A DNA stretch of 64,000 nt. It comes from Cirrosporium novae-zelandiae (lineage: Eukaryota). The notes below the pieces were generated by a model, which was not told the DNA's origin, made no database searches, and saw nothing but the letters and a program-made list of their open reading frames with translations. The stretch is taken from positions 310,001 to 374,000 of the forward strand of contig JAPETS010000019.1 in assembly GCA_026023565.1 (NCBI GenBank), given 5' to 3'. The position numbers were made by a program, and so were the translations under genes. Shown here one piece after another: positions 1 through 64,000 of the stretch. Every line of letters begins with the position of its first letter. The stretch's first letter is position 1.

Positions 1-395
1 AAAATATGGAGTTTCTTCTTCTTCAATTAACTGAGAAGGGTCGACACAAGATGCAATGGTGGTTGAGGGTGGCCAGGTGTGTCGCACTCTAGGCGACCCA
101 GATAGGTCATCTAGCTTGGAGGTTACTTGGAGGTTGCTTGGCATCTGCCTTTCCTCGTTTTCCATAAACGCGGCGAGACTTAGTTGGAGTGGTATAAAAC
201 CTATAGGATTAAAGTTGGGTTTCGGTTAGTTGTATATAAAGCATGGACAAAAAGAATGGGTTGCTGGTATTTGAGTGGGCTATTGATATTGAATTATCAA
301 AAGCTGACCAGGTCACTGAGTAACCTAGTATTGAATGGTATATGGGAGCATAGTATAGTGAGGAAGTCAGCATAAGAAACGGCACTTCATTCTAC

Positions 396-1105
396 CTAAC
401 TGAAGATCTTTTCACTATACTTTCGTTGATAAGCTGTAGCAACACGATCCATTGTTGCAGAATCCGGTAGCACGTCGAACTTATTCGCATTCATCCTCCG
501 AATATAGTTGCTGTCCAGCGGTCCATTCTGCTTATCTCTCAGGTGTTTTAATATCGCAATAGCGTCATGCAGATCAAATTCGGCTTTTCGTCCTCTGTCT
601 GCAGAATATATCCTTCTTAACTTTCGTTCCAAAGCCCATTCAAGTGGCGCTGCAAGAACATGAAGGTTTGGCCCCTCCCAAAGGATAATATTTTGTTCCA
701 AGGCTTGCTCAAAAAGCTCCACTCTAGATGTCTTGGTGATGAATAATGCCAAATCTTCATTGATCCACTGATCATTGAACTGCAGCTTTCTTCCCACTTT
801 CTGTATTGCTTCATGAAGGGGTTCTTTGATATCATTGTCCTGTGCCCACTCGGGATCGAGAAGGTAATCGATATCGCCAGTAGCGTCGCGACTTTTGAGA
901 AAAGAAACCGCAAGAAAGCCACCAGCGGTAATGATTCTGATAGGTGAAAATGCGTAGAGAAAAGCATCCTTTCCTATTTCTATGTCAAGGGCTTCAAGAC
1001 CTAGGGCAAGAGGTGAGTGAGAGGAGACATTTGAGAAAGTTCACCATCTAACTCACCATTTTGAAAGTCCGCCGCATTGAGTAGCTCCTTGTTGTGGTGG
1101 GGCAT
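396..1105 (-). CDS. Nucleotidyltransferase-fold protein, AbiEii/MenT-like (about 217 aa, 2 exons: 1105-1057, 1000-396)
   Basis: ATG at 1105 and a GTGAGT...TAG intron (1056-1001) give a continuous frame MPHHNKELL...IITAGGFLAVSFLKSRDATGDIDYLLDPEW...WINEDL...ALERKLRRI...RKAEFDLHDAIAIL. The hGG, RxTxDhD, KL..R and DxxD motifs match the pol-beta/AbiEii-type NTase pattern. Confidence 0.8.
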
Positions 1106-1469
1106 CGCAAGCAGTGTTTTGGGTTGTCAAGTTGGATAAGTTAAGAGTTGTCGTATTAGAAGTATACTACGAATCATCATTATCATAATGCGTTATCATA
1201 ATACATGATGGAACACAACCACGTTGTTCAGTCGAGCTCTCATGGTTGCTAATGAACTGGTGAGGCGGGATGGTGGGGGAGAGGCCTAATATTTGCCATG
1301 CACGTGCCACGCCCTTAATTGCATCGGGGGTCTAGCTCTCCGCAGCATAAGTTACATTAAGTTCCACCGAGTTCACACAATATTGCAGTCTTCGTAGAAA
1401 GTATCATTCAACCTACCTAGTCACCTGGTTCTCCTTTGTCAATCTTAACAATAGATATTTTTCCATTCA

Positions 1470-2216
1470 ATGGCCCGTCGTCGTCCCAAAATCACTTGGT
1501 GGATGCGAATTCGTCGATTCATCTATCATTTCCATTCTCCCTTTCATTTGCGCTCGAGTATTATTCGATTAAGTCATCATCACAAACGACCATACCTCAC
1601 CCTTCTACGTCTCTTTATACCATTTCCATCTTGGTATTTTCCAGTCCCCGATCCTGTTGCCCTCCAAAATATTTTCGAAAACCCATCCTTACTTCGTTCT
1701 CGTTTGGGAGACATTGTCAATCTACGAACTATTCCTATATGGCGTGCGCGCGATACCCCCCTTCGCTCCCTCTACCGTCTTTATGAAATAATGGCATCAG
1801 GGCATTATGTCCTGATGGGGGCAGAAACAGAATATTTCTGGTATCAATCTCGGAAGCAGTGGGAATTACATTCAATTGAGGACCCTAAAGATCCAGATCC
1901 TGTGCGATATGCTATATTGGCTTGCTTAGTAGAAGAGCTGACCGTTGCCTTTAATTGGAGACTAAGTCTTGGTATGCGTCGAAACGGCAAACATTTCTAT
2001 CGTGAAAATGATGAAGATCCATATCCCCCATTTGTTTCCGAACAAGTGCCTAGCTGGACGAAATATGTTCCTCCAATCGATCCAAAGTTTTTGCTGGGCT
2101 TCCCTCCGGCACTAGTGGATACTAAAGGGAGACTAGTTCTTGAAGAAGGTGGACTCAATAAAATCTTTGCAAACCGAAATATCATAACAAATGTGGGCTG
2201 GCTCTATACCATTTGA
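1470..2216 (+). CDS. Intronless fungal hypothetical protein (248 aa), divergent partner of the NTase
   Basis: Long ORF with a protein-like core (DTPLRSLYRLYE...DPKDPDPVRYAILACLVEELTVAFNWRLSLGMRR...PSW...FANRNI) and an Arg-rich, acid-free N-terminus; starts 364 bp from the NTase ATG. Confidence 0.8.
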   Translation: MARRRPKITWWMRIRRFIYHFHSPFHLRSSIIRLSHHHKRPYLTLLRLFIPFPSWYFPVPDPVALQNIFENPSLLRSRLGDIVNLRTIPIWRARDTPLRSLYRLYEIMASGHYVLMGAETEYFWYQSRKQWELHSIEDPKDPDPVRYAILACLVEELTVAFNWRLSLGMRRNGKHFYRENDEDPYPPFVSEQVPSWTKYVPPIDPKFLLGFPPALVDTKGRLVLEEGGLNKIFANRNIITNVGWLYTI

Positions 2217-3769
2217 CTGATGCGCTTTGGTGTCCAGGACCTAATGAATACTTCATTTTGAACGTCTACATTTGTCTCATTCGGGTCAAGCCAGCCAAAA
2301 ATGAGGTCAAATGTTTTGAGGCGTATAATTCAAGGCGCATCAAACAATGACTATCCTCGGATTTATTGTTTGAGGTTTCGGAGCCGAAGCATTAGTATTT
2401 ATATTTCAACATGGACCCCTATGAAGTGTCGAGTGGAGCCTAGCGTAGCCATATATGGACAGGCAGCCACGCATTCTCTTGGAATTGCTACCTATTACTT
2501 TGGACGAAGACAGGTAAGCAAGCAGGTAGCCTTGTTCGCTCTTTCGTTGATTATATCTCAGTTGAGTTGATTATCAACATTAACGACTATATCCTCCCTA
2601 CCCAAAACCTTCATTTATTCCATTCTTCCATCCTTGAAAATACCAAAGACACCACAAAGAACCCAATGCATATATTCCGCAGACTATGCTCACCGAATGA
2701 GATGTTGAATTTTCAGTATTGGTGAAGTACACGCTCCTTTTCATAAGCCATTATATCAGAACCTCTTCATACAAGTCAAATTATGTTTGTTCCACAGGCC
2801 GTGGGATATATTTTTTGACTCTTAGATAGATGGATATCGGCAATATCTACCTAGCTAGTCATTCATCAGGCCACGATGGTTTCGATTTTAGTTTCAGACA
2901 TAGGTAAATATTTGTCCATATTCTTTGCATGGTGTTTGTGATACTCTGTAGACCTTTTTTTGCCTTTGTTATATTTCATCCAGCGGACCGTCTTTTCGTT
3001 AACTTCAAGTGGTTAAAGTGGCGAGAAGCTCCAAACTGGGACACGACAACAACCTCTAGTATTGCAGAAAAACGCTGAATGAAGTTTAACACCATGATGG
3101 CCATGATGGAAACTGTATGATCTCGTGCATAGATCCTTGATGGCTTGAAAGGAGAGATATAGCGCTGCGAAGGTTGGCCTTAAGTCCTTATGGGAGTGTA
3201 CTCGCATCCTAGAGGTCTTATAGATGGGACGAAACCTTCAGAGTTAGACCTAGTCATTAATTCCTCTAGTGCTAGTAAGCAAATAAAATACCTGATCCAA
3301 CATGCCAAGAAAAAATACTTTATTGTTTATTTACATGCGTTGTATAATCTATTACAGGAAGTCTTCGTCACTCACCAAAAACCCTACTACCTACTTAAAA
3401 TACTTATAACTTATCAACCACACATTTAATTCCAATATAACTTTGATCATTAGATAGTATATTTAATAGTTAATAGACCTATTTTTTATTTTGTAACATT
3501 TAATCAATTTTTTAAGTGTATTAGTTATCTAAGGTTTTAAAACCTTTTCTTTAATTCTGTAAGGGCAGCGCCTAATTTAGGCTGTGTGGTAGGATAACTA
3601 TCTAAGTAGTGGCTAACTAAGTTTAATACTATAAAGTTCGTATTCGAGACGCAGTAATGATGATAGCTTTAGAAGTGCCCCCTAAGGTAGATGCAAAAAT
3701 TGAACGCTGCTTTCGTACAGTACTAGCTACACCCACGGGTGGTGGTGGATATGAATATGCAGTACCAGC

Positions 3770-3823
3770 CAGGGCAGGGAATGGACCAGACCGACCAGAC
3801 CAAGGGGTTCGATCTGGTCGGTC
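3770..3823. mobile_element. Fragment of GACC-rich MITE-like repeat family
   Basis: CAGGGCAGGGAATGGACCAGACCGACCAGACC...TCTGGTCGGTC; same terminal and subterminal motifs as the copies at 29351, 36918, 37448, 39255 and 44834. Confidence 0.45.
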
Positions 3824-3929
3824 ACATAATGTAACAGGGGGTTGATTGGTCAGTTAATGATTATATAATATATAAATCAAGGTCTTGGTGAAAGCTTTGG
3901 TGTTGACTTTCCCTCTCTCCCTCCCTTGT

Positions 3930-4200
3930 CTTACCAAACAGCAGTTAGCTGGGCATATGGCCTCCAGTTCGAATAATATGCTCCATTCTAGTTAGAATAA
4001 CATGCCCTATTCCAGCTAGCTAGTTGGGTATGCGGCCTCCGACTGCTTATTATCTCTAATTTCTAAGCTCTTCTCAGTTATAATATGAAATCGTATACGC
4101 AAGGAATTCGAGGCCAAATTTGGGGTTTCGGGTACCTAGAATTAAAAATTTAGTCAAATGTTCAATAAAATACTCAGTAAAATACCTGGTAGAATGCTCA
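3930..4200 (+). repeat. Dispersed repeat (transposon relic); inverted homolog at about 39660-39815
   Basis: 4061-4200 aligns with the reverse complement of about 39666-39805, mostly with transition differences. Internal ~23-24 bp direct repeats at 3943-4040. Confidence 0.8.
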
Positions 4201-4878
4201 GAGTATGGTTGCTTGCAAGGGTTATCTTTATGTTCCGGGTTATTCCTTGCCAAGCCTAGTTGTATATATAGTATAACCACGGTTATCTAGATAAATTACC
4301 TACGTTAGAAGCTAAAAATGATGTATTGATCTAAATTAACATTAAGACTTGTTATATATTGAGTATATTACGAATATCTTATGGTTAAATGTGAAGATTC
4401 AATAATGCGTCGCTTATTCTCGAATATTTTCTAAATATGATTTAATCGCCTATGATTGGGGTTGTTTGCGGGTGGTCGTTTGGTACCGTTGGTGGGTTTG
4501 TGACTGGGCAAGGCATCCTAAACATTATGATATTACTAGCCATTTGCGAAATATATTTTTGTATTTTATTTTACAACGCTTGCCAATCCCCTTGGTTACA
4601 CTCAGGTCATAGAGACATTTCATTCGTTTTATTTCAATTCCCACGTCAATGGAAAGGTCGGAGCTGACTCAAGCCTTCCATTTCTATCTGCAGTCCTGTG
4701 TATCCATCCAGCCCAGACGTAACACACATCATCCATTGGATCCTTGAAATAATATATCATTCAGCTATCTCTTTAAACATGAAGCCTTCGCAGCAGCCTT
4801 GTTCCTGTGTGAGGCAGAACAATCAGAGCACTATATTAAAGGAAGAGTCTCATAACTATTTGCTTTCCAACCCAAAAC

Positions 4879-7815
4879 ATGGCTGCATCAAACAGCAATC
4901 GAATTAGTTCAACTATTGTTTCATATTCTTCTCTTCCTTCAGACAATGGTGCAGCCGAGGACAATGAATTACAAGATCTCGAACCGTCTATTTCCCAAAA
5001 TAATACAGAGGATACATATCCTCCAACAGCACAAAGCTATTCATCCTCCCGATTAAATCTTACAGCCAACAATCACGATGGCGAATCAAGCAATTTGGAT
5101 ATGGAGCAAGACTATTTCCTAGAACTCGATGGGTTCATAGTGTACGAAGAAGGTGGCCATTCTTTTACTTTGGTGCAGATTTGTTAATGTATTTCAGCTG
5201 GTACCAAACACCACAGATCGACCTCGAGCAACTTGACGATCGGAACGAGACTGCAAACCAAAGTCTTGACTCTGGCCGAACCTACACGCTGCTAGACCTG
5301 GAGCCTAGTCAATCATCGACGAGGGGTAGTGTAGAGCAGCCCCGGTTTTTTAAAAGTGATTGGTTAATACCATGGGTGCCGCAATTAGATCCAAACAGTC
5401 CAGAAGCAAATAAAATGAGGTCTTGGACTTCAAAACGGTCCAATGTCCTGATAGGAATGGCTTTACTCTCAACCACTGTTCTTGTTGTCAATCTCGTTGC
5501 CACTATAATGTTTAAAAAAACCGGGGATCCAGCCAACGATCTAGGAATGTTATACAGAGGCGACTGTATAACGGTTCGTCGATTAAGCATAGGAATTCAT
5601 GCTGCCATCAACGTTCTAAGTACTCTGCTCTTGAGTTCCTCAAATTTCTGCATGCAACTACTTTCAGCCCCCACACGGGCCGAGATTGACGAGTCACATC
5701 GAAAACATCAACCTCTCGACATTGGAGTGCCCAGTATTCGAAATCTTGCAGCTATTAGTTGGAAACAGAAAGCTGTTTGGGCTATCTTGGTGCTATCCTC
5801 TCTACCATTGCATTTTCTGTAAGCAGCACCGCTCGTGCTCTACTATTAGCGTATCTTACAATTCTCTAGATTCAATTCTGCAATCATCCCCACCCTCGCC
5901 ATCAATTCTTATGTTTACATTGCCGTGTCACCAGAGTTTCTCGATGAGGGCTCATGGAATACGTCCGCCACCGCGTCTACTTTGCTAAGTTTACCCTCTC
6001 CCTTGAATAATACCGCAGGGATGTTACAATCCTGGGACGATGCACCTTTAGATCTGCAAATGACGATTCATGAAATGCAAGTTGGGTTTAGCAACGATGG
6101 GGGTTTTGTCCATTTGGATAAGCTGACGTGCTTACTGGAGTACACAAATCTCTTTGGAAACCGTTCAGATGTGGTCATGGTCTCTAACACAGCACCTCCA
6201 GACAACAACTCGTTACTTACATATGGTTTGGCTAGAGACGCGACGTGGGATGAAGGCTTGACATTATGTTGGGATTCAAATAGCTTCGACTGTCTTAAAT
6301 TAGACCTATCTAATTTCCCAAGCGGAGAAGCAGGACGGGAGAAAGCAACAGCAAATTGGAATATGGCCGGATATAAGATCGATCATTGTCTTTCAGCCCA
6401 AAGGTCTACCGATGGACTTTGTAGCGTGGAATACTCCTTTTCCATTATGCTTGGTAAAGCATCCTTGGGATTTTTTCTTTCCCTCTTGATAAGTGCACCG
6501 AAACTGATCTATTTTAGTGGTCTGCATAAGCAATGCCCTAGTATGCTGCAGTATTTACTATACGATATATATCTTCTCGAATCTAACAAATCCACCTTTA
6601 TCCATATTAGGTGATGCCGTAGCTTCATTCCTGAGTCACCCCGATGCGACCACACAAAATATGAGTGCCATTGGAAAATACACGCCGTCGCGGGATCCCG
6701 ACTCGTGGCGAGATATTCAGCCGACCCGATGGGAACAACGCCGGTCGTTCTGGAAAAGCGCGGCTGGTGGGCGTCGGTGGTCCATTTGTTTAATATCGTA
6801 AGTTTCGATTAGAAACAAAATCTTTTTTTCTCGTGCTAAGTATAATATAGATGTGGGTTGATGTTCATTGCAGCCTTTACCGTATTGGTATGCGGTATTA
6901 GAAGTCTTCGTGGAACCGGCATCTATCCCAGCTTGAAGTCAATCCTGGATATGGGGTTTGGCGCTGTGAATTCTAGATCCTTCGCCAATAATATAGGACC
7001 TAAAAGTATGGTAAGTAATTAACCCCTCCACTCCCAGAAAACATCCTTTATAGTCTACCCACGCTCCTAAGCACCAACAAACTTCCCACACCTTATTTTA
7101 GGCATCCACGGTCCGGAGGCTGTATACCAGCGTACTCTTCGTAAACAGCTGGCAGTTATTTGTCTCCATCATCTACGTGAGCTGCAACACCGTTCTGACA
7201 TGCATGCTGGTGGCCGCCGAATGGGACACATTTGCAGAAAAATGGAAGACCCTGCGCGTTTCTGAACCCACAGGCCTCCGACGGTCGAGCTACTTTCTCT
7301 CCATGCCGTTGAAATTCGGATTACCATTCATGACATCGATGTCGCTGATACACTGGTCCATCTCCCAGAGCGTCTTTATTGTCAGTCTGAATCGGTTCTT
7401 CTCCAACGGCGTGGAGGATATGGAGAACCGCACCATCACGATCGGATACAGCGTCTACGCTATCATCGTATGTTAGTTAGCCTGTTTTTTTTATATATCT
7501 TCATACTCTTAAACTCTTTTTCTCCCTCTTTCACCAATCTTACAAACCCAAAAAATCACAGCAATCCTCATCGGCCTCGTAGTAGTCCTAGCACTGTGTT
7601 TCCTAGGCTTTAGACGCCACCGAAACAATCCCCCCTTCGATGCAACCAACAGCGCCGTAATCAGTGCGGCCTGTCATCCTCCGGCCGGCGACGCCCAGGC
7701 CCATCTATCTTGGGTGAGATGGGGTGCTGTTTCTTGCGGGGAGGATTTTGAACGGTGCTCGTTCACCACAGCCAGGGATGTCATGGCGCCAATACCTGGG
7801 AGGTTATATTTGTAG
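4879..7815 (+). CDS. Multi-exon DUF6536-like fungal membrane protein
   Basis: Motifs LYRGDC...INVLSTLLLSSSNFCMQLLSAPTRAEID...LDIGVPSIRNL...SSLPLH, LRVSEPTGLRRSSYFLSMP...IHWSISQSVF and C-terminal SAVISAACHP...VRWGAV...CSFT...PIPGRLYL* (TAG 7813-7815). Several GT-AG introns. Confidence 0.85.
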
Positions 7816-8313
7816 AAAGGAATTTTTGGGGATGATGAAATTTAGGATAAGGAATAGATAGGTCCGACAAGATTAGTCCGACATGGGTCCAAATAACTTG
7901 ATGATAGATAGGATGGCATAGATTCAATAATTAGAACGATCACGATGTGATGTTGATATTAATTACTGTTGTTTTTATTATTATATATGTGATGGTGTGT
8001 AAGTGAATGGAATGGATAGATAAATGGATGGAATAATTAAGCCAATGGGGGATTTTATGTGTGTGTTTATGTGTGTGTGGCGAATCTTCGGAAGAAAAAG
8101 AAAAAAAAAGCAACACAACACAACATAAAATTCCCAAATCCATCTAACCCCAACCACCAAAATGAAATACTCTACCCCCCTCCCTTCCTAGCATCCCTAA
8201 ACAAAAGCAAAAACAAAAACAAAAATAAAATAAAACCCATCCTCTCTCTCTCTCCCACCCTCCTTATTCCCTCTCCCCATCCCCTACCACTACTAAAAAA
8301 ACAAAAAAACAAA

Positions 8314-8444
8314 TGCAGCGGACGAGGTTCGAACTCGCGCGGACTCTCGTCCAGCAGAGTTTTTAGTTTTTATTTTTTACTCTTTCTGAGGAAAGGGAAA
8401 GGGAAACTTAAATCTGCCGCCTTAGACCACTCGGCCACCGCTGC
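8314..8444 (-). tRNA. tRNA-Leu(UAA) with 47-nt intron (8406-8360)
   Basis: Reverse complement GCAGCGGTGGCCGAGTGGTCTAAGGCGGCAGA-TTTAAG-[intron]-CTCTGCTGGACGAGAGTCCGCGCGAGTTCGAACCTCGTCCGCTGCA: paired acceptor stem, A and B boxes, long variable arm, downstream oligo-T terminator. Confidence 0.93.
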
Positions 8445-8790
8445 GTAAGTAGTTGCTTGGGTTTTGGAAAGTTGTTGTGGGTTTTACTTTGTTGGGTGGA
8501 TGGTGGGGGAGTGGTATCCATTAAACATCTAGTCTACAAATAGACTACTCGAGTGTATGCATGAGTCATTTACGGTATTGTTAATACCATTTTAATATCG
8601 TATCGTGAATTTTTTTGATTGGTATGTTGGTATGTTGGTATGTTGGTAATAATTACATGCGAACGTCACGTACTCACTCACTCACTCATTATTACAGTTA
8701 TCTACCAAATATCTATGTCAATATCATCCATCGGATCATAAATTCTTAGGTATAGTCTATTTGGTATATGGTACCCATCATCCTTAGGAG

Positions 8791-8823
<33 letters not shown>

Positions 8824-8833
8824 TTACTACTAC
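8791..8833. repeat. (CTA/TAC)n microsatellite
   Basis: About 14 near-perfect trinucleotide units. Confidence 0.9.
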
Positions 8834-9078
8834 CGTACCTAGATTTTCATCTTCTTTTCTTCTTTCCTTCAGTTTGGTAAGTCGGTAATTAATTATATAA
8901 TCAAATCTAAATCTAAATCTAAACAAAACAAAACAAAAACATCCCCAACAAAGTCTGTGAACCATCTTTTTTCTTTCTTTCTTTCGTTCTAGAGTAGAGT
9001 AAGTAATTAATTCGTAGATGAATTTTCCGTTGTGGTTCGAAGAACATGTTTCTAATTAGGTGTTTTGATTTACCGTGA

Positions 9079-9130
9079 TCGGGCAGTCGGGCAGTCGGGC
9101 AGGTCGGGCAGTCGGGCGGGGGTGATCGGG
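9079..9130. repeat. TCGGGCAG tandem 8-mer
   Basis: About 4-5 units, TCGGGCAGTCGGGCAGTCGGGCAGGTCGGGCAGTCGGGC. Confidence 0.8.
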
Positions 9131-9715
9131 ATTTATATATCTACCCAAGTACCCAAGTATCTAACGAGTAATTAGTTCCGGCAATCTCAATCTTATTAAG
9201 ATCTAATCATGATTTTTCCTTTCCACTTCTTTTGTCAATTCCCATTCTCATTCTCATTCCTAACTCGAAGTACCCCAGTAATAAGGACTTTTAATTTTTC
9301 TTTGTCTTAGTAATTTAGTCTACTAATTAGCGTGCGGTGTGTCTTCTTTTGGCGAGATCGGTCAAAGTAATTAATTAATTAATTAGTTTACTGTGCTCTT
9401 GGTAGGGCTGGGATGGCTGGGATGGGAACCGAATTGGCTTGGCTTGGCTACATAATTACAGGTTTGACGTCAGGTTGATTTATGGATTTGATTAATTGAT
9501 TTGACTGAATTGACTGATCTGTATGATGTTAGTGAAATATAGGTTCATAATTGGCTCTCTCTCTCTGGGCCTTTGAGATTCTTGAGTGCAGCAGCAAACA
9601 TTTTTGGACCATTCCAATCATATAACACCACGTTCAGCTCATCAACTTAGCTACCAGCAACTACTCATTAAAGCTATTCTCTTACATGAGAGTCTGACCA
9701 AGCTCTTTCAAGATC

Positions 9716-9748
<33 letters not shown>

Positions 9749-9870
9749 TGTCAAAATAGAAAAAACTGATCTTCAACCTTTTCTGACAGAATATAGTCTG
9801 ATTGCAGGACAGGACAGGACCAAGTTCAATCTCCAACTTTTATTTTTAAACCCCGCTCTACACACGGTTA

Positions 9871-10577
9871 TCATGACGTAGATACAACAGCATCCACGCC
9901 AGCAGTTGCAACCGTGACATCTTGAGCTGATGTCCCACCGCTCACGCCTACACTGCCAATGAAATACCCGTCCACGAATATGGGAAGGCCACCACCGAAA
10001 ACCACGAGGACGCCGTTTGTTTCCTCTATTCCGTAAGCTGGACCCCCAGGCTGTGCCAGGGGGTACAGGTCTGCTGTTGTGTATGCTCCATTGAAAAGAC
10101 TACGTCATAATGTAAAGCAGATATTAGTATAGAAGGATCAAACGTGATAAAATATTAATGGGAAAAAAACTTGCCTGACTGTTTTTGCTTTTTTGATGCT
10201 GATATCTACGCTTGCCAAAAATGCATTGTCCATCCTCAGAAATGCGACTAAAAAGCCAGAAGGATCACAGACGGCGATGTTCGAGGGGGACTTAAAATAT
10301 GTGTCTTGTGAGAACATATCTCATGTGAATTTCATACTCTGAATTTTGTCCTGGCCCAAAACCCAGACTTGTCTTAAAAATCAGGGAAAGAAGGACATAC
10401 ACCAATTACGGATGCCTCTGCCACAGCAGCATTAATAATAGCTTCAGCTTGGATCTCGTCAATAACATGGCGCTCGGAAGGTGAGCTTCCGAGATAATTG
10501 TAATCGGAAGCGTTGTTGGCTGCAAGGACACGGAGAAGAAAAAAGCAGGAGAGGACAAGGCTGGTTAATAGCTTCAT
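9871..10577 (-). CDS. Secreted GlcG/HbpS-like (DUF336, heme-binding) protein, 3 exons
   Basis: Signal peptide MKLLTSLVLSCFFLLRVLA; spliced core PSNIAVCDPSGFLVAFLRMDNAFLASVDISIKKAKTVSLFNG...VVFGGGLPIFVDGYFIGSVGVSGGTSAQDVTVA, typical of the family; TGA at 9873-9871. Confidence 0.88.
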
Positions 10578-12289
10578 CGTTGTGGATCTGAAGTATGAGG
10601 AAGGTTGAAGTATATGGTGAAACAGTTGATATAAGAAAGAATGTAGATATTAGAGTTCAACTTCAGTGTTAAGGAGGAGAAATATACCTGCGCATGACAT
10701 GGTATTTATAACCAGCTGAACAGGAGACATAGCGATGAATGTACCTATAACGAATAAAATACAACCGAGACCGAGCTGTCACAAAGGGAAAGATGACGGG
10801 AATATCTTAGATTGAATATTGAAATGAGGATACGGGGTGCAAATTGAATGCCGGAAATGCACAGCTTTGGCGACGATCTTGCAGCTCCAATCGGTACTAC
10901 CAAGATGGAAGGAATTTCGGGTCCTAAAAAGCAAACAAGTCCGTTTGAACCGAAGACGACTTCTGGGAAAAGTCGTTCCTCTAAAACCTCTATGCGTATT
11001 GTATCGGAGTTTAAGAGCATGAGGAATGAAAACGACGGCAGGTCTATGGAGTCAAACACCCTATACCCAAATGCCAAGGCCTTTCGGGGGTGCATTCTAT
11101 TACCTCCTAAGCCACGGTGGTGCAGTATACCCAGTCGCTATTCTCCGTAGCAGCAGTTGCTGTCCTTTAAGGAAATGAACAGTCATTGCATACACAGTCG
11201 ATGCATTCATTACTTTCTCAAGCCTTCAATAGAATAGAATAGGCTAAACTCGACTGCAAATTGTATTCTTTATGGTATTTTCTGCCGGCTTCTTTCGGTT
11301 GCTGCTAGCCAATGGCCCTTGACTATACTATTGTGGCTTCATGTGGCAGAACATTGTATTAAATCTGAGTTGTCGAGACCGAAATGAGTCAGGGTGTGCT
11401 CAATGGCGATGGAAAGTCCTTTGGATCCTCTGGAATGATTTGAGCTCTTCCTTATTGAAGACACAATCCACCATGGATAGTTGTTAATTTAGTCTACAGA
11501 CGAGCGGCGAATATAAAGGGACAAGCACGGACCAGGTGTGTGGCCACATGATCAGACCTCAGGCATTATAATATTTCTTAGTTGGAGGCATTGCTTCTGC
11601 TGTCTTCCTTTTGACGCGAATGAGCGTCGAAGCAACTCCATATTTTCTTATAGAGAATTGGCCAACTATGCATAGCTTCAAATGTACTATCTCAACTACC
11701 TAGGTACCTAGGTAGCTAATTGATTCTATATATCTCTTAAGACTTGCCAACGTCCTCAAGAGGGCAAGATTCTAAATAGCACCGAGTTTCTCACTGTCAT
11801 TAGCTCAACCAAAAATATCAATTATCTGATCAAGTAGTTGAGCCGAAGGGTAGTTGAAGAACGATGCCCTTGTTGCAATCCGTATGTGATGCATATGCGC
11901 TTTTTTGAGAGGACATGGGAGACTTGCGCAAAACGGTTGACATACTCGTGTAATTTCTATCCTCTTGATAAAAGGTCTTTGACTCTCTTGGAGAGTCTCT
12001 TTAAGATCTCCATCTAGCACCATCCTCGCTTTCTCTACCATGAGGAGATATTGCCTTGAAACTCTTGACCACACAGGATCCCATATTCCAATGCAAGTCC
12101 ACTCCTTCCTGTCGTTGACCAAACTCCAATACCATCCTTCAAACACTCCAGGGTAAGCCTAAAGCCTTAGAGTATAAATACCACTTTCCCCTAGTGCTTG
12201 ACGAGACACGGTCATATTAGCAAACACATACGTCGAATATTCTCTATCAAAACGTCGCCACCTTTGTATGAATACTCAGTAGTCCTCCA

Positions 12290-13641
12290 CTAATCGCCCA
12301 TAAGCCAACGATCTTTTAACACCTGGGATACCGTCGGTCTTTCCGCCGGATCAACTATCAGCATCCGTTTGACGAACCTACCGCCATCCTCTGGAATATC
12401 TAATGCCTGCATAACGTATTTCCAGTTCATTCCCTTACCGTGCTGCGCATCGATAGCTCGATACTCATCCATTCTAGCTTTCTACTCTCCGTCTGCCTGG
12501 TCAATAAGCTTCTGCAGAAACGGGCTGGTCATGCTGTGCTGCCGATAGATCATTTCGAATTCCTTGTCCTCGTCTGTCTTAGCGCTTGAGCCGAAGAGCT
12601 CGCCGTGTGGTCCCATCATCAGAAAGGCAATCTATATTTAAATACACATTAGTTGAACTTGAACTTAACCTTGCGCATCGTACCCATCGGTTGAGGGAAT
12701 GAAACGGACCACAGCTCCGAAAGACCAGATATCAGCGGCCGGGTTCCACGGCAATCCAAGCCATGACTCAGTGCTTCGGAAGGATCTTGGGGAGATTGTA
12801 TGATCCAAAGGGGGGGAAGCTAGATACGTGTAGTAATTGAAGCGGTTAGTAATAGTATCAGTATCCTCCCCCACAAATCCACAGCTAGCAAACAAATAAA
12901 TGAATAAATACCGTTTCCAAAATCCGCGAGCTTTGGGGAAATTTGATCGGGGCTGTTCTGCTTTTCGTCAATGCCGGATAGGAGAATGTTTTGCGGTTTT
13001 ATATCTAAATATGCCCTCCGTGAGTTCGGTAGTGCCGAATGTAAACATAAGCTAGTGGAGGTGCTTAGTACCCGTATGCACAACCCCCCACTACCTCATC
13101 ACCTCCAACGCTTCCAAGGTCTGTCTCGAAATACTCTTAATCCCCCCGCTTGCTAGTTTCCTTCGTACAGAGAGGCTACGGAGATTATCGTCCATGTATT
13201 ATAGCACGATGGCCGGAGGAGCGTCGATTGTATCGAGAAGCTGACGGACTCGGGGTTGGCCCTGGAAGAGGCGTAGATATTTGATCTCATTATCTAAAGC
13301 TGCTACTGCTGTAACATGCGAGGCTATTTTGATGACAACAGTCTTTGTCTTCGTCTTTGTCCCGGCGCTATCGTATGGATGATCTTGTCAGAAAGCGACT
13401 GCACCTAAATCACTCAAATAATTCGATAATAACAAATAAGTAGACTTTAAACAAGGCTGGGATGGGGGTATGGGGATGGAGGGAAACCACAATACCACCA
13501 ATCTTTGTCCTCCTCACGAGGAACCGGAACCGGAGTCGCAATCGAAACATTTCGAGTCCACGAGTTAACGGCTTTTATGATTTGGTAATGGCACTGGTGG
13601 GATTTGGAAATGCAGATTTGGCCGAGGCGGAAGGGGCGCAT
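12290..13641 (-). pseudogene. Protein kinase pseudogene (fungal CMGC-like)
   Basis: Subdomains VVIK, VVHT-DIKPQNILL, LADFG, DIWSFG and RMLIVDPAERPT are present, but there is an in-frame TAA (13201-13199, IVL*YMDD), an in-frame TAG (12484-12482) and a frameshift just before VVHTD (about 13095). Confidence 0.75.
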
Positions 13642-14447
13642 TGAGGGTGAAGTGAGTGGATCCGAGGATCATAAACCCCGGGCTTAGATGCTAGAGTGTG
13701 GTTCATGTGGTTGTGGGGATTAAGGTACGGAGAGTCGGCTAACTTACTGATCCGGAGTAAATAATCCAAATGGGAAAATGGGGAAGATGCAGGTGGGAAC
13801 TGGTTGGAGTGGCTGTAGATGTTTGTTTGTTTGTTTGTCTGTTTGTTTCGGTATGGTATGGTATGTTATATAATATATTGTGTGTGGAGTAGATCTCAAA
13901 AAATCCTATTATATTAATTAATCAAAATATATCAATTTCCTCTTCTTCAAGAAGGGAACAAAAATTACATGTACTTTGAACAATATCGGATATTGATATT
14001 GATTTTAAATTTTTTTTTAGTTCTTGCATGTGGGAATTCTAGGGGGATTGGCATAAAGTCGGTAGGTCACTTACTAGTCAAGATCGGTTTTCTGTTACTT
14101 ACCTAGGTACATAAATCAACTGTTGTCGTTATTTTTTGTTTCCATTCTTGCTTGGCCTCTACAGTAATTAATTACTAAACAAACTGGCCTTTTAAATCGA
14201 GGATTACTTGCTTACATAGCATCATCCTAACATCCTACAACCGAGATGCAGCAGTAGCATCGCTAGTTACATCTCCATATATGTAATTACCGATGAAAAT
14301 CCCCGCAGCTTATGCATGTTATTGCGGGGGGATAGGCAGGGTGTGCCACTTTATTCAGCCAGGGTTAATTGATTGATTGATTGAGGATATCCTCTCCCAT
14401 GGAATCTCTTTTGCTCCGAATAAATGCATAAGCCGTGAACCCCGACA

Positions 14448-16028
14448 ATGAACCCCCCACAATCATGCGATGTTCTAATTGTCGGTGGAGGAAACGCTGG
14501 CTTCTGTGCTGCCCTCGCCGCCGCCGAGGAAGCCGGTAACAACAGGAAGAATATCCTTCTCATTGACAAATGTCCCCTTACGTGGGAGGGTGGAAATACC
14601 TACTTCACCGCTGGTGCATTTCGCACGACGCATTGTGGTATCGAGGATTTGCTTCCGCTTGTGAATAATGTTGATGAAGCCTTGGTTGACAGAATTGATA
14701 TGAAATCTTATTCTCGGGAAGAGTTCTTAGGGGATCTGGAGAGAGTGACAGGGGGGAGGGGAGATGCACGCCTAGGAGAGATGATGGTTGAGGAGTCCAA
14801 TGGGACTGTGAGGTGGCTTGCGGGAAAAGGGGTGAGGTTTCAGCTCTCGTTCAATCGACAGGCGTATGAGGTTGATGGGAGGATTAGGTTTTGGGGGGGA
14901 TTGGCTCTTAAAACTGAAGATGGGGGGAGGGGTCTTATTCGGGATTATTTAGCGGCTGTAAAGTCTCATGGTGTGGAGATTCAGTATTTGACGGCTGCGA
15001 AGAGCTTGGTTGTAGATGAGAAGAGTGGGGCCATCACGTCGCTTCTTGTTGATCATGACGGGCGGGAGGAGTTGATTCGATGTAAGGCTGTCGTGTTGGC
15101 TGCGGGGGGGTTTGAAGCTTCGTCGCGACTTCGAAGAAAGTACCTCGGTGAGGGGTGGGATCTGGCACGTGTGCGAGGAACCCCATATAATACCGGTGAC
15201 TGCCTCGAGATGGCTATCAGGGACGTCTCTGCTAGGACAGCGGGGCTCGAGGGGTCAGGATGTCACTCTGTGGCTTGGGATGCAAATGCCCCCGCCCAGT
15301 GCGGCGATCGAGAGATTGGGAATGAATTCACCAAATCCGGATATCCCCTAGGCGTCATGATCAATGTTGATGGCGAACGGTTCGTCGATGAAGGGGTAGA
15401 CCTCCGTAACTACACATATGCGAAATTTGGAAGAGCTATACTTGAACAGCCTGAGCATGTCGCTTTTCAGATATGGGATTCCAAGACGATGTCCTGGCTC
15501 CGCGATGAGGAATATCGGGATGGGATTGTACAGAAGATCACAGCGGATTCAATATCAGAACTGGCGGATAAATGCTGCCAGCATGGTCTGCGCGATAGAG
15601 AAAAGCTGATTCAAACTATAGATGGGTTCAATAACGCGGTCCAGGCCTCTCGTCTTGAGAATTCAAATATGATATGGAATCCAGCGATAAAAGACGGCCT
15701 TTCTACTCTTTCATCAGACTCGAACACTAACCTAAAAATCTCAAAAAGCAACTGGGCCCTTGCAATTGATGAGCCTCCTTTTCTTGCTATCAAAGTAAGC
15801 TGTGGCATCACCTTTACATTTGGCGGGTTAGTTATCAATCCTGCGACAGCTTGTGTTATTTCTACAACGGGGAAGGAGATTTCGGGGCTGTTTTGTGCCG
15901 GGGAGATGGTCGGTGGATTATTCCATGGAAATTATCCTGGCGGAAGTGGTCTTATGTCGGGGTCAGTATTTGGGAGGAGAGCAGGAAGAGAGGCAGCAAA
16001 GCTAGTGCTAAGAGGGTCTCCTGAATAA
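14448..16028 (+). CDS. FAD-dependent oxidoreductase, tricarballylate dehydrogenase TcuA / CobZ-like (526 aa, intronless)
   Basis: DVLIVGGGNAGFCAAL FAD motif, GGNTYFTAGAFR, VRGTPYNTGD, GERFVDEG.DLRNYTYAKFG, GITFTFGGL, NYPGGSGLMSGSVFGRRAG. Confidence 0.9.
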   Translation: MNPPQSCDVLIVGGGNAGFCAALAAAEEAGNNRKNILLIDKCPLTWEGGNTYFTAGAFRTTHCGIEDLLPLVNNVDEALVDRIDMKSYSREEFLGDLERVTGGRGDARLGEMMVEESNGTVRWLAGKGVRFQLSFNRQAYEVDGRIRFWGGLALKTEDGGRGLIRDYLAAVKSHGVEIQYLTAAKSLVVDEKSGAITSLLVDHDGREELIRCKAVVLAAGGFEASSRLRRKYLGEGWDLARVRGTPYNTGDCLEMAIRDVSARTAGLEGSGCHSVAWDANAPAQCGDREIGNEFTKSGYPLGVMINVDGERFVDEGVDLRNYTYAKFGRAILEQPEHVAFQIWDSKTMSWLRDEEYRDGIVQKITADSISELADKCCQHGLRDREKLIQTIDGFNNAVQASRLENSNMIWNPAIKDGLSTLSSDSNTNLKISKSNWALAIDEPPFLAIKVSCGITFTFGGLVINPATACVISTTGKEISGLFCAGEMVGGLFHGNYPGGSGLMSGSVFGRRAGREAAKLVLRGSPE

Positions 16029-16473
16029 ATTTCGGTTAGCTGTTAAAGTGACCACATAGAAGAACTGGTCTATTGGTTCATCGAAGATCGAGTTTTCCAG
16101 GGGTTGAATTAGCGTAGCAATGATAGTGGTAGTAGAGCTTGAAGCAGTAAGATTGTTTGAATTCATTGAGGTGTTTATTTGATGATTGCGTTATGAAATA
16201 GATAAGATATTCAAGCTTAATCGGCTGCCTTTTTCTCAACTAGTGTGTGTGCGTAGGCCTAACCAAAGTTCCTATTCTTAAATCACTCTTACCGTCCTAC
16301 GCCAGTTTCAATTACATTTGCCCCTCCCTGATAGGTGAAAACCTTATCATATCCCATCCAACCTCTTCCACGTACAAATATCCTGAACCCGATTGTTTGT
16401 CCCGACATGTTCCCTTGATGGTATGGTATAGTATAGTAGATATTGAATAAATGAACTTGCCATCCATGCCACC

Positions 16474-17447
16474 TTAACGTCCGTGACTGTTATGGTATAT
16501 CGCGGGGTCATAGTGCGATTCCTCAGGAGGGGGAGGATTGCTATAATCGCTAAGGGTATGTCTGTGTTGATATGGTTCGTATGCCGCCTGCGGTTGTTCG
16601 TGTTGTTCTGCTGGTTCCGCCGCCATTAGGTGGTCATGGACATCGCCTGATTCATGGCGAGTATGGTAGGGTTGGTCTCTTCCGCGTTGGGGTTGAAGGA
16701 GGTCTTGGTCTTCTCGATCATCGTAGGATATGTTTCTTGAGTGTCTAGGGTATTGGGCTGAGGGGTCTTGGGAGACGAGCTTCACGTCCATTGCGTCGTA
16801 AGCGCCTCGAGCGGCTTGGCGTTTGCGGACGGAAGCGTCAATAAGGACGGCGGCGATGGTGCTGAGGCTGTTTGAAGGGAGAGATATATTAGTTGGGGAT
16901 TATGAGATTTGAAGGTGGGTTGAAACGTACGTGCCAAACAGCGCGAAGCTGAAGAGCGCTTTGTATATGCGACAAACCATCATTCCAAGGCTATTTCCCC
17001 AGTTGCTCACGTTGCATACGGCTGTTAGGGTGCCACTCATATTCCAACTAAGGAGACCGAATCCTACAACCCAGAGTAGGGAAAGAATAGCATTGGCGAT
17101 TAGGTTGGCCATAGGGTTTAGTGTTCGGAAAATATAGAGGCCCATGGTTATACAAAGAGCGACAATGGTGCAGAGGGAGACTGCGAGGAGCTGCATTGAT
17201 GGCAGGAGTAGGTTAGTTGCTGAGGGAGATGAATGGATACCATATGGGCAAAGGTACTTACCAGTAAAAATGTCCATGGAATTTTGTAACTATCATGTTT
17301 CAGGTGATACATGAAGTAGAACATGATGCCAGAAACGACCATGGAGGAGATAAGCTGTAGACCTCGGATGATATGAAAGGGCAGTGGAGGATAAGCCGAG
17401 GGCTGTTTCTTAAGCCTTGAATTAGACATGATGGTGGTTGATAACAT
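16474..17447 (-). CDS. MARVEL-like 4-TM membrane protein, 3 exons (start 17447 or 17429)
   Basis: Four hydrophobic helices across the ORFs at 17148-17447, 16900-17277 and 16800-16868, a Cys-pair loop (C...WG....VCRIYKALF) and a hydrophilic C-terminal tail; canonical splice sites. Confidence 0.8.
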
Positions 17448-18474
17448 GAACTTCGTCCTATCGATCTAGGTGGTTGGCCTCAGGCCTTGTAAATACTGTA
17501 GCGAAAGGATAATATGAATGATGTACAAAGGTCGGTTAGAGGGGTTGTAAGCAGTTTATGACATGTAGAAAGTATAGAAGAGATGGAAATAAGGAGGAGT
17601 TTATGACCTGTGGACTGGGCTGGTCTGGTCTGTGGTAGGTGGATTATGGTGGGTAGTGGATATTGATTCATCCTCAGCTGAGGGGCGCAGCCAAGGATAT
17701 CACACAGCACCAACGCAGCCCTGTACCTGACAGGATTAACTACCCAACGCCGACGAATCCTGCACCTTAAACTTTTGCTCCTTAATTACTTGTAGTCAGA
17801 TAATAAACTGGTCTCAAGATTTGTATTTTTCTAAACTTGAAATAAAAATATAAAAAATCCATTCCCAAAACATTTCTGCATGTTATATCTATCAAATGGA
17901 GATATTTAGTAGTGTAGTTGAAATAAAGCAAATGGCCTCCCCACCTACTATTTATTGCACATTTAAAAAAAGACGAGACAAATTCACCAGCCACACACCA
18001 AGAGCACGGATCGCTATATTGCTCCAGCGGAGGCTAAGCTTTTTGCACTAAACAACATCAACTACCTAGGTACTTCGGTAAATTATCATCAATGACCACA
18101 TCAGTCCAAAGACATTAATTCACCATCCAGCAATGATATCAGCCACTTCTTTAATATTTTTATCATCCTCTATCAAGGCAAGTGGAATCTTCAGCAAACT
18201 TTATGAGACTCAAAGAGGAAAGAAGTCATATATCTTTAGACTAAGTCTTAAATAATTTTGAACCCAGTCAACCATCATTTGATGGCTGCTGATCCATCTT
18301 GATCAAACTCATCGTTTATCATCATCATCATTTTGGTTATGAATTCCCATATATCTATCATCGTCAATAGGGAACTTTTCCATTAAGCTATCCATGCAGT
18401 TCATACATCTTTGGATATTTGGCATACTTGGCTGAGCTGTTGGAGAAAATTAGAAAAAAAAAAAAACAAAAAAA

Positions 18475-21400
18475 ATGGAGGCAGATTGGAACGAGGTAGG
18501 TAATATGAATTCTCGTAATTGTTTTCGTAGGATGTTTTGTCGAAAGTGGCATTAGGCATTAAGCTTGACATACCTCATCTCCTAGACAATTCTCTCATCT
18601 TTTCAATTTTCCTTCTCGACAAATATTCTCGTACTATGACAGGATGAATTTCCCAGAGTACCATGCAGCACTCAAAAGAAAAGAAGACGCTGAAGCGAAA
18701 TATCAAGCCAAGCTAAACCAGAAGACTAATCCTGTAAACTACAAACAGATTTGTCGTATAGTGGTCCCCCCTCCTGGTCATGGCGCCCTTCCAACAAATG
18801 CTACCACGATCGCCTTTGATACTCAACAGGAACTCCTTTGGGCCGGCAATGAATGGGTGAGTATTCTGTTGAATCCAAACAAGAGAAATATTGACATTCC
18901 TTAGGGACGCGTGACCTCATTCTGTGGCTCTGAGTTATCACGATATACTTCCGTCAAGGCTCATCCCGAGGGAGTCGTGCGACAATTTCTTTTTCACGAT
19001 TTGGGGGTTCTTTCAGTTTCTGCTAGTAGCGTTCATCTCACCTCTCGTCGAGGCTTGACACAATGGCATATCATCAGTAGAGACATGCAGGATTTGCGAT
19101 GCATGACCTTTCTTTCCCCTGCTCGCGATCAAATCCTCGTCGCTGGAGGTCAGCCAGAGATGTTTGTGGTTGATATTGAAAAGGGAGAAATTGTCGACAC
19201 CGTCCAAACTGCAGAGTTCTACACCTTACTGAGGTTCGATAAATATATCTGTGCAGCAACAACCACCGGTACTGTAAATTTTCTGGATCCCAAGACTTTC
19301 GATGTGGTCAAAACCTGGAAAGCACATGCGGCTGCTATCAACGACATGGACGCTCGGAATGGATACTTGGTCACCTGTGGTTACTCACCTCGGCAGATAG
19401 GAAGTTATATGTTTGACCCTATGGCTAACGTATACGATGTCAAAAAGCTCGTGCCGCTAGTTCCAATCCCATTTCCTGCAGGCGCGGCATTTGTTCGACT
19501 CCATCCGAAGATGCAGACGACTTGTATTGTTGCATCACAAGGCGGTCAGCTCCAGGTTGTGGATATCATGAATCCAAATACAAGTAACCTCAGGCAGGCT
19601 GACATTACGACCTATTTGCTATCTCTCGAACTTGCCCCCTCTGGAGAAGCTTTAGCTCTGGCTGATGGAGCATGCGCAATTCACCTCTGGGGTTCACCAT
19701 CAAAAATACACTTTGCAGAAGTAAGAAATCATATTGAATTCGCCGAGGACATTCTTCCTCCTGAACTAGAACGATCCATGGATCTGTGGACTGGAGACCT
19801 ACCGTTGAACTCGATAGGAATGCCATACTACTCCGAGCGACTCCTTTCTGCTTGGCCAGGCAATTTGATCTCTGAAGTAGGAAACCCACCGCCGGGGTTT
19901 GATCCCAAGTTTCTTGCAACTTTGATCCCAGGTGAATTGGGTCTCTGTGGTCCTTATTCTCGCAAAACGCCAAGATATCAAAAAGAAAATACCAGGTCTC
20001 CTATCCCGCATACGGCTTCCTTGGCCGCCCCAAAGTTTTTGAGCGAAAAGGCAAGAGAAAATGGATCCAAGCCTGTACGAAGAATGTCGGATGCAGTCGA
20101 AACTCTGTTGATTGCGCAACTCCAGCTCAATATTGACGGTCTCGAAAATAACAATGTTCCTCCAATATATCAAAGTGTTGAAATCAAATATAGCAAATTC
20201 GGTGTGGATGACTTTGACTTTGCTTTTTACAACAAAACGTCATTTTCTGGATTAGAAACGCATATTGCCAATTCTTATACTAATCCGCTCTTGCAACTAT
20301 TGAAATTCACGCCGCTATTCCGAAATCTTGCTTTGCATCATGCAGCGAGTACATGCCTACAAGAGACATGCCTACTCTGCGAAATGGGTTTCCTCTTCGA
20401 TATGTTGGAAAAAGCTAACGGTCAAAGCTGCCAGGCTACTAATCTCTTAAAAACCTTTAGTAGTTTTCAAGATGCATCACAGCTTGGACTCCTGGAAGAA
20501 AACCTACCAAGCACCTCCATTAGTCACTTGATCCAATCCGTTTGTCGTTTCTTCATGCAACGAATGAAGCTTGACTACGATAAAAATGTCGCCCAATCCT
20601 CTCAGTTCGAAAACACCTTCACCATCGAGGCAATGTCCAACCACCACTGCACTTACTGTCGCAAAGAACAACTTCGTGCTGATAGTAGCATGGTAACGGA
20701 TCTCATATATGCTGGCTTAGCTGAGGCTAACAATCGCCGCATCACGCCATCCTTTGCACAGATCCTCAAATCCACCCTCCAGCAGGAGATTCAATCGCGA
20801 GCATTTTGTGAAAATTGCAAAACCTACCGTATCATGACTCGTCAGCGGATGGTTCAAGCAATACCATCCGTCCTTATGCTTAACGCACATGTCACCAAAC
20901 CCACAGAGAAAGCCCTCTGGGCTCGACCGAACTGGTTGCCTCAACAAATTGGCGTCATCCTTACTAGTGGTCAAGTCTATGTTGTGGAAGGGGAAGATAT
21001 CGAAAGAAGCTTTGAAGAAAGCATTCAAAACATGGAAATATATGACCTTGTTGGTGTTGTTGTTGATGTCAACGGCGGAGATCATCAACGTCCTCATCTT
21101 GTTTCACTTGTCGACGTAGCCATAGCTTCGGAAGACCATGCCGCGTCGTCGCAGTTTCATCTCTTTAACGACTTTCTCGTCCGACCTATTCCTTCCATCA
21201 AAGATGCCCTCGACTTCACACCTCCCTGGAAAACTCCCTGCATTTTGACCTACCAAGTGCGATCCGCTCGACATGCTCTTGATCATAGCTGGAAAGATAA
21301 TCTTGATACTACGATGCTTTATTACGAGTGGAGCATGAACAATAATGCACAACCATGTCCTGAATGTCGAGTCCTAAACCCAGAGGTTGAAGCACCCCAT

Positions 21401-22192
21401 GAGAACTTCGAGGCGGCTATCGATACCGAATTTGTTACAGTAGAACGTGCAGAAATTGATGTCAGACCTGACGGATCTCAAGAAGTGATTCGGCCCAAAC
21501 GACAAGGTCTCGCTCGTGTTTCTGTTCTCAGGGGAGCCAAAGGTCCCGAAACGGGAACGCCATTCATAGATGACTACATAGCGATGCACGAGCCAATTGT
21601 CGACTATGTAACAGAATACTCGGGCATCAAGCCTGGAGATTTGGATGTGCACACCTCATCCCATAATCTTGTACCCCTAAAGATTGCATACAAGAAACTC
21701 TGGCTCCTCTTAAATATGGGCTGCATCTTTATTGGTCACGGTCTCAGTTCCGATTTCAGGCAAATTAATATACATGTTCCGCCTAACCAGTTTATCGACA
21801 CACAGCGGCTCTATCACATTCCAGCCAAAGCAAGAAAACTAAGCCTGAGGTTTTGCGCATGGTCTGTTCTACGTGAACATGTGCAGGAAGGGGGTAGAGA
21901 AGAAGGACACGACAGTATCGAGGACGCACGCACGGCGCTACGTTTGTGGAGGAAGTTTGAAGAAGTCAAAGCGAAGGGGGAAGGTGAAGTGGAGAAGATG
22001 CTAGAAGAAGTATACAGGGAAGGAGTGGTGCTGGGGTTCAAGCCGCCTCCATCAGGCGTGATCAGTGGAAGGATTGGCATTGAGTGTGGGAATGGAAGTA
22101 GGCCTGTTACTCCAAGCCGGGCTATACCTATTAGATCGGAGAGCGAGGGGAAGAGTGTGGATTTATTAACTGGGAGCCCGAGGCAGATATAA
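18475..22192 (+). CDS. PAN2: PAN2-PAN3 deadenylase catalytic subunit (exons about 18475-18495, 18749-18856, 18905-22192)
   Basis: MEADWNE start, WD40 region, UCH-like domain ([18 protein letters not shown]) and DEDD exonuclease (AIDTEFV...[10 protein letters not shown]...GHDSIEDA). Confidence 0.97.
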
Positions 22193-23211
22193 GAAGATAA
22201 GATGGTAGGACTGGAGTGCCGCCGAAAGTGATGCTGAAGGTCCAGACTAGATGTATGCAAGTTTGCTTCTTTAGCCACAAATTAGAAATGAAATATCACA
22301 AGGCTTCGCAATTAAACAAATATTTGTTCATCACAGCAAATTCCCTATTCTTTAATATTCCATCAATGCCTTTGTAACGCTAGTTCCTGCATCCCTTATA
22401 CCGAGGCTTGAGTCTACTGTACACTTCCAAGATACCTTATAAATTCCCCTCCAGCTCCTCTCTCTCTCTTTCCATATCTCCATTAGAACCAACCACCTCC
22501 CCATCCAGCCAAAGCTTTTTTTTTTTTAATTAGGGAGAAAACCCAAAGATCACATACATTATTTATTTACTTAGGTATTTACCCAGGTACCTGTGCGACT
22601 CTGGGGATATCTATTCGTATTATTTCATTACGTTCTATTCCATTTGGACTGAACTAAGGTGAGATGAGGGGCAATGAAATTTATTCATCTATGTGTCTAT
22701 TTGTCTATCCATCTATGTGGCCTATCGATGGCTAAACAAACCTACACCCCTAAGCCCTAATAAGCCCTAGGAACAAGCTCTAGAAATAAGGATCCTGCCC
22801 CCCCCCCCATCATTATCACCACCATCGTCGTCCTCATGGGAGTTCCGAGTTTCTAGTTTCTAGCTCCCAGTTTTAGCTTTCGGTTCAGTTCTAGGACTCG
22901 CGCCCTCCCCCCCCCCCACTCTCTAACCCAGTATGCAGCACCTAGCACCCAGGAGTAGTAAGAGAATAGATGTATTTATCTATCTATTCCATGGAAGGAT
23001 GAATGTAACCGATTCCGCTGGGGTTTGGAGGTTTAGAGGTTTCGTAGTCAAGGGTTGGAATTGGAATCGGGGATCTAAATTTTTTGTTTATTGTGTAGAT
23101 ATTGCACGGACATATAGGTAGTGCAGGCATGTATTATATGTATATATAATAGGCCCGAGATCTAAAAGAAGAAGGGAAATGCTGGTTAAATAAACCTGAA
23201 GATTGTCATCG

Positions 23212-24616
23212 TCATCGTATCCTAAATATCTCAAGAAAGTTATCCCAAAATCCCAAATCGTATGAATTGTGAACTTCATCCAACGACCTCACTTTAATCC
23301 ACACAGGGTCCCTATCATCATCCTCATCATAACCATCTTCTCCATCTTGACCGTCCTTCAACCTCGCCCTCAACCTCGCCTCCCTCCCACGGCCAAACTC
23401 AGGCGCCCTCCCATCCATCGTCCTCACCAAGATCTGATCCACCACCAACGGCCACTCAACCCTAGGTTCGAGATTGAAATCGCGGTAAGCTCTAGGTCCA
23501 AACACGGCAGAGCTCTTCGCGCGGAAGACCACATGGTCCTTGATGTCGTCGCGCCAGTCGGCCCATTTTCCGCTTTCGTTGGTGGTCATGCCGGCCCAGA
23601 TTAGGTAGGTGTGGTAGAGGAGGAAGCCGGCTGCGAGGGGCAAGGTCATGGCGCTTAGGAGGGTTATAGCACCGATGCGGATGTCGTTTGCGACTGTGTC
23701 GGCTAGGAGATCAAGGTAGACGGGCCAGGAGAGGGTTGATGACCAGGGAGGAGTTGAATTGGTTTTATTTTTTGGTGCCATGGCGGCGAGTTTGGTGGAG
23801 AGGATGGAGAAGCCTAGGGTTGCGCCGTAGAGGAGGAGGACGGAAAGGGAAAAGAGTAGGCTGATGAAGAAGCCGTAGTTACCCCGGCCGATGCAGTTGC
23901 GCACCCAGATGCAGTGGTGGTCGTGTCTGGCGATGCAGGCTTTGCAGATCGAGCAGTGTTTGGAACGTGCTGGTTTTAGTAGGTTGCACGTGCGGCATAT
24001 GTGGTTCGGGTAGAAGAGCGTGTGGTCGTAGGGATAGTGTCGCATCTGCGCGAAGTGGTTCTGGGGTGTGATCATTGAGGAGGTCGAGGTTGCACAGGCG
24101 TAAATCAGGTAGTAGGGGGTTAGTGCTACGATCGGAATGAGGATGTGGTTGGTTGGGCCCACCAGCGACCATGCGGGGGGGATGAAGAGGCATTCCGAGA
24201 TTAGGAGGAGGCCGACGAAGAAGATCTGCAATGGGTGTGAGGAGGTGGAGATCTAGAAGTGGGGATGGGGATGGGAAAAGAGGGTTCCTTACGAGTATTA
24301 TGGGGTGGTTTTCATGCATGAGGTAGTTTCTAACCCGTGAGAGAGAAAGGGTTACTTTGCCGCCCGTGTAGTGCACATCTACTCTGTGGGCAGCTCTTGG
24401 AATGGTCCCAAGCAGAAACCGATGTAGCCATCCTATTGGTGTTTTCCTGTCCAGTCCAGTTAGTTAGCTTAGAGATATACGGTAAGGGGGGGGGGGTTAT
24501 TGTGAAAGATAGAAGAGGCATACCTACCTAAAAGCGGGGAGGCGACCAAACAGTGCAACGAAAGTTGCAAAGGAGATGATGGCAATAATTATTAGAACTT
24601 TCTTTAAAGGGTCCAT
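23212..24616 (-). CDS. SWF1: DHHC palmitoyltransferase Swf1, 3 exons
   Basis: N-terminus MDPLKKVLII...FVALFGRLPAFR/KTPIGWLHR; CRTCNLLKPARSKHCSICKACIARHDHHCIWVRNCIG; GMTTNE; NSYDLGFWDNF. Confidence 0.93.
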
Positions 24617-25064
24617 ACTGGAAAGGGGTGAGGAGTAAGAAATCACTGAGGTGTGAAGAAGAAGATGGTTAAGGATCTGAAATATCTAAGATAATATAAT
24701 AGAGCAAAAGCATTGCGAGATAGAATGTTAAAAGCAATAATGGTAGATAGCAGATATTTTGTTTTGAAAATGAAATGTGCGAAGCATGTTAAACTTCACT
24801 ATATATGGGCCAGGCAGTCCAGGGTAAAGTGGTTTCTGTGACTGTGTAGCTAACTTATGTAAATAATTATTGGAGGTTTGGTGGGGTTGAATTGGATATT
24901 CTGCCACTCAGCACTCAGTCCCCAGCCCTACAAAGTACAGGGTTAATTTCACGTGATGACGCACCATTGTCTCGCGTTTAACCAAGAGCGCGACTTTAAG
25001 CCACCCAAACCATAGACCACACCACCTTCCCAACCTCAATCCATTCCCCACAATTGTTTTATTC

Positions 25065-27450
25065 ATGGCTAACTTTCAAGCTGTCTACGGTCCTGACTCA
25101 GGCATCAAGGGCAATCTTTTTGAAAGTAAAGTCTTCTGGCTTTCTTACAATGTTCCATCGCGAAAGTATTACAAAGATATTATCAAGGTGCGGGAATCCA
25201 TGTCACATAATAGATCCCTGCAGCTAATCCCCACTGATTAGGTCAATGGAGGAGAAACGGTGGAACTGGAGCATGATGCGGATATCAAGATTGTGGATCA
25301 TTTGAAGGGAGTCTCTGGGTCTGACACGTTTGTACCAATTACTTCTATTGGATTTAGTCCAAGATTAAAAGAATGTACTCACTCTTCTGCAGATATTCTT
25401 ACAAGTATATCGAGGATTCATACAACCGTAAAACATTACAAAACATAGATGAATATGCCATCCCCTCTAAATCTAACACTCGTAACCCTGTCGCACCCAC
25501 ACAAAAAACCTCGAGGACCACCCGGACTCCTTTCACGGCCGCCGATGATGAAATTCTCCTGAATTGGGTGAAGGCTCATGGCACTAGAAATAATGCTAGA
25601 GGAAACATTATATTTCAAACTCTGGCTGATCAGGTATTTCATGTTGCTCGAGAGATTAAACACACGGAACTTGGGCTGAATATTAAAGTATCCAAGGCAT
25701 ACATATCAATCATGGAGGGATAGATATGTCAAAAGGTTTGCCGATAAAGACATTTCTAGTCTGCCAGTAAACAACCAGCCAAACACTCCTTCTCTCGAGA
25801 ACGATGGTGACATAGGCAATGTTCCTTCACCTGTTCCGAGATCCACTCGGAGGACAATTAATGTAGAGCAGAAAACCCCAGAGTTTTCCGTCAAGGACTT
25901 TCAAGAATTATTGAAGATGGCTCATGATATTTTGAATGTGAACCCCGCAGACGCAGATAAAGCCTGGGGAACTTTCGCTAACGACGTGAGCATTCTCTAC
26001 GCTTTTTGAAATGCTATATCTAGATAAGACTGAATATAGCTCTCACTTCCAAAAGCTAAAATGTTGGTAGTGGCCCAATCATACGGCAGAAGAATGGAGG
26101 ACGTATTTTGAAAAAGAAGTCCTACCAATCTATGAACAAGTTATTAAATCGTCAAAAAAAGCCGCGGAAGAGGCCGACAACGACGATGAGGAAGATGATG
26201 ATACTCTTCAGCAGGAATCAAAGCGACATAAAAACCAGGAGATCTCCAACTCAGGCCACTCATCTAGGAAAATAAGATCACGTCAATCTTCCATCACAGA
26301 TAAGAAATTAGGGAGGCTTGAAGAACAAGCGGAGATTCTTAAAGTACCACTACCGAAAATGAAATCATCGAAACTAAACGTGGGCAAACATTCGAGACGA
26401 GGAAAGAGTCCAGAATTTATACCGGCTGAACCCACCCTGCCAGTCAGGTCATCCTCAAAAAGGCCACGCGATTTGGGGTCCAAGCATAAAAGCAAGAAAA
26501 TTCCTGTATCTCCGGACCTTGGAAGTTCAGGGGGGGACAGTTCACTTTTCATACCCAATAGCGAGAGCTATGGCGAAGACAATGATGATGCATCACCGAC
26601 ACCAGAAGTGAAAAGGTTAAAGGTTGAGCCTCCGCCGAAGGGTAATCAGAAATTTTCTCAACCACCGAAAGTTGTTCTCAGTCCTGAAGATAGATCAGAT
26701 GAAGGTTTGGTCACCCCAAGTCATCGCAATACCATGAAGAGGCAATTGGAAATACCAGCAACGCCTTCCCCTCAACATAAAAGGCAACCTGAAAAGAAGA
26801 AAACATCAATAAATAAGTACTATCCATTTAGGAATGATCCTGAGGATGGTTCTGAAGATGAATCACCCCAAGATTCTGAAACTCACGAGATATCGCCGCC
26901 ACAGTTTAAACCGCCACGGGGCATAGAACTTGAAGGTTCAAATAAAAGCAGATCTCTAGAACATCCACGTCCAGCTAAAAGAGCCCAAGACACGCAAGAT
27001 ATGTTCGACGAGCCAACACAGCTGCCAGATTTGAACCTTCCGGAACCACCAGGAGGCTGGGAATTACCACCCCCTCCTTCCGATAACAACCAATTCTCCA
27101 ATGATCAAGACGAAATGGGCATGGAAAGCTCCCAAGAAACCGCAAAATTTGAGGAATGGATGAGTGCACACCTCTCTGCCGGCCACCAGCAGGATGAGAT
27201 CGTTTATGCACTCGAGCGCACCACCATGCAAACGGGCTATGCTGACCTGGTTCTCGAATACCAGGGATGTGGAAAGGGTTTACCAATGAACATACCAGGT
27301 ATATGGACGGAAGAGGATGACATGCTCTTGCACAGCAAGAATGCTCATGCTATCGAAGAAATGTATGACAAGCACGGAAAAGAAGCCACCGACCAGAGGA
27401 TGGAATTTTTGGGGAATTTGGCTGCCGTGCAAGACGGTGCGGTGTGCTGA
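25065..27450 (+). CDS. RAP1: Telomeric protein Rap1 (BRCT-Myb-RCT), multi-exon
   Basis: BRCT-like start (LFESKVFWLSYNVPSR...NGG...SYKYIEDS), Myb domain (RTPFTAADDEILLNWV...GNIIFQTL...YPRHTYQSWRDRYVK) and RCT C-terminus (ALERTTM...PMNIPGIWTEEDD...KHG...RMEFL). Confidence 0.88.
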
Positions 27451-27773
27451 TAAGCTATGCAACAATGCACTTAACATCTAGGTAACATAAATAGCATTTC
27501 GTCTCGGTGGGCAGGACTCCTGAAGTAGGTAGGTCTTGTCGGTGGGAAAATCGATATTGATTATGTCTCCTTGATATATTGTACCATACTGTGTATATAC
27601 TATTAGAGCAATAATTTGGATTCTCAGATTAATCAATTGATTATCCTCTTCATTTCTTATTTCCCATTTCTATCCTATATCTATCTTTAGCTATTCACTC
27701 TTCCACTATACACTCGCTACACTTATATACTCCTACGTGTACACACACTGGCTTGCGATAACATATTTCTTCC

Positions 27774-27832
27774 ACATATAACCACAGGCTCAAGAGAATT
27801 GGATATCCCGTCCACTCTACCATATACAAACT
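27774..27832 (+). pseudogene. 5' half of a 5S rRNA gene, RIP-mutated
   Basis: ACATATAACCACAGGCTCAAGAGAATTGGATATCCCGTCCACTCTACCATATACAAACT resembles the ascomycete 5S start ACATACGACCA...CATCCCGTCCGCTCTGCCATAC with transition changes; homologous to the copy at 29134. Confidence 0.7.
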
Positions 27833-29133
27833 AACTTAATTACGATTGCGAGATTCCTCATTTGATGCCATCTCATCCTGCATCTGATCTGGTTTCTTAC
27901 CCTCGCCGCCTAAGCGGCCTTTTTTAATCGTGCGATAACGGCAAACCGAAGGGGAAGGGGGAAGGGGAGGGGATGGGGTAGAATAACAAGAGAGCAACGT
28001 GCGACTTTTGTATCTACTACAGGAAGTCACTTCAGAGCTATCATTACTACTCGCGCTTTAGATACGAATCAACTATTCCTCTATGGTTATTACTATTTGT
28101 CAACTTAATATAATCATTTCCACCACAGCTGCCTAATATTTCGTGTTGTCTCCCTCACAAAGACCTTAGACCGACGACCACAACACAGAGGAGGATAGAT
28201 GGTTAATCTAGTCAAGTCAGTCCGAAACGAAACGCTGAAAAAAAAAAAGATATTTTTTAAAATCCCCATTTGTTATAGTCTAATAACATCTTTATCTTAT
28301 CTCCACTCCACATACCCAAGGTATTTGTGGTAGAGTCAGGCGTCATGTGACCCTACTTACCCTACTTGCCTAATTATTCAACAACAAAGGGGGCTTGCCA
28401 CCTATAGTACCTGGGTGCTTAAGCTCTACTAGGCTTCCTGTAATTATCGGAAGACCCAAGGATAGTAGATATAACCTTAATTAAATGTTTTTTTCTTATA
28501 ATAAAACGACGTCGAGGGAGTTTCTATGTAATTAGGACAGTTTATTTCCTCATGAATTTCACAGAGGAATTTTCTATTAAACTCTCTGCCTTTATCCTAT
28601 ATTCTGTGTTTTTTTTTTTTTTATATAATTAGGACCTTCCTTATCACTTTAATTATATTGAACATGGAAATCTGCTTTTACTAGTGTGAAAGAGTTGCCG
28701 GTTTTTGGCTGCCTGGGGCATCAAATGACGAGTTAACCTCTATTTGATAGGCCCTCTGGTAGGCAAGACAGACAAACAGTACTCCGGAACCCCGGGCTTG
28801 TTATTTTCCTAATTGAGACTAATCCTAGACATAGGGTAATTAAATACTGCCTATAATTATAGATAGGTAGCTTACGCCTAGATAGACTTAGAAAATCAAT
28901 CCACTTTTCATTTTGCGATCCTAATAATCCAAGTTCATTTACATATTTGTTTGCTTGTTTGTTTGTTTGGTTTAAGAGCTGTGTGTTTGTTCATTTATCC
29001 AGTTCTTGTATAGGACAGGATTTCTATTATTGCCTCAGGCCTCTTTATCCTATACCCGCAGCCCTATCTAGATGCTCAAACCCATAATTCTTTCACAATA
29101 TATACCTCATCAAATCCCCCCTATATCCCTTCC

Positions 29134-29276
29134 ACATACTGTACGACCACAAGCTCAAGAGAACTAGGCATCCCCGTCCGTTCTGCCATAAATCATACAT
29201 AAATTTGAAGACCGGCCGGTTAGTATTGTAGTAGTTGGGTTTGGTGACGACTAGGGAATTACCGGCTATTGTATGT
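29134..29276 (+). pseudogene. Degenerate full-length 5S rRNA copy with small internal duplications, followed by oligo-T
   Basis: ACATAC..GACCAC...CATCCCCGTCCGTTCTGCCATA...ACCGGCCGGTTAGTA..GTAGTTGGGT..GGTGACGACTAGGGAATTACCGGCTATTGTATGT then a T-run. The ends pair (ACATAC/GTATGT); 143 nt versus about 120 for a normal 5S. Confidence 0.82.
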
Positions 29277-29350
29277 TTTTTTTTATTTTTTTATTTTTTT
29301 GTTCCCAAGAAAAAAAAGGGGGGGGGGCGAGGGTTAGATTTTGTTAATTA

Positions 29351-29495
29351 CAGTGTTGTCGATAGACTGGACCAAATAATTAGACGGTTCAACCATGGAC
29401 GGTCTAATGATAGACCTTAGACCGACCAGAATAAGCTGTTTGATGGACTGACTAATTGGATCAAGGGGGGTCGGTCTGGTCTATCGACAACACTA
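29351..29495. mobile_element. MITE with 17-bp terminal inverted repeats, flanked by TA
   Basis: TA|CAGTGTTGTCGATAGAC...GTCTATCGACAACACTA|TA (last base G-to-A); interior rich in GACC/GGTC motifs; no coding capacity. Confidence 0.8.
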
Positions 29496-29602
29496 TAGAG
29501 ACCCCCTAAGCTGAGCTTTACTCAGCAATCAACCACAGTACCATCAACCAGTTATACCCTATCCAAGGCGTTGTAACAAAGATTTCATTATGACACAAAG
29601 AG

Positions 29603-31794
29603 TTAAAATTCCACATAACCATCTTTATGCTCTATAGGAGGAGGAGGAGGAGGCTCGAGCCTCCGTTGTGTTGTTGTTGCTGAAAGGATCGTATTATTTA
29701 TCCTCTCCGCTCGTAGCAACTGCATCATAATTTCCCGCTGTTGGTCCTGTGGTGGTGGTGATTCGAGCGAATAATCCGAAGAAGAGGAAGAAGCGTCAAC
29801 GACACCAACGAAAATCTCGTCATCCGGGGAGACGGATTCGCGAATGACGGTGCTGATGTCCGGGCTGGACATGCAAAGCTTAATAACCGCTCTGCCGTTG
29901 TTGTTGGCGTTGGCTCCCCCTTCTTCGCTTGCGAGTCCGCAGAGCATGTTGGAGACGTAGCGGAGTTCGTCTTGATGTTCGGTTTGTTGCTCCAACAGGT
30001 TGACCGTATCGATCACGCAAAAGAGGGTGGTGGGAGTCCCAGTTAGGCTTCGGACAAGAGTACCAAAGAGCTCACAGAGGGTCTGGAGGTCTTGTTCTGA
30101 AATGCTAGATAAGTCACTTCGAGTCAAAACAGAGCAGAGACCGAATTGGCGCGCGGCGAGAAGCTGGGCGATGAGGCTGCGTAGCATTCCCCGCAGACCA
30201 ACGGATCTGTGCCTTTCACAGAAGTATTGGAGGTAAATAACATGGTCGATGCCACTTAGTCCGAGGTGCATGGAGGTGACGAGGAGGGAGAACGGCGAGA
30301 CTTTGGAGCAGATCTTGCTATGTATAAGAAGAGCTTTGGATTCGCTTGATTGAAACCATTTTCTAAATCGGGGATTGCTTAGGACTTGTTGGACGACACG
30401 TTGGTTGGGAAGGTCAATGGCTTGAGCTATGTCCTGATAGAATTGGCTGTCGACTACGACCTCGTTGAGATCAATTCCTATTGATTGCATCAGCTCGGCT
30501 TGAGATATGGGCGCTTCAGCAACCTGATTTGGCGTTCGTGCGCGATAGTTCTCTATAACTCGGGCTTGAGCATCTTTCGTCTGTTAGGATAGGTTCCCCT
30601 AGAGGAAGGAGCAAAATCCCTCCACTTACCAATGATTGTTCTGTACATCTGGTTCCCTAGTTAAAGTCAAATAGCTGTTTTTGAAGGTCTATAGGCCTAG
30701 GATCAATAACTGCTACCCACATTGTGACTGCTGGACAAGAAGTCGAAGATCTTGAGAAAAAGAATTCAACACATTCTCCATTCCGTTCGGGCCAGTAAGG
30801 GCTGATTGAATTATCCCCACCCCCTCGCTCATTTCCGTGACAAGGCCACGTTGGATCATATTAACTCGGGATTTCAAAATTCGCGAGAGATCCTGGACAG
30901 CAGCGAACCTCTCTCTGAGATGTTTGCCATACTGGCCTTGCTGGAGTAACGCCTTGAACTTCGGTCCTAGAACGTGTCAGCAAGAGAAACCGGTCAATGT
31001 TCCAAGACATACTGATGGCGCTTTCCCTCAGCCATGTGATGCTGCCTTCGATTGCAAATACCAAGGCGGCGTAGAAATCCGTGGCCGTCTCATTCAATCT
31101 TGCATCCTTGGGATGAAGTTGTCGAAATTCGTACGTTACACATAGCGTTTCTGGAACACAAGAAAGTTCATTTAAAATGGTCTCTCGGAGGTCGCTTTTA
31201 GCTTTCACTGCCTATGGTTGGATTAGCTAAAGGCTTTTAGTGGCAGCAATGTGTGAAGAACACGGACTCCGAGTATTAACTTAAGTCCTCCGCAAACGAA
31301 AGATGTGTACTCATTGTTTGGGAGCAGGCCCATCCATGGATCAACTGCTCCGTCGACGGTAACATCGCCCAAGTTTCTCATTCCCCTGGTAAATATGCCC
31401 CTCCATCCCTGTGCTCTAGAATTGTAGTCCTTTATTGCCCATGCGGCTTCGTTCAACACATCATTCCACGTGTGGCCTGCTTCGATTTTGAAGTCCTGTA
31501 GTTCTTTGTTGGTACCATATTCACGTAGCGTTGATAGGTATTTGCGGATCTCATCGTAACAACTCGAAGTCCTGTTTCGTGCGTTTTTTACTGACCTTTT
31601 TGTGTCAAAGAAAAGAATTCCATTTCTAGCGCAAAAGGCTCAATTTAAACTTACTTGGAAGAAGGTTCATTAAGCACAACCACTTTATCGTTCAACGGGT
31701 TTATGATCATTTCGTTCATGCTGTCTGTTAACAGTGCATTGGGATGGGTCACATAGTCTTGGATTACTTTTTCAATCGCTGGTCGTATTGCCAT
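29603..31794 (-). CDS. Truncated NACHT/STAND-like protein with N-terminal helical domain and degenerate P-loop (about 636 aa; exons 31794-31655, 31595-31268, 31211-31013, 30966-30721, 30656-30630, 30573-29603)
   Basis: Spliced frame is stop-free (1911 nt). N-terminal HTWNDV...LLPNNEYTSFVCGGLKLIL helical domain; NACHT-like NPRFRKWFQSSESKALLIH, YLQYFCERH, MLRSLIAQLL, LCELFGTLV, LFCVIDTVNLLE and IKLCMSSP, but no GxxGxGK[ST]. Confidence 0.8.
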
Positions 31795-32597
31795 TTTTCG
31801 CACTCGTAGATCAAAGTTTCTGAAATGCACAAAGGAGACCACAGGAGATACGCTCTGTGAATTTGATGCGCTGTAGATACTATAACCGAGGTTCTAAGAG
31901 TCAAGACCTGCCGTAGGATCGAGAGGGCATCGGTATCAAAGCTAATGTAACTGTCCGAAAATAAAGGCAGCTGAGGATAGCCTCACAGAAGAACACTGAT
32001 ACCAGTGTGGCCAATCACTAGCGCTCTTGGGAATCGAACCCAGCCTAGTATTTATGGCATCCGACACCCACAACTGCAAAATACTAGGGTGCGAGTATTT
32101 AGGAGAGATGGTGGGGTCATGCATAAGACCCATGTAAGATTCGGGTACTCTGAGAATATCAGCGCTCGCACCCACATTTTCATATGAAGGTCCAGAAAAC
32201 TTGATTTCTAACTATAAATTACTCGCAGCTAGAATTGAGTTGCTCTTATAACTGGTTGCTTTTTTGCATCGCCCCAACTATATTGTTAGCTGAGTATTTT
32301 CAATGATTAAAAATTCATTTAAAAGAGTCCGGAAAGGCTGCAGCCTGACGAAATTGCATCACCGTCGTGGTATTGTAGGCTTACTGGGATTCGCTTTCGG
32401 AGCTTGGCATCTCAATATCGTCACCGTAAATAGATAGAGGCTGAAATGTTGCAGATTCCTATTTCTTTTATAGGAAACCTGTCTCCGTAGTATTAATAAA
32501 GGTCGATTGTGTCAACTCGTAAAAATCATCAATTATCAATGTTCTTCAATAGATTTAAGTTTCTTCTTACCTGAATTGAATCCATTCGTCTCCTATA

Positions 32598-35500
32598 ATG
32601 GCCGATAGTAGCTTATCAAATGAGGTCAAGGAGGTTACTCCAACTCTGCTGCATCACAGCGCAGAGAAGAAAGAAGGGACGGCAACTTCTAAGCTGATTG
32701 TGGAGGTGGACGACGAGAGTTTGACAGCAGAGCACAATGCAGATGAAAGTGTTTTCCAGACCGAAAACCTCGATACTGCTGAACAAACACCCGGAGAGAG
32801 GCAGCAGCCTAGCAATGAGGAAGATGAGATCCAGTCCGATTCAGAAATCGACACTGATACAGAAATCGACACTGATACAGATGTAAAAACGCGGAGGAAA
32901 GCAGCAGCTGACAGACTGAAACAACATGGGCGATATTACGAACTCACGGAGAAAAGAATAAAGTACCTAGAAAAAACTTTGAGAAAATTGGAGCAACACA
33001 TTTTGAAGAAGGATATCCCTCCGCCTGTCGAGGCCAAACCAAAGTGGCCTGTACCTGCAACCCCTGAACTCAAGCTTATAACTTGGGCTCAGTACATTGA
33101 ATCGACATCGAGACCTGTAACTCCGGGGAAGTATTCTGCTATTGAGGTACTCACTGGAACTCCCAAGCGATGGAATGACCCAGAGCCTGCCGATGGAAGG
33201 CAAGGCGGTGGAACGAATTCCCGGGACGATGTTGCAAGCGAAAGCGCCCCGCAGATTTTCGAACTGACCCAGAAATCTCCACCGGGGCCACCACCAAAAC
33301 CTTCCTTGAAAGATTTGCCCGACCGCATTAGAATCAAATCCATCGCGATAATTGAGGTGTTGGAGGATATTGCGGGGAAATCACCTTTGGACGATCATGA
33401 CCCTTTGGTTATTCTACGGCCATTCAAGATTCTCGTTTACTTTGAAAAGGAGATCAAAGCAAAACTTAGAGATCTCACGTGGAAGTGGAATGTCGATAAA
33501 AGTCCTAAATCTGAGAATAATGTGAACACTAATCGTGGCAAGAAATATGCGTCAAATGACATTGCCGCAAATGAAACTGGATCCGAAGATAGCAGTACCG
33601 AAAGAAATTGGCTTGATAGCAGAGAGACGATGGAAGACATGCGTGTCCTGGTGGAGTTCATGGACAAGACTCTGAACACGGCTGTTAAAAAGTTCTCCTC
33701 TCCAGAGCTACGGCGAATAGCATTTCAGGATTTGTGGTATCTTTTCAAACCAGGAGATGAAGTATGGGTGGACAAAAACCCTCAAAAGGTTTGGAAAGTA
33801 CTCAATGCTACTGGCGGACGTCCGTATCTTAGACCTGACCATGGTAGCGACAAAAATGACGTCTGGAGAAAACGCCGCCAAATGTATGAGACTGGAGCAC
33901 CTTTCGTTATTGACTGTTACCACGTGAATTTCGATGGGAGGAGATTCGGTCCAGTCCAAGGGCAATTCAGAATATCAAAGTACGACGGAGAGAAGGATAT
34001 TGCCACCCTCGAAGTTCATCCACTGCGGTGCGCGCGTGAGACGAGAGAGCGCCTGTTGGAGAAGGGCCACCGGTTTTTGAAATGTACTAAAGTCGCCCAG
34101 TACTACTATGTGGGCCGATCTCTCGACCCAAGGCGTTACGCGAGAGATGATTACATGCGGCTAGAGGACATTGAAAGCGAAGTCATGATTGATTTTGACA
34201 GAGCCTTTCAAGAGAACCCCGCCTGGATTCCAAATTTGGGCTTGGTACCTACGTTCAAACAAAGCAGTAGGGAAACAGAAGAGGCGATAATATATGAATT
34301 CATCGAAAAGGACAATCATTGGGATCAACAATATGCGGACAAATTACTCAACGGGCAAGAAATACTCAAAAAGGAGATCCAGCAGCTTCATCTACGTGCA
34401 AACCAACTACACGACGTCGATATTCTATTGCTTCCTAATCATGCATTTGGGTTTGTTCTAAGAAGCCGGACCTGGGGTGAATGAAGAGCAGCCACCTTCA
34501 GCCTTGTTACACTAACATATCTTGTAGCCTGCTTCTCTACAGACGAGAAATTGCTTAGAAATATCACCCCCCAGAAGTCAGGTTATGATCAACTACATCT
34601 CCGACCAGGCCAGAAGGAACTAGTTCACGGTCTCGTCAAGTCTCACTTCCAACGCAAGGAAAGAACAATTAGTGGAAGAGAAAATAGTAGTTATGATATA
34701 ATTCGGGGGAAAGGTAAGCTTCCATTGAACATCGGTCCCCGTGGAAATGAACTTGCTAAGTTGAAATAGGTAAAGGGCTCATCATCCTCCTTCACGGTGC
34801 TCCGGGGGTAGGAAAAACTGCAACAGCTGGTAGGTAGAGTGTAACTCCTATACCTTTCATGGTACTCACATCAATTCGCAGAATGCATTGCGGAATATCA
34901 CGGCAAGCCTTTGTTTCCAATTACCTGTGGTGAGCTAGCAGCCATATCTACAAGTGCACCAAAGTCCATTAACAGTTCCTATAGGAGATCTTGGCACAAC
35001 GGCGGAAAGTGTCGAGAATACACTGAAGAAGAACTTCTCTATGGCACAGGCTTGGGATTGTATTCTTCTTCTTGATGAGGCGGATGTTTTTCTGGCTCAG
35101 CGCTCAAAGACAGATCTCGAGCGCAATGCACTTGTCTCAGGTGAGAATTTCCGGATGATACATACCGTCTGTCAGTGATTCAAAGTCGCTAATTTGCCCG
35201 TCCGATAGTGTTCCTCCGAGTTCTAGAGTATTATACAGGAGTCCTTTTCCTGACGACAAATCGAGTCGGAAGTCTGGATGAAGCGTTCAAGTCTCGTATC
35301 CATATGAGCTTACATTATAAGCAGCTGGATTTGAATCAGACATCGCGTATCTGGAAAACTAATTTAGAGAAAACGTTACAAAGAAAAGACAACCCACTTA
35401 AAGTACAACCAGACGAAATCACGCAATACGCAATGGAGCTGTGGGAGGAGAACCAACGTGAAGGGAGGTCTCACTGGAATGGGCGACAAATTCGAAACGC

Positions 35501-36290
35501 TTTCCATACTGCCGTCGCCCTAGCAGAGCACGAAGCTGACGAAGCAAGTGCCAATGGACAACCGAGGGGCCCCCCAACCCTAAAACCAGGTCACTTCACC
35601 AAAGTCGTCGAAGCAATCATGACTTTTGACGAATATCTTCAATCAGTACAAGGCTTCTCGGACGAAGAACTGGCGATCTGGAACACAAATAGGAATGATA
35701 AATTCCAGCGGAGTCATAGGACTGCACCAATCGGCACTTATTGGCACGAACAAACGCAAGAGCCCCATACTCGGTTTCATGCGGGTCTTCCATCTTTCCA
35801 GACACCCACCAAGACCCCGCCAACGCAACATACATCAAATTTCCAGAATTTCAATAGGACAGAGCAGCATGGAGCTCCATACCAACAGCCTGGCATGACG
35901 TCCTATCCAAATTACCAACAAGATTCACTGGGAACGCCAAGCCCACTTCCACATAGTCAACAAAGAAGTGTCAATAGTCCAGTGCCTTCAGTAGGATTTC
36001 CAGGAAACACGGCTTATCCATCGCCCCCAATAGCTAGCCACCACGCGAGGAATAGTGGCATGCCTTTCCCGACAAGAATGCTTAATGCGGATGCCAGCCA
36101 GAGCGGTTGGGATGTCCAGTCTTCTTCAACAGAACCAAAACCTCCAGCACAGGGGCAACCACATAGCTTGGCAACTAACATTGAGTATGATCATCTGCAA
36201 AATTCGTATGAAAGTATGCCCAACCAGCCAATGAGCAGGCATGGATTACCAAATCCAGCCTCAAATCCACCGAGCTACACCGGTGCGTAG
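32598..36290 (+). CDS. Fungal AAA+ ATPase with DUF7025-like N-terminal region (about 1136 aa; exons 32598-34476, 34528-34713, 34770-34829, 34882-34929, 34985-35140, 35209-36290)
   Basis: IAFQDLWYLFKPGDEV; GKGKGLIILLHGAPGVGKTATAE (Walker A); ILLLDEADVFL (Walker B); VFLRVLEYYTGVLFLTTNRVGSLDEAFKSRIH; WNGRQIRNAF lid; P/Q/S-rich tail. Spliced frame is intact (3411 nt). Confidence 0.93.
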
Positions 36291-36917
36291 GTAATGCAGA
36301 GTACTGTAGATTGGGATAAATTGTTATGATGACTTAAATAAGACACTAGATGGCTCAGATGTTAAGGGTATAATGTTGGAACGAATAAAATGACAAAACC
36401 GAAGATGAATTTTTTTCCTACACGGCGTTGCAAAGGCTACCTCGCTTGATTATAAGCGCCCCCGACCAGTTAAATAAATCCATTTTAATCTTAGTGCCAG
36501 TAATCAATACACCCTAGTACCTCCTTAAATCTTCACAATGTACAGCATAGTACTCTCACCAACATAAAAGTTGTTATATTTTTTAGCAAATCGACATTTT
36601 ATCAGCGCCACCGGTTAGTGGCTTTCCTCCACCTATTATCCCGAGGAGGAAAAAAAAAGAGAGATTTAAAAACGTCTTCAACCAGTATAATAATAAAAGG
36701 GGGGACCTCGGCCCAAAATTACACCGAAAATCCATAAAACTTTAAACTACACGACGAGAGATAACTTATAATGTATTAATTGTCAGAGAGATCATTTCCT
36801 AACTAATAGCGTATGTAAAGTAGGTAGGTAGCCCCGATACATAGACTATAGGCTCTTACTACTACTATATAATATAATATAAATATAATTATAATTGTAG
36901 AGCTCTCCGATTAATTA

Positions 36918-37040
36918 CAGTTTGAAAGGAAAAATAAACCAACCAAAAACCGACCGGACCAAAGGCCCTCCTACCCTCCTTACCCTCCTCCGTCTTGGTC
37001 GGTCTACGAAATGGAGAGGGAGGGGCTTGGTCTGGTCGGT
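36918..37040. mobile_element. GACC-rich MITE-like palindromic element
   Basis: ACCGACCGGACCAAAGGCCCTCC...GGGAGGGGCTTGGTCTGGTCGGT inverted arms; begins CAGTTTGAAAGGA, similar to the 39255 copy. Confidence 0.55.
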
Positions 37041-37447
37041 GTTCTATACTCGAGTAGACTCATCGGTTACATGCGGAAAAGAAAAAACGCCGAAAACATT
37101 TTCAAACCCTTATTTACCACACACCACACTTACACTTTGACTGTTGTGGTATTCAAAGCCCCACGTGGAAAGTGAAACAAATGGATGTTGCCTAGTCTAA
37201 GGGTAAGGGTAGCTGCAAAGTTGCCAGTTAGATTATTTGAAATGTTTAAATCCCGTAATTAGTCTCATGCATTGGATTTGTTTCAACCTGCCGCCACTGC
37301 CAACGTACTGTACATTAACCTTATTTTATCCTTTTATATAATCTAGATGATATCAAAAATAAAAGCCTAAAATTCTATCAATATACTAAGTATTATTATT
37401 ATATCCAATGGATATAGACTTCATTAGACATTTGGGTATTCACGGCC

Positions 37448-37525
37448 TTGGTTGGTCTAGTCCGGCCGGTCGGGGTTAGATCCTTCTAATTATTTGGATT
37501 TGGTCTGGTCTATTTCCTTTCCCTG
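37448..37525 (-). mobile_element. Terminus of GACC-rich MITE-like family
   Basis: Reverse complement reads CAGGGAAAGGAAATAGACCAGACCAAA. Confidence 0.5.
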
Positions 37526-37774
37526 GTTGATTATAGCTTTTGGTCGCTATTTCCTGAGCTGGGCCATGTAGGGCTACCCGCTAAGTAGGAAGGGTGAGTG
37601 TCATGTAAGGACTACGATACGTCTAATCTCCATTCACAGGCAAAATCAAGCATCAATTTCTTTTGCTGAATTATTGGGCCATTGGGGCAGTTATTTATTA
37701 TTTTTAACTCTGTCTAGGTAGCATAAGGTCATAGGCATAAAGGTCTTACTATTATCTAGCTACTCATACCAGCG

Positions 37775-38110
37775 AGCTTTAGTTGTAGCTTTGATAGTAG
37801 CTCAGCCGGAATCACAATGGGAGTCTCAGTCACAAGTTCAGTACAAGTCTCAATCACCCAGGACTTGACTCAGAACTTCGGTGGGAGCTTCAGTTGCAAG
37901 CCCGGTCAGAAGCTCTTTTAGATTCTCGTTTAGATTCTCGATTAGAAGCTCAGTGCAGGCCTCCAGTCAGAGCCTCAGTTAGGAATTCACTCAGGGTCGA
38001 AGTTGCAAGCTCAAGTTAGAACCTTAGTGTGAGCTTCAGTCACCATTTCGGTGCGCATTTCAATCATGACTTCAGCCAAAAAACTCAATATAAACCTCAA
38101 TCAGCCCCAG
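37775..38110 (+). repeat. Degenerate ~11-12 bp minisatellite (core CTCAGT)
   Basis: Periodic units such as GAGCTTCAGTTGCAAGCCCGGTCAG, ATTAGAAGCTCAGT and AGCCTCAGT; inverted relative at 39520-39720. Confidence 0.75.
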
Positions 38111-38636
38111 TTGAAATATAAATAAAAGATATAACAGTAACTTCGGTGAGCGAATGTATACAGAAAATGCATTTTTTATTGGTCCACCAACTCTCCTCTA
38201 GGTAACATGCGTTATAGATAGCATATGTTCTTTATAGAGTTTGTTTCAAAACGTTGTAATTTGTTGGTTGACAGCATCTTTTGTCTTTTTTGCCCCCTAT
38301 GACAGCCTCAATCTTCGGTTTTCTAGCTAGAGTACACTCCATTTGTCTCTTGTTGATATAGCAGAAAAGCCAAAGTTAGCTGTGATTCAAACGCCGAAAA
38401 CCAGAAATCAGTATTGGCAGCACATGCAAAACTTCAGAAGCCTTGACCTGCAACAAAAGACATATGACTGAGGCCAATAAACCGGTCACCTATTTAGCTA
38501 GCGATTCCCCCCCCAAGGAATCTATAAATTTGTCTCCCATTCCACTTTCCATTATTCAAATCAAAACCTTGCTAATCGTCCTTTCTTATCTCGACTACCT
38601 TCATCGACTCTAGAATCCCTAATAACTCCTTTAAAA

Positions 38637-39250
38637 ATGTCTCAAAATCTCATCCGTTCCACTCCTGAAAATCCCATCCAGGTCATTCCTGAAAATTCAA
38701 TCCATTCCATTCCTAACAGCCTTAATGTTCAATCTGTTGGCGTGGTAAGAATTGTTTGCCAAAATTGGGAGGATGTGATGCCTATAGCGCCATTCAACCT
38801 CAATCTCTGGAGTATATATCTCCTACATCAATTTGGCTCAGTCCAATTCCACATGACGCTCACTGCCGATGGCCTGAACAGCAGCTTGTTTGTCGAAAGC
38901 TCTTCATACCGGATACCGCCTAACACCATAGCACTGTGGGATTTCTATTGTCGCTTGGATACCACCGTTGGACATTTCAGGAGTGTCATTCTTGCGCAAG
39001 AGCTCGATAGATACTCCATGCCTGATTGGAGGGGTTGCCGTTGGTGGATGTCTGTAAGCCCTAAAATCTCCCTTCATACTAGTCATTAACGTGGAGTTCC
39101 AGATACATCATTATAAAAATTTGGACAGAACTTGGCTTGATGAAACCGCAAACCGTAACTGGGGAAACGATCGAATCCTTCATCAGCTTCCACTTCTCGA
39201 ACGGTAACCCTGGCAATCGACGAGATATGGTACAGGGGAACTTCTTCTAA
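38637..39250 (+). CDS. Small fungal protein (DUF7770-like, tentative), 2 exons (38637-39049, 39103-39250)
   Basis: Core NLWSIYL...SVQFHM...WDF...TTVGHF...RY...GCRWW joined through a GTCTGT...CCAG intron to IYIIIKIWTELGLM...DMVQGNFF*. Confidence 0.7.
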
Positions 39251-39254
39251 ACGA

Positions 39255-39410
39255 CAGTGAAAGGAATAGACTAAACCAAATAAACGGTCTACCCTAAACG
39301 GTCTATAGACCTTGAACCGACGACCAGACCAAGCTTTTTCATAAACCGACCAGACCTTGATTACCCAAGGCCTATCCGATGTATATAAATACGAATTATA
39401 TAGTGGGGGA
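39255..39410 (+). mobile_element. GACC-rich MITE-like element end; homolog inverted at 44975-45093
   Basis: Shares CGGTCTATAGACCTT, AAACCGACCAGACCTTGATT and TGTATATAAATACGAATTATA with the reverse complement of 44990-45093. Confidence 0.8.
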
Positions 39411-39519
39411 TATCGAAGTTCGGAATTTTTGAATTTTGGGTTTAACCTAAAGCCAAAAAGGCCCCCCCCCCCCCAACGCCCCGAATAGCCCCGAATACCC
39501 ACCCGTTGTACCCCCTGAG

Positions 39520-39815
39520 CACTGAGGCCCTGACTGAGCTTGCAACTGAAGCTCGTACTGAGCTGCAACTGAGGCTTGCATCGAGACTTCGACTGAGGCT
39601 TCCACTGAGGCCCTGACCGAACTTATGACTGAGCTTCTAATTGAGGCTTCTATTGAGGTTCGCATTAACCATTCTACTAGGTATTTTACTAAGTATTTTA
39701 TTAAAGATTTGACTAAATTTTTAATTCTAGGTACCCAATACCCCAAATCTGGCCTCGAATTCTTTGCGTATACGATTTTATATTATAGTTAGGAAGAGCT
39801 TAGGAATTGAGGACA
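39520..39815 (-). repeat. ~12-bp minisatellite (ACTGAG core) running into a dispersed repeat shared with 4050-4200
   Basis: Periodic ACTGAG units; the reverse complement contains GAGCTTCAGTTGCAAGCTCAGTCAG, matching 37885-37909. The distal part is homologous to 4061-4200. Confidence 0.8.
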
Positions 39816-41512
39816 ATAAATTGCAGAATACTCTTTGGTGGAATAAAAGAAAAATCAACACCAAAATTTCGGTTAAAACCCTGGTCTAGTGTTCATTGCT
39901 AAACGAAGGGGTGTGGTGGTGGTGGAGGAGGCGATGAGGCATCTATCATCGAGGCGTTGGACAAGGAGTCTTTCATTATGATATTGTGAAAGAGTTTCAA
40001 GGTTGAGCGTTTATATAGGCAGTTGGGGATAGAAACTAGGATTGATAGAAGCCTTAGGCAGAGGAACTAGAAATTATTGAATTGGACGAAGTGTTTATAT
40101 TGTCTAGTTGGTTGTCTTTCGTTCCTCTGTCTTTGGTTCTAGAAACCTAGGAAGTCTATATATAAAACTGGAAGGGTCAGACTAGCCTGAAAAGGATAGG
40201 CTGAGCCTGAAGCCTTAGGCATTAGAAATCAAAGCCTTGACACTAGAAAATAAACCCCCAGACCGTAGGGCTGATACCTCAGGCAGCGAAAAACGTCAAC
40301 TCTTTCACAATATCAGAATTTAATTCGGATGTTTTTTCATGTTGCCTTTTTTTTGTCTTGAGTTGTTCTGGATTTGGCTTCATCTTAAACGGAGGTGGTT
40401 GGTTCTTTCCAATTCTCTCATCATTGCTCCCCTTATTTATCGGATTGAAGTGTTGGGGAGTGTTGGTCCCCCCACAGTGGTGACCCACAAATTTTACATG
40501 AGATTCTTAGCCCACAAGAATGAATATCCTTATGTCTCTACAACGTTAAGATGCATGGATATGTGTGTGTGTGTAACTCTGCGGAGAAGTTAGATTTAAT
40601 TTTATTTTAGGCGAGAGTGTTTTGTTGGGTGTGTAACCTGTAGGACTATAGTAAAAATATCGAAACCAAATATGGCTTATAAAGGTTGCATGTTCGGATT
40701 TCTATTCAGAAGGTTCAAGTTTGGCTTCTCGGACTGTTTGGACTTTCATGCTACTTACATGGTAGTGGAGTCTTTGCGGTTGGTTGGTTGATTGGTTGAT
40801 TGATCGCTCATCTTTTGCACTGTGCGCGCGTTCGTTTCCATGCCGATGGGCAAAATAGGGTTGGTGAGATAAACTTAGGTATAAAATCGAAAGCGGAGTA
40901 AATATTCTATATTGAGAAATGGATGATAAAGTAATCAATATAGTCATAACGTAGGTAAGCAGATATTACCATGGAGGTTTTTGTAATAAGACTAAATACT
41001 AAAAAATCGATGATGGATAACATATTGTACTGCTGTACAGAACCAATGAACTTGAGATATTTAAGGAATTGTAAAACAATTTAGAAGGAGGCAGATGAAA
41101 TAAAAAGCATCCAAGTAAACGCACGGATAACCCGAGTCAATTTTAGGGGTGGGAATGTTCTTAGATCTAGATGTGTGCTATGAATGTTCTAATGAGAACC
41201 ACGTTGGCGATGTCTGATAGAAGCTGTCATATGCTTATTTTGACAAAGTTTAACACCATCCAGCTTCAATAGCCAACAAGGAATCACTGACTCAATACAG
41301 TGGGTTCCCTATCCTGCCCTCACCTAGGTTCCAGATCTAGAGACAAGCATCTTAGATTGATAGACATGTGTTGGCTTTTCAGATGGATAAAGAAACACTC
41401 GTTCATTAACATCTTCCAAGCCCATTCTCGTTGTTGATGTCTTTTAAAGCCAAAGGATTCCTGATATCCGATTTCTCAATGGATCCACGTACTATTCAAA
41501 TTTGATACCAAC

Positions 41513-42391
41513 TTATAAACTCTTGCCTTCATTTACTTCCCTGCGGTTTTGGCAAATACTTGGATCGGCTTTCCCATCTAGATTAGGGGACCGGTAGCTT
41601 TTTCGCTTGCGCTTGAGGTTCCTTTCCACCTTTGCAGCAAGCGGGCTGTCAGAGATAGCATTGCCATGATCATGATCGAATTGCGGACTGGAAAGAACGT
41701 TGGGGGTGATAGATGTTGATGGAACCGGAGAGGTGGGTTGGTTGTTGGTAAGGTGATTTCGAGAATTCGCTTGAGGAATGTTGTTGCTGACATAACACGT
41801 TTTTTCAAAGCGAACCGATTGCATAACCGAAGATGAGGAAGAGTTGGGCGCCGACGAAGGAGCGTCCATCATGCTTACATCAGATGCAGTTTCTTCCATT
41901 GAGATGTCAGAGTAAATGCGGTCTTTCGCGTCGTCTGGCAAGGCTTCATCCCTCGTCTGATCTGAGCTCTGCCCTACTACAAAGTGAGGCAGTTGTTTCC
42001 CTCCCAACTTTTGATTATTTTCTTTCTCAATATCCATGCTCTTGTTCAATAGGATGTAAACTGTTGTGGAATGATTAGTAATGTTTACATTTACTAAAAA
42101 CATAAATAAAGACCGATGAGATAGCTTAAGAAGGGAGTTGACAAATAAACTAGGAGCGATAAAGAAATATACATACAGACAGGACCAATTCTGGTTTCTA
42201 GAGGTAAATATTATGTTAGTCTCTGGGTGATAATGATGCGGTACTTCATACATCTCCGACGAAAGCTTAGCGTCCTTTTGGCCAATATCACCACTATCTA
42301 AGCCAGGTTTTGAATTGCTTATGTTGAAGTTTGCAGAGTTAATTTTACAAGCTGGCGGATTCAGGACAGACGAACTAGTAGTGTAGGCTCC
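41513..42391 (-). CDS. Hypothetical low-complexity protein, probably part of a larger multi-exon gene (limits uncertain)
   Basis: S/N/P-rich open frame 42040-41513 with a basic cluster KRKRK; further exon-like frames and splice signals upstream; no recognisable domain. Confidence 0.35.
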   Translation of the reverse strand, partial: GAYTTSSSVLNPPACKINSANFNISNSKPGLDSGDIGQKDAKLSSEMYEVPHHYHPETNIIFTSRNQNWSCLYVYFFIAPSLFVNSLLKLSHRSLFMFLVNVNITNHSTTVYILLNKSMDIEKENNQKLGGKQLPHFVVGQSSDQTRDEALPDDAKDRIYSDISMEETASDVSMMDAPSSAPNSSSSSVMQSVRFEKTCYVSNNIPQANSRNHLTNNQPTSPVPSTSITPNVLSSPQFDHDHGNAISDSPLAAKVERNLKRKRKSYRSPNLDGKADPSICQNRREVNEGKSL

Positions 42392-44833
42392 CTAAGACTT
42401 GTAAAGATAGGTTGGGTAGTCTGGTTTTAAAACATGCTATAGCGAAGAGGGATATGATAGAACAAAGGTAAGCATAGAAATAGGAAATTTTGAATAAACA
42501 TGTATGGTCTTAGGGCGGAGATTTGGGGAAACATTGTCTACATATAAGTGCCACCAGCTTGCAGAGCTTGAAATGCATCAGGCCATGCCCAGCCCAGTTT
42601 TTTATCTTTCATGGTGGCTGGAGAATGCTAGAGATATGACCCATGGCTTTAATATATTGAAATTGACAACTTGAATGAGATTTTTGTCTGTGAAGTAGCA
42701 TGGCGATTGGAAATAAACGTAACCTACCTGCTGTCATAGTTAAGCAAATTGTAGGAGAAATACTGTACACGGACCGAGCAGTCTCATAAAATGGTGCCTG
42801 TGATGTGGATTATGTGACACGTTCTCATATATACAGTGACTAGGTGGCTGCATTAGTACATCAATGCCTCAGGCACACATACCTTACTTCAACCTTGATG
42901 CATTATCAACGTTTAGCCTTTTCGAACGCTGATTTGTGGAAAAGATGAAAAGATTTTAAAAGTAGAAAATTCAGGTTATTCGTATTAGGTATGTCTTCAG
43001 ACAGGATATGGTTTTAATTCGAAAGATATTTGTGCAACATCAAATTTATTCGAGAGCAAATACCAATTGACTAAGATTATACCATATATCTAAGTGTTCT
43101 TGTTCCCTGCCAGCTCAGAACCCTTACTCATGGTACGGTCAAGTACGAGATATTCTGCCCTTGGAGTGCTGTGTGGTTGAAGAAGTCACAAAACGCTCAG
43201 CTCAGTCACCAACTAAGTTACAAATCAGATCATTACTTTTATTTCTTGAAGTACTGATGATTGCAAGGTAACATATGAATCTTTTAGCTAGTTTTCTTCT
43301 CTTTGAGCTTATCAGTATCAATTGAGAGAATTAGTTTTGAGTTTTGGTCTACGCTCATCTAATCTCTATCAACTGATAGAAGTTGACCAAGTTTATTAGA
43401 GAAAGGTATGGTCATCGATTATGTGAACTTAAGCCTTCAGGGTAAAATAAGCTGATGTAAAGTTGCTTGTTAATGAAATTTGGAGGCGGAGGTGAAGGGG
43501 CCTCGGTCTATCAGCAAGAAGAACGTGCTTCAGGTCTGTAAGGAGATGATAAGGAAGCTATTGCATGAAGGCCTCTGACCTGGGAGAAGTACTTGCCTAA
43601 TCTAGAGTAGGTACAATAGGTTATTGTCAACAGCATTCTCCCAAGATGCCTAGCGCAAATCCTCGACATGCCTACTTTATATATTAAATTAAGTTTGTTT
43701 AACTCGGCGAGAGACCAATGGCTCAATGGTAAACCGTCCAGTGCAGGACGCCGGCGACGTACTGTGATACGACAACACTGCGAGTTCGAATCCGACCCAT
43801 GTCGACAAAAAACGAAATACACCAATTTCGATCGAGACGACATACCCCGAATTCGAATCACGGTTTCGACCCGAACGACCTAGCGAACGAACGACCATCA
43901 TCAAAAATCAACATTGACCGTCGGGGGATGTCGACAGGGGGGGGGACGAACAATCCCTCTCAGGATGAGCAGGCCTGGGGTGGGATTTTCATAAGACGTC
44001 ACCATTAACTCAGACTCTGGGAGGTGGATATCTGAACTTTTTGTTATTTCAATCTTCCTAATTTTTTTTTATTAGGTAGTTCAACCATTTAACAAACGAG
44101 TACCCGGGTTGGTTATTTTTCAGTTCCAACTCAAGCTCTTCAAGCCTAAAGAAAATAAAAATTGGTCATACTCGATAAAACAATTATAAAATCGCTGGAC
44201 ACTAGTTTAAGGAAGGTTGTGAGCACCAACCAAATTACATATGGATATACATGATAAATTCCTAGAAAATAATAATCAATACTAGGCTGGTAAGAACAAA
44301 GCATATTGAGCAGCTATCCAGCTGCTATGACACTAAATCATGATGCGATGTCGTTGTGCAGTACAGTACAAATACGACGTTTCATTGAAAGATAACGCTC
44401 AGTGCACTGTACCTCCCTAAGCTAACATAGGGTCAGAAAGATTTCATATATTGCTAACAATGTTTTTCAAGGGCTAATAGAATATCCTCATGAGGGCAGT
44501 GAATCGAAACTATACTTTACAAGTATCAGTCAGCCTTGCTAGAGTTCTTCAAGTTATTATACTTATACAGTACAGTACAACGTGTCGTTTCCATGTTTAA
44601 AGATGGCTATATTTCGACTTTAAATCTCAAGCTCGGAAAATATATTCCCATTGACGTTGCTTTAGGAATAAGATGTTAACAATGGTGAGAAAGAAGCACA
44701 TGTTAATTAATGGCAAGGAGTTTCATGAATGAATGTAAGAGGTTAGTTTGGGGAAAGTTGATTTGTTCGATTTGTTTGGTTTGTTTGGTTTGTTTGGTTT
44801 GTTTGCATGCCTATCTATATCTTGGTGCCACCC

Positions 44834-45093
44834 CAGGGCAAAGGACCAGACCATTTAATCAATTTGTCTAAGAGTAGATTCACAGCATTTTATCTTATCT
44901 ATTATCACGTGGAAATAAAATACCGAGCCTCGACACCTCCCAGAAATTTCAACACCACACTCAACGCTATAAAAATATACCCCTTTATTTTATAATTCGT
45001 ATTTATATACACCAAATAGACCTTGAGCAATCAAGGTCTGGTCGGTTTAAGGTCTATAGACCGTCTATTTGGGCTGGTCTATTCACAACACTG
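44834..45093 (-). mobile_element. GACC-rich MITE-like element
   Basis: Right end GGTCTATTCACAACACTG matches the 29351 TIR; left end CAGGGCAAAGGACCAGACC; interior homologous to 39255-39410. Confidence 0.7.
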
Positions 45094-45664
45094 AAGAGGT
45101 CATCAGTTCTATCCCAAACGGCCAGACCACCTAGCTTAAATAAATCGGTAAAAAGGGAGCTGGTGGGCTGGGATTGGTTTACCGAAAAAAAGAATAGATA
45201 TAGGCATGTTTACGGACGTGGTAACAAAAAAATGATTATTTGGTGTGTGTTTTTTGGCCGGTAGGTTAGAGGAATGTATGAAAGAGAAAACGAGAAGATG
45301 GTTTCATTTGCCTTGGAACCTATGATATCATCTCGTCTTGATTGATCGCTATCGCTGCTTCTTCGTATAATCTATTTATGTGTGATCTTGGTATTTTTTC
45401 ATGCATCCAAGATAAAAAATTGATTAGGTATCCAATATGTAGCTTGGTCCCTACTGATGACTTTCATTATCATAGAACAATCTCCAAGAATACGCCAATA
45501 TTCCTGCGGATAGGCCAGATCAACGTCCCCGCAGATTCTCAGATCCAAATAGACATAGCAGAACACGAACCATCCATATCATCTGTACCAGGTAATAGCA
45601 TTAGGGCTCATAAGTTGTAATCAGCCCACTCCGACCCCCTCCTCCCCTCCCTCTTTCGATTTCG

Positions 45665-46576
45665 CTAACCCAAAGTGTTTTTGTTAGTATTCACGGTAGC
45701 AGTAGTCCTTTTCTTGCTCCAGCTCGATGGAAAGCCCCCAACAAAAAGTCCCATCTTTGGTTTATTTCCTGCCGTCGGTGCTTGATTCATCACAGTAGAC
45801 GAGGTGGTGACCTTTCCCTTATTCCCCTTGTCTGATGGGAGACGAGCCCACTTTGGAGAAGAATTTGAAGTAGTAGTAGGAGGGCGAGGAGGAATCCTAG
45901 CCATCCGCTTTATAGGTAGGGGTGGTATTTTTAAAACCCCGCCAGCACTGCCGCTAGGTAAATCATTTATTTCTTTGATCGAATGAACATCCTGTTTGCT
46001 GGAAGGTGGATTCGGACACGAGCTGCTGATATTTCTGTTTTCGTTTGCGGTAATGGGGTCGGATTTTGGAGGGGAATGTGTAACCTTTGGGGGATTATCG
46101 TTGTTGTTAGAGTCTAGTGTTAGATAGGCGAGGCGGTTTTCTATTATGTCAAGGGGTAATCTTGGTTTGCGGGTTTCAGATAAGCTTAGGTAGGTGGTAG
46201 AAGGATTGGGGCTGGTGTTGGTTCGGATTAGGGACATGGTGATTCCACTTTGTTGGTAGATTAAGTGGGATGGTTGTGAGAAGATCGTGGGTTTAGATTT
46301 AAAATACTTGAAATCACGGCTGGTTTTGTGTGTCGAGAGATAAAGTTGCACGTTTCTGCTAACACCGAGTTGTGGCAGTTTAGTCCTAGGTGGACCGGCT
46401 GGAGTGGGTGGAGGATAGGATGTTAACCAGGAGGGTAAAGGAGAAGGTGAAAGCTATGCAGGGCGAAATGATAGAGGATTCTCTGAGCTGGTAATACCAC
46501 TCAGATTCTAATCATCGTCATCAGCATTAATATTCGTAGTATCTTGGGCTTGACGCCTTTCTAGGAATGAGAGCAT
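45665..46576 (-). pseudogene. Low-complexity hypothetical ORF, interrupted upstream by two in-frame TAG codons
   Basis: The 228-codon P/S/N-rich ORF continues in frame to an ATG at 46576 across TAGs at 46510-46508 and 46456-46454. Confidence 0.35.
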
Positions 46577-47297
46577 ACCTGACTTGATTAACATATTAGT
46601 GTGAAGGTTTGGGATATTTTTATGTTGCTGCCGAGAGCCAATCACTCTACTCGGTAGATTGAGTGGCGGATTAGTTATGAAGATAAGAAATTGAATTTCC
46701 TATGATCTTGAGATGGGACAAGGTAGATGGAAGAAAGTGACGAAAGATAAATGTTTAAGAGGAGTGTCGACTTTGGAGAAAGGTGTGCCTGGATCACAAA
46801 CATTGGCAGTAGAGCGGACACAGGTGATATTTACCAATGGTAGGAAGAGAACTTTACATTTCAAAGAGCTGAAGAATCCTCAACTTCAAGGTTGGTCATC
46901 CTGTCACTGAAAAATGATATCACATTGTTATATATGTAGTTCAAGGGGTAATTAATATTCCTCTTTCTGCTATTCTTTGTTCAGCCGTCTGGATTAGATC
47001 CGCATCGCTCAGACCATGAATATTTCGCCCTTCAATAAGATTTCTATGAGACCAGTGAGTGCAATAAGATGGGCTGACAACATACTCAAACTCCGAGAAC
47101 ACCGCGCTGAAAGAGATGTCCGTCATAGCCCGAAGGCGACATGTGGACAATAAAATGAATTATCATCATCACCACGCTGAAAGGACTGCAAGTATATTCG
47201 ATGGATTCTTGCTCTAAAGCAACCAACGTTCAAACCACTTCTAACGAATTGCCAGCGAAGGAAGCTTTCGGAATAGGGTGTACCCTCCTGGAGATAT

Positions 47298-50010
47298 TCA
47301 TTTCGTCTTACTACCACCCAAGGTCAAAACCCCCCTCAAGCTTTCTACCTCGGGACTAACAGAAAAGTTGCTTTTCAGAGTCATAACACTTGCCCTCTGC
47401 CCGATATCTACCAAATCCTCGATCTTAGCTTCAGAATTCAATGCTAATCCCGCCGTTATGACACCTAGCATTGTATCTCCGGCACCGTTAACACTGACAA
47501 TCTGGTCTTCTGGGATTAATTCTGCGGGTGGGAACATGCGCATATAAATTCCTCCAATATCTTTCAGAGATTCGCTGTGGTTTCGACTCACGATGTACGG
47601 GGCTGATTCTGGAGAAGTCAAGCGCCCATCTCCAGCTCGGAGGAGCTGGGTTAATAATACACCTTCTTGACCAAGTTTGGTCAAGATGCAGGGCATGTAT
47701 GGTAGGAGTTGGATACTCTGCTGAGGAACACCAGAATCAACGAGGTCTGCACTGGTAATTCTTGCTAGAAGGTCGTGAGATCCAGCACTCGACAAATTTA
47801 AAGAATCAATGATTTGCCACCAGTCATCTTGTTCAAAATACTCAAGCTCGCGAGCAGCATCATGGATATGGAGGAGCTCCATTTTGTTTGGAGTGATTAA
47901 GTCAAGGTTATGGAATGGAGCAACTCCCAGCTTGGAGTCTTTAGTCCGGTCTCCGAGTACTCTAACAGCTTTAGCTGTCGAAACAGGCTCAAAGGCAACT
48001 CTTGCCCCTGACAATTTACCAACCCGTAGCCACTTTTGCAAAGTGAGTATATCCCAATTTCCATCTACAACCACATATGATGGCTTCTGATGTAAAAGTG
48101 ATGGCTTCCACACTTGGTCAAATGTCCCCGACAAATGTTCAATTATTTGCATGTCTGCCATACCAAGGTGAAGATTCTTCTTCGTGTCGTTGACAGCCAC
48201 ATATTGAGCGGTTCGTAGACCCGTATCTTCACTAAGAATTTCAATACCCGTTGTGCTAAGGCCTCGTTTCTTAAGGTGATTCAAGGCAACATTTCCAAAC
48301 GCATCGTCAGCTATAGCACTACATAACTGCACAGACGAGCCTGCTCGATGTGCTGCTAGCGCCAGATTATAACCGACACCTCCTACATCTTGTGTGATTA
48401 CCGCAGGATTCGATGTATGAATGACGGGTTCCTCGTTGGATTTTGATGATGTCAAGGGACTATAGTCGCAAGATAAGTCAATAGCAATGGACCCTGCAAC
48501 CACAACATCTAGCCCAGAAGAATTGGTAGAACCGAGGTCATGTATACCGTCTGGTGTTTTTTCTATAGTTGGGGGAAAATATGAATTCGCTCTATAGGGG
48601 TTCTTTTCCTCTGTGTTCACCGTTTCCTGGCGAGATTTACTATTTCACATACATTTCCATTAGTTGTTCCTATACAACAATTCACTTCAGAGCCATCTCA
48701 CCGATCGAATATAGGATCATCCTGAAGCTCTAGCTTTTCCAGTTCTACTGCAACCAAGGTTCCTCTTTTTACATTTGATGCAACCAGAACTTTGTTGGCT
48801 GACACACTCTTTCCTTCAGTAAGTTCTTTGATCTTATTGAGAATAAAAGGTGTATTTGCACTGCCTGTTATTCCGGCTTCTTCTGCTTCGTGGACTGCTT
48901 GAGCAATTACCCGATCCATATCCGGTTTAGGTATGGAGGCCTCTTCTGGAACAGGATTGGCTAGCAAAAGGCCGGAGGATACAGGGAGCTTCAATTGCGC
49001 ATCTACATAGGAAATCTTATTAGCTTATCTGAACCATTGACAATAACTATTGGTTGGAAAAACGTACGGACTATAGCAGCTGCTTCAGCTTCATTCTGAA
49101 TCGTGAAAGGGCTTCTAACTCCGCTCTCCCTTGACCAGAAGGCCGGAAAATCAACACTGCCTTCCCGACCATCGGCAAATGTACCAACACCCACTCCTTG
49201 GGTTTCAAGGTATTCAAGAGTGCGAGGGATATCGAGGAAGCTCTTGCATCCACTACTAATGACAGCTACAGGAGTTCTCCCAAGCTCGACGAGATCAGCA
49301 GATACATCCATGCTGGTCTCCCCTCCTTTGTGGACACCTCCTACAGGTCGAACTTGTTAGCTATTGAATCTAGAAACCGTTAAGGGCTTCCTACCAAGGC
49401 CCCCAGTAGCAAATATCTTAATGCCAGCCAAATGAGCCAACAATGCAGTACCTGCAATTGTAGTTCCTCCATTGAGTTTCTTATCTCTCACGCTCTGAGG
49501 GACTATTAGTATTCAAACAGATATGGAACAAATAGAAAAAGCCAAACAGTACCGACCCACAAGCAAATGCAAGATCACGTCTAGAAATCTTGCGGGTATT
49601 TTTGTTGCCTGCGGATTCTGTAAGCCTGATCAAGTCTTCAGTCTCCATTCCAACCCTTGCAACTCCATCTAGGACCCCTATTGTAGCTGGTATTCCACCA
49701 TTAACTCGGACAACAGATTCCAAGAGAGATGCTAGAGCAACGTTCTCCGGATAAGGGAAGCCTATAGAGATAATAAGCAAACCTCTTGTTGCGCAACGTT
49801 TCCAATCAATTTACCATGGGTATATATCGTAGTTTCAAGAGCAACGACAGGCTTTCCACTCCGCAGCGCATCTTGAACCTCATCCAAGACCTTAAGAAAT
49901 CGATTATTAGTGGTTAGATGTCGTCGCTGAGCAATATTTTGAACTTTTGATAGACATATTGCAGAGCGCCCTGTATGCCTAAGCAATGCAGGCCTCAATG
50001 CCCAAGCCAT
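47298..50010 (-). CDS. Bifunctional pseudouridine-5'-phosphate glycosidase (PsuG/IdgA) and PfkB-family pseudouridine kinase, multi-exon
   Basis: KPVVALETTIYTHGFPYP, GGTTIAGT, FATGGLGGVHKGG, DVSADLVELGRTP, LLANPVP, NTPFIL; PfkB part GGVGYN...VSVNGAGDT. Confidence 0.95.
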
Positions 50011-50287
50011 TGGAGATATAAGTGGTATAGGATGCTTATCTAAGAGGTAAAAAATGAAAGATTAATTGCGATTGCGCAGAGGGAACGGACTGGCGGAATT
50101 ACGGATCTACCGATTTTCCGATGATAAACCCCAGACATGTGGACACTTGGAGCTTTCTGACATCCAACACCAAATATCTTGAAAGCTTACGCAATGACTT
50201 CCAATAGCAATTGAATTCCTTTTTCCATTTTCTTCTATTTTATAATTCTTAGATTTGGGGAAGGGTGTCGGCGCTTAAGACGCCAAA

Positions 50288-51871
50288 ATGAAGTTCTCTA
50301 ACTTCCTCCCCACTATCCTTTCGCTATCCTCATTATTCTCCTCTATCGCAGCAGACACGAATACCAGCTCTTCCCAACAGATACTCAACAATGAGTTCAA
50401 GCCACCTCAAGTGTTCAAGAATGTCAACCTCCTAAGAATAAAAAATTTGGAAAAATCCTATGTCCGAGAGACAATCAATGTTGTCATTGAGAATATCGAT
50501 TCGGAACCGCAAAGCGAATACTACATACTATTTGAGGGAAATGAAATAGGTCATGTTGGAGGGCTTGAAGTCAGAGACAAAAAACGTCCAGACGAGCCAG
50601 CTTTCACATCCGAAATTGTCGGAAATGGATCTTACAGGTATTTAATTCATACTTGCGCCCCATTATGCTAGAGCCGCCACCTAATCCTTTGCCAGCTCCG
50701 CTCAATACTATATCGTTCATCTTCCAACGCCCCTTTCTCCTAAATCGCAGCAAACACTTAGTATAAAGTACAATATCCTCTCTCAGCTGCGCCCCAAACC
50801 CGCATCCATCCCTCAAACTGGGAATCAACATATTCTTTACGAATTTTCCTCCTACGTTCCATCTGCTTATGAAACTGCCTCCCAAAAGACCAGGATCAAG
50901 GTCCCCACAACGAAGATTTCACCCATCACTGGATCTCATAAGCCTGAATCCGAGGGTCGAACGCTTACTTATGGACCTTTCTCTGAGCCAATCCCGGCTT
51001 TTGAGACCTCCCCCGCTTCGATTCGTTACGAATATACTCACCCTCTCCTCACAGTACCCTCCCTGCACCGTCTCCTTGAAGTCTCACAGTGGGGTGGCAA
51101 CCTTGCGACGGAAGAATCCTATGACGTTCGCAATCGTGCGGCCAATCTCACCAACCAATTCTCCCGTGTTACTTGGCAGATGAATCAGTACTACAACCCA
51201 CCCACAACGGCCTTGAAAGACCTTCTCATACCGCTCGAGCGCGGCACCTCTGACGCCTATTTCACAGACGATGTCGGCAACGTCAGTACATCAAATTTCC
51301 GCCCTGGGACCAATACCCGTAATGGGCTCATTGAGCTCAAGCCACGGTATCCAGTTTTTGGAGGTTGGAAATACACCTTCAAAGTTGGTTGGAACTCAGA
51401 GCTGTCATTTTATCTGCGCAGTCTATCTCTACCTACCCCTACTTTTGTGCTGAAGGTCCCCTTCCTTGAGGGTCCAAAGGTTAGCGAGGGAATATCGTAC
51501 GAGGAGGTGGAAGTCAGTGTTGTGCTACCCGAGGGTGCGCGGAACGTGAAGTTTGAGACGGAGATTCCTATTACGGGACATGAGATCACTCTTCACAAGA
51601 CGTTTATGGATACTATTGGAAGGACACAATTGAAACTAAGGGCTTCGAATGTTATTGATGAGGATAAGGACAAGACATTGATTGTAAGTCGGGTCCAAAC
51701 TGACTCGAAAATGAAAGAATTTATGCTAATAATGTGCAGGTAACTTATGAATACCCCGCTGGTGCCATGTACCGCAAACCCCTAACGGTCTTTGCTAGCA
51801 CATTAGCCTTGTTTGGTGCAGTATGGTTATTATCATGTTTAGATACAAGTATAGGCAAAAAGGCTACTTAG
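50288..51871 (+). CDS. OST1: Oligosaccharyltransferase subunit ribophorin I, 3 exons
   Basis: Signal peptide; NLEKSYVRETINVVIEN; EVSQWGGNLATEE; YFTDDVGNVSTS; ELKPRYPVFGGWKYTFKVGWN; HKTFMDTIGR; C-terminal TM helix and KKAT ER-retrieval motif. Confidence 0.95.
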
Positions 51872-52769
51872 ATGATGCGGAATCTAGGTTTTTGGATGAT
51901 TTCAGAAAAAGGAAAAGGGAAGGGAAAATGTAGAGCTACCGTTTAATCGGAGTTTGTCATCCGTGAGCCGTCTAGAAGGGCTTCTAGAATTTAAGGAATT
52001 CATTGTATGTTTGGGAATGATATTTTGAATTATTACTTGATGTCGCGCGTATAGTTTCAATTCATAGTCGCTGTATTGTAACCCTGGGGTTGAATCAACA
52101 GTAGTTCGTGACGCAGTAACCTATCACAGTTCTTTTACCTTAAATGAGGACGGTAGTATAAAAGACTTTGGTAGTGTATTAATGAATTAACGTCGTGACG
52201 TTTACCTCGAGCCGTTGAAGCCACAGAATTAGCTGGTGAATGTTTAAATGTTTAAATGTACAACGTATTGCAGAGACCCCAACCTCCAACTTATCTAGAT
52301 GTTTCATCTCGGGGCATTAAGGCGTCTAGGGTCACTTTTTGTAGATCAGTGCTGCTGTCGATCTACAAGTAAATTGCAGTGACATCCAATCCTCATCGAT
52401 AAAATGGATACCAACACGTGTAATCACTAAGGCTATTCGCTTCCATGGTTTTATACATCATCTTCATTCCTCATCAACACTATTGCTACCGTTCTATCCC
52501 TTCTTCCTCAACCAGATAGTACACAGCCATCGTACTCTTACACTACTTACAAACCTCTACAGATTCAACTATCATACATGATAAAAAGAAATAAAGACAG
52601 GCAGGAAGAGGAAGTTCCCCCCAGAGGGAACTCTTTGAAAAGGTATCACGATGCATCAACCCCTTTTCCTATATTTGTAGAGGCTTAGACAGTGTACAGC
52701 TCTTCAAATACGGGAAAGAAGCGTTCGTTATACAGGCCAATGCCCGCGCAATTATCGTCCTCTCATTAT

Positions 52770-54074
52770 TCAAATATTAGAACTTGTTGGCTCCCCATTT
52801 CGTGTTTCCGACGTCACCTCTACCACAATTTCCCTAGTGATCGCCTTGGTCGAATCCCCATCTTCATCACTTCCGTGGTGCCTTCTATCATTTTCATCAT
52901 CTCTGCCCATATATGAACCCAACGGAATGCTACTACTAGCATTCCTAGATCTCCCTGTACCATAGGTACCATATGGCATTGATTTTGAGGGCCTCAGCGA
53001 ACCGCTGCGGGTACTCCGAAATACCCTTGGGAAAACATAGTCGAACAAAGGTTTGATTCCTGGTATACTTGTGGTTATGATTCCCACTGCAAGTTCGATA
53101 CCAGACCAAATCGATACACCATAGGTATTCCATGAAGCGTCGTCGCCAGTGTATAAATTAACGATATAGACCATTCGGATTATGCTGGCTATGCATGCGC
53201 TGTTGACGGTGAAACGATCAGCTATTCCATTGCGCCGTGTATAAAAGGTAAGGATACAGCATGGAACTTACAAGGCTCCCAGAGATAGAAGAATGATAAG
53301 GACAGCCTTGTTTCGGCGCGGAATTTTGAGAGCTATTTATCCATTAGTATATTTCTGAGCTGGAATGGAATTCTTAACTAACAAAGAAGTGTAGGTATTG
53401 GCATCACGACAACCCAGATGTCAGTCACAAGTGTCAACGCTGCTGTCGTATACCAAAATGACAGAGCGTTGAAACATGTGTAGTTTGAATACTTGGTAGT
53501 ATCATAGACGGCGCCGATCGGATTACATTGAAAAACCGTGGCAAGAACAAAAGCGAGCGTCATAGTGCCGATGAAAGCGAACGTAGAAAGAATGAGCTTT
53601 CTCATTCCTTTAAACAAGCGAAGGTATAAAAAGAGTGTAGAGAATTTAATTAAACAACTAATAACAGGATAGACAATATGGGTTACCCATCGAAGCTGGT
53701 ATCACTTGTCAGTTATATCAATTACTGAATGGCTCAATGGACTGCAAACCTTATAGGAAGGAATGACATCTGATTTATGCAGCGCGCATACATGTTTCCC
53801 GGTTCCATACTGGACGCCTGATTTATGTCAGAAACATTATCATATAGAACTGGTTATATGAAGACTTACCAAGACCAGCGACCATAACATTAAGAATAGC
53901 AATGATAGTTCCAGCGATAATTGTCCAGTCATCCATTCCCATTTGCTTCAGAATGAGTGCTCTTGAAAACGTACGAAGGGCAACGACCAAAGCCGCCACT
54001 CCTGTTATTGATGCATTGATGATAATGATTGTAGGACCACGGTTCTCGTCCGTACGGCAGCTGGAGTCCGACAT
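52770..54074 (-). CDS. PTH11-like (fungal rhodopsin-domain) 7-TM membrane protein without CFEM, multi-exon
   Basis: VALRTFSR...MGMDDWTII, GTGKH, IKFSTLFLYLRLF, FQCNPI, TDIWVVVMPIPTL, IWSGIELAVGIITTSIPGIKPL. Confidence 0.9.
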
Positions 54075-55326
54075 GTTCGGATGTCTACGGTCTACAGAAA
54101 CAACCTTAAGGTAGGCGACAGTACTACTAAATAACAGGAATATCTATCAAAGGAGCAGTTGAACCCCATGTCAGGACTTTTACCATGGTGCAGATTCCAT
54201 AAGCAGCTTGGATATTCCCTGATTAAATTTCCATACTTGGCAATCCCCTCACACACTTTTCGGAGAAAAGGTCCAGCACAGAAGGCTCATAACAAGACAA
54301 AGAGAGATTCTAGGCCGACTCCAGACTGTTTCTATTGTATCCGTCATATCTTTCAATACAGTACCGCCGACTTTGGCTATTGTTCACTATGGAGTGTGGC
54401 TATAGTCATTTCCAAAGCGGTATCGTCATTATCTCCGGATACGATCAATATAACGATACTAGGATCGTTACTTTATTATTAACATATTCGTATGACTGAC
54501 CATTGATAGAGAAAAACGGCTGCACGTCAACCAATAACCAGGGGTGGTAGGATTCGGACGTCACCTCAGATATATCTCCCTGGCATATATTACACCTCAT
54601 GTAGTAAAAAAAATTTCAAACCATTGAGTTACAAGAGCCACCGGTTCGAAGCGATAGAATTAGTTGATACCATGTAAGGTAAGTGTCGGAAGGAAAAACA
54701 CTCAGGTGGCAATGGTACGTGGTCACAAAATACATAAAACTGAACTAGTCAAGGGATCAAATCGGATCAAGGCCAGTCACCACAATGGTCAACCCACTCC
54801 ACAGATGGCCATGCGTTCAAGATAACCAAAGCGGGACATCAAATGCGCTCGGTTTAGCTTGGCGGCACTTTTACCGAAGTAATAGGGCTGAAGTGGATCT
54901 CTATATCTTACGTGCCACGCTAAATACGAGAATTAGCCGCAAGACCAAACACTGCCGTCCGGTTTAAACAACGGTAACCTTGAAGACATCCCCCGTGTCG
55001 GTGAAAGCATTGACTCAAGCCTAATCTTTTTGACGTGTTTTTCGATAAAGCCATCTAGAGGATTCTCGACGCTTCAACTTAAGATCTCGAAGAGAATCCT
55101 CCGTCAATAAGCAAGCTAACTATTGATATTCTATTGTTTCTCGCTTGTGGATCTGAGCATGATCGTGAGACCCTCTACTTGGTACAAGCTAATCTTGATA
55201 TGTTCCTGGTCCGCCTACCCCTGAAGGAATATCTGTAGATTGCCATGCAATAAATCAGCCAAATTGCACCTGGTATCTCTTTTTCCTCAAGTCACCCACT
55301 CCTGAATTTATTTTTCCCGTCTCTTC

Positions 55327-56581
55327 ATGCACGGCACAGACATGCATGGATCCATGTCTTCCACTGGCCTTTTAGGCAGTGTGATTCTAGCCCTTCTCCC
55401 GCATCTCGCCCATGCCACCTACAACATCGACTCAAGCTTCAAAGTCGATGTTCATTCCCATGTCGTCCCAGATGTTTGGCGTGAGGCCTTGATCAGTGCT
55501 GGTTATACCGTGACGGATGGCACGCTCTACACCGATGGCTTCCCCGTTCCCGACTGGACGCTAACCGGCCACATTGCTGCCATGGATACCTATGGCGTCA
55601 ATTATTCAACTCTCAGTGTCAGCGCTCCTGGAGTCTTTTTCCTCGCCGATGATGCTACTGCTGCCGCCAGTCTGGCTCGCAAGGTTAATCTTGCGATGTA
55701 CAACTACACCCAGACATACCCCAAAAGACTTGGTGCAATGTGTCTCCTTCCCTTGCCCCATGTGACAGCCGCTTTGACAGAGCTCGCCGTATGTATCTCC
55801 ACCTTCCGCCAAGCCCCACGCATCTAACCCCCACCGACAGTATTGCCTGGACACTCTAAATTTTGATGGTGTGGGCATGTACACTAACTCCAACGGCACC
55901 TATCTTGGAGACTCTACCCTCGATCCTATATTCAGTGAACTCAACACCCGCAACGCAACCGTCTTTGTCCATCCCGCCGCACCTGGCTGTTCCGGTGCTG
56001 GACTCGGCTGGCCCTCCCCCATGACCGAATATCCATTCGACTCCGTCCGTGCCATGGAAAATATGCTCCTAACGGGTCAACGTGCAAACTACTCGACCTT
56101 TCCAATGATCTTCCCGCACGGTGGTGGGGCATTGCCGTACCTGGCGACCAGGATAGCGGGCATGGCCAGTCTGAGCTTCATGGGCAGCTTCAGCGCCAGC
56201 GAGACGTTGGCACAGTTCAAGAGTTATTATTTTGATACCGCTTCTTCAACTTCAGCGGCTCAGCTCTTGGCTTTGAAAACATTCTTTGGTGGGGTTTTGA
56301 AAATTGTGACTGGGACAGATTGTAAGTTTCTTTTCTGGTCATCATTGCCATCAAGTCCAATCCAGACTCCGTACTCTCCTCACCTCTAACCAATCAAACC
56401 ATCTAACAAAAAAAACCACGAACTAGATCCCTACGTTCCCACAGCCCAAGCCAGCTCGGGGCTTTCGGCCATCCAATCCAATGGCGAATTCACCGACAGC
56501 CAGATGGCATACATCAACAATCAGAACGTCCTCGGCATCTTCCCTAAGATTGTGTCGAAGTTGAATTTGACTAGCTCCTAG
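55327..56581 (+). CDS. Amidohydrolase-2 family (ACMSD / aromatic-acid decarboxylase-like) with signal peptide, 3 exons (start 55327 or 55354)
   Basis: VDVHSHVVP, LSVSAPG, GTYLGD, VFVHP, IFPHGGGALPYL, YYFDTA, GTDYPY; hydrophobic leader GLLGSVILALLPHLAHA; TAG 56579-56581. Confidence 0.9.
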
Positions 56582-57673
56582 ATTGGTTGAATGGAATGAG
56601 TGTTATCGATCGACTGGGTCGTAGATGTATATAGTATATAAAATATGTATATATGTATATATGTATAAATGTAACATACAGCATATGTGAATAGTTAATA
56701 TTCGTTGGGTAGTATCCTATCACTTAATAACTAACAAGTAACATAGCCATCCATATGTTCTAGACCAACAAGCAAAAAAGACTAAACTAGTAGTAAATCA
56801 TTAACTCAAATTTCGACAACACCACCTGCCACCTTACTAGCACCTGCCTGTTCCATTATTCCCTCACCCCCCCAAACATTTCTTTTACCCGGCCTTCTAC
56901 CTACTTCCTTATTTAAAAGAGGAAAAAAAAACACCAAATTTCAAAATCCACGGATGATTTCTTTTTGAACCAATAGGAGTTAAAAATTAATATCAACCAG
57001 ACAATGTCCATTCATTTCTCAATTAATAAATTCAATTAACTTAAAAAACCAAGGCTGGCTGCAGTAGTACTATTTAGACATATATATCTTAATAAAAACA
57101 AAGGGAGAGAGGAAAGTAGACAAAAAAGAAAGGGGGACTAGAGATGTGAGTTTAGCATAACCTTGATGCTCTTTTTTTTTCAATTGTTTCAAGTAGACAT
57201 GAAACTGACTTGTTTTTTAGAAAAGTTGAGAATCGAGATGCTTAGGTATACACCTTCACATAAGCTATAAACTAGGGATTCGGAAAAGTAGAGTAATTAG
57301 GTAGGTAGGTAGGTAGAGTAAATTAGGCCAGGGACGCCTTCCTGTGTGTGTGTGTGTGTGTATCGAATGCCATAAATACCAGGTAAGGGAGTTCGCATCC
57401 CTTAATCCGCGCTAACGATTTCGTCAGTCACACATACCTGATTATTACCAGTGCGTGTTCTTCTCCGTGTATAAATATTCTTCTCCTTGTGTTTGTATAC
57501 ACCATTGAAAAAGTAAGTAAATCCCCGTACCAGGAGACAGGGGGGTCAATTATCCTAGTAATTAGCCCTCTCCTCCTCATCCCTTGTCCATCTATCTATC
57601 TATCCAGGGGAACTATCGGGAGTACCCACCGTGGGCTATGATCTCAATTGCGTACGTGCGCGCGGTCTTTTTT

Positions 57674-57716
57674 GTATCTTGTATCTGTATCTGTATCTGT
57701 ATCTGTATCTGTATCT
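57674..57716. repeat. (GTATCT)n microsatellite
   Basis: About 7 units. Confidence 0.85.
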
Positions 57717-60194
57717 ATTGTCTGTGTACTGTAATTATTAGATAGAGATAGACCACATTTTTGGTAAGTAGGTATGTTCGGTTGATTGATCAGATCAGAT
57801 TAGATGAGTAATTGATTAATTAGATCGCTTCGCTCATTCACCTATTTGCTCATCCCCTGTGCACATCAGCATAACTGACCCAGGGCTTGTTGGCCAACGA
57901 CCAGGAACTTAGTCACTTTCTTCACCAAAAGTCGGTTACTCCCAGCTCCGACTTCTAACTAAGTACGCCAAGGATCAAAATTTAGTGAAAGTAACCAACT
58001 CTAGGTCGGCTACGTTATCTATGTTTTTTTCCGTGGAAGGGATGTATAGAATTAAATTTATGAAGAATATGCTATCTAATCTTGGCACTTTGAATATCCC
58101 AGAAGATCGATACCAATATACAGTATCTCTACCAGAAACCACATACGCATTTATCATTTATGTCTACTCGAGTATATATATACTACTAACTGTTACACAT
58201 TTGCTCACTTTGCAGCATTTGTCTGGTTTGCTGTTTGCTGCACAGACCCCTCAGAGGGGGGTATATAGGGAATATCATTAGAATAGAACTCACTATCCAT
58301 CTTAAAACATACAAAACTGACCTTAACCAACAAACCCATTTGCACTAACTACCTCCAACGCCCCCCCTCTCTCTTCAATTCTTCAAAATAATAATAATAC
58401 TAATACTAATAGGTATATATGAAGTCCTAATGGTTACTTATATTATGCATGTATTCACTTCATCATATCATATTGCACTTGCGAATATCTTATTCCTCCT
58501 ACACACTTTTCTAACAAAGAGAAATGAGAAGAGTGGGGGGTATGCGAGGTAAACAAATAAGTAATCTCCCTTCCCTTGGAAAGAACATTCGACAATTAAA
58601 AGCAAGTCAATATAGACTATCTAGTTTTTTTCGTTTTCGTTTTCGTTTTCGGTTTTGCTTGCTTGTTTTTAGGGTTTTTTTATCTTATAATTAGTTAACG
58701 TCCGAAGGAAGAAAAGGAATGGAAAAGAAAGAAGGAAAGGGAATAATTGGTGTTAGCACGTTAAGCACGTACAATATGTTCACGTTGGGTTATAGCAAGG
58801 CGCAGTCAAGGTTCATGCGTATGCAAAGCAAAACACTGGCTTTCGATGGTCCGTCCGGGTATAAAAGTTAGTATAGGTAAGCAGATAGCGGAGAACGGGT
58901 AAGTTCAACCAAACGTTCCCTTTCGGCTCGGTTTGATTTTTATTGTGTGTGTGTGTGAGTGTGTGTGTGCTGAGTTTGGCTTCCTCCTTCCTCCTCCTTA
59001 CCAAAGAACTGGGACCCCGACGCCGGTCTACAGAGCGCACACAACCCGCTATGAATCCACTACTTGTACTACTAGTTATCTCCTTACCAAAAAATCAGTC
59101 AACGATCAACCCCCGGTCTTAGCCCGACTCACTCCAGGGTAGGCAGGTAGGTTACGTTGATAAACTACGCTATGCGATAATCACGTTTTTGCCTAATTAT
59201 TTGCTTTTTTGTTTATTTTACCCCCGTGTTTGTAATCCATTCCATGGTGTATGTTAACTAATTAGGTAACTAGGTAACTCCGTATTGGATTTTGGATTCG
59301 TGGTTTGTGGTTTGGGGGGGTATACCTACGCACTACCTGGCGGTCACTACTATCACTACCACTACCAGGTCTATTTACTTACCACCTACCCACGCCACCC
59401 TCTCTCTCAAGCCTACTAGCAACAAGCACTGCGGCTCACCGCCAAAACCTCTGCTTCTAACCTGATTTACTTTTATATATATAACTTATCTTGTTGTTGC
59501 ACGGCTCTAAACGCTATTATAGCGAAACATGGCGACATGATAGTAGGACTAGCCAGTCTAAGGGCAAGAGGTGCCTACGTGATTACGAGAGCCGAAGGCC
59601 GAAAGAAAACCGCGAGCAAGCAAGCAAAGGGGAAAGGGGCTTGTTTTCCACTTGGTTATAGACTACAGACCACAGCACTGCCTCGGGGCAAGAGGCTTGA
59701 GAGATAGTCTACAGTAGACTAACTATATACAAACTACATACGACGAGCGAGCTGAGCTTTCTATTCAATAGAGGCGACAGCGAGAAGGGGGGAGGTGTTC
59801 AATACCTTCTCGGTATGTTATACTGCTTCTTTTCTCTCGCAATCAATGAATATGAATTCTCACGGTCTATATTTTATAATCTATTTTATTTATGCCGCCT
59901 ATCAACTACAGTACTCCTTTGTAAATATAGATATGTTTGGTCCGTGGCATGGTGTTGTCGAAGCTTGATTCTATTATAACACCTAGGATTTCATCCCCTT
60001 TTACACGATATTCATTCCTAAAGGTTGAGCCGGGTCACGGTATATGTCAATCAGTGCACGCATACGTGTATGTATGCCAGGATTCACCTAACCTCACTTC
60101 ACTTTATCATGATCCTTCTTTCACCAATACTCCGCTAACTTCTTCTAGGACTTTGTGATGTTAACAAACAGCTGTTCTTTTCCTATTCAGCAAT

Positions 60195-60197
<3 letters not shown>

Positions 60198-60237
<40 letters not shown>
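60198..60237. repeat. (TC)n microsatellite
   Basis: About 20 dinucleotide units. Confidence 0.9.
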
Positions 60238-60240
<3 letters not shown>

Positions 60241-62112
60241 CACACATATAATAAGAACCAAACCTTTTCCATTTTTCCATAGGAAAAAAGATAAAATAAA
60301 TGCGTCTCTAAACGATAGTGGGTGAAATATTCTGTTTCGCCCTTGCTTGGTGTGTGTGTGGCTAACTAACAAGCCAACAACCAACTATGCTACAAAAAAA
60401 TTAATATCTCTTTCCCCTCTACATATATTTCTAATTCTAATTCTAACATCAGATGCCAAGCGCCAACACACGGCGGCAGAAAAGTACCCTATCATGACTA
60501 TCCATCCGTATCTCCGTCCATATCTCTACTAGAAAACGCGGAACTAACCAGTACCACCACAACAATAATGAAAATAAAAATAAAAATCAAAAAACCTTCC
60601 ATATACATGTGGACTAAACTATTTTGCTTGTTTGTTCGAACCACAAAACGAAATCAATTAATACCTACGTTTTCCATCTCGCTTTTGATAACGACAACAA
60701 CACCTCCTTTACGCTATCTACACTATCCTATCGGATTCTCAACAAAAATGTCCTAGATCTAAAGAAAGAGGGAAAGCACAAACCAAACCTAGTAAGCTAT
60801 TAGAACAGAGAAGGTCTTTGTTGTTGTCAGCGGATATGGTGGACGTGTGTGAAGATTTATACGATTGATAGATTGATAGATAGATCATAGAAAGCGCCAC
60901 CACCACCTCCTCCTCCATCAAGATTGGTATAAAATTAACTCATAGAATTCCATCCGATAGCGACTTTATCTCTGACTTTGACCTTCCTAAAAAGCGTAGC
61001 TTTACTCTACTGCTTCCACTGGGCCAGAGCAAGTAGCTTGCTTCGCGTGAAAGAAGTTCGTACGAGTGATAATCTTTCATCTTGGGAACGCTAGAGAGGT
61101 AAGGTTATTACTACCCTTACTCAACCCATCCATCCATTTTATTACCTATTTCTTGCTACCCAAGATCATTCCAGCGCCAATGCCAGTGCGCAATGTATAT
61201 CTCAAGGCGGCGTGGTCGTCCACTCACTCTCCCCGCTCTACCCTCTACCACACAAGAAGGGACTCCTCCTTCCCTCTTCGAATAGGATTATATATTCCCA
61301 ACAGGTACATGTACAGTACCTTGCTAGCAGTTAGTTCTCCAAACACGACGAAACGAAACGAAATATTTATATTTATAGAGATGGAGATAGAATAAATATA
61401 ATATATATCAATATATTTTAATATATAATGGTATTATTAATTTTAATAATCTTGACCATGACCATGATGACGGAGGACGGGGTCGAGTGGTTGAAGTCTC
61501 TCTGAGGCAGGGGAAGCTTCCATGAAGCTCTTTTCTTCGATGTCTCGGGCCTCAAACGACATGGAATTTCCATATTCGTTCATCTTAAATAAATATCCGT
61601 ACTATCCTATCCTTCCCTATCCTCCTATCCTATCCTATCCTAAGAACCTGCCTACCTAGGTAGTTTTATCTTTCCCCCCCTCAATCAGTTGGTCGGTCGG
61701 TCGGTCAATCATGATCAAAACCGTAATAAAGAATTCCCATATAACCCAACCCAACCCAACTAACCCAGCTAAATAAGTAACTAAGTAGCTAAGTAGTTAG
61801 TTGCATTTCCAAAAGCTGGAGCTGGAGGGAGGAAGCTCTAGGCATGATAAGACAAGTACCATACTATACGACCGCTCAATCCTCAATCCTCAATCCTCAA
61901 TCCTTCACTTCACTTTCACTTTCACTCCAGCATCATATGCTATACTATTGTATCTAAAATATGTGAAATTGGCAATCGAAAAAAAAGCAAACAACAGTTA
62001 AAGACAGTGGTCGCTAGATAAAGCAAGTAAGTGAATAAGTAAGTAATCAATATGAGAACTCTTTTTTTTGGCTCCCTAGATGAGATGAGATCGCTCGGGA
62101 ATATTTGTTGTT

Positions 62113-62116
<4 letters not shown>

Positions 62117-62149
<33 letters not shown>

Positions 62150-62150
62150 T
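62117..62150. repeat. (TTTA)n microsatellite
   Basis: About 8 units. Confidence 0.85.
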
Positions 62151-63750
62151 AACTGTATATATATACAACCCTGACTCTGTATTTAGATATTCTATATTTC
62201 GTATTTCGTATTCCGTATTTCGTATTTCTTAACCTAAGGCTTTTGTGATGCATCGACGTATAACGATAGATATAGTACTACACCTACACCTACTACTAGA
62301 ATCAGGAATCAAAAATCAAGGATCTGATATCTACTCTGCTGTAGGCGTTGCAAGCTACAAGTAGAATATTATTATTATAACTTGATCATTTATAGAGTAT
62401 AGAAGAAGTGGGGGGGTAAATAAATAAGTCATCAGTCAATGAATAAGGGAGTGAAGGAGGGAAGTGAATGGGGCTTTTGTTTGGTGTGTTTGGTGTAATC
62501 TAGAGGCAGGGAGGAGGAAGGAGAGAGGGATACCAAAATTTGAAAAGTGAATTCGGGTTCCATGATTATAATATATATATCCAAGATCCTTCCTTATCAC
62601 ACCAAAACATCGTAAGAATATCATAATCATTAGAGCTAATCTATATCCTTATCCTCAGTAAACCAAAAAAAAAGGGAAGAAAAAGGAATAATTAACTTTT
62701 TAATAACAGCCAGATAATAATAATCAAGAACTCCCTTATTCCTGATTTTTCTACTTTGCAAAAGGAAAATCTATCTAAGCATGCATGTAGAAAAAAACAA
62801 ATCAAATCAAGCAACTAAATAAATTATTTACTGGATAAGATGAAAGGGGAGAAGGGGAGAGCGGATAGTTCCTATACACTTAGACTAGTATATTTGAGCC
62901 CTGCCACTCACGGCTCACGGGGTAATACTATACTGCACCATACTATATCGTCCGTTGAGGGTATATCTATAGTAACCCTCCCAGTGTAGTTGTGATTTAT
63001 ACAAGTTACAGTATCTATCCATCCCACTTGCGTGGTTTACTATACTGTACTCTTCTATAATAATTATATTGGAACGGGTTTTTTGATTACTGAATCTTTT
63101 TTCTCTTGAATTGTTGGAATGAATTGTCTTGGAAATGATACTGGGAGGTTCTATGGTTGGGATGGGGTTCTGGATGAGCATGAGCATGAAGCTAGGGTTG
63201 TGGAGATGGTGAATAAGACGCATGTACAGTAAATCCATAAGCAAACTACTAGCTACACAATCATCAAAATCTTCATCCATTCATTTGCCATTTTGTCATG
63301 GTAATCATTTATACTAATTAGCGACAGTTCGTGTACAAGGCAATACCAGTTCATCCATCCATCATTCATTCCCATCCGATATTTCAGTGTGTGTGTGCAA
63401 CCTAAAAGAAGGCCGGCTATAAATAACAAAGTCATTAAACAACATCATTCAACAATAACCAAGATAAAAGGGAGCCCTGCTTTCCTCCTCTCTTCGTCAA
63501 ATACTAAATCCCGAATGGAACGTTGCAAAAAAGTGAAAAGGAAAAAGTAAAAGGGAATGTTAGAGCGTTGTTGTTGTTGTTGTTGCGACTCGGTGAGTCG
63601 CTGCGAGTGTGCCTCCCTTCCCAAGTCTTCAAAATACGTGCGGTGCCAGCCTAGAGCGATAACTTTCAGAGACATACCACCCTCCTTTTTTAAATGCCTT
63701 TGACAGGTACTTTAGTATACTGTACGTCATTACCCTAACTTCTTTTCTCG

Positions 63751-64000
63751 TCAACCGGTTATAGTGTTACTCCCATTCGTACTCAACATCTTCTTCGTAC
63801 TATAATCATCGTGATGTGGTTCGTTCTGATGATAATTTCCAGGCCTTGGCTGAGCCTCGGCATCCATAACATCCCAGTCGTCCCCTGGAACCAATGTTTG
63901 ATAATCGAGGAGATGGAGGAAGCCGTAGAAGCCGGCGGCGAGCATGGAGCCGAGACCAGGTCCTACCCAGTAGATCCAGTCGTAGTGGTTGAATTTATGA
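63751..64000 (-). CDS. Aquaporin (MIP family), 3' end only; gene runs off the window
   Basis: HKFNHYDWIYWVGPGLGSMLAAGFYGFLHLLDYQTLVPGDD matches the last helix and tail of fungal aquaporins. Confidence 0.8.
   Translation of the reverse strand, partial: HKFNHYDWIYWVGPGLGSMLAAGFYGFLHLLDYQTLVPGDDWDVMDAEAQPRPGNYHQNEPHHDDYSTKKMLSTNGSNTITG

What the first reader, a model, noticed from the sequence alone, without database searches (positions are those of the whole stretch)
396..2216. Divergent AbiEii/MenT-like nucleotidyltransferase plus helical partner: candidate eukaryotic toxin-antitoxin pair
Seen: after splicing one intron, the minus-strand gene has all four motifs of AbiEii/MenT-type NTases (AGG; RDATGDID; ERKLRR; KAEFDLHD). 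It faces a 248-aa intronless gene 364 bp away, next to RIP-decayed repeats. Established: bacterial NTases of this type are TA toxins (MenT adds nucleotides to tRNA 3' ends) encoded next to an antitoxin. Inference: the partner's pattern DP...RYAILACLVEEL...PSW...F.NRNI recalls, from memory only, the small helical proteins encoded beside bacterial DUF6036-like NTases. The pair could be a poison-antidote, incompatibility or antiviral unit.
Basis: partly seen in the sequence, partly recalled or inferred. Interest (0 to 1): 0.8.

Follow-up and report, generated by a model that had tools for sequence, protein, structure and literature searches.

The report
Fungal MenT-like nucleotidyltransferase with linked partner
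A fungal enzyme gene related to bacterial toxin-antitoxin toxins always sits next to one gene of unknown fold across many moulds, which suggests the two proteins work as a unit whose role is still unknown.

Summary
A two-exon minus-strand gene (396-1105, 56-nt intron) encodes a 217-aa protein. A 248-aa intronless gene starts 364 bp away on the other strand.

The first protein belongs to Pfam DUF7582. Its motifs, profile matches and predicted fold place it in the DUF1814 (AbiEii/MenT/AbiGII) nucleotidyltransferase superfamily. All catalytic residues, and a Thr at the toxins' phospho-acceptor position, are invariant in 65 homologues.

The partner has no Pfam, solved-structure or prokaryotic relative, although its predicted model is confident.

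The main result is linkage. Both genes are present in 8 of 9 metagenome contigs, and locus tags are consecutive in 14 of 16 named fungal genomes. The pair occurs head-to-head, tail-to-tail or in tandem, with different flanking genes. Paralogous clades match in both protein trees.

So this is a real two-gene module of filamentous ascomycetes. Whether it acts as poison and antidote is untested. An acidic enzyme with a basic partner fits a catalytic subunit plus adaptor about as well.

A 2014 paper states that fungal DUF1814 homologues lack linked antitoxins. My searches found no description of this pair.

The parts
396..1000 (-). Exon 2 of the NTase gene (residues 17-217, with the last two bases of codon 17) plus the TAG stop at 398-396
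   Evidence: Translation. 100% identical to P0003. Pfam DUF7582 at 34.3 bits, cutoff 27.
1001..1056 (-). 56-nt GT..AG intron of the NTase gene
   Evidence: Sequence. The junction residues G17-L18 are conserved in homologues, and the database protein P0003 uses the same splice.
1057..1105 (-). Exon 1 of the NTase gene (residues 1-16 and the first base of codon 17)
918..926 (-). Motif I, A42-G43-G44 (the hG[GS] motif)
   Evidence: G43 and G44 are invariant in 65 sequences. The motif aligns to GGF of AbiGII and of a bacterial AbiEii-domain protein.
867..890 (-). Motif II region, R54-D-A-T57-G-D59-I-D61: the two catalytic Asp residues, the conserved Arg, and Thr at the phospho-acceptor position of DUF1814 toxins
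   Evidence: R54, T57, D59 and D61 are invariant. TglT has R76, S78 (phosphorylated), D80 and D82 (PMC7205606, passages).
612..629 (-). Motif III, E141-R-K143-L-R145-R146
   Evidence: E141, K143 and R145 are invariant. The stretch aligns to the K-L motif of AbiGII and of a bacterial AbiEii protein.
564..587 (-). Motif IV, K155-A-E-F-D159-L-H-D162 (DxxD)
   Evidence: D159 and D162 are invariant and K155 is nearly invariant. The motif is defined in PMC3985639 (passages).
1106..1469 (.). 364-bp region between the two divergent start codons, presumably holding both promoters
   Evidence: Coordinates. No promoter analysis was done.
1470..2216 (+). Partner gene: intronless, 248 aa. It has an Arg-rich N-terminal arm of about 59 residues and a mainly helical body without a known fold.
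   Evidence: Found 218 homologues and 507 representative clusters. Model pLDDT 91.2. No fold match. pI 9.84.

Best explanation
The two genes form one functional module that is inherited together in filamentous ascomycetes.

Shown:
- Gene A encodes a nucleotidyltransferase of the DUF1814 (AbiEii/MenT/AbiGII) superfamily with a complete active site.
- Gene B encodes a fungus-specific protein that stays next to gene A through rearrangements and gene duplications.

Inferred:
- The enzyme is active and adds nucleotides to a macromolecular acceptor. By analogy with MenT and AbiEii this is most likely an RNA 3' end such as the tRNA CCA end, which would slow or stop translation.
- The partner binds the enzyme and keeps it off or controls it. 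Its basic N-terminal arm may sit against the acidic enzyme. It could also trigger self-phosphorylation of the invariant Thr57, as the antitoxins of MenT1, MenT3 and AbiEii do at the equivalent Ser/Thr.
- Tight linkage is kept because separating enzyme from regulator would be harmful. That is a poison-antidote type of dependence.
- The cellular role would then be regulated growth arrest or cell death, for example in stress, virus defence or non-self recognition.
For: NTase identity:
- Pfam DUF7582 at 34.3 bits against a cutoff of 27; 61 of 65 family members match it.
- The family profile hits the AbiGII chain 9hlo_B at E 6.4e-4, across the motif I/II and III/IV stretches.
- hhalign of the family against a bacterial protein gives probability 82%, E 1.1e-5 over 138 columns spanning all motifs. 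That protein scores 35.4 bits on Pfam AbiEii (cutoff 22.5).
- The model has pLDDT 94.4.
- Best structural matches in the wide search are P. brasiliensis NTase-like antigen 5uvd (Z 8.8, 184 residues aligned), MenT1 (Z 8.4, 164), ANT(2'') (7.4), TglT (7.2), MenT4 (6.7) and an H. pylori putative NTase, 4ok0 (6.5).
- In the second look, the top 11 rows are all MenT1 or MenT3/TglT chains.
- The catalytic residues and T57 are invariant. Ser occupies the T57 position in two distant Sordariomycete-type loci.

Linkage:
- tblastn finds the partner beside the NTase in 8 of 9 metagenome loci. The ninth contig is only 1,020 bp.
- The arrangement is tail-to-tail in 7 loci, tandem in 1 and head-to-head in the window. 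This needs at least two rearrangements with adjacency kept.
- By my hand count, 16 named genomes have positional locus tags in both top-120 lists. Tags are consecutive in 14, three apart in 1 and not near in 1.
- Nine further unnamed pairs share an identical longest-contig length.
- Flanking genes differ between loci.
- Trees of 26 linked pairs recover the same six clades in both proteins. Two clades that each contain Aspergillus and Penicillium are monophyletic in both trees (SH-aLRT 98/99 and 100/100), so the pair duplicated and persisted as a unit.

Charge: NTase median pI 5.2 and partner median pI 9.6.

Precedent: DUF1814 toxins are neutralised by partner-induced phosphorylation of the Ser/Thr two residues before the first catalytic Asp (PMC7205606, passages; bioRxiv 10.64898/2026.01.19.700257, passages).
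Against: - No activity, toxicity, binding or rescue has been measured.
- The partner is unrelated to any known antitoxin and has about 20 invariant, mostly polar or aromatic residues. That is more typical of an enzyme or a ligand-binding protein than of a simple inhibitor.
- Both proteins are strongly conserved (mean column identity 48% and 51%). Their clades largely follow taxonomy, which is unlike fast-evolving selfish elements.
- The charge pattern is the reverse of many bacterial toxin-antitoxin pairs.
- The residue at the position I take to correspond to the third carboxylate strand is an invariant Asn (N97), not Asp/Glu. I could not confirm this by residue-level superposition.
- Structural Z scores of 7-9 are middling by the tool's own notes.
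- One named genome (Emmonsia crescens, EMCG tags) shows an NTase and two partners that are not near each other. So does Phialemonium thermophilum, where NTase and partner lie on contigs of different length. Other paralogues may be involved in both.
Confidence: 0.5

Rival explanations
1. The pair is a non-toxic two-subunit enzyme. The acidic NTase is the catalytic subunit. The basic partner is an RNA-binding or substrate-selecting adaptor, as Air proteins are for Trf4 in TRAMP (a comparison recalled from memory). The genes stay together for co-expression and balanced dosage, and there is no poison-antidote relation.
For: - The partner has an Arg-rich N-terminal arm: 12 K/R and no D/E in residues 1-59 of the window protein, and a median of 12.5 K/R in the first 55 residues of 66 homologues. 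The NTase is acidic.
- The partner has many invariant polar residues.
- Both proteins are strongly conserved and their clades are largely taxonomy-congruent.
- Some database records call partner homologues 'DNA-binding protein'. These are automatic names.
Against: - Co-expression alone does not explain why adjacency survives changes between head-to-head, tail-to-tail and tandem arrangements.
- The family has several paralogous pairs per genome.
- No Fusarium, Neurospora or Trichoderma entries appear among the 65 Sordariomycete-type hits. That looks accessory rather than housekeeping, but the search is word-indexed, so absence is not proven.
- The nearest characterised relatives of the enzyme are toxins.
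Confidence: 0.3
2. The polarity is reversed. The partner is the harmful or effector protein, and the NTase is its modifying antidote.
For: - The linkage and co-diversification evidence does not say which protein is the effector.
- The partner has many invariant polar residues that could form an active site.
- The NTase is acidic, as many antitoxins are.
Against: - The NTase resembles the DUF1814 toxin branch (MenT, TglT, AbiGII) rather than minimal MNT antitoxins.
- It keeps the Thr at the toxins' self-phosphorylation site.
- The fold searches listed no HEPN-like or other effector fold for the partner.
Confidence: 0.1
3. The enzyme nucleotidylylates a small molecule, as ANT(2'') or LnuA do, for example in self-protection or detoxification. 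The partner is an accessory protein of that pathway.
For: ANT(2'') (Z 7.4) and LnuA (Z 5.7) are among the structural matches. ANT(2'')-Ia is counted in the DUF1814 superfamily by bioRxiv 10.64898/2026.01.19.700257 (passage).
Against: - No biosynthetic or transporter genes are consistently nearby; flanks differ in every locus inspected.
- The motif III/IV arrangement and the best sequence-profile hits point to AbiGII/AbiEii-type proteins.
Confidence: 0.07
4. The two genes are merely neighbours with no functional connection.
For: There is no direct evidence of interaction. One named genome shows unlinked family members.
Against: - Adjacency holds in 8 of 9 DNA loci and 15 of 16 named genomes, across four ascomycete classes.
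- Orientation and flanks change while adjacency stays.
- Paralogue clades match in both trees.
Confidence: 0.03

Closest known systems
MenT1 / MenT3 (TglT) / MenT4 toxins of the MenAT systems, and AbiEii/AbiGII (DUF1814 nucleotidyltransferase toxins)
   Same: - Two-lobed NTase fold (Z 8.4, 7.2 and 6.7).
- GG motif, DxD motif, conserved Lys motif and DxxD motif, with Arg and Ser/Thr just before the catalytic Asp pair.
- Always encoded beside one cognate gene.
   Different: - Eukaryotic, with an intron and a separate promoter for each gene rather than an operon.
- Below the Pfam AbiEii threshold: only 2 of 65 members match at E up to 1, best 0.034.
- The partner is not a COG5340/COG4861 regulator and has no prokaryotic relative.
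- The position I take for the third carboxylate holds an invariant Asn.
- Toxicity is unknown.
Pb27, the antigenic nucleotidyltransferase-like protein of Paracoccidioides brasiliensis (PDB 5uvd)
   Same: A fungal protein of similar size and the best structural match (Z 8.8, 184 of 218 residues aligned). It is placed in the DUF1814 superfamily by bioRxiv 10.64898/2026.01.19.700257 (passage).
   Different: Only 14% identity in the structural alignment. The family profile does not find it in the PDB sequence search at E up to 10. I did not examine whether Pb27 has a linked partner.
Pfam DUF7582 (PF24483)
   Same: The window protein and 61 of 65 homologues match above or near threshold. This is the family it belongs to.
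   Different: The Pfam entry is a domain of unknown function. The full-text search for 'DUF7582' found 0 papers. The entry name says nothing about a partner.
Small bacterial AbiEii/DUF6036 nucleotidyltransferases (for example loci L010 and L012)
   Same: These are the closest prokaryotic sequences found: near-identical motif I/II strings and an alignment through motif IV.
   Different: They are shorter (149-189 aa). No homologue of the fungal partner lies beside them. Their neighbours are ordinary housekeeping genes.

Membership tests
DUF1814 / AbiEii-MenT nucleotidyltransferase superfamily | Motif I, hG[GS] | tested here: met
   A42-G43-G44; both Gly are invariant in 65 sequences.
DUF1814 / AbiEii-MenT nucleotidyltransferase superfamily | Motif II, DhD, about 15 residues after motif I and preceded by a conserved Arg | tested here: met
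   D59-I-D61, 14 residues after G44. R54 is invariant. The definition comes from PMC3985639 and PMC7205606 (passages). The Arg sits one residue further from the Ser/Thr than in TglT and AbiGII.
DUF1814 / AbiEii-MenT nucleotidyltransferase superfamily | Motif III with a catalytic Lys (K..R helix) | tested here: met
   E141, K143 and R145 are invariant and align to the K-L motif of AbiGII and of a bacterial AbiEii protein. The Lys-to-Arg spacing differs from AbiEii K173/R180.
DUF1814 / AbiEii-MenT nucleotidyltransferase superfamily | Motif IV, (+)DxxD | tested here: met
   D159-L-H-D162 is invariant. The basic residue K155 lies four residues upstream rather than adjacent.
DUF1814 / AbiEii-MenT nucleotidyltransferase superfamily | Third acidic residue, motif 2a (h[DE]h) | tested here: inconclusive
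   The likely equivalent strand reads I96-N97-E98, with N97 invariant and position 98 variable. I had no residue-level superposition. The TglT E146Q mutant keeps reduced toxicity (PMC7205606).
DUF1814 / AbiEii-MenT nucleotidyltransferase superfamily | Ser/Thr phospho-acceptor two residues before the first catalytic Asp | tested here: met
   T57 is invariant, and Ser occupies this position in L008 and L009. Phosphorylation itself was not tested.
DUF1814 / AbiEii-MenT nucleotidyltransferase superfamily | Fold: NTase core plus a helical C-terminal lobe, as in MenT/TglT/JHP933 | tested here: met
   MenT1 Z 8.4 (164 aligned), TglT 7.2, MenT4 6.7 and the H. pylori NTase 4ok0 6.5. The top 11 rows of the second look are MenT1/MenT3 chains. 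Foldseek alone gave only weak pol-beta-type NTase hits, best E 0.048.
Pfam AbiEii (PF08843) | Score above the curated gathering threshold | tested here: not met
   The window protein gives no hit at E up to 10. Only 2 of 65 family members match at E up to 1, best 0.034. The PADLOC AbiEii model matched 1 of 4 NTases scanned, at E 0.02.
Pfam DUF7582 (PF24483) | Score above the curated gathering threshold | tested here: met
   34.3 bits against a cutoff of 27; 61 of 65 members match.
AbiE / MenAT toxin-antitoxin system (type IV/VII) | Toxin gene adjacent to one cognate gene | tested here: met
   8 of 9 DNA loci; 14 of 16 named genomes with consecutive tags and 1 three apart.
AbiE / MenAT toxin-antitoxin system (type IV/VII) | Antitoxin of the COG5340/COG4861 type (or MenA1-like) encoded upstream in one operon | tested here: not met
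   The partner matches no Pfam, NCBIfam or PADLOC model and no credible PDB sequence. The genes are separate eukaryotic transcription units in variable orientation.
AbiE / MenAT toxin-antitoxin system (type IV/VII) | Toxin inhibits growth and the partner neutralises it | not testable with these tools
   Needs expression experiments.
Pb27-like fungal NTase-like antigens | Detectable sequence relationship to Pb27 (5uvd) | tested here: inconclusive
   Fold match Z 8.8 at 14% identity. The profile search of PDB sequences at E up to 10 did not list 5uvd.

The most novel reading that the evidence does not exclude
This is a widespread, chromosomally fixed, toxin-antidote-like module of eukaryotes. 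It would be a descendant of bacterial DUF1814 tRNA-modifying toxins that filamentous ascomycetes have kept for hundreds of millions of years, together with a newly evolved, fungus-specific controller of unknown fold. The controller would switch the enzyme off, possibly through self-phosphorylation of Thr57. Fungi would use the module for regulated translation arrest or cell death in virus defence, non-self recognition or stress.
Probability: 0.3. Interest if true: 0.85.

Novelty: new variant of a known kind. Interest (0 to 1): 0.65.

Why it matters
- DUF1814 nucleotidyltransferases are known as bacterial toxins that block translation by extending tRNA 3' ends.
- The founding paper on AbiE states that the fungal homologues are not linked to putative antitoxins (PMC3985639, passage).
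- Recent fungal genome papers list 'AbiEii-like toxins' without any function (PMC13468701 and PMC13448219, passages).
- The data here show that one fungal branch does have an obligate neighbour, of a fold with no detectable relative. The pair has been kept together through rearrangements and duplications.
- This gives a concrete, cheap experiment on whether toxin-antitoxin logic exists in eukaryotic chromosomes. It also gives a first functional handle on two families of unknown function found in many medically and industrially important moulds.

Tried and rejected
- Complex prediction of NTase with partner returned 'no answer'. It used ESMFold2 without my alignments and scored 0.00, so it says nothing for or against binding.
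- The window's own genome is not held, so I could not count paralogues or orphans in this organism.
- The sequencing-run search listed no RNA holder, so there is no expression or splice evidence.
- The ESM Atlas look-ups for the partner gave only weak (0.83) unnamed ascomycete clusters, or nothing.
- Partner fold searches found nothing credible. Foldseek's best was E 4.4. The VIA-align wide search's best was Z 4.3, to Wolbachia CidA, with 0 chains at Z 5 or above. The profile against PDB sequences gave only ribosomal protein RPL26 at E 0.016, which I regard as chance.
- I looked for enzyme-partner fusions. None of the 18 longer partner-family proteins scanned carries an NTase or any other credible Pfam domain; one 1,027-aa repeat protein gave only low-complexity hits.
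- PADLOC and NCBIfam gave nothing useful for either protein.
- One literature search combining AbiEii with fungal genus names under min_terms 2 returned only unrelated mycology papers.
- The earlier-findings look-up by sequence returned nothing.
- I considered a mitochondrial presequence for the partner's Arg-rich N-terminus. I think it less likely because that stretch holds family-invariant residues (R28, L34, P51, W55) and is modelled as helices. No targeting predictor was available.
Full report
**1. What is in the sequence**

On the minus strand an ATG at 1105 opens a short exon (1105-1057). A 56-nt GT..AG intron follows (1056-1001), then a 200-codon exon (998-399 in frame) that ends at TAG 398-396. 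The spliced 217-aa product is identical to a database protein, P0003. That record is labelled as a hypothetical protein of a Cirrosporium novae-zelandiae metagenome-assembled genome, tag M1834_002605.

On the plus strand, 364 bp from that ATG, an uninterrupted 248-codon ORF runs from 1470 to 2216. The database model of this second gene (M1834_002606, P0123, 204 aa) removes residues 15-58 as an intron. Homologues of 246-260 aa keep that stretch, and it holds the family-invariant residues R28, L34, P51 and W55. The intronless reading of the first-stage reader is therefore the better one.

**2. The enzyme**

- The protein matches Pfam DUF7582 (34.3 bits, cutoff 27). So do 61 of 65 aligned homologues.
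- Pfam AbiEii itself is not reached: 2 of 65 members match at E up to 1, best 0.034.
- A profile of the 65 sequences finds one solved-structure sequence, the abortive-infection protein AbiGII (9hlo_B), at E 6.4e-4. The aligned stretches cover motifs I/II and III/IV.
- A pattern scan of prokaryotic genomes found three remote relatives. One (L010) scores 35.4 bits on Pfam AbiEii. Another (L012) scores 28.8 bits on DUF6036 and 24.1 bits on AbiEii.
- hhalign of the fungal family against the L010 protein gives probability 82% and E 1.1e-5 over 138 columns, from the GG motif to the DxxD motif.
- The AlphaFold model is confident (pLDDT 94.4, pTM 0.89).
- Foldseek alone gives only weak hits, all to pol-beta-type nucleotidyltransferases (best E 0.048).
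- The Foldseek-independent search puts DUF1814 proteins on top: P. brasiliensis NTase-like antigen 5uvd (Z 8.8, 184 aligned), MenT1 (8.4, 164), ANT(2'') (7.4), TglT (7.2), MenT4 (6.7) and an H. pylori putative NTase, 4ok0 (6.5).
- The top 11 rows of the second look are MenT1 or MenT3/TglT chains. By the tool's own notes these Z values are middling. They cover most of the protein, though, and agree with the sequence evidence.

In the 65-sequence alignment G43, G44, R54, T57, D59, D61, E141, K143, R145, D159 and D162 are invariant. These correspond to motifs I-IV as defined for AbiEii (PMC3985639, passages) and TglT (PMC7205606, passages).

T57 lies two residues before the first catalytic Asp. 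That is exactly where TglT carries the phosphorylated Ser78 that switches the toxin off. A 2026 preprint reports the same antitoxin-induced self-phosphorylation for AbiEii and lists Pb27, ANT(2'')-Ia and JHP933 in the DUF1814 superfamily (bioRxiv 10.64898/2026.01.19.700257, passages only). Two distant loci have Ser at this position.

One difference: the strand where I expect the third acidic residue carries an invariant Asn (N97). I could not check this by superposition.

**3. The partner**

- It has 218 homologues at E up to 0.001 in the word-indexed search.
- It has 507 representative clusters at E up to 0.001 in the exhaustive profile search, of which 343 are at E up to 1e-10.
- I looked up the names of 20 representatives. 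Every named record is fungal (Phialemonium, Chaetomium, Claviceps, Alyxoria, Ophiostoma, Aureobasidium, Sodiomyces), apart from one record filed under Quercus suber.
- The prokaryotic genome scan found no relative.
- There is no Pfam, NCBIfam or PADLOC match and no credible solved-structure match by sequence.
- The model is confident (pLDDT 91.2) and mainly helical, with a long ordered non-regular C-terminal part. Its best fold matches are at noise level: Foldseek E 4.4, VIA-align Z 4.3, and no chain at Z 5 or above.
- About 20 positions are invariant, many of them polar or aromatic.
- The first 59 residues hold 12 Lys/Arg and no Asp/Glu. Median pI is 9.6 for 66 partners against 5.2 for 65 NTases.

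The three bacterial loci I read have no such neighbour either.

**4. Linkage, the main result**

- I fetched nine metagenome contigs that encode an NTase relative at 37-61% identity. tblastn finds the partner directly beside it in eight. The ninth contig is only 1,020 bp long.
- The arrangement is tail-to-tail in seven loci (L001, L002, L003, L005, L006, L008, L009). It is tandem on one strand in L007 and head-to-head in the window. Getting from one arrangement to the others needs at least two rearrangements, yet adjacency is kept.
- Flanking genes differ between loci. The window has a DUF6536 gene. L003 has an aldo-keto reductase and an amidase. L006 has an APH-like kinase. L007 has a sugar transporter.
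- In the two top-120 homologue lists I counted by hand 16 genomes with positional locus tags in both. Tags are consecutive in 14, three apart in 1 (Emydomyces) and not near in 1 (Emmonsia crescens).
- Four further named genomes and seven unnamed pairs share the same longest-contig length. Two more unnamed pairs do so in the Sordariomycete-type group.
- One apparent exception is Phialemonium, where NTase and partner sit on contigs of different length.
- By the source names and closest relatives, linked pairs span Eurotiomycetes, Leotiomycetes (Botrytis, Sclerotinia, Stromatinia), Sordariomycete-type contigs (L008, L009) and an Aureobasidium-like Dothideomycete contig (L007).

**5. Co-diversification**

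I picked 26 linked pairs from the lists and left out all other hits. Quick maximum-likelihood trees (LG+G4, SH-aLRT) of the two proteins recover the same six clades.

Two clades each contain both Aspergillus and Penicillium species. They are monophyletic in both trees, with support 98 and 99 for the NTase and 100 and 100 for the partner.

Single genomes or species hold NTases of different clades. A. alliaceus has ETB97_010267 and ETB97_004749. Microsporum canis has 002986 and 000743. Paecilomyces variotii has clade II and clade III members. So the pair was duplicated and then maintained as a unit.

Pairwise tree distances correlate (r 0.78; 0 of 5,000 permutations reached it). This partly reflects shared species history and is not independent proof.

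**6. Interpretation**

It is safe to say that this is a real, ancient, two-gene module. Its enzyme is an intact DUF1814-type nucleotidyltransferase.

The poison-antidote reading is attractive for four reasons:
- All characterised close relatives are toxins controlled by a neighbour.
- The phospho-acceptor position is invariant.
- Adjacency is kept through rearrangements, which is what co-dependence predicts.
- The family is multi-copy. It also seems patchy, with no Fusarium, Neurospora or Trichoderma among the 65 hits, although absence is not proven by that search.

Against it stand the strong sequence conservation, the largely taxonomy-congruent clades, and a partner that looks more like an enzyme or nucleic-acid binder than a simple inhibitor. 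The acidic-enzyme and basic-partner pattern also counts against it. A catalytic-subunit-plus-adaptor model, or a reversed polarity as in MntA-HepT (recalled, not read here), cannot be excluded.

I put 0.5 on 'enzyme plus dedicated controlling partner with harmful uncoupling'. I put 0.3 on a non-toxic two-subunit enzyme. The rest goes to the minor rivals.

**7. Novelty**

- The NTase family is catalogued (DUF7582), and automatic names already call some members 'AbiEii toxin'.
- Dy et al. 2014 noted fungal DUF1814 homologues and stated that they are not linked to putative antitoxins (PMC3985639, passage).
- Two 2026 genome papers mention AbiEii-like proteins in fungi without a function (passages). 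One 2025 proteomics paper lists such a protein in Paracoccidioides vesicles (passage).
- Full-text searches found no description of the partner or of the pair. 'DUF7582' gave 0 papers. AbiEii + fungi gave 32, and I read passages of four: three fungal papers and PMC7205606. toxin-antitoxin + DUF1814 + eukaryot gave 8. toxin-antitoxin + filamentous fungi + nucleotidyltransferase gave 3.
- Subscription-only literature and supplements were not searched.

I rate it a new variant of a known kind, with interest 0.65.

Noticed in passing
window 1470-2216: The database gene model for the partner (P0123, 204 aa) splices out residues 15-58. That stretch is conserved in homologues and holds the invariant residues R28, L34, P51 and W55. 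The annotated intron is probably wrong.
   Followed up: yes
window 3001-4500; 4047-4196 and 39670-39819: An AT-rich stretch (36-41% GC) with RIP-like dinucleotide indices lies about 0.8 kb downstream of the partner gene. One 150-bp inverted repeat copy lies elsewhere in the window, 88% identical.
   Followed up: partly
L005 2670-3776 and L006 4007-5113: In these two near-identical metagenome loci the NTase ORF runs on for about 165 residues past the usual C-terminus, into a Tyr/Gly/Lys/Glu-rich low-complexity tail. The gap to the partner gene is over 1 kb from the end of the NTase match, or about 760 bp from the ORF end.
   Followed up: no
L012 2974-3423 (+) and 3420-3752 (-): In Ekhidna lutea a 149-aa DUF6036/AbiEii-type NTase converges on a gene for a tRNA-binding-domain protein (PF01588) and overlaps it by 4 bp. 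This is suggestive because MenT toxins act on tRNA, but it may be chance.
   Followed up: no
L011 2922-3488: The bacterial NTase relative in this Binatia MAG is split over two overlapping reading frames (2938-3249 and 2922-3488). This is either a frameshift or an assembly error.
   Followed up: no
window 29606-30583 (-), 32580-34481 (+), 35193-36287 (+): About 27-34 kb from the pair lie ORFs with an NPHP3_N (NLR-type P-loop) domain and with DUF7025 plus a fungal AAA+ lid domain. Such domains are often seen in fungal non-self-recognition genes. They are not adjacent to the pair.
   Followed up: no
window 5004-5819 (+): The next recognisable gene downstream of the partner carries DUF6536 (157.7 bits). 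It is not found next to the pair in the other loci inspected.
   Followed up: partly
window 18905-22189, 23215-24252, 26071-27447, 50685-51740: Ordinary housekeeping genes (PAN2-like UCH, DHHC palmitoyltransferase, Rap1 C-terminal domain, ribophorin I) show that the window is normal gene-dense fungal chromosome.
   Followed up: no

Follow-up and report, generated by a model that had tools for sequence, protein, structure and literature searches.

A head-to-head pseudo-NACHT and AAA ATPase gene pair in Cirrosporium novae-zelandiae, a candidate two-gene unit of Pezizomycotina

Introduction

In an assembly of Cirrosporium novae-zelandiae, a minus-strand gene for a pseudo-NACHT protein and a plus-strand gene for an AAA ATPase diverge head to head. 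The arrangement raises the question of whether the two genes are merely neighbors or form one unit, and what such a unit might do. To our knowledge, few of the NLR-like genes of fungi have been assigned a function. NLRs that combine a Goodbye-like/DUF7708 N terminus with a NACHT (NPHP3_N) domain and Ank, WD40, or TPR repeats are surveyed for fungi in PMC9815663 and PMC12258605. The definition in PMC12258605 calls for an NB domain together with a canonical C-terminal repeat domain, and by that wording the pseudo-NACHT family described here is not an NLR, as it lacks the repeats. Surveys take repeats and an active NB domain as the defining features of NLRs, so the family falls outside them.

Results

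Two intact genes diverge from a common spacer

The window, which is the whole 64,000-nucleotide stretch of DNA that was analyzed, contains two intact six-exon genes, as originally predicted and now borne out by ORF and splice models. The pseudo-NACHT gene (M1834_002615) lies on the minus strand at 29603..31794, with its ATG at 31794 and its stop at 29603, as placed by our own model and by mapping of the NCBI protein P0001 (636 amino acids [aa]). Both models have six exons but disagree over intron 1 and in the region of the small exon 5; our own model gives intron 1 an implausible length of 29 nt, whereas the NCBI model implies 59 nt. The predicted exons concordant with P0001 are 31794-31655, 31595-31268, 31211-31013, 30966-30721, 30656-30630, and 30576-29603. 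On the plus strand, the AAA ATPase gene runs from an ATG at 32598 to a stop at 36290 (predicted exons 32598-34476, 34528-34713, 34770-34829, 34882-34929, 34985-35140, and 35209-36290) and encodes a product of 1136 aa; its five introns are 51 to 68 nt long, all GT..AG. Between the two ATGs, the intergenic spacer (31795..32597), a presumed bidirectional promoter, measures exactly the 803 bp claimed for it.

The pair had also been assigned to a repeat-rich accessory island. This does not hold, as core genes lie on both flanks and short repeats are few in the window. Upstream are PAN2, a DHHC palmitoyltransferase, and Rap1, and downstream are PfkB/Indigoidine_A and ribophorin I. Among the 49 window ORFs of at least 110 aa, no second DUF7025/AAA match was found away from the partner position.

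The pseudo-NACHT protein has a degenerate P-loop and ends shortly after its nucleotide-binding domain

The helical N terminus and NACHT-like nucleotide-binding domain (NBD) that had been proposed for the minus-strand product are supported by matches to DUF7708 and NPHP3_N and by the AF2 model. The DUF7708 match (Goodbye-like, a label taken from automatic cluster names) covers P0001 residues 141-232 and, at 27.5 bits, exceeds its cutoff of 25 (30938..31315, minus strand, interrupted by introns); it is enclosed in a modeled helical region of residues ~47-322. The protein also has long coiled helices. Structural matches to residues 160-265, modeled within the longer protein, were generic helical bundles, none specific to MLKL/HeLo, and a profile of the pseudo-NACHT alignment A1 searched against PDB sequences returned helical-bundle noise only.

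A STAND/NACHT-type nucleotide-binding fold was assigned to residues 338-571 (29801..30502, minus strand) from Pfam, AF2, and structure comparison. Pfam NPHP3_N matches residues 375-510 with 34.7 bits, well over its cutoff (24.8), and PF05729 NACHT does not match P0001 at E<=1. The AF2 model reaches a pLDDT of >90 over residues ~390-570. When compared via this model, the NBD matched Avs3 with a Z score of 12.1 (rmsd 3.6, 186 aligned residues), ORC/Cdc6 with Z of ~11, ZAR1 with 10.3, and Apaf-1 with 8.8, while a Foldseek search with the model gave weak ORC/Cdc6 matches alone (E>=3e-3). The NBD is thus predicted, on its modeled structure, to have the ASCE P-loop NTPase core fold of the STAND/AAA+ type.

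The catalytic loop of this fold has diverged. The Walker A motif GxxxxGK[ST] is absent from P0001, and the degenerate Walker A region (30287..30331, minus strand) reads LLIHSKICSKVSPFS, with the family consensus LLVHGN..(R/K)(I/V)SPLS. The original prediction that the P-loop lysine is missing is therefore loosely right: there is no GK[ST] Walker A, but LLIHSKICSKVSPFS does hold a lysine, outside a P-loop context. A Walker B-like strand, LFCVIDTVNLLE, is found at 29990..30025 on the minus strand (family consensus FCxIDGIxxYE); its hydrophobic stretch ending in an acidic residue is LFCVID in P0001, and D502 and E508 are nearly invariant across the family. Further core motifs of NACHT domains are retained as well. 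As predicted, C-terminal sensor repeats are lacking, with neither repeats nor a folded domain past about residue 575 of P0001 according to Pfam and AF2. The ~60 residues that follow the NBD have a pLDDT of <50 except for one helix, no winged-helix (WHD) Pfam match was found in P0001 after the NBD, and no Ank, WD40, TPR, or HEAT repeats were found in P0001 or in 44 aligned family members.

P-loop loss is a property of the family

The pseudo-NACHT family comprises 720 representatives at E<=1e-3, of which 93 remain at E<=1e-10. The genera of its named members we take to span at least five Pezizomycotina classes. Family features were scored in 151 proteins, namely P0001 and 150 listed relatives, and among these the loss of the P-loop is family-wide: a canonical GxxxxGK[ST] occurs in a single protein, P0077, and there it is part of an additional NACHT domain of canonical type. 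The short architecture also recurs, with 43 of the 151 proteins being 540-760 aa long and having the match at the C-terminal end. DUF7708 is matched in 15 of the 44 aligned members, and the mean column identity of the alignment is 19%. Cirrosporium has two family copies, the window gene and P0034. No members were found in the genome-contig and viral-contig collections scanned, nor was a pseudo-NACHT-AAA fusion protein found among 70 proteins scanned. A conserved, GYVEF-like acidic-aromatic tail was considered as a general AAA-recognition tag and rejected, being confined to the closest subclade.

The neighboring gene encodes a classical-clade AAA ATPase that lacks the aromatic pore-loop residue

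The plus-strand product had been described as an AAA+ protein with intact Walker A, Walker B, and arginine-finger motifs, and all of these are found in the translation: Walker A (GAPGVGKT, 34796..34819), Walker B (ILLLDEAD, 35062..35085), and sensor 1 (LFLTTNR) with the arginine-finger region (DEAFKSRI) at 35244..35300, all on the plus strand. DUF7025 (33708..34031, 78.4 bits), AAA, and AAA_lid_13, a fungal AAA+ lid domain (35328..35651, 74.7 bits), follow one another in this order. The Pfam AAA match itself is partial (18.6 bits) because the domain is split by introns; the intron-free homolog on L001, a metagenome contig described below, scores 68.9 bits and has all three domains. A low-complexity C-terminal tail rich in Q, N, P, and S (35652..36287, plus strand) is absent from the L001 homolog.

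The best solved sequence relatives of the ATPase are VAT, p97/Cdc48, NVL/Rix7, Afg2, fidgetin, and Msp1 (E of ~1e-9). Judged by sequence, the window ATPase belongs to the classical AAA clade and is predicted from its motifs to be catalytically competent. With the AAA unfoldases of this clade it has Walker A and B, sensor 1, and the arginine finger in common; the aromatic residue of pore loop 1 is theirs alone. At the pore-loop-1 position (DLGTTAESVE, 34987..35016, plus strand), placed by motif reading and by aligning the L001 homolog to VAT, the window protein has GTTA and the L001 protein GMTP, versus KYYG/KWVG in VAT, which makes substrate threading doubtful. The N-terminal region (AF2 pLDDT of 62.8) gave no informative fold match (best Z of 5.7; Foldseek E>=0.04). 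Homology searches with the ATPase returned 4 and 16 matches, with few named proteins among them.

The pairing recurs on a metagenome contig

L001, a 12-kb metagenome contig, carries a DUF7025-AAA-lid gene on the minus strand and a pseudo-NACHT gene on the plus strand, again head to head, with an ATG-to-ATG spacer of 458 bp. The AAA proteins of the two loci are 32.5% identical over 925 columns (E of 4e-128) and the pseudo-NACHT proteins 23.8% identical over 522 columns. The flanks differ, being an SDR gene and a PAN-domain ORF on L001 and Rap1 and DUF7770 in the window. Intron positions differ between the AAA genes; one intron is common to the pseudo-NACHT genes. The two spacers have no motif in common beyond what shuffled sequences give, and no further DUF7025/AAA match was found in the rest of L001-L004. 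L002-L004 were left out of the neighbor count, as they have no upstream flank. Comparing pseudo-NACHT fragments with AAA fragments by the lengths of their contigs produced no match; the near-equal lengths 22431 and 22432 belong to different sources and were not counted.

The family tree assigns a clade of its own to each of three pseudo-NACHT genes, those of the window and of L001 and the Fusarium proliferatum gene P0042 (SH-aLRT 90/100, 97, and 100). As the second Cirrosporium gene, P0034, lies inside the L001 clade, the window and L001 pseudo-NACHT genes are paralogs, not orthologs. On the AAA side, the window protein scores 408 bits with its L001 counterpart and 430-449 bits with P0002, P0003, P0170, and P0004, relatives of unpaired status. 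The L001 protein is not the closest to the window protein, and so a distinct "paired" AAA clade does not emerge.

A Fusarium pair is adjacent and co-expressed

P0042 is FPRN_00134 of F. proliferatum, and its neighbor FPRN_00135 is an AAA protein by its database label, "related to TOB3" (PMC10786395); adjacency is read here from consecutive locus tags and the AAA subtype from the label. This label is given to 16 genes of 15,254 annotated F. proliferatum loci (PMC10786395), which puts the chance of such a neighbor at ~0.1% per side and at ~0.2% for either side. In the kmt6 mutant, FPRN_00134 has 890/854 reads versus 58/79 in the wild type (WT), and FPRN_00135 has 717/702 versus 50/65, whereas the other neighbor, FPRN_00133, has 12/8 versus 1/0 (PMC10786395). 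The two genes of the pair are therefore expressed at equal levels and derepressed jointly on loss of H3K27me3. Six other TOB3-like genes of F. proliferatum have neighbors of mixed description with mostly unmatched expression (12 of 30 possible neighbors checked), indicating that most AAA paralogs may not be paired.

The recurrence sample is small and consists of three loci, the window, L001, and FPRN_00134/00135. That homologs are rarely neighbors had been named as grounds for giving up the pair, and the outcome is the opposite: wherever the neighbor can be identified (3 of 3 loci), it is an AAA gene. The original prediction of a co-inherited unit is supported by these three informative loci from three pseudo-NACHT clades, and its expectation of co-expression is matched by the Fusarium pair in two conditions. 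Recurrence in 3/3 loci together with co-derepression in Fusarium supports both co-inheritance and co-regulation.

Discussion

We lean, by a small margin of belief, toward a conserved divergent two-gene unit of Pezizomycotina in which the pseudo-NACHT protein and the AAA ATPase work jointly as a split NLR-like switch, with a function that is possibly cell death related. No functional description of the pairing had been known when it was first noticed, and none was found in the literature searched either, which likewise yielded no paper on DUF7025, DUF7708, their Pfam/InterPro numbers, or a fungal NLR-AAA gene pair.

The alternative that survives best keeps the coupling and moves it outside immunity and cell death, so that the pseudo-NACHT protein would be an adaptor or cofactor of the AAA ATPase in stress, proteostasis, or development, with its NLR ancestry being historical only. 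Linkage and co-expression are silent on the process, and the N-terminal region of the pseudo-NACHT protein has no specific cell-death-domain match. DUF7708 and NPHP3_N, however, otherwise occupy the N-terminal and central positions in fungal NLR architectures. The family is also rich in paralogs and diverges fast, as its low column identity and its two Cirrosporium copies indicate, which is typical of conflict genes, although the window locus itself sits amid core genes. Derepression in the kmt6 mutant fits a nonimmune pair as well, as 13 of the 16 TOB3-like AAA genes of Fusarium rise there, as genes in facultative heterochromatin do in general. We regard a nonimmune role as a minority reading that deserves serious attention.

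Less probable, and in our judgment unlikely, is that the two genes are not functionally coupled at all, but belong to two expanded families that happen to use a bidirectional promoter within a block that was copied or retained, adjacency reflecting descent and chromatin state. Both families are indeed large, the window and L001 spacers lack a common motif beyond chance, and the AAA proteins of these two loci are not an exclusive pair in the BLAST ranking. Such passive linkage is hard to reconcile with an arrangement that is kept in three clades although protein identity is down to 24-33% and neither the flanks nor the AAA intron positions agree, or with the low chance (~0.2% per locus) of an AAA neighbor in Fusarium, where the levels of the pair are matched in two conditions and the other neighbor is nearly silent. 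Very improbable is a reading of the NACHT-like gene as what is left of an NLR in decay, truncated and lying beside an unrelated AAA gene, for even though Walker A, the winged-helix domain, and the repeats are all missing, the ORF is intact, the short architecture and the replacement motif are kept family-wide (43/151 full-length, 540-760 aa), and the NBD is confidently folded in the AF2 model.

If the pair is a split NLR-like switch, the two proteins would act together, with the ATP-dead STAND protein as an oligomerizing scaffold or effector arm. In the original prediction, the dead STAND-like protein would be an adaptor, substrate, or effector, and the AAA protein would provide the ATPase activity. 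Goodbye-like domains have a helical-bundle core in common with HeLo/MLKL, and it is this likeness that suggests the scaffold or effector role. The AAA ATPase would be a dedicated, nucleotide-driven partner that either assembles the STAND protein or keeps it disassembled. Facultative heterochromatin may keep the unit switched off until conflict or stress is signaled, and the most likely output of the unit would be cell death or a non-self response. The fullest version of this reading, in which a widespread Pezizomycotina "split NLR" has an ATP-dead STAND scaffold with a Goodbye/MLKL-like execution domain, is switched in trans by a dedicated AAA+ protein, undergoes duplication and inheritance as one block, and is silenced by H3K27me3, we put forward as a tentative proposal that is less likely true than not. 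If true, fungi would have a new class of cell-death or immune module, one whose nucleotide switch was relocated to the adjacent gene; if the coupling is functional, it would show that an NLR-type machine can draw on a nucleotide switch provided in trans.

Comparison with known systems shows where the pair stands. Plant head-to-head NLR pairs are divergent immune gene pairs in which both partners are NLRs, whereas here an NLR-like gene faces an AAA gene. In TRIP13/Pch2-HORMA and in Cap6-HORMA of CBASS, an AAA+ remodeler acts on a noncatalytic signaling partner, but the partner here is an NPHP3_N protein and there is no HORMA protein. The analogy finds no sequence support among the 60 best solved AAA relatives listed, of which VAT, p97, NVL, and Afg2 are the closest and which do not include TRIP13. 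Closer to home, the N-terminal and NBD Pfam families of P0001 are the same as those of Goodbye-like/NACHT fungal NLRs, its atlas neighbors are clusters of such proteins, and its relative P0077 carries a pseudo-NACHT copy ahead of a canonical NACHT-Ank. Unlike these NLRs, P0001 lacks Walker A, repeats, and a third domain of winged-helix or helical type, and it ends ~60 residues past the NBD. In NWD2/HET-S-type neighbor pairs (PMC4344463, PMC9815663), the signal passes from an active NLR to an effector of the HeLo type via a common amyloid motif. The window pair resembles them in consisting of adjacent genes that are presumably inherited jointly as a single signaling unit and differs in that the NLR-like partner is ATP-dead and its neighbor is an AAA ATPase.

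The window ATPase is a member of the DUF7025-AAA-AAA_lid_13 ATPases, called "related to TOB3" in Fusarium, for which the literature searched gave no described function and of which only some may be paired. The pairing offers a testable two-gene hypothesis for two large uncharacterized families, the short DUF7708/NPHP3_N proteins and the DUF7025 AAA ATPases, and Fusarium provides a tractable system, with both genes already co-derepressed there.

A divergent pair of six-exon genes

The pseudo-NACHT gene lies on the minus strand (ATG at 31794, end at 29603) and the AAA ATPase gene on the plus strand (ATG at 32598, end at 36290), both with six exons as the original prediction described, and the 803-bp spacer it gave is exact as the ATG-to-ATG distance. 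Lineage look-up places Cirrosporium novae-zelandiae in Pezizomycotina, class Xylobotryomycetes. The AAA gene encodes 1136 aa, and each of its five introns (51 to 68 nt) has GT and AG ends and a plausible branch site. For the pseudo-NACHT product, P0001, the NCBI protein (636 aa; [quoted passage not shown]) and our own gene model are identical in start, stop, and exon count. The two models disagree at intron 1, 59 nt at NCBI versus an implausible 29 nt in ours, and again around a 27-nt exon.

The pseudo-NACHT protein and its family

Pfam finds DUF7708 at residues 141 to 232 of P0001 (27.5 bits, cutoff 25) and NPHP3_N at residues 375 to 510 (34.7 bits, cutoff 24.8). An AlphaFold2 model built from 44 family sequences has a mean pLDDT of 72.7, with a helical N-terminal half, an alpha/beta domain modeled with confidence (about residues 390 to 570), and no folded part beyond about residue 575. 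A search of PDB representatives with this model, run independently of Foldseek, aligned residues 338 to 571 to STAND and ORC-type nucleotide-binding domains (NBDs), with Z scores of 12.1 for Avs3, about 11 for ORC/Cdc6, 10.3 for ZAR1, 9.4 for MalT, 9.1 for NRC2, and 8.8 for Apaf-1. The expected Walker A site reads LLIHSKICSKVSPFS, and the Walker B-like strand LFCVID is retained. The predicted NACHT-like NBD without a P-loop lysine is broadly borne out by the STAND-type alignments and the Walker A site, where a lysine occurs outside any P-loop context, as is the absence of C-terminal sensor repeats by the unfolded C terminus and by Pfam, which detected no repeats in the 44 aligned members. In P0001, an NLR-type N-terminal domain precedes a STAND-type fold that is ATP-dead, and the NLR-defining Walker A motif, winged-helix domains, and repeats are missing.

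Searched exhaustively with phmmer, the last exon of the gene matches 720 cluster representatives at E<=1e-3, of which 93 reach E<=1e-10. Among P0001 and the 150 listed matches, 43/151 share the same short architecture (540 to 760 aa, with the match at the C-terminal end), and GxxxxGK[ST] occurs in one, P0077, where it belongs to a second, canonical NACHT-Ank part behind the pseudo-NACHT copy. In the 44-sequence alignment, the consensus at the Walker A position is LLVHGN..(R/K)(I/V)SPLSxxCA, followed by FFCGxH, RSLIAQLL, and FCxIDGIxxYE. Judged from these sequences, absence of Walker A is a trait of the family, not decay. Pfam assigns NPHP3_N to 38/44 aligned members and DUF7708 to 15/44. Named members come from Circinaria, Sarea, Elasticomyces, Scytalidium, Penicillium, Aspergillus, Diplodia, and Fusarium, plus a second Cirrosporium gene. 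In a protein atlas, 13 near clusters are of the DUF7708+NPHP3_N type, all from Ascomycota, and some of them bear the automatic name "Fungal STAND N-terminal Goodbye domain-containing protein."

P0077 itself (1032 aa) carries a pseudo-NACHT-like stretch (121 to 311) ahead of a canonical NACHT domain, with GKPGTGKT at 389, and of ankyrin repeats. Two explanations fit: use of the dead domain as an N-terminal module in a genuine NLR, or an annotation that merged two neighboring genes. A C-terminal acidic-aromatic motif (DGYVEF, DDGFVEF, EGYxEVDFDxGN) is seen in the closest pseudo-NACHT relatives, namely P0001, P0006, P0008, P0013, P0034, and the metagenome locus L001 (window 29606-29623, minus strand; L001 about 10650-10699) and is absent from the wider family.

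The AAA ATPase

The AAA protein clearly belongs to the DUF7025/AAA_lid_13 family: Pfam places DUF7025 in exon 1 (78.4 bits), AAA_lid_13 in exon 6 (74.7 bits), and the AAA core across exons 2 to 6. The spliced product carries GAPGVGKT, ILLLDEAD, TTN, and DEAFKSRI, in agreement with the intact AAA+ motifs originally predicted, and is by its motifs a competent AAA ATPase. Its nearest solved sequence relatives are classical-clade AAA proteins (VAT, p97, NVL, Afg2, Rix7, fidgetin-like 1, and Msp1; E about 1e-9). At pore loop 1, however, KYYG/KWVG of VAT aligns to GMTP in the intron-free L001 homologue, where the window protein has GTTA; it therefore lacks the aromatic paddle of threading unfoldases, though its ATPase motifs are intact. 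Disorder is predicted for the first 235 residues, with the exception of one long helix, and the DUF7025 region is predicted to adopt a beta-rich fold, for which structural searches gave no informative match. The protein ends in a Q/N/P/S-rich tail of about 210 aa (35652-36287, plus strand) that is absent from the L001 homologue.

Recurrence of the pairing

A metagenome scan with the pseudo-NACHT family alignment found four loci, three of them uninformative because they start inside the gene or are only 1.1 kb long. The fourth, L001 (12.2 kb), has a plus-strand pseudo-NACHT with an NPHP3_N match and the degenerate loop DTISPLS, and immediately upstream, on the minus strand, a DUF7025-AAA-AAA_lid_13 gene. 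We model the AAA gene as three exons encoding 1001 aa and the pseudo-NACHT as two exons encoding 652 aa, with an ATG-to-ATG spacer of 458 bp. Between window and L001, the AAA proteins share 32.5% identity over 925 columns (E 4e-128) and the pseudo-NACHTs 23.8% over 522 columns. The L001 flanks (SDR and a PAN-domain ORF) are unlike those of the window, as are the AAA intron positions; one pseudo-NACHT intron, after GGLKLIxG, is common to both, and comparison of the two spacers revealed no common motif above chance.

A pseudo-NACHT tree was generated from 46 rows (the 44 aligned sequences, the L001 model, and P0178), leaving out 107 other listed representatives that were fragments or length outliers. 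The window protein groups with P0006 (SH-aLRT 100) within a 6-row group, L001 falls in a 16-row clade (SH-aLRT 97) together with the second Cirrosporium gene, P0034, and Fusarium P0042 falls in a 21-row clade (SH-aLRT 100). With P0034 in the L001 clade, the window and L001 pseudo-NACHTs count as old paralogues, yet both are paired. The window AAA is slightly closer to P0002, P0003, P0170, and P0004, which may or may not be paired (430 to 449 bits), than to the L001 AAA (408 bits), and an exclusive clade of paired AAA proteins is therefore unsupported. No fused pseudo-NACHT-AAA protein occurs among 70 proteins scanned.

P0042 is FPRN_00134 of Fusarium proliferatum, for which expression was taken from supplementary file 1 of PMC10786395. 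Its neighbor FPRN_00135 is "related to TOB3 (AAA-ATPase family)," adjacency being read from consecutive tags and AAA subtype from the database label. As 16 of the 15,254 annotated loci carry this label, the chance that a gene has such a neighbor on one side or the other is about 0.2%. Read counts in the kmt6 mutant, which lacks H3K27me3, versus the wild type are 890/854 versus 58/79 for FPRN_00134, 717/702 versus 50/65 for FPRN_00135, and 12/8 versus 1/0 for the other neighbor, FPRN_00133 (PMC10786395). Among the TOB3-labeled genes, 13/16 are up in this mutant (p<0.01; PMC10786395). For six of the 15 others, the 12 neighbors comprise nine "uncharacterized" genes and three related to GABA permease, a phosphonomutase-like protein, and subtilisin, and expression is mostly unmatched between gene and neighbor.

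As to whether homologues adjoin elsewhere, the check proposed with the original prediction, the pairing is present at all three informative loci (window, L001, and Fusarium; a sample of three), with a divergent layout at the window and L001. The linkage is thus conserved, and the two genes are jointly expressed in Fusarium. Counting against this reading are the small number of loci, the AAA bit scores, the neighbors of the other TOB3-like genes, the absence of a fused form among the proteins scanned, and the spacer comparison.

In the same Fusarium table (PMC10786395), raw counts of the TOB3-like FPRN_13668 are >100-fold higher in the mutant, and FPRN_05086 and both its neighbors show a strong joint fall.

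A possible joint function

Joint action of the two products is our inference, with the pseudo-NACHT as an oligomerizing scaffold or the effector arm; according to PMC9815663, Goodbye-like domains have a four-helix core in common with HeLo/MLKL, their death activity being unproven. The AAA protein would provide a nucleotide-dependent step that either assembles its partner or continuously takes it apart, and a switch or clamp role seems likelier than threading because the pore-loop aromatic is absent. Joint derepression after H3K27me3 loss fits silencing in facultative heterochromatin, but such genes form a general class, as the rise of 13/16 TOB3-like genes in the mutant shows. TRIP13-HORMA and plant paired NLRs serve here purely as analogies. 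A literature search, with subscription journals and closed supplements outside its coverage, turned up no paper about these domains or any fungal NLR-AAA gene pair.

Surroundings of the pair

The repeat-rich accessory island of the original prediction did not hold up: the stretch has only a few short tandem or dispersed repeats, and core genes such as PAN2, Rap1, and ribophorin I flank the pair. Outside the pair, ORFs of at least 110 aa include PAN2, a DHHC palmitoyltransferase, Rap1 (Myb and C-terminal domains), and an FAD-binding oxidoreductase upstream, and PfkB plus Indigoidine_A and ribophorin I downstream. Two 150-nt arms 35 kb apart (4047-4196 and 39670-39819) are 88% complementary, and a second matching pair is 59 nt long (39342-39400 and 44991-45049); these may represent a short dispersed element in several copies. 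An array of 12-nt ACTGAG-rich units (39520-39669) lies within minus-strand ORFs (39089-39782), which a DUF7770 ORF (38502-39086) adjoins. PfkB kinase and Indigoidine_A-like ORFs stand in tandem on the minus strand (47301-49356) and may be one fused gene, followed by ribophorin I at 50279-51740. Two further ORFs, DUF6536 (5004-5819, plus strand; 157.7 bits) and DUF7582 (399-1040, minus strand), belong to fungal families without known function.
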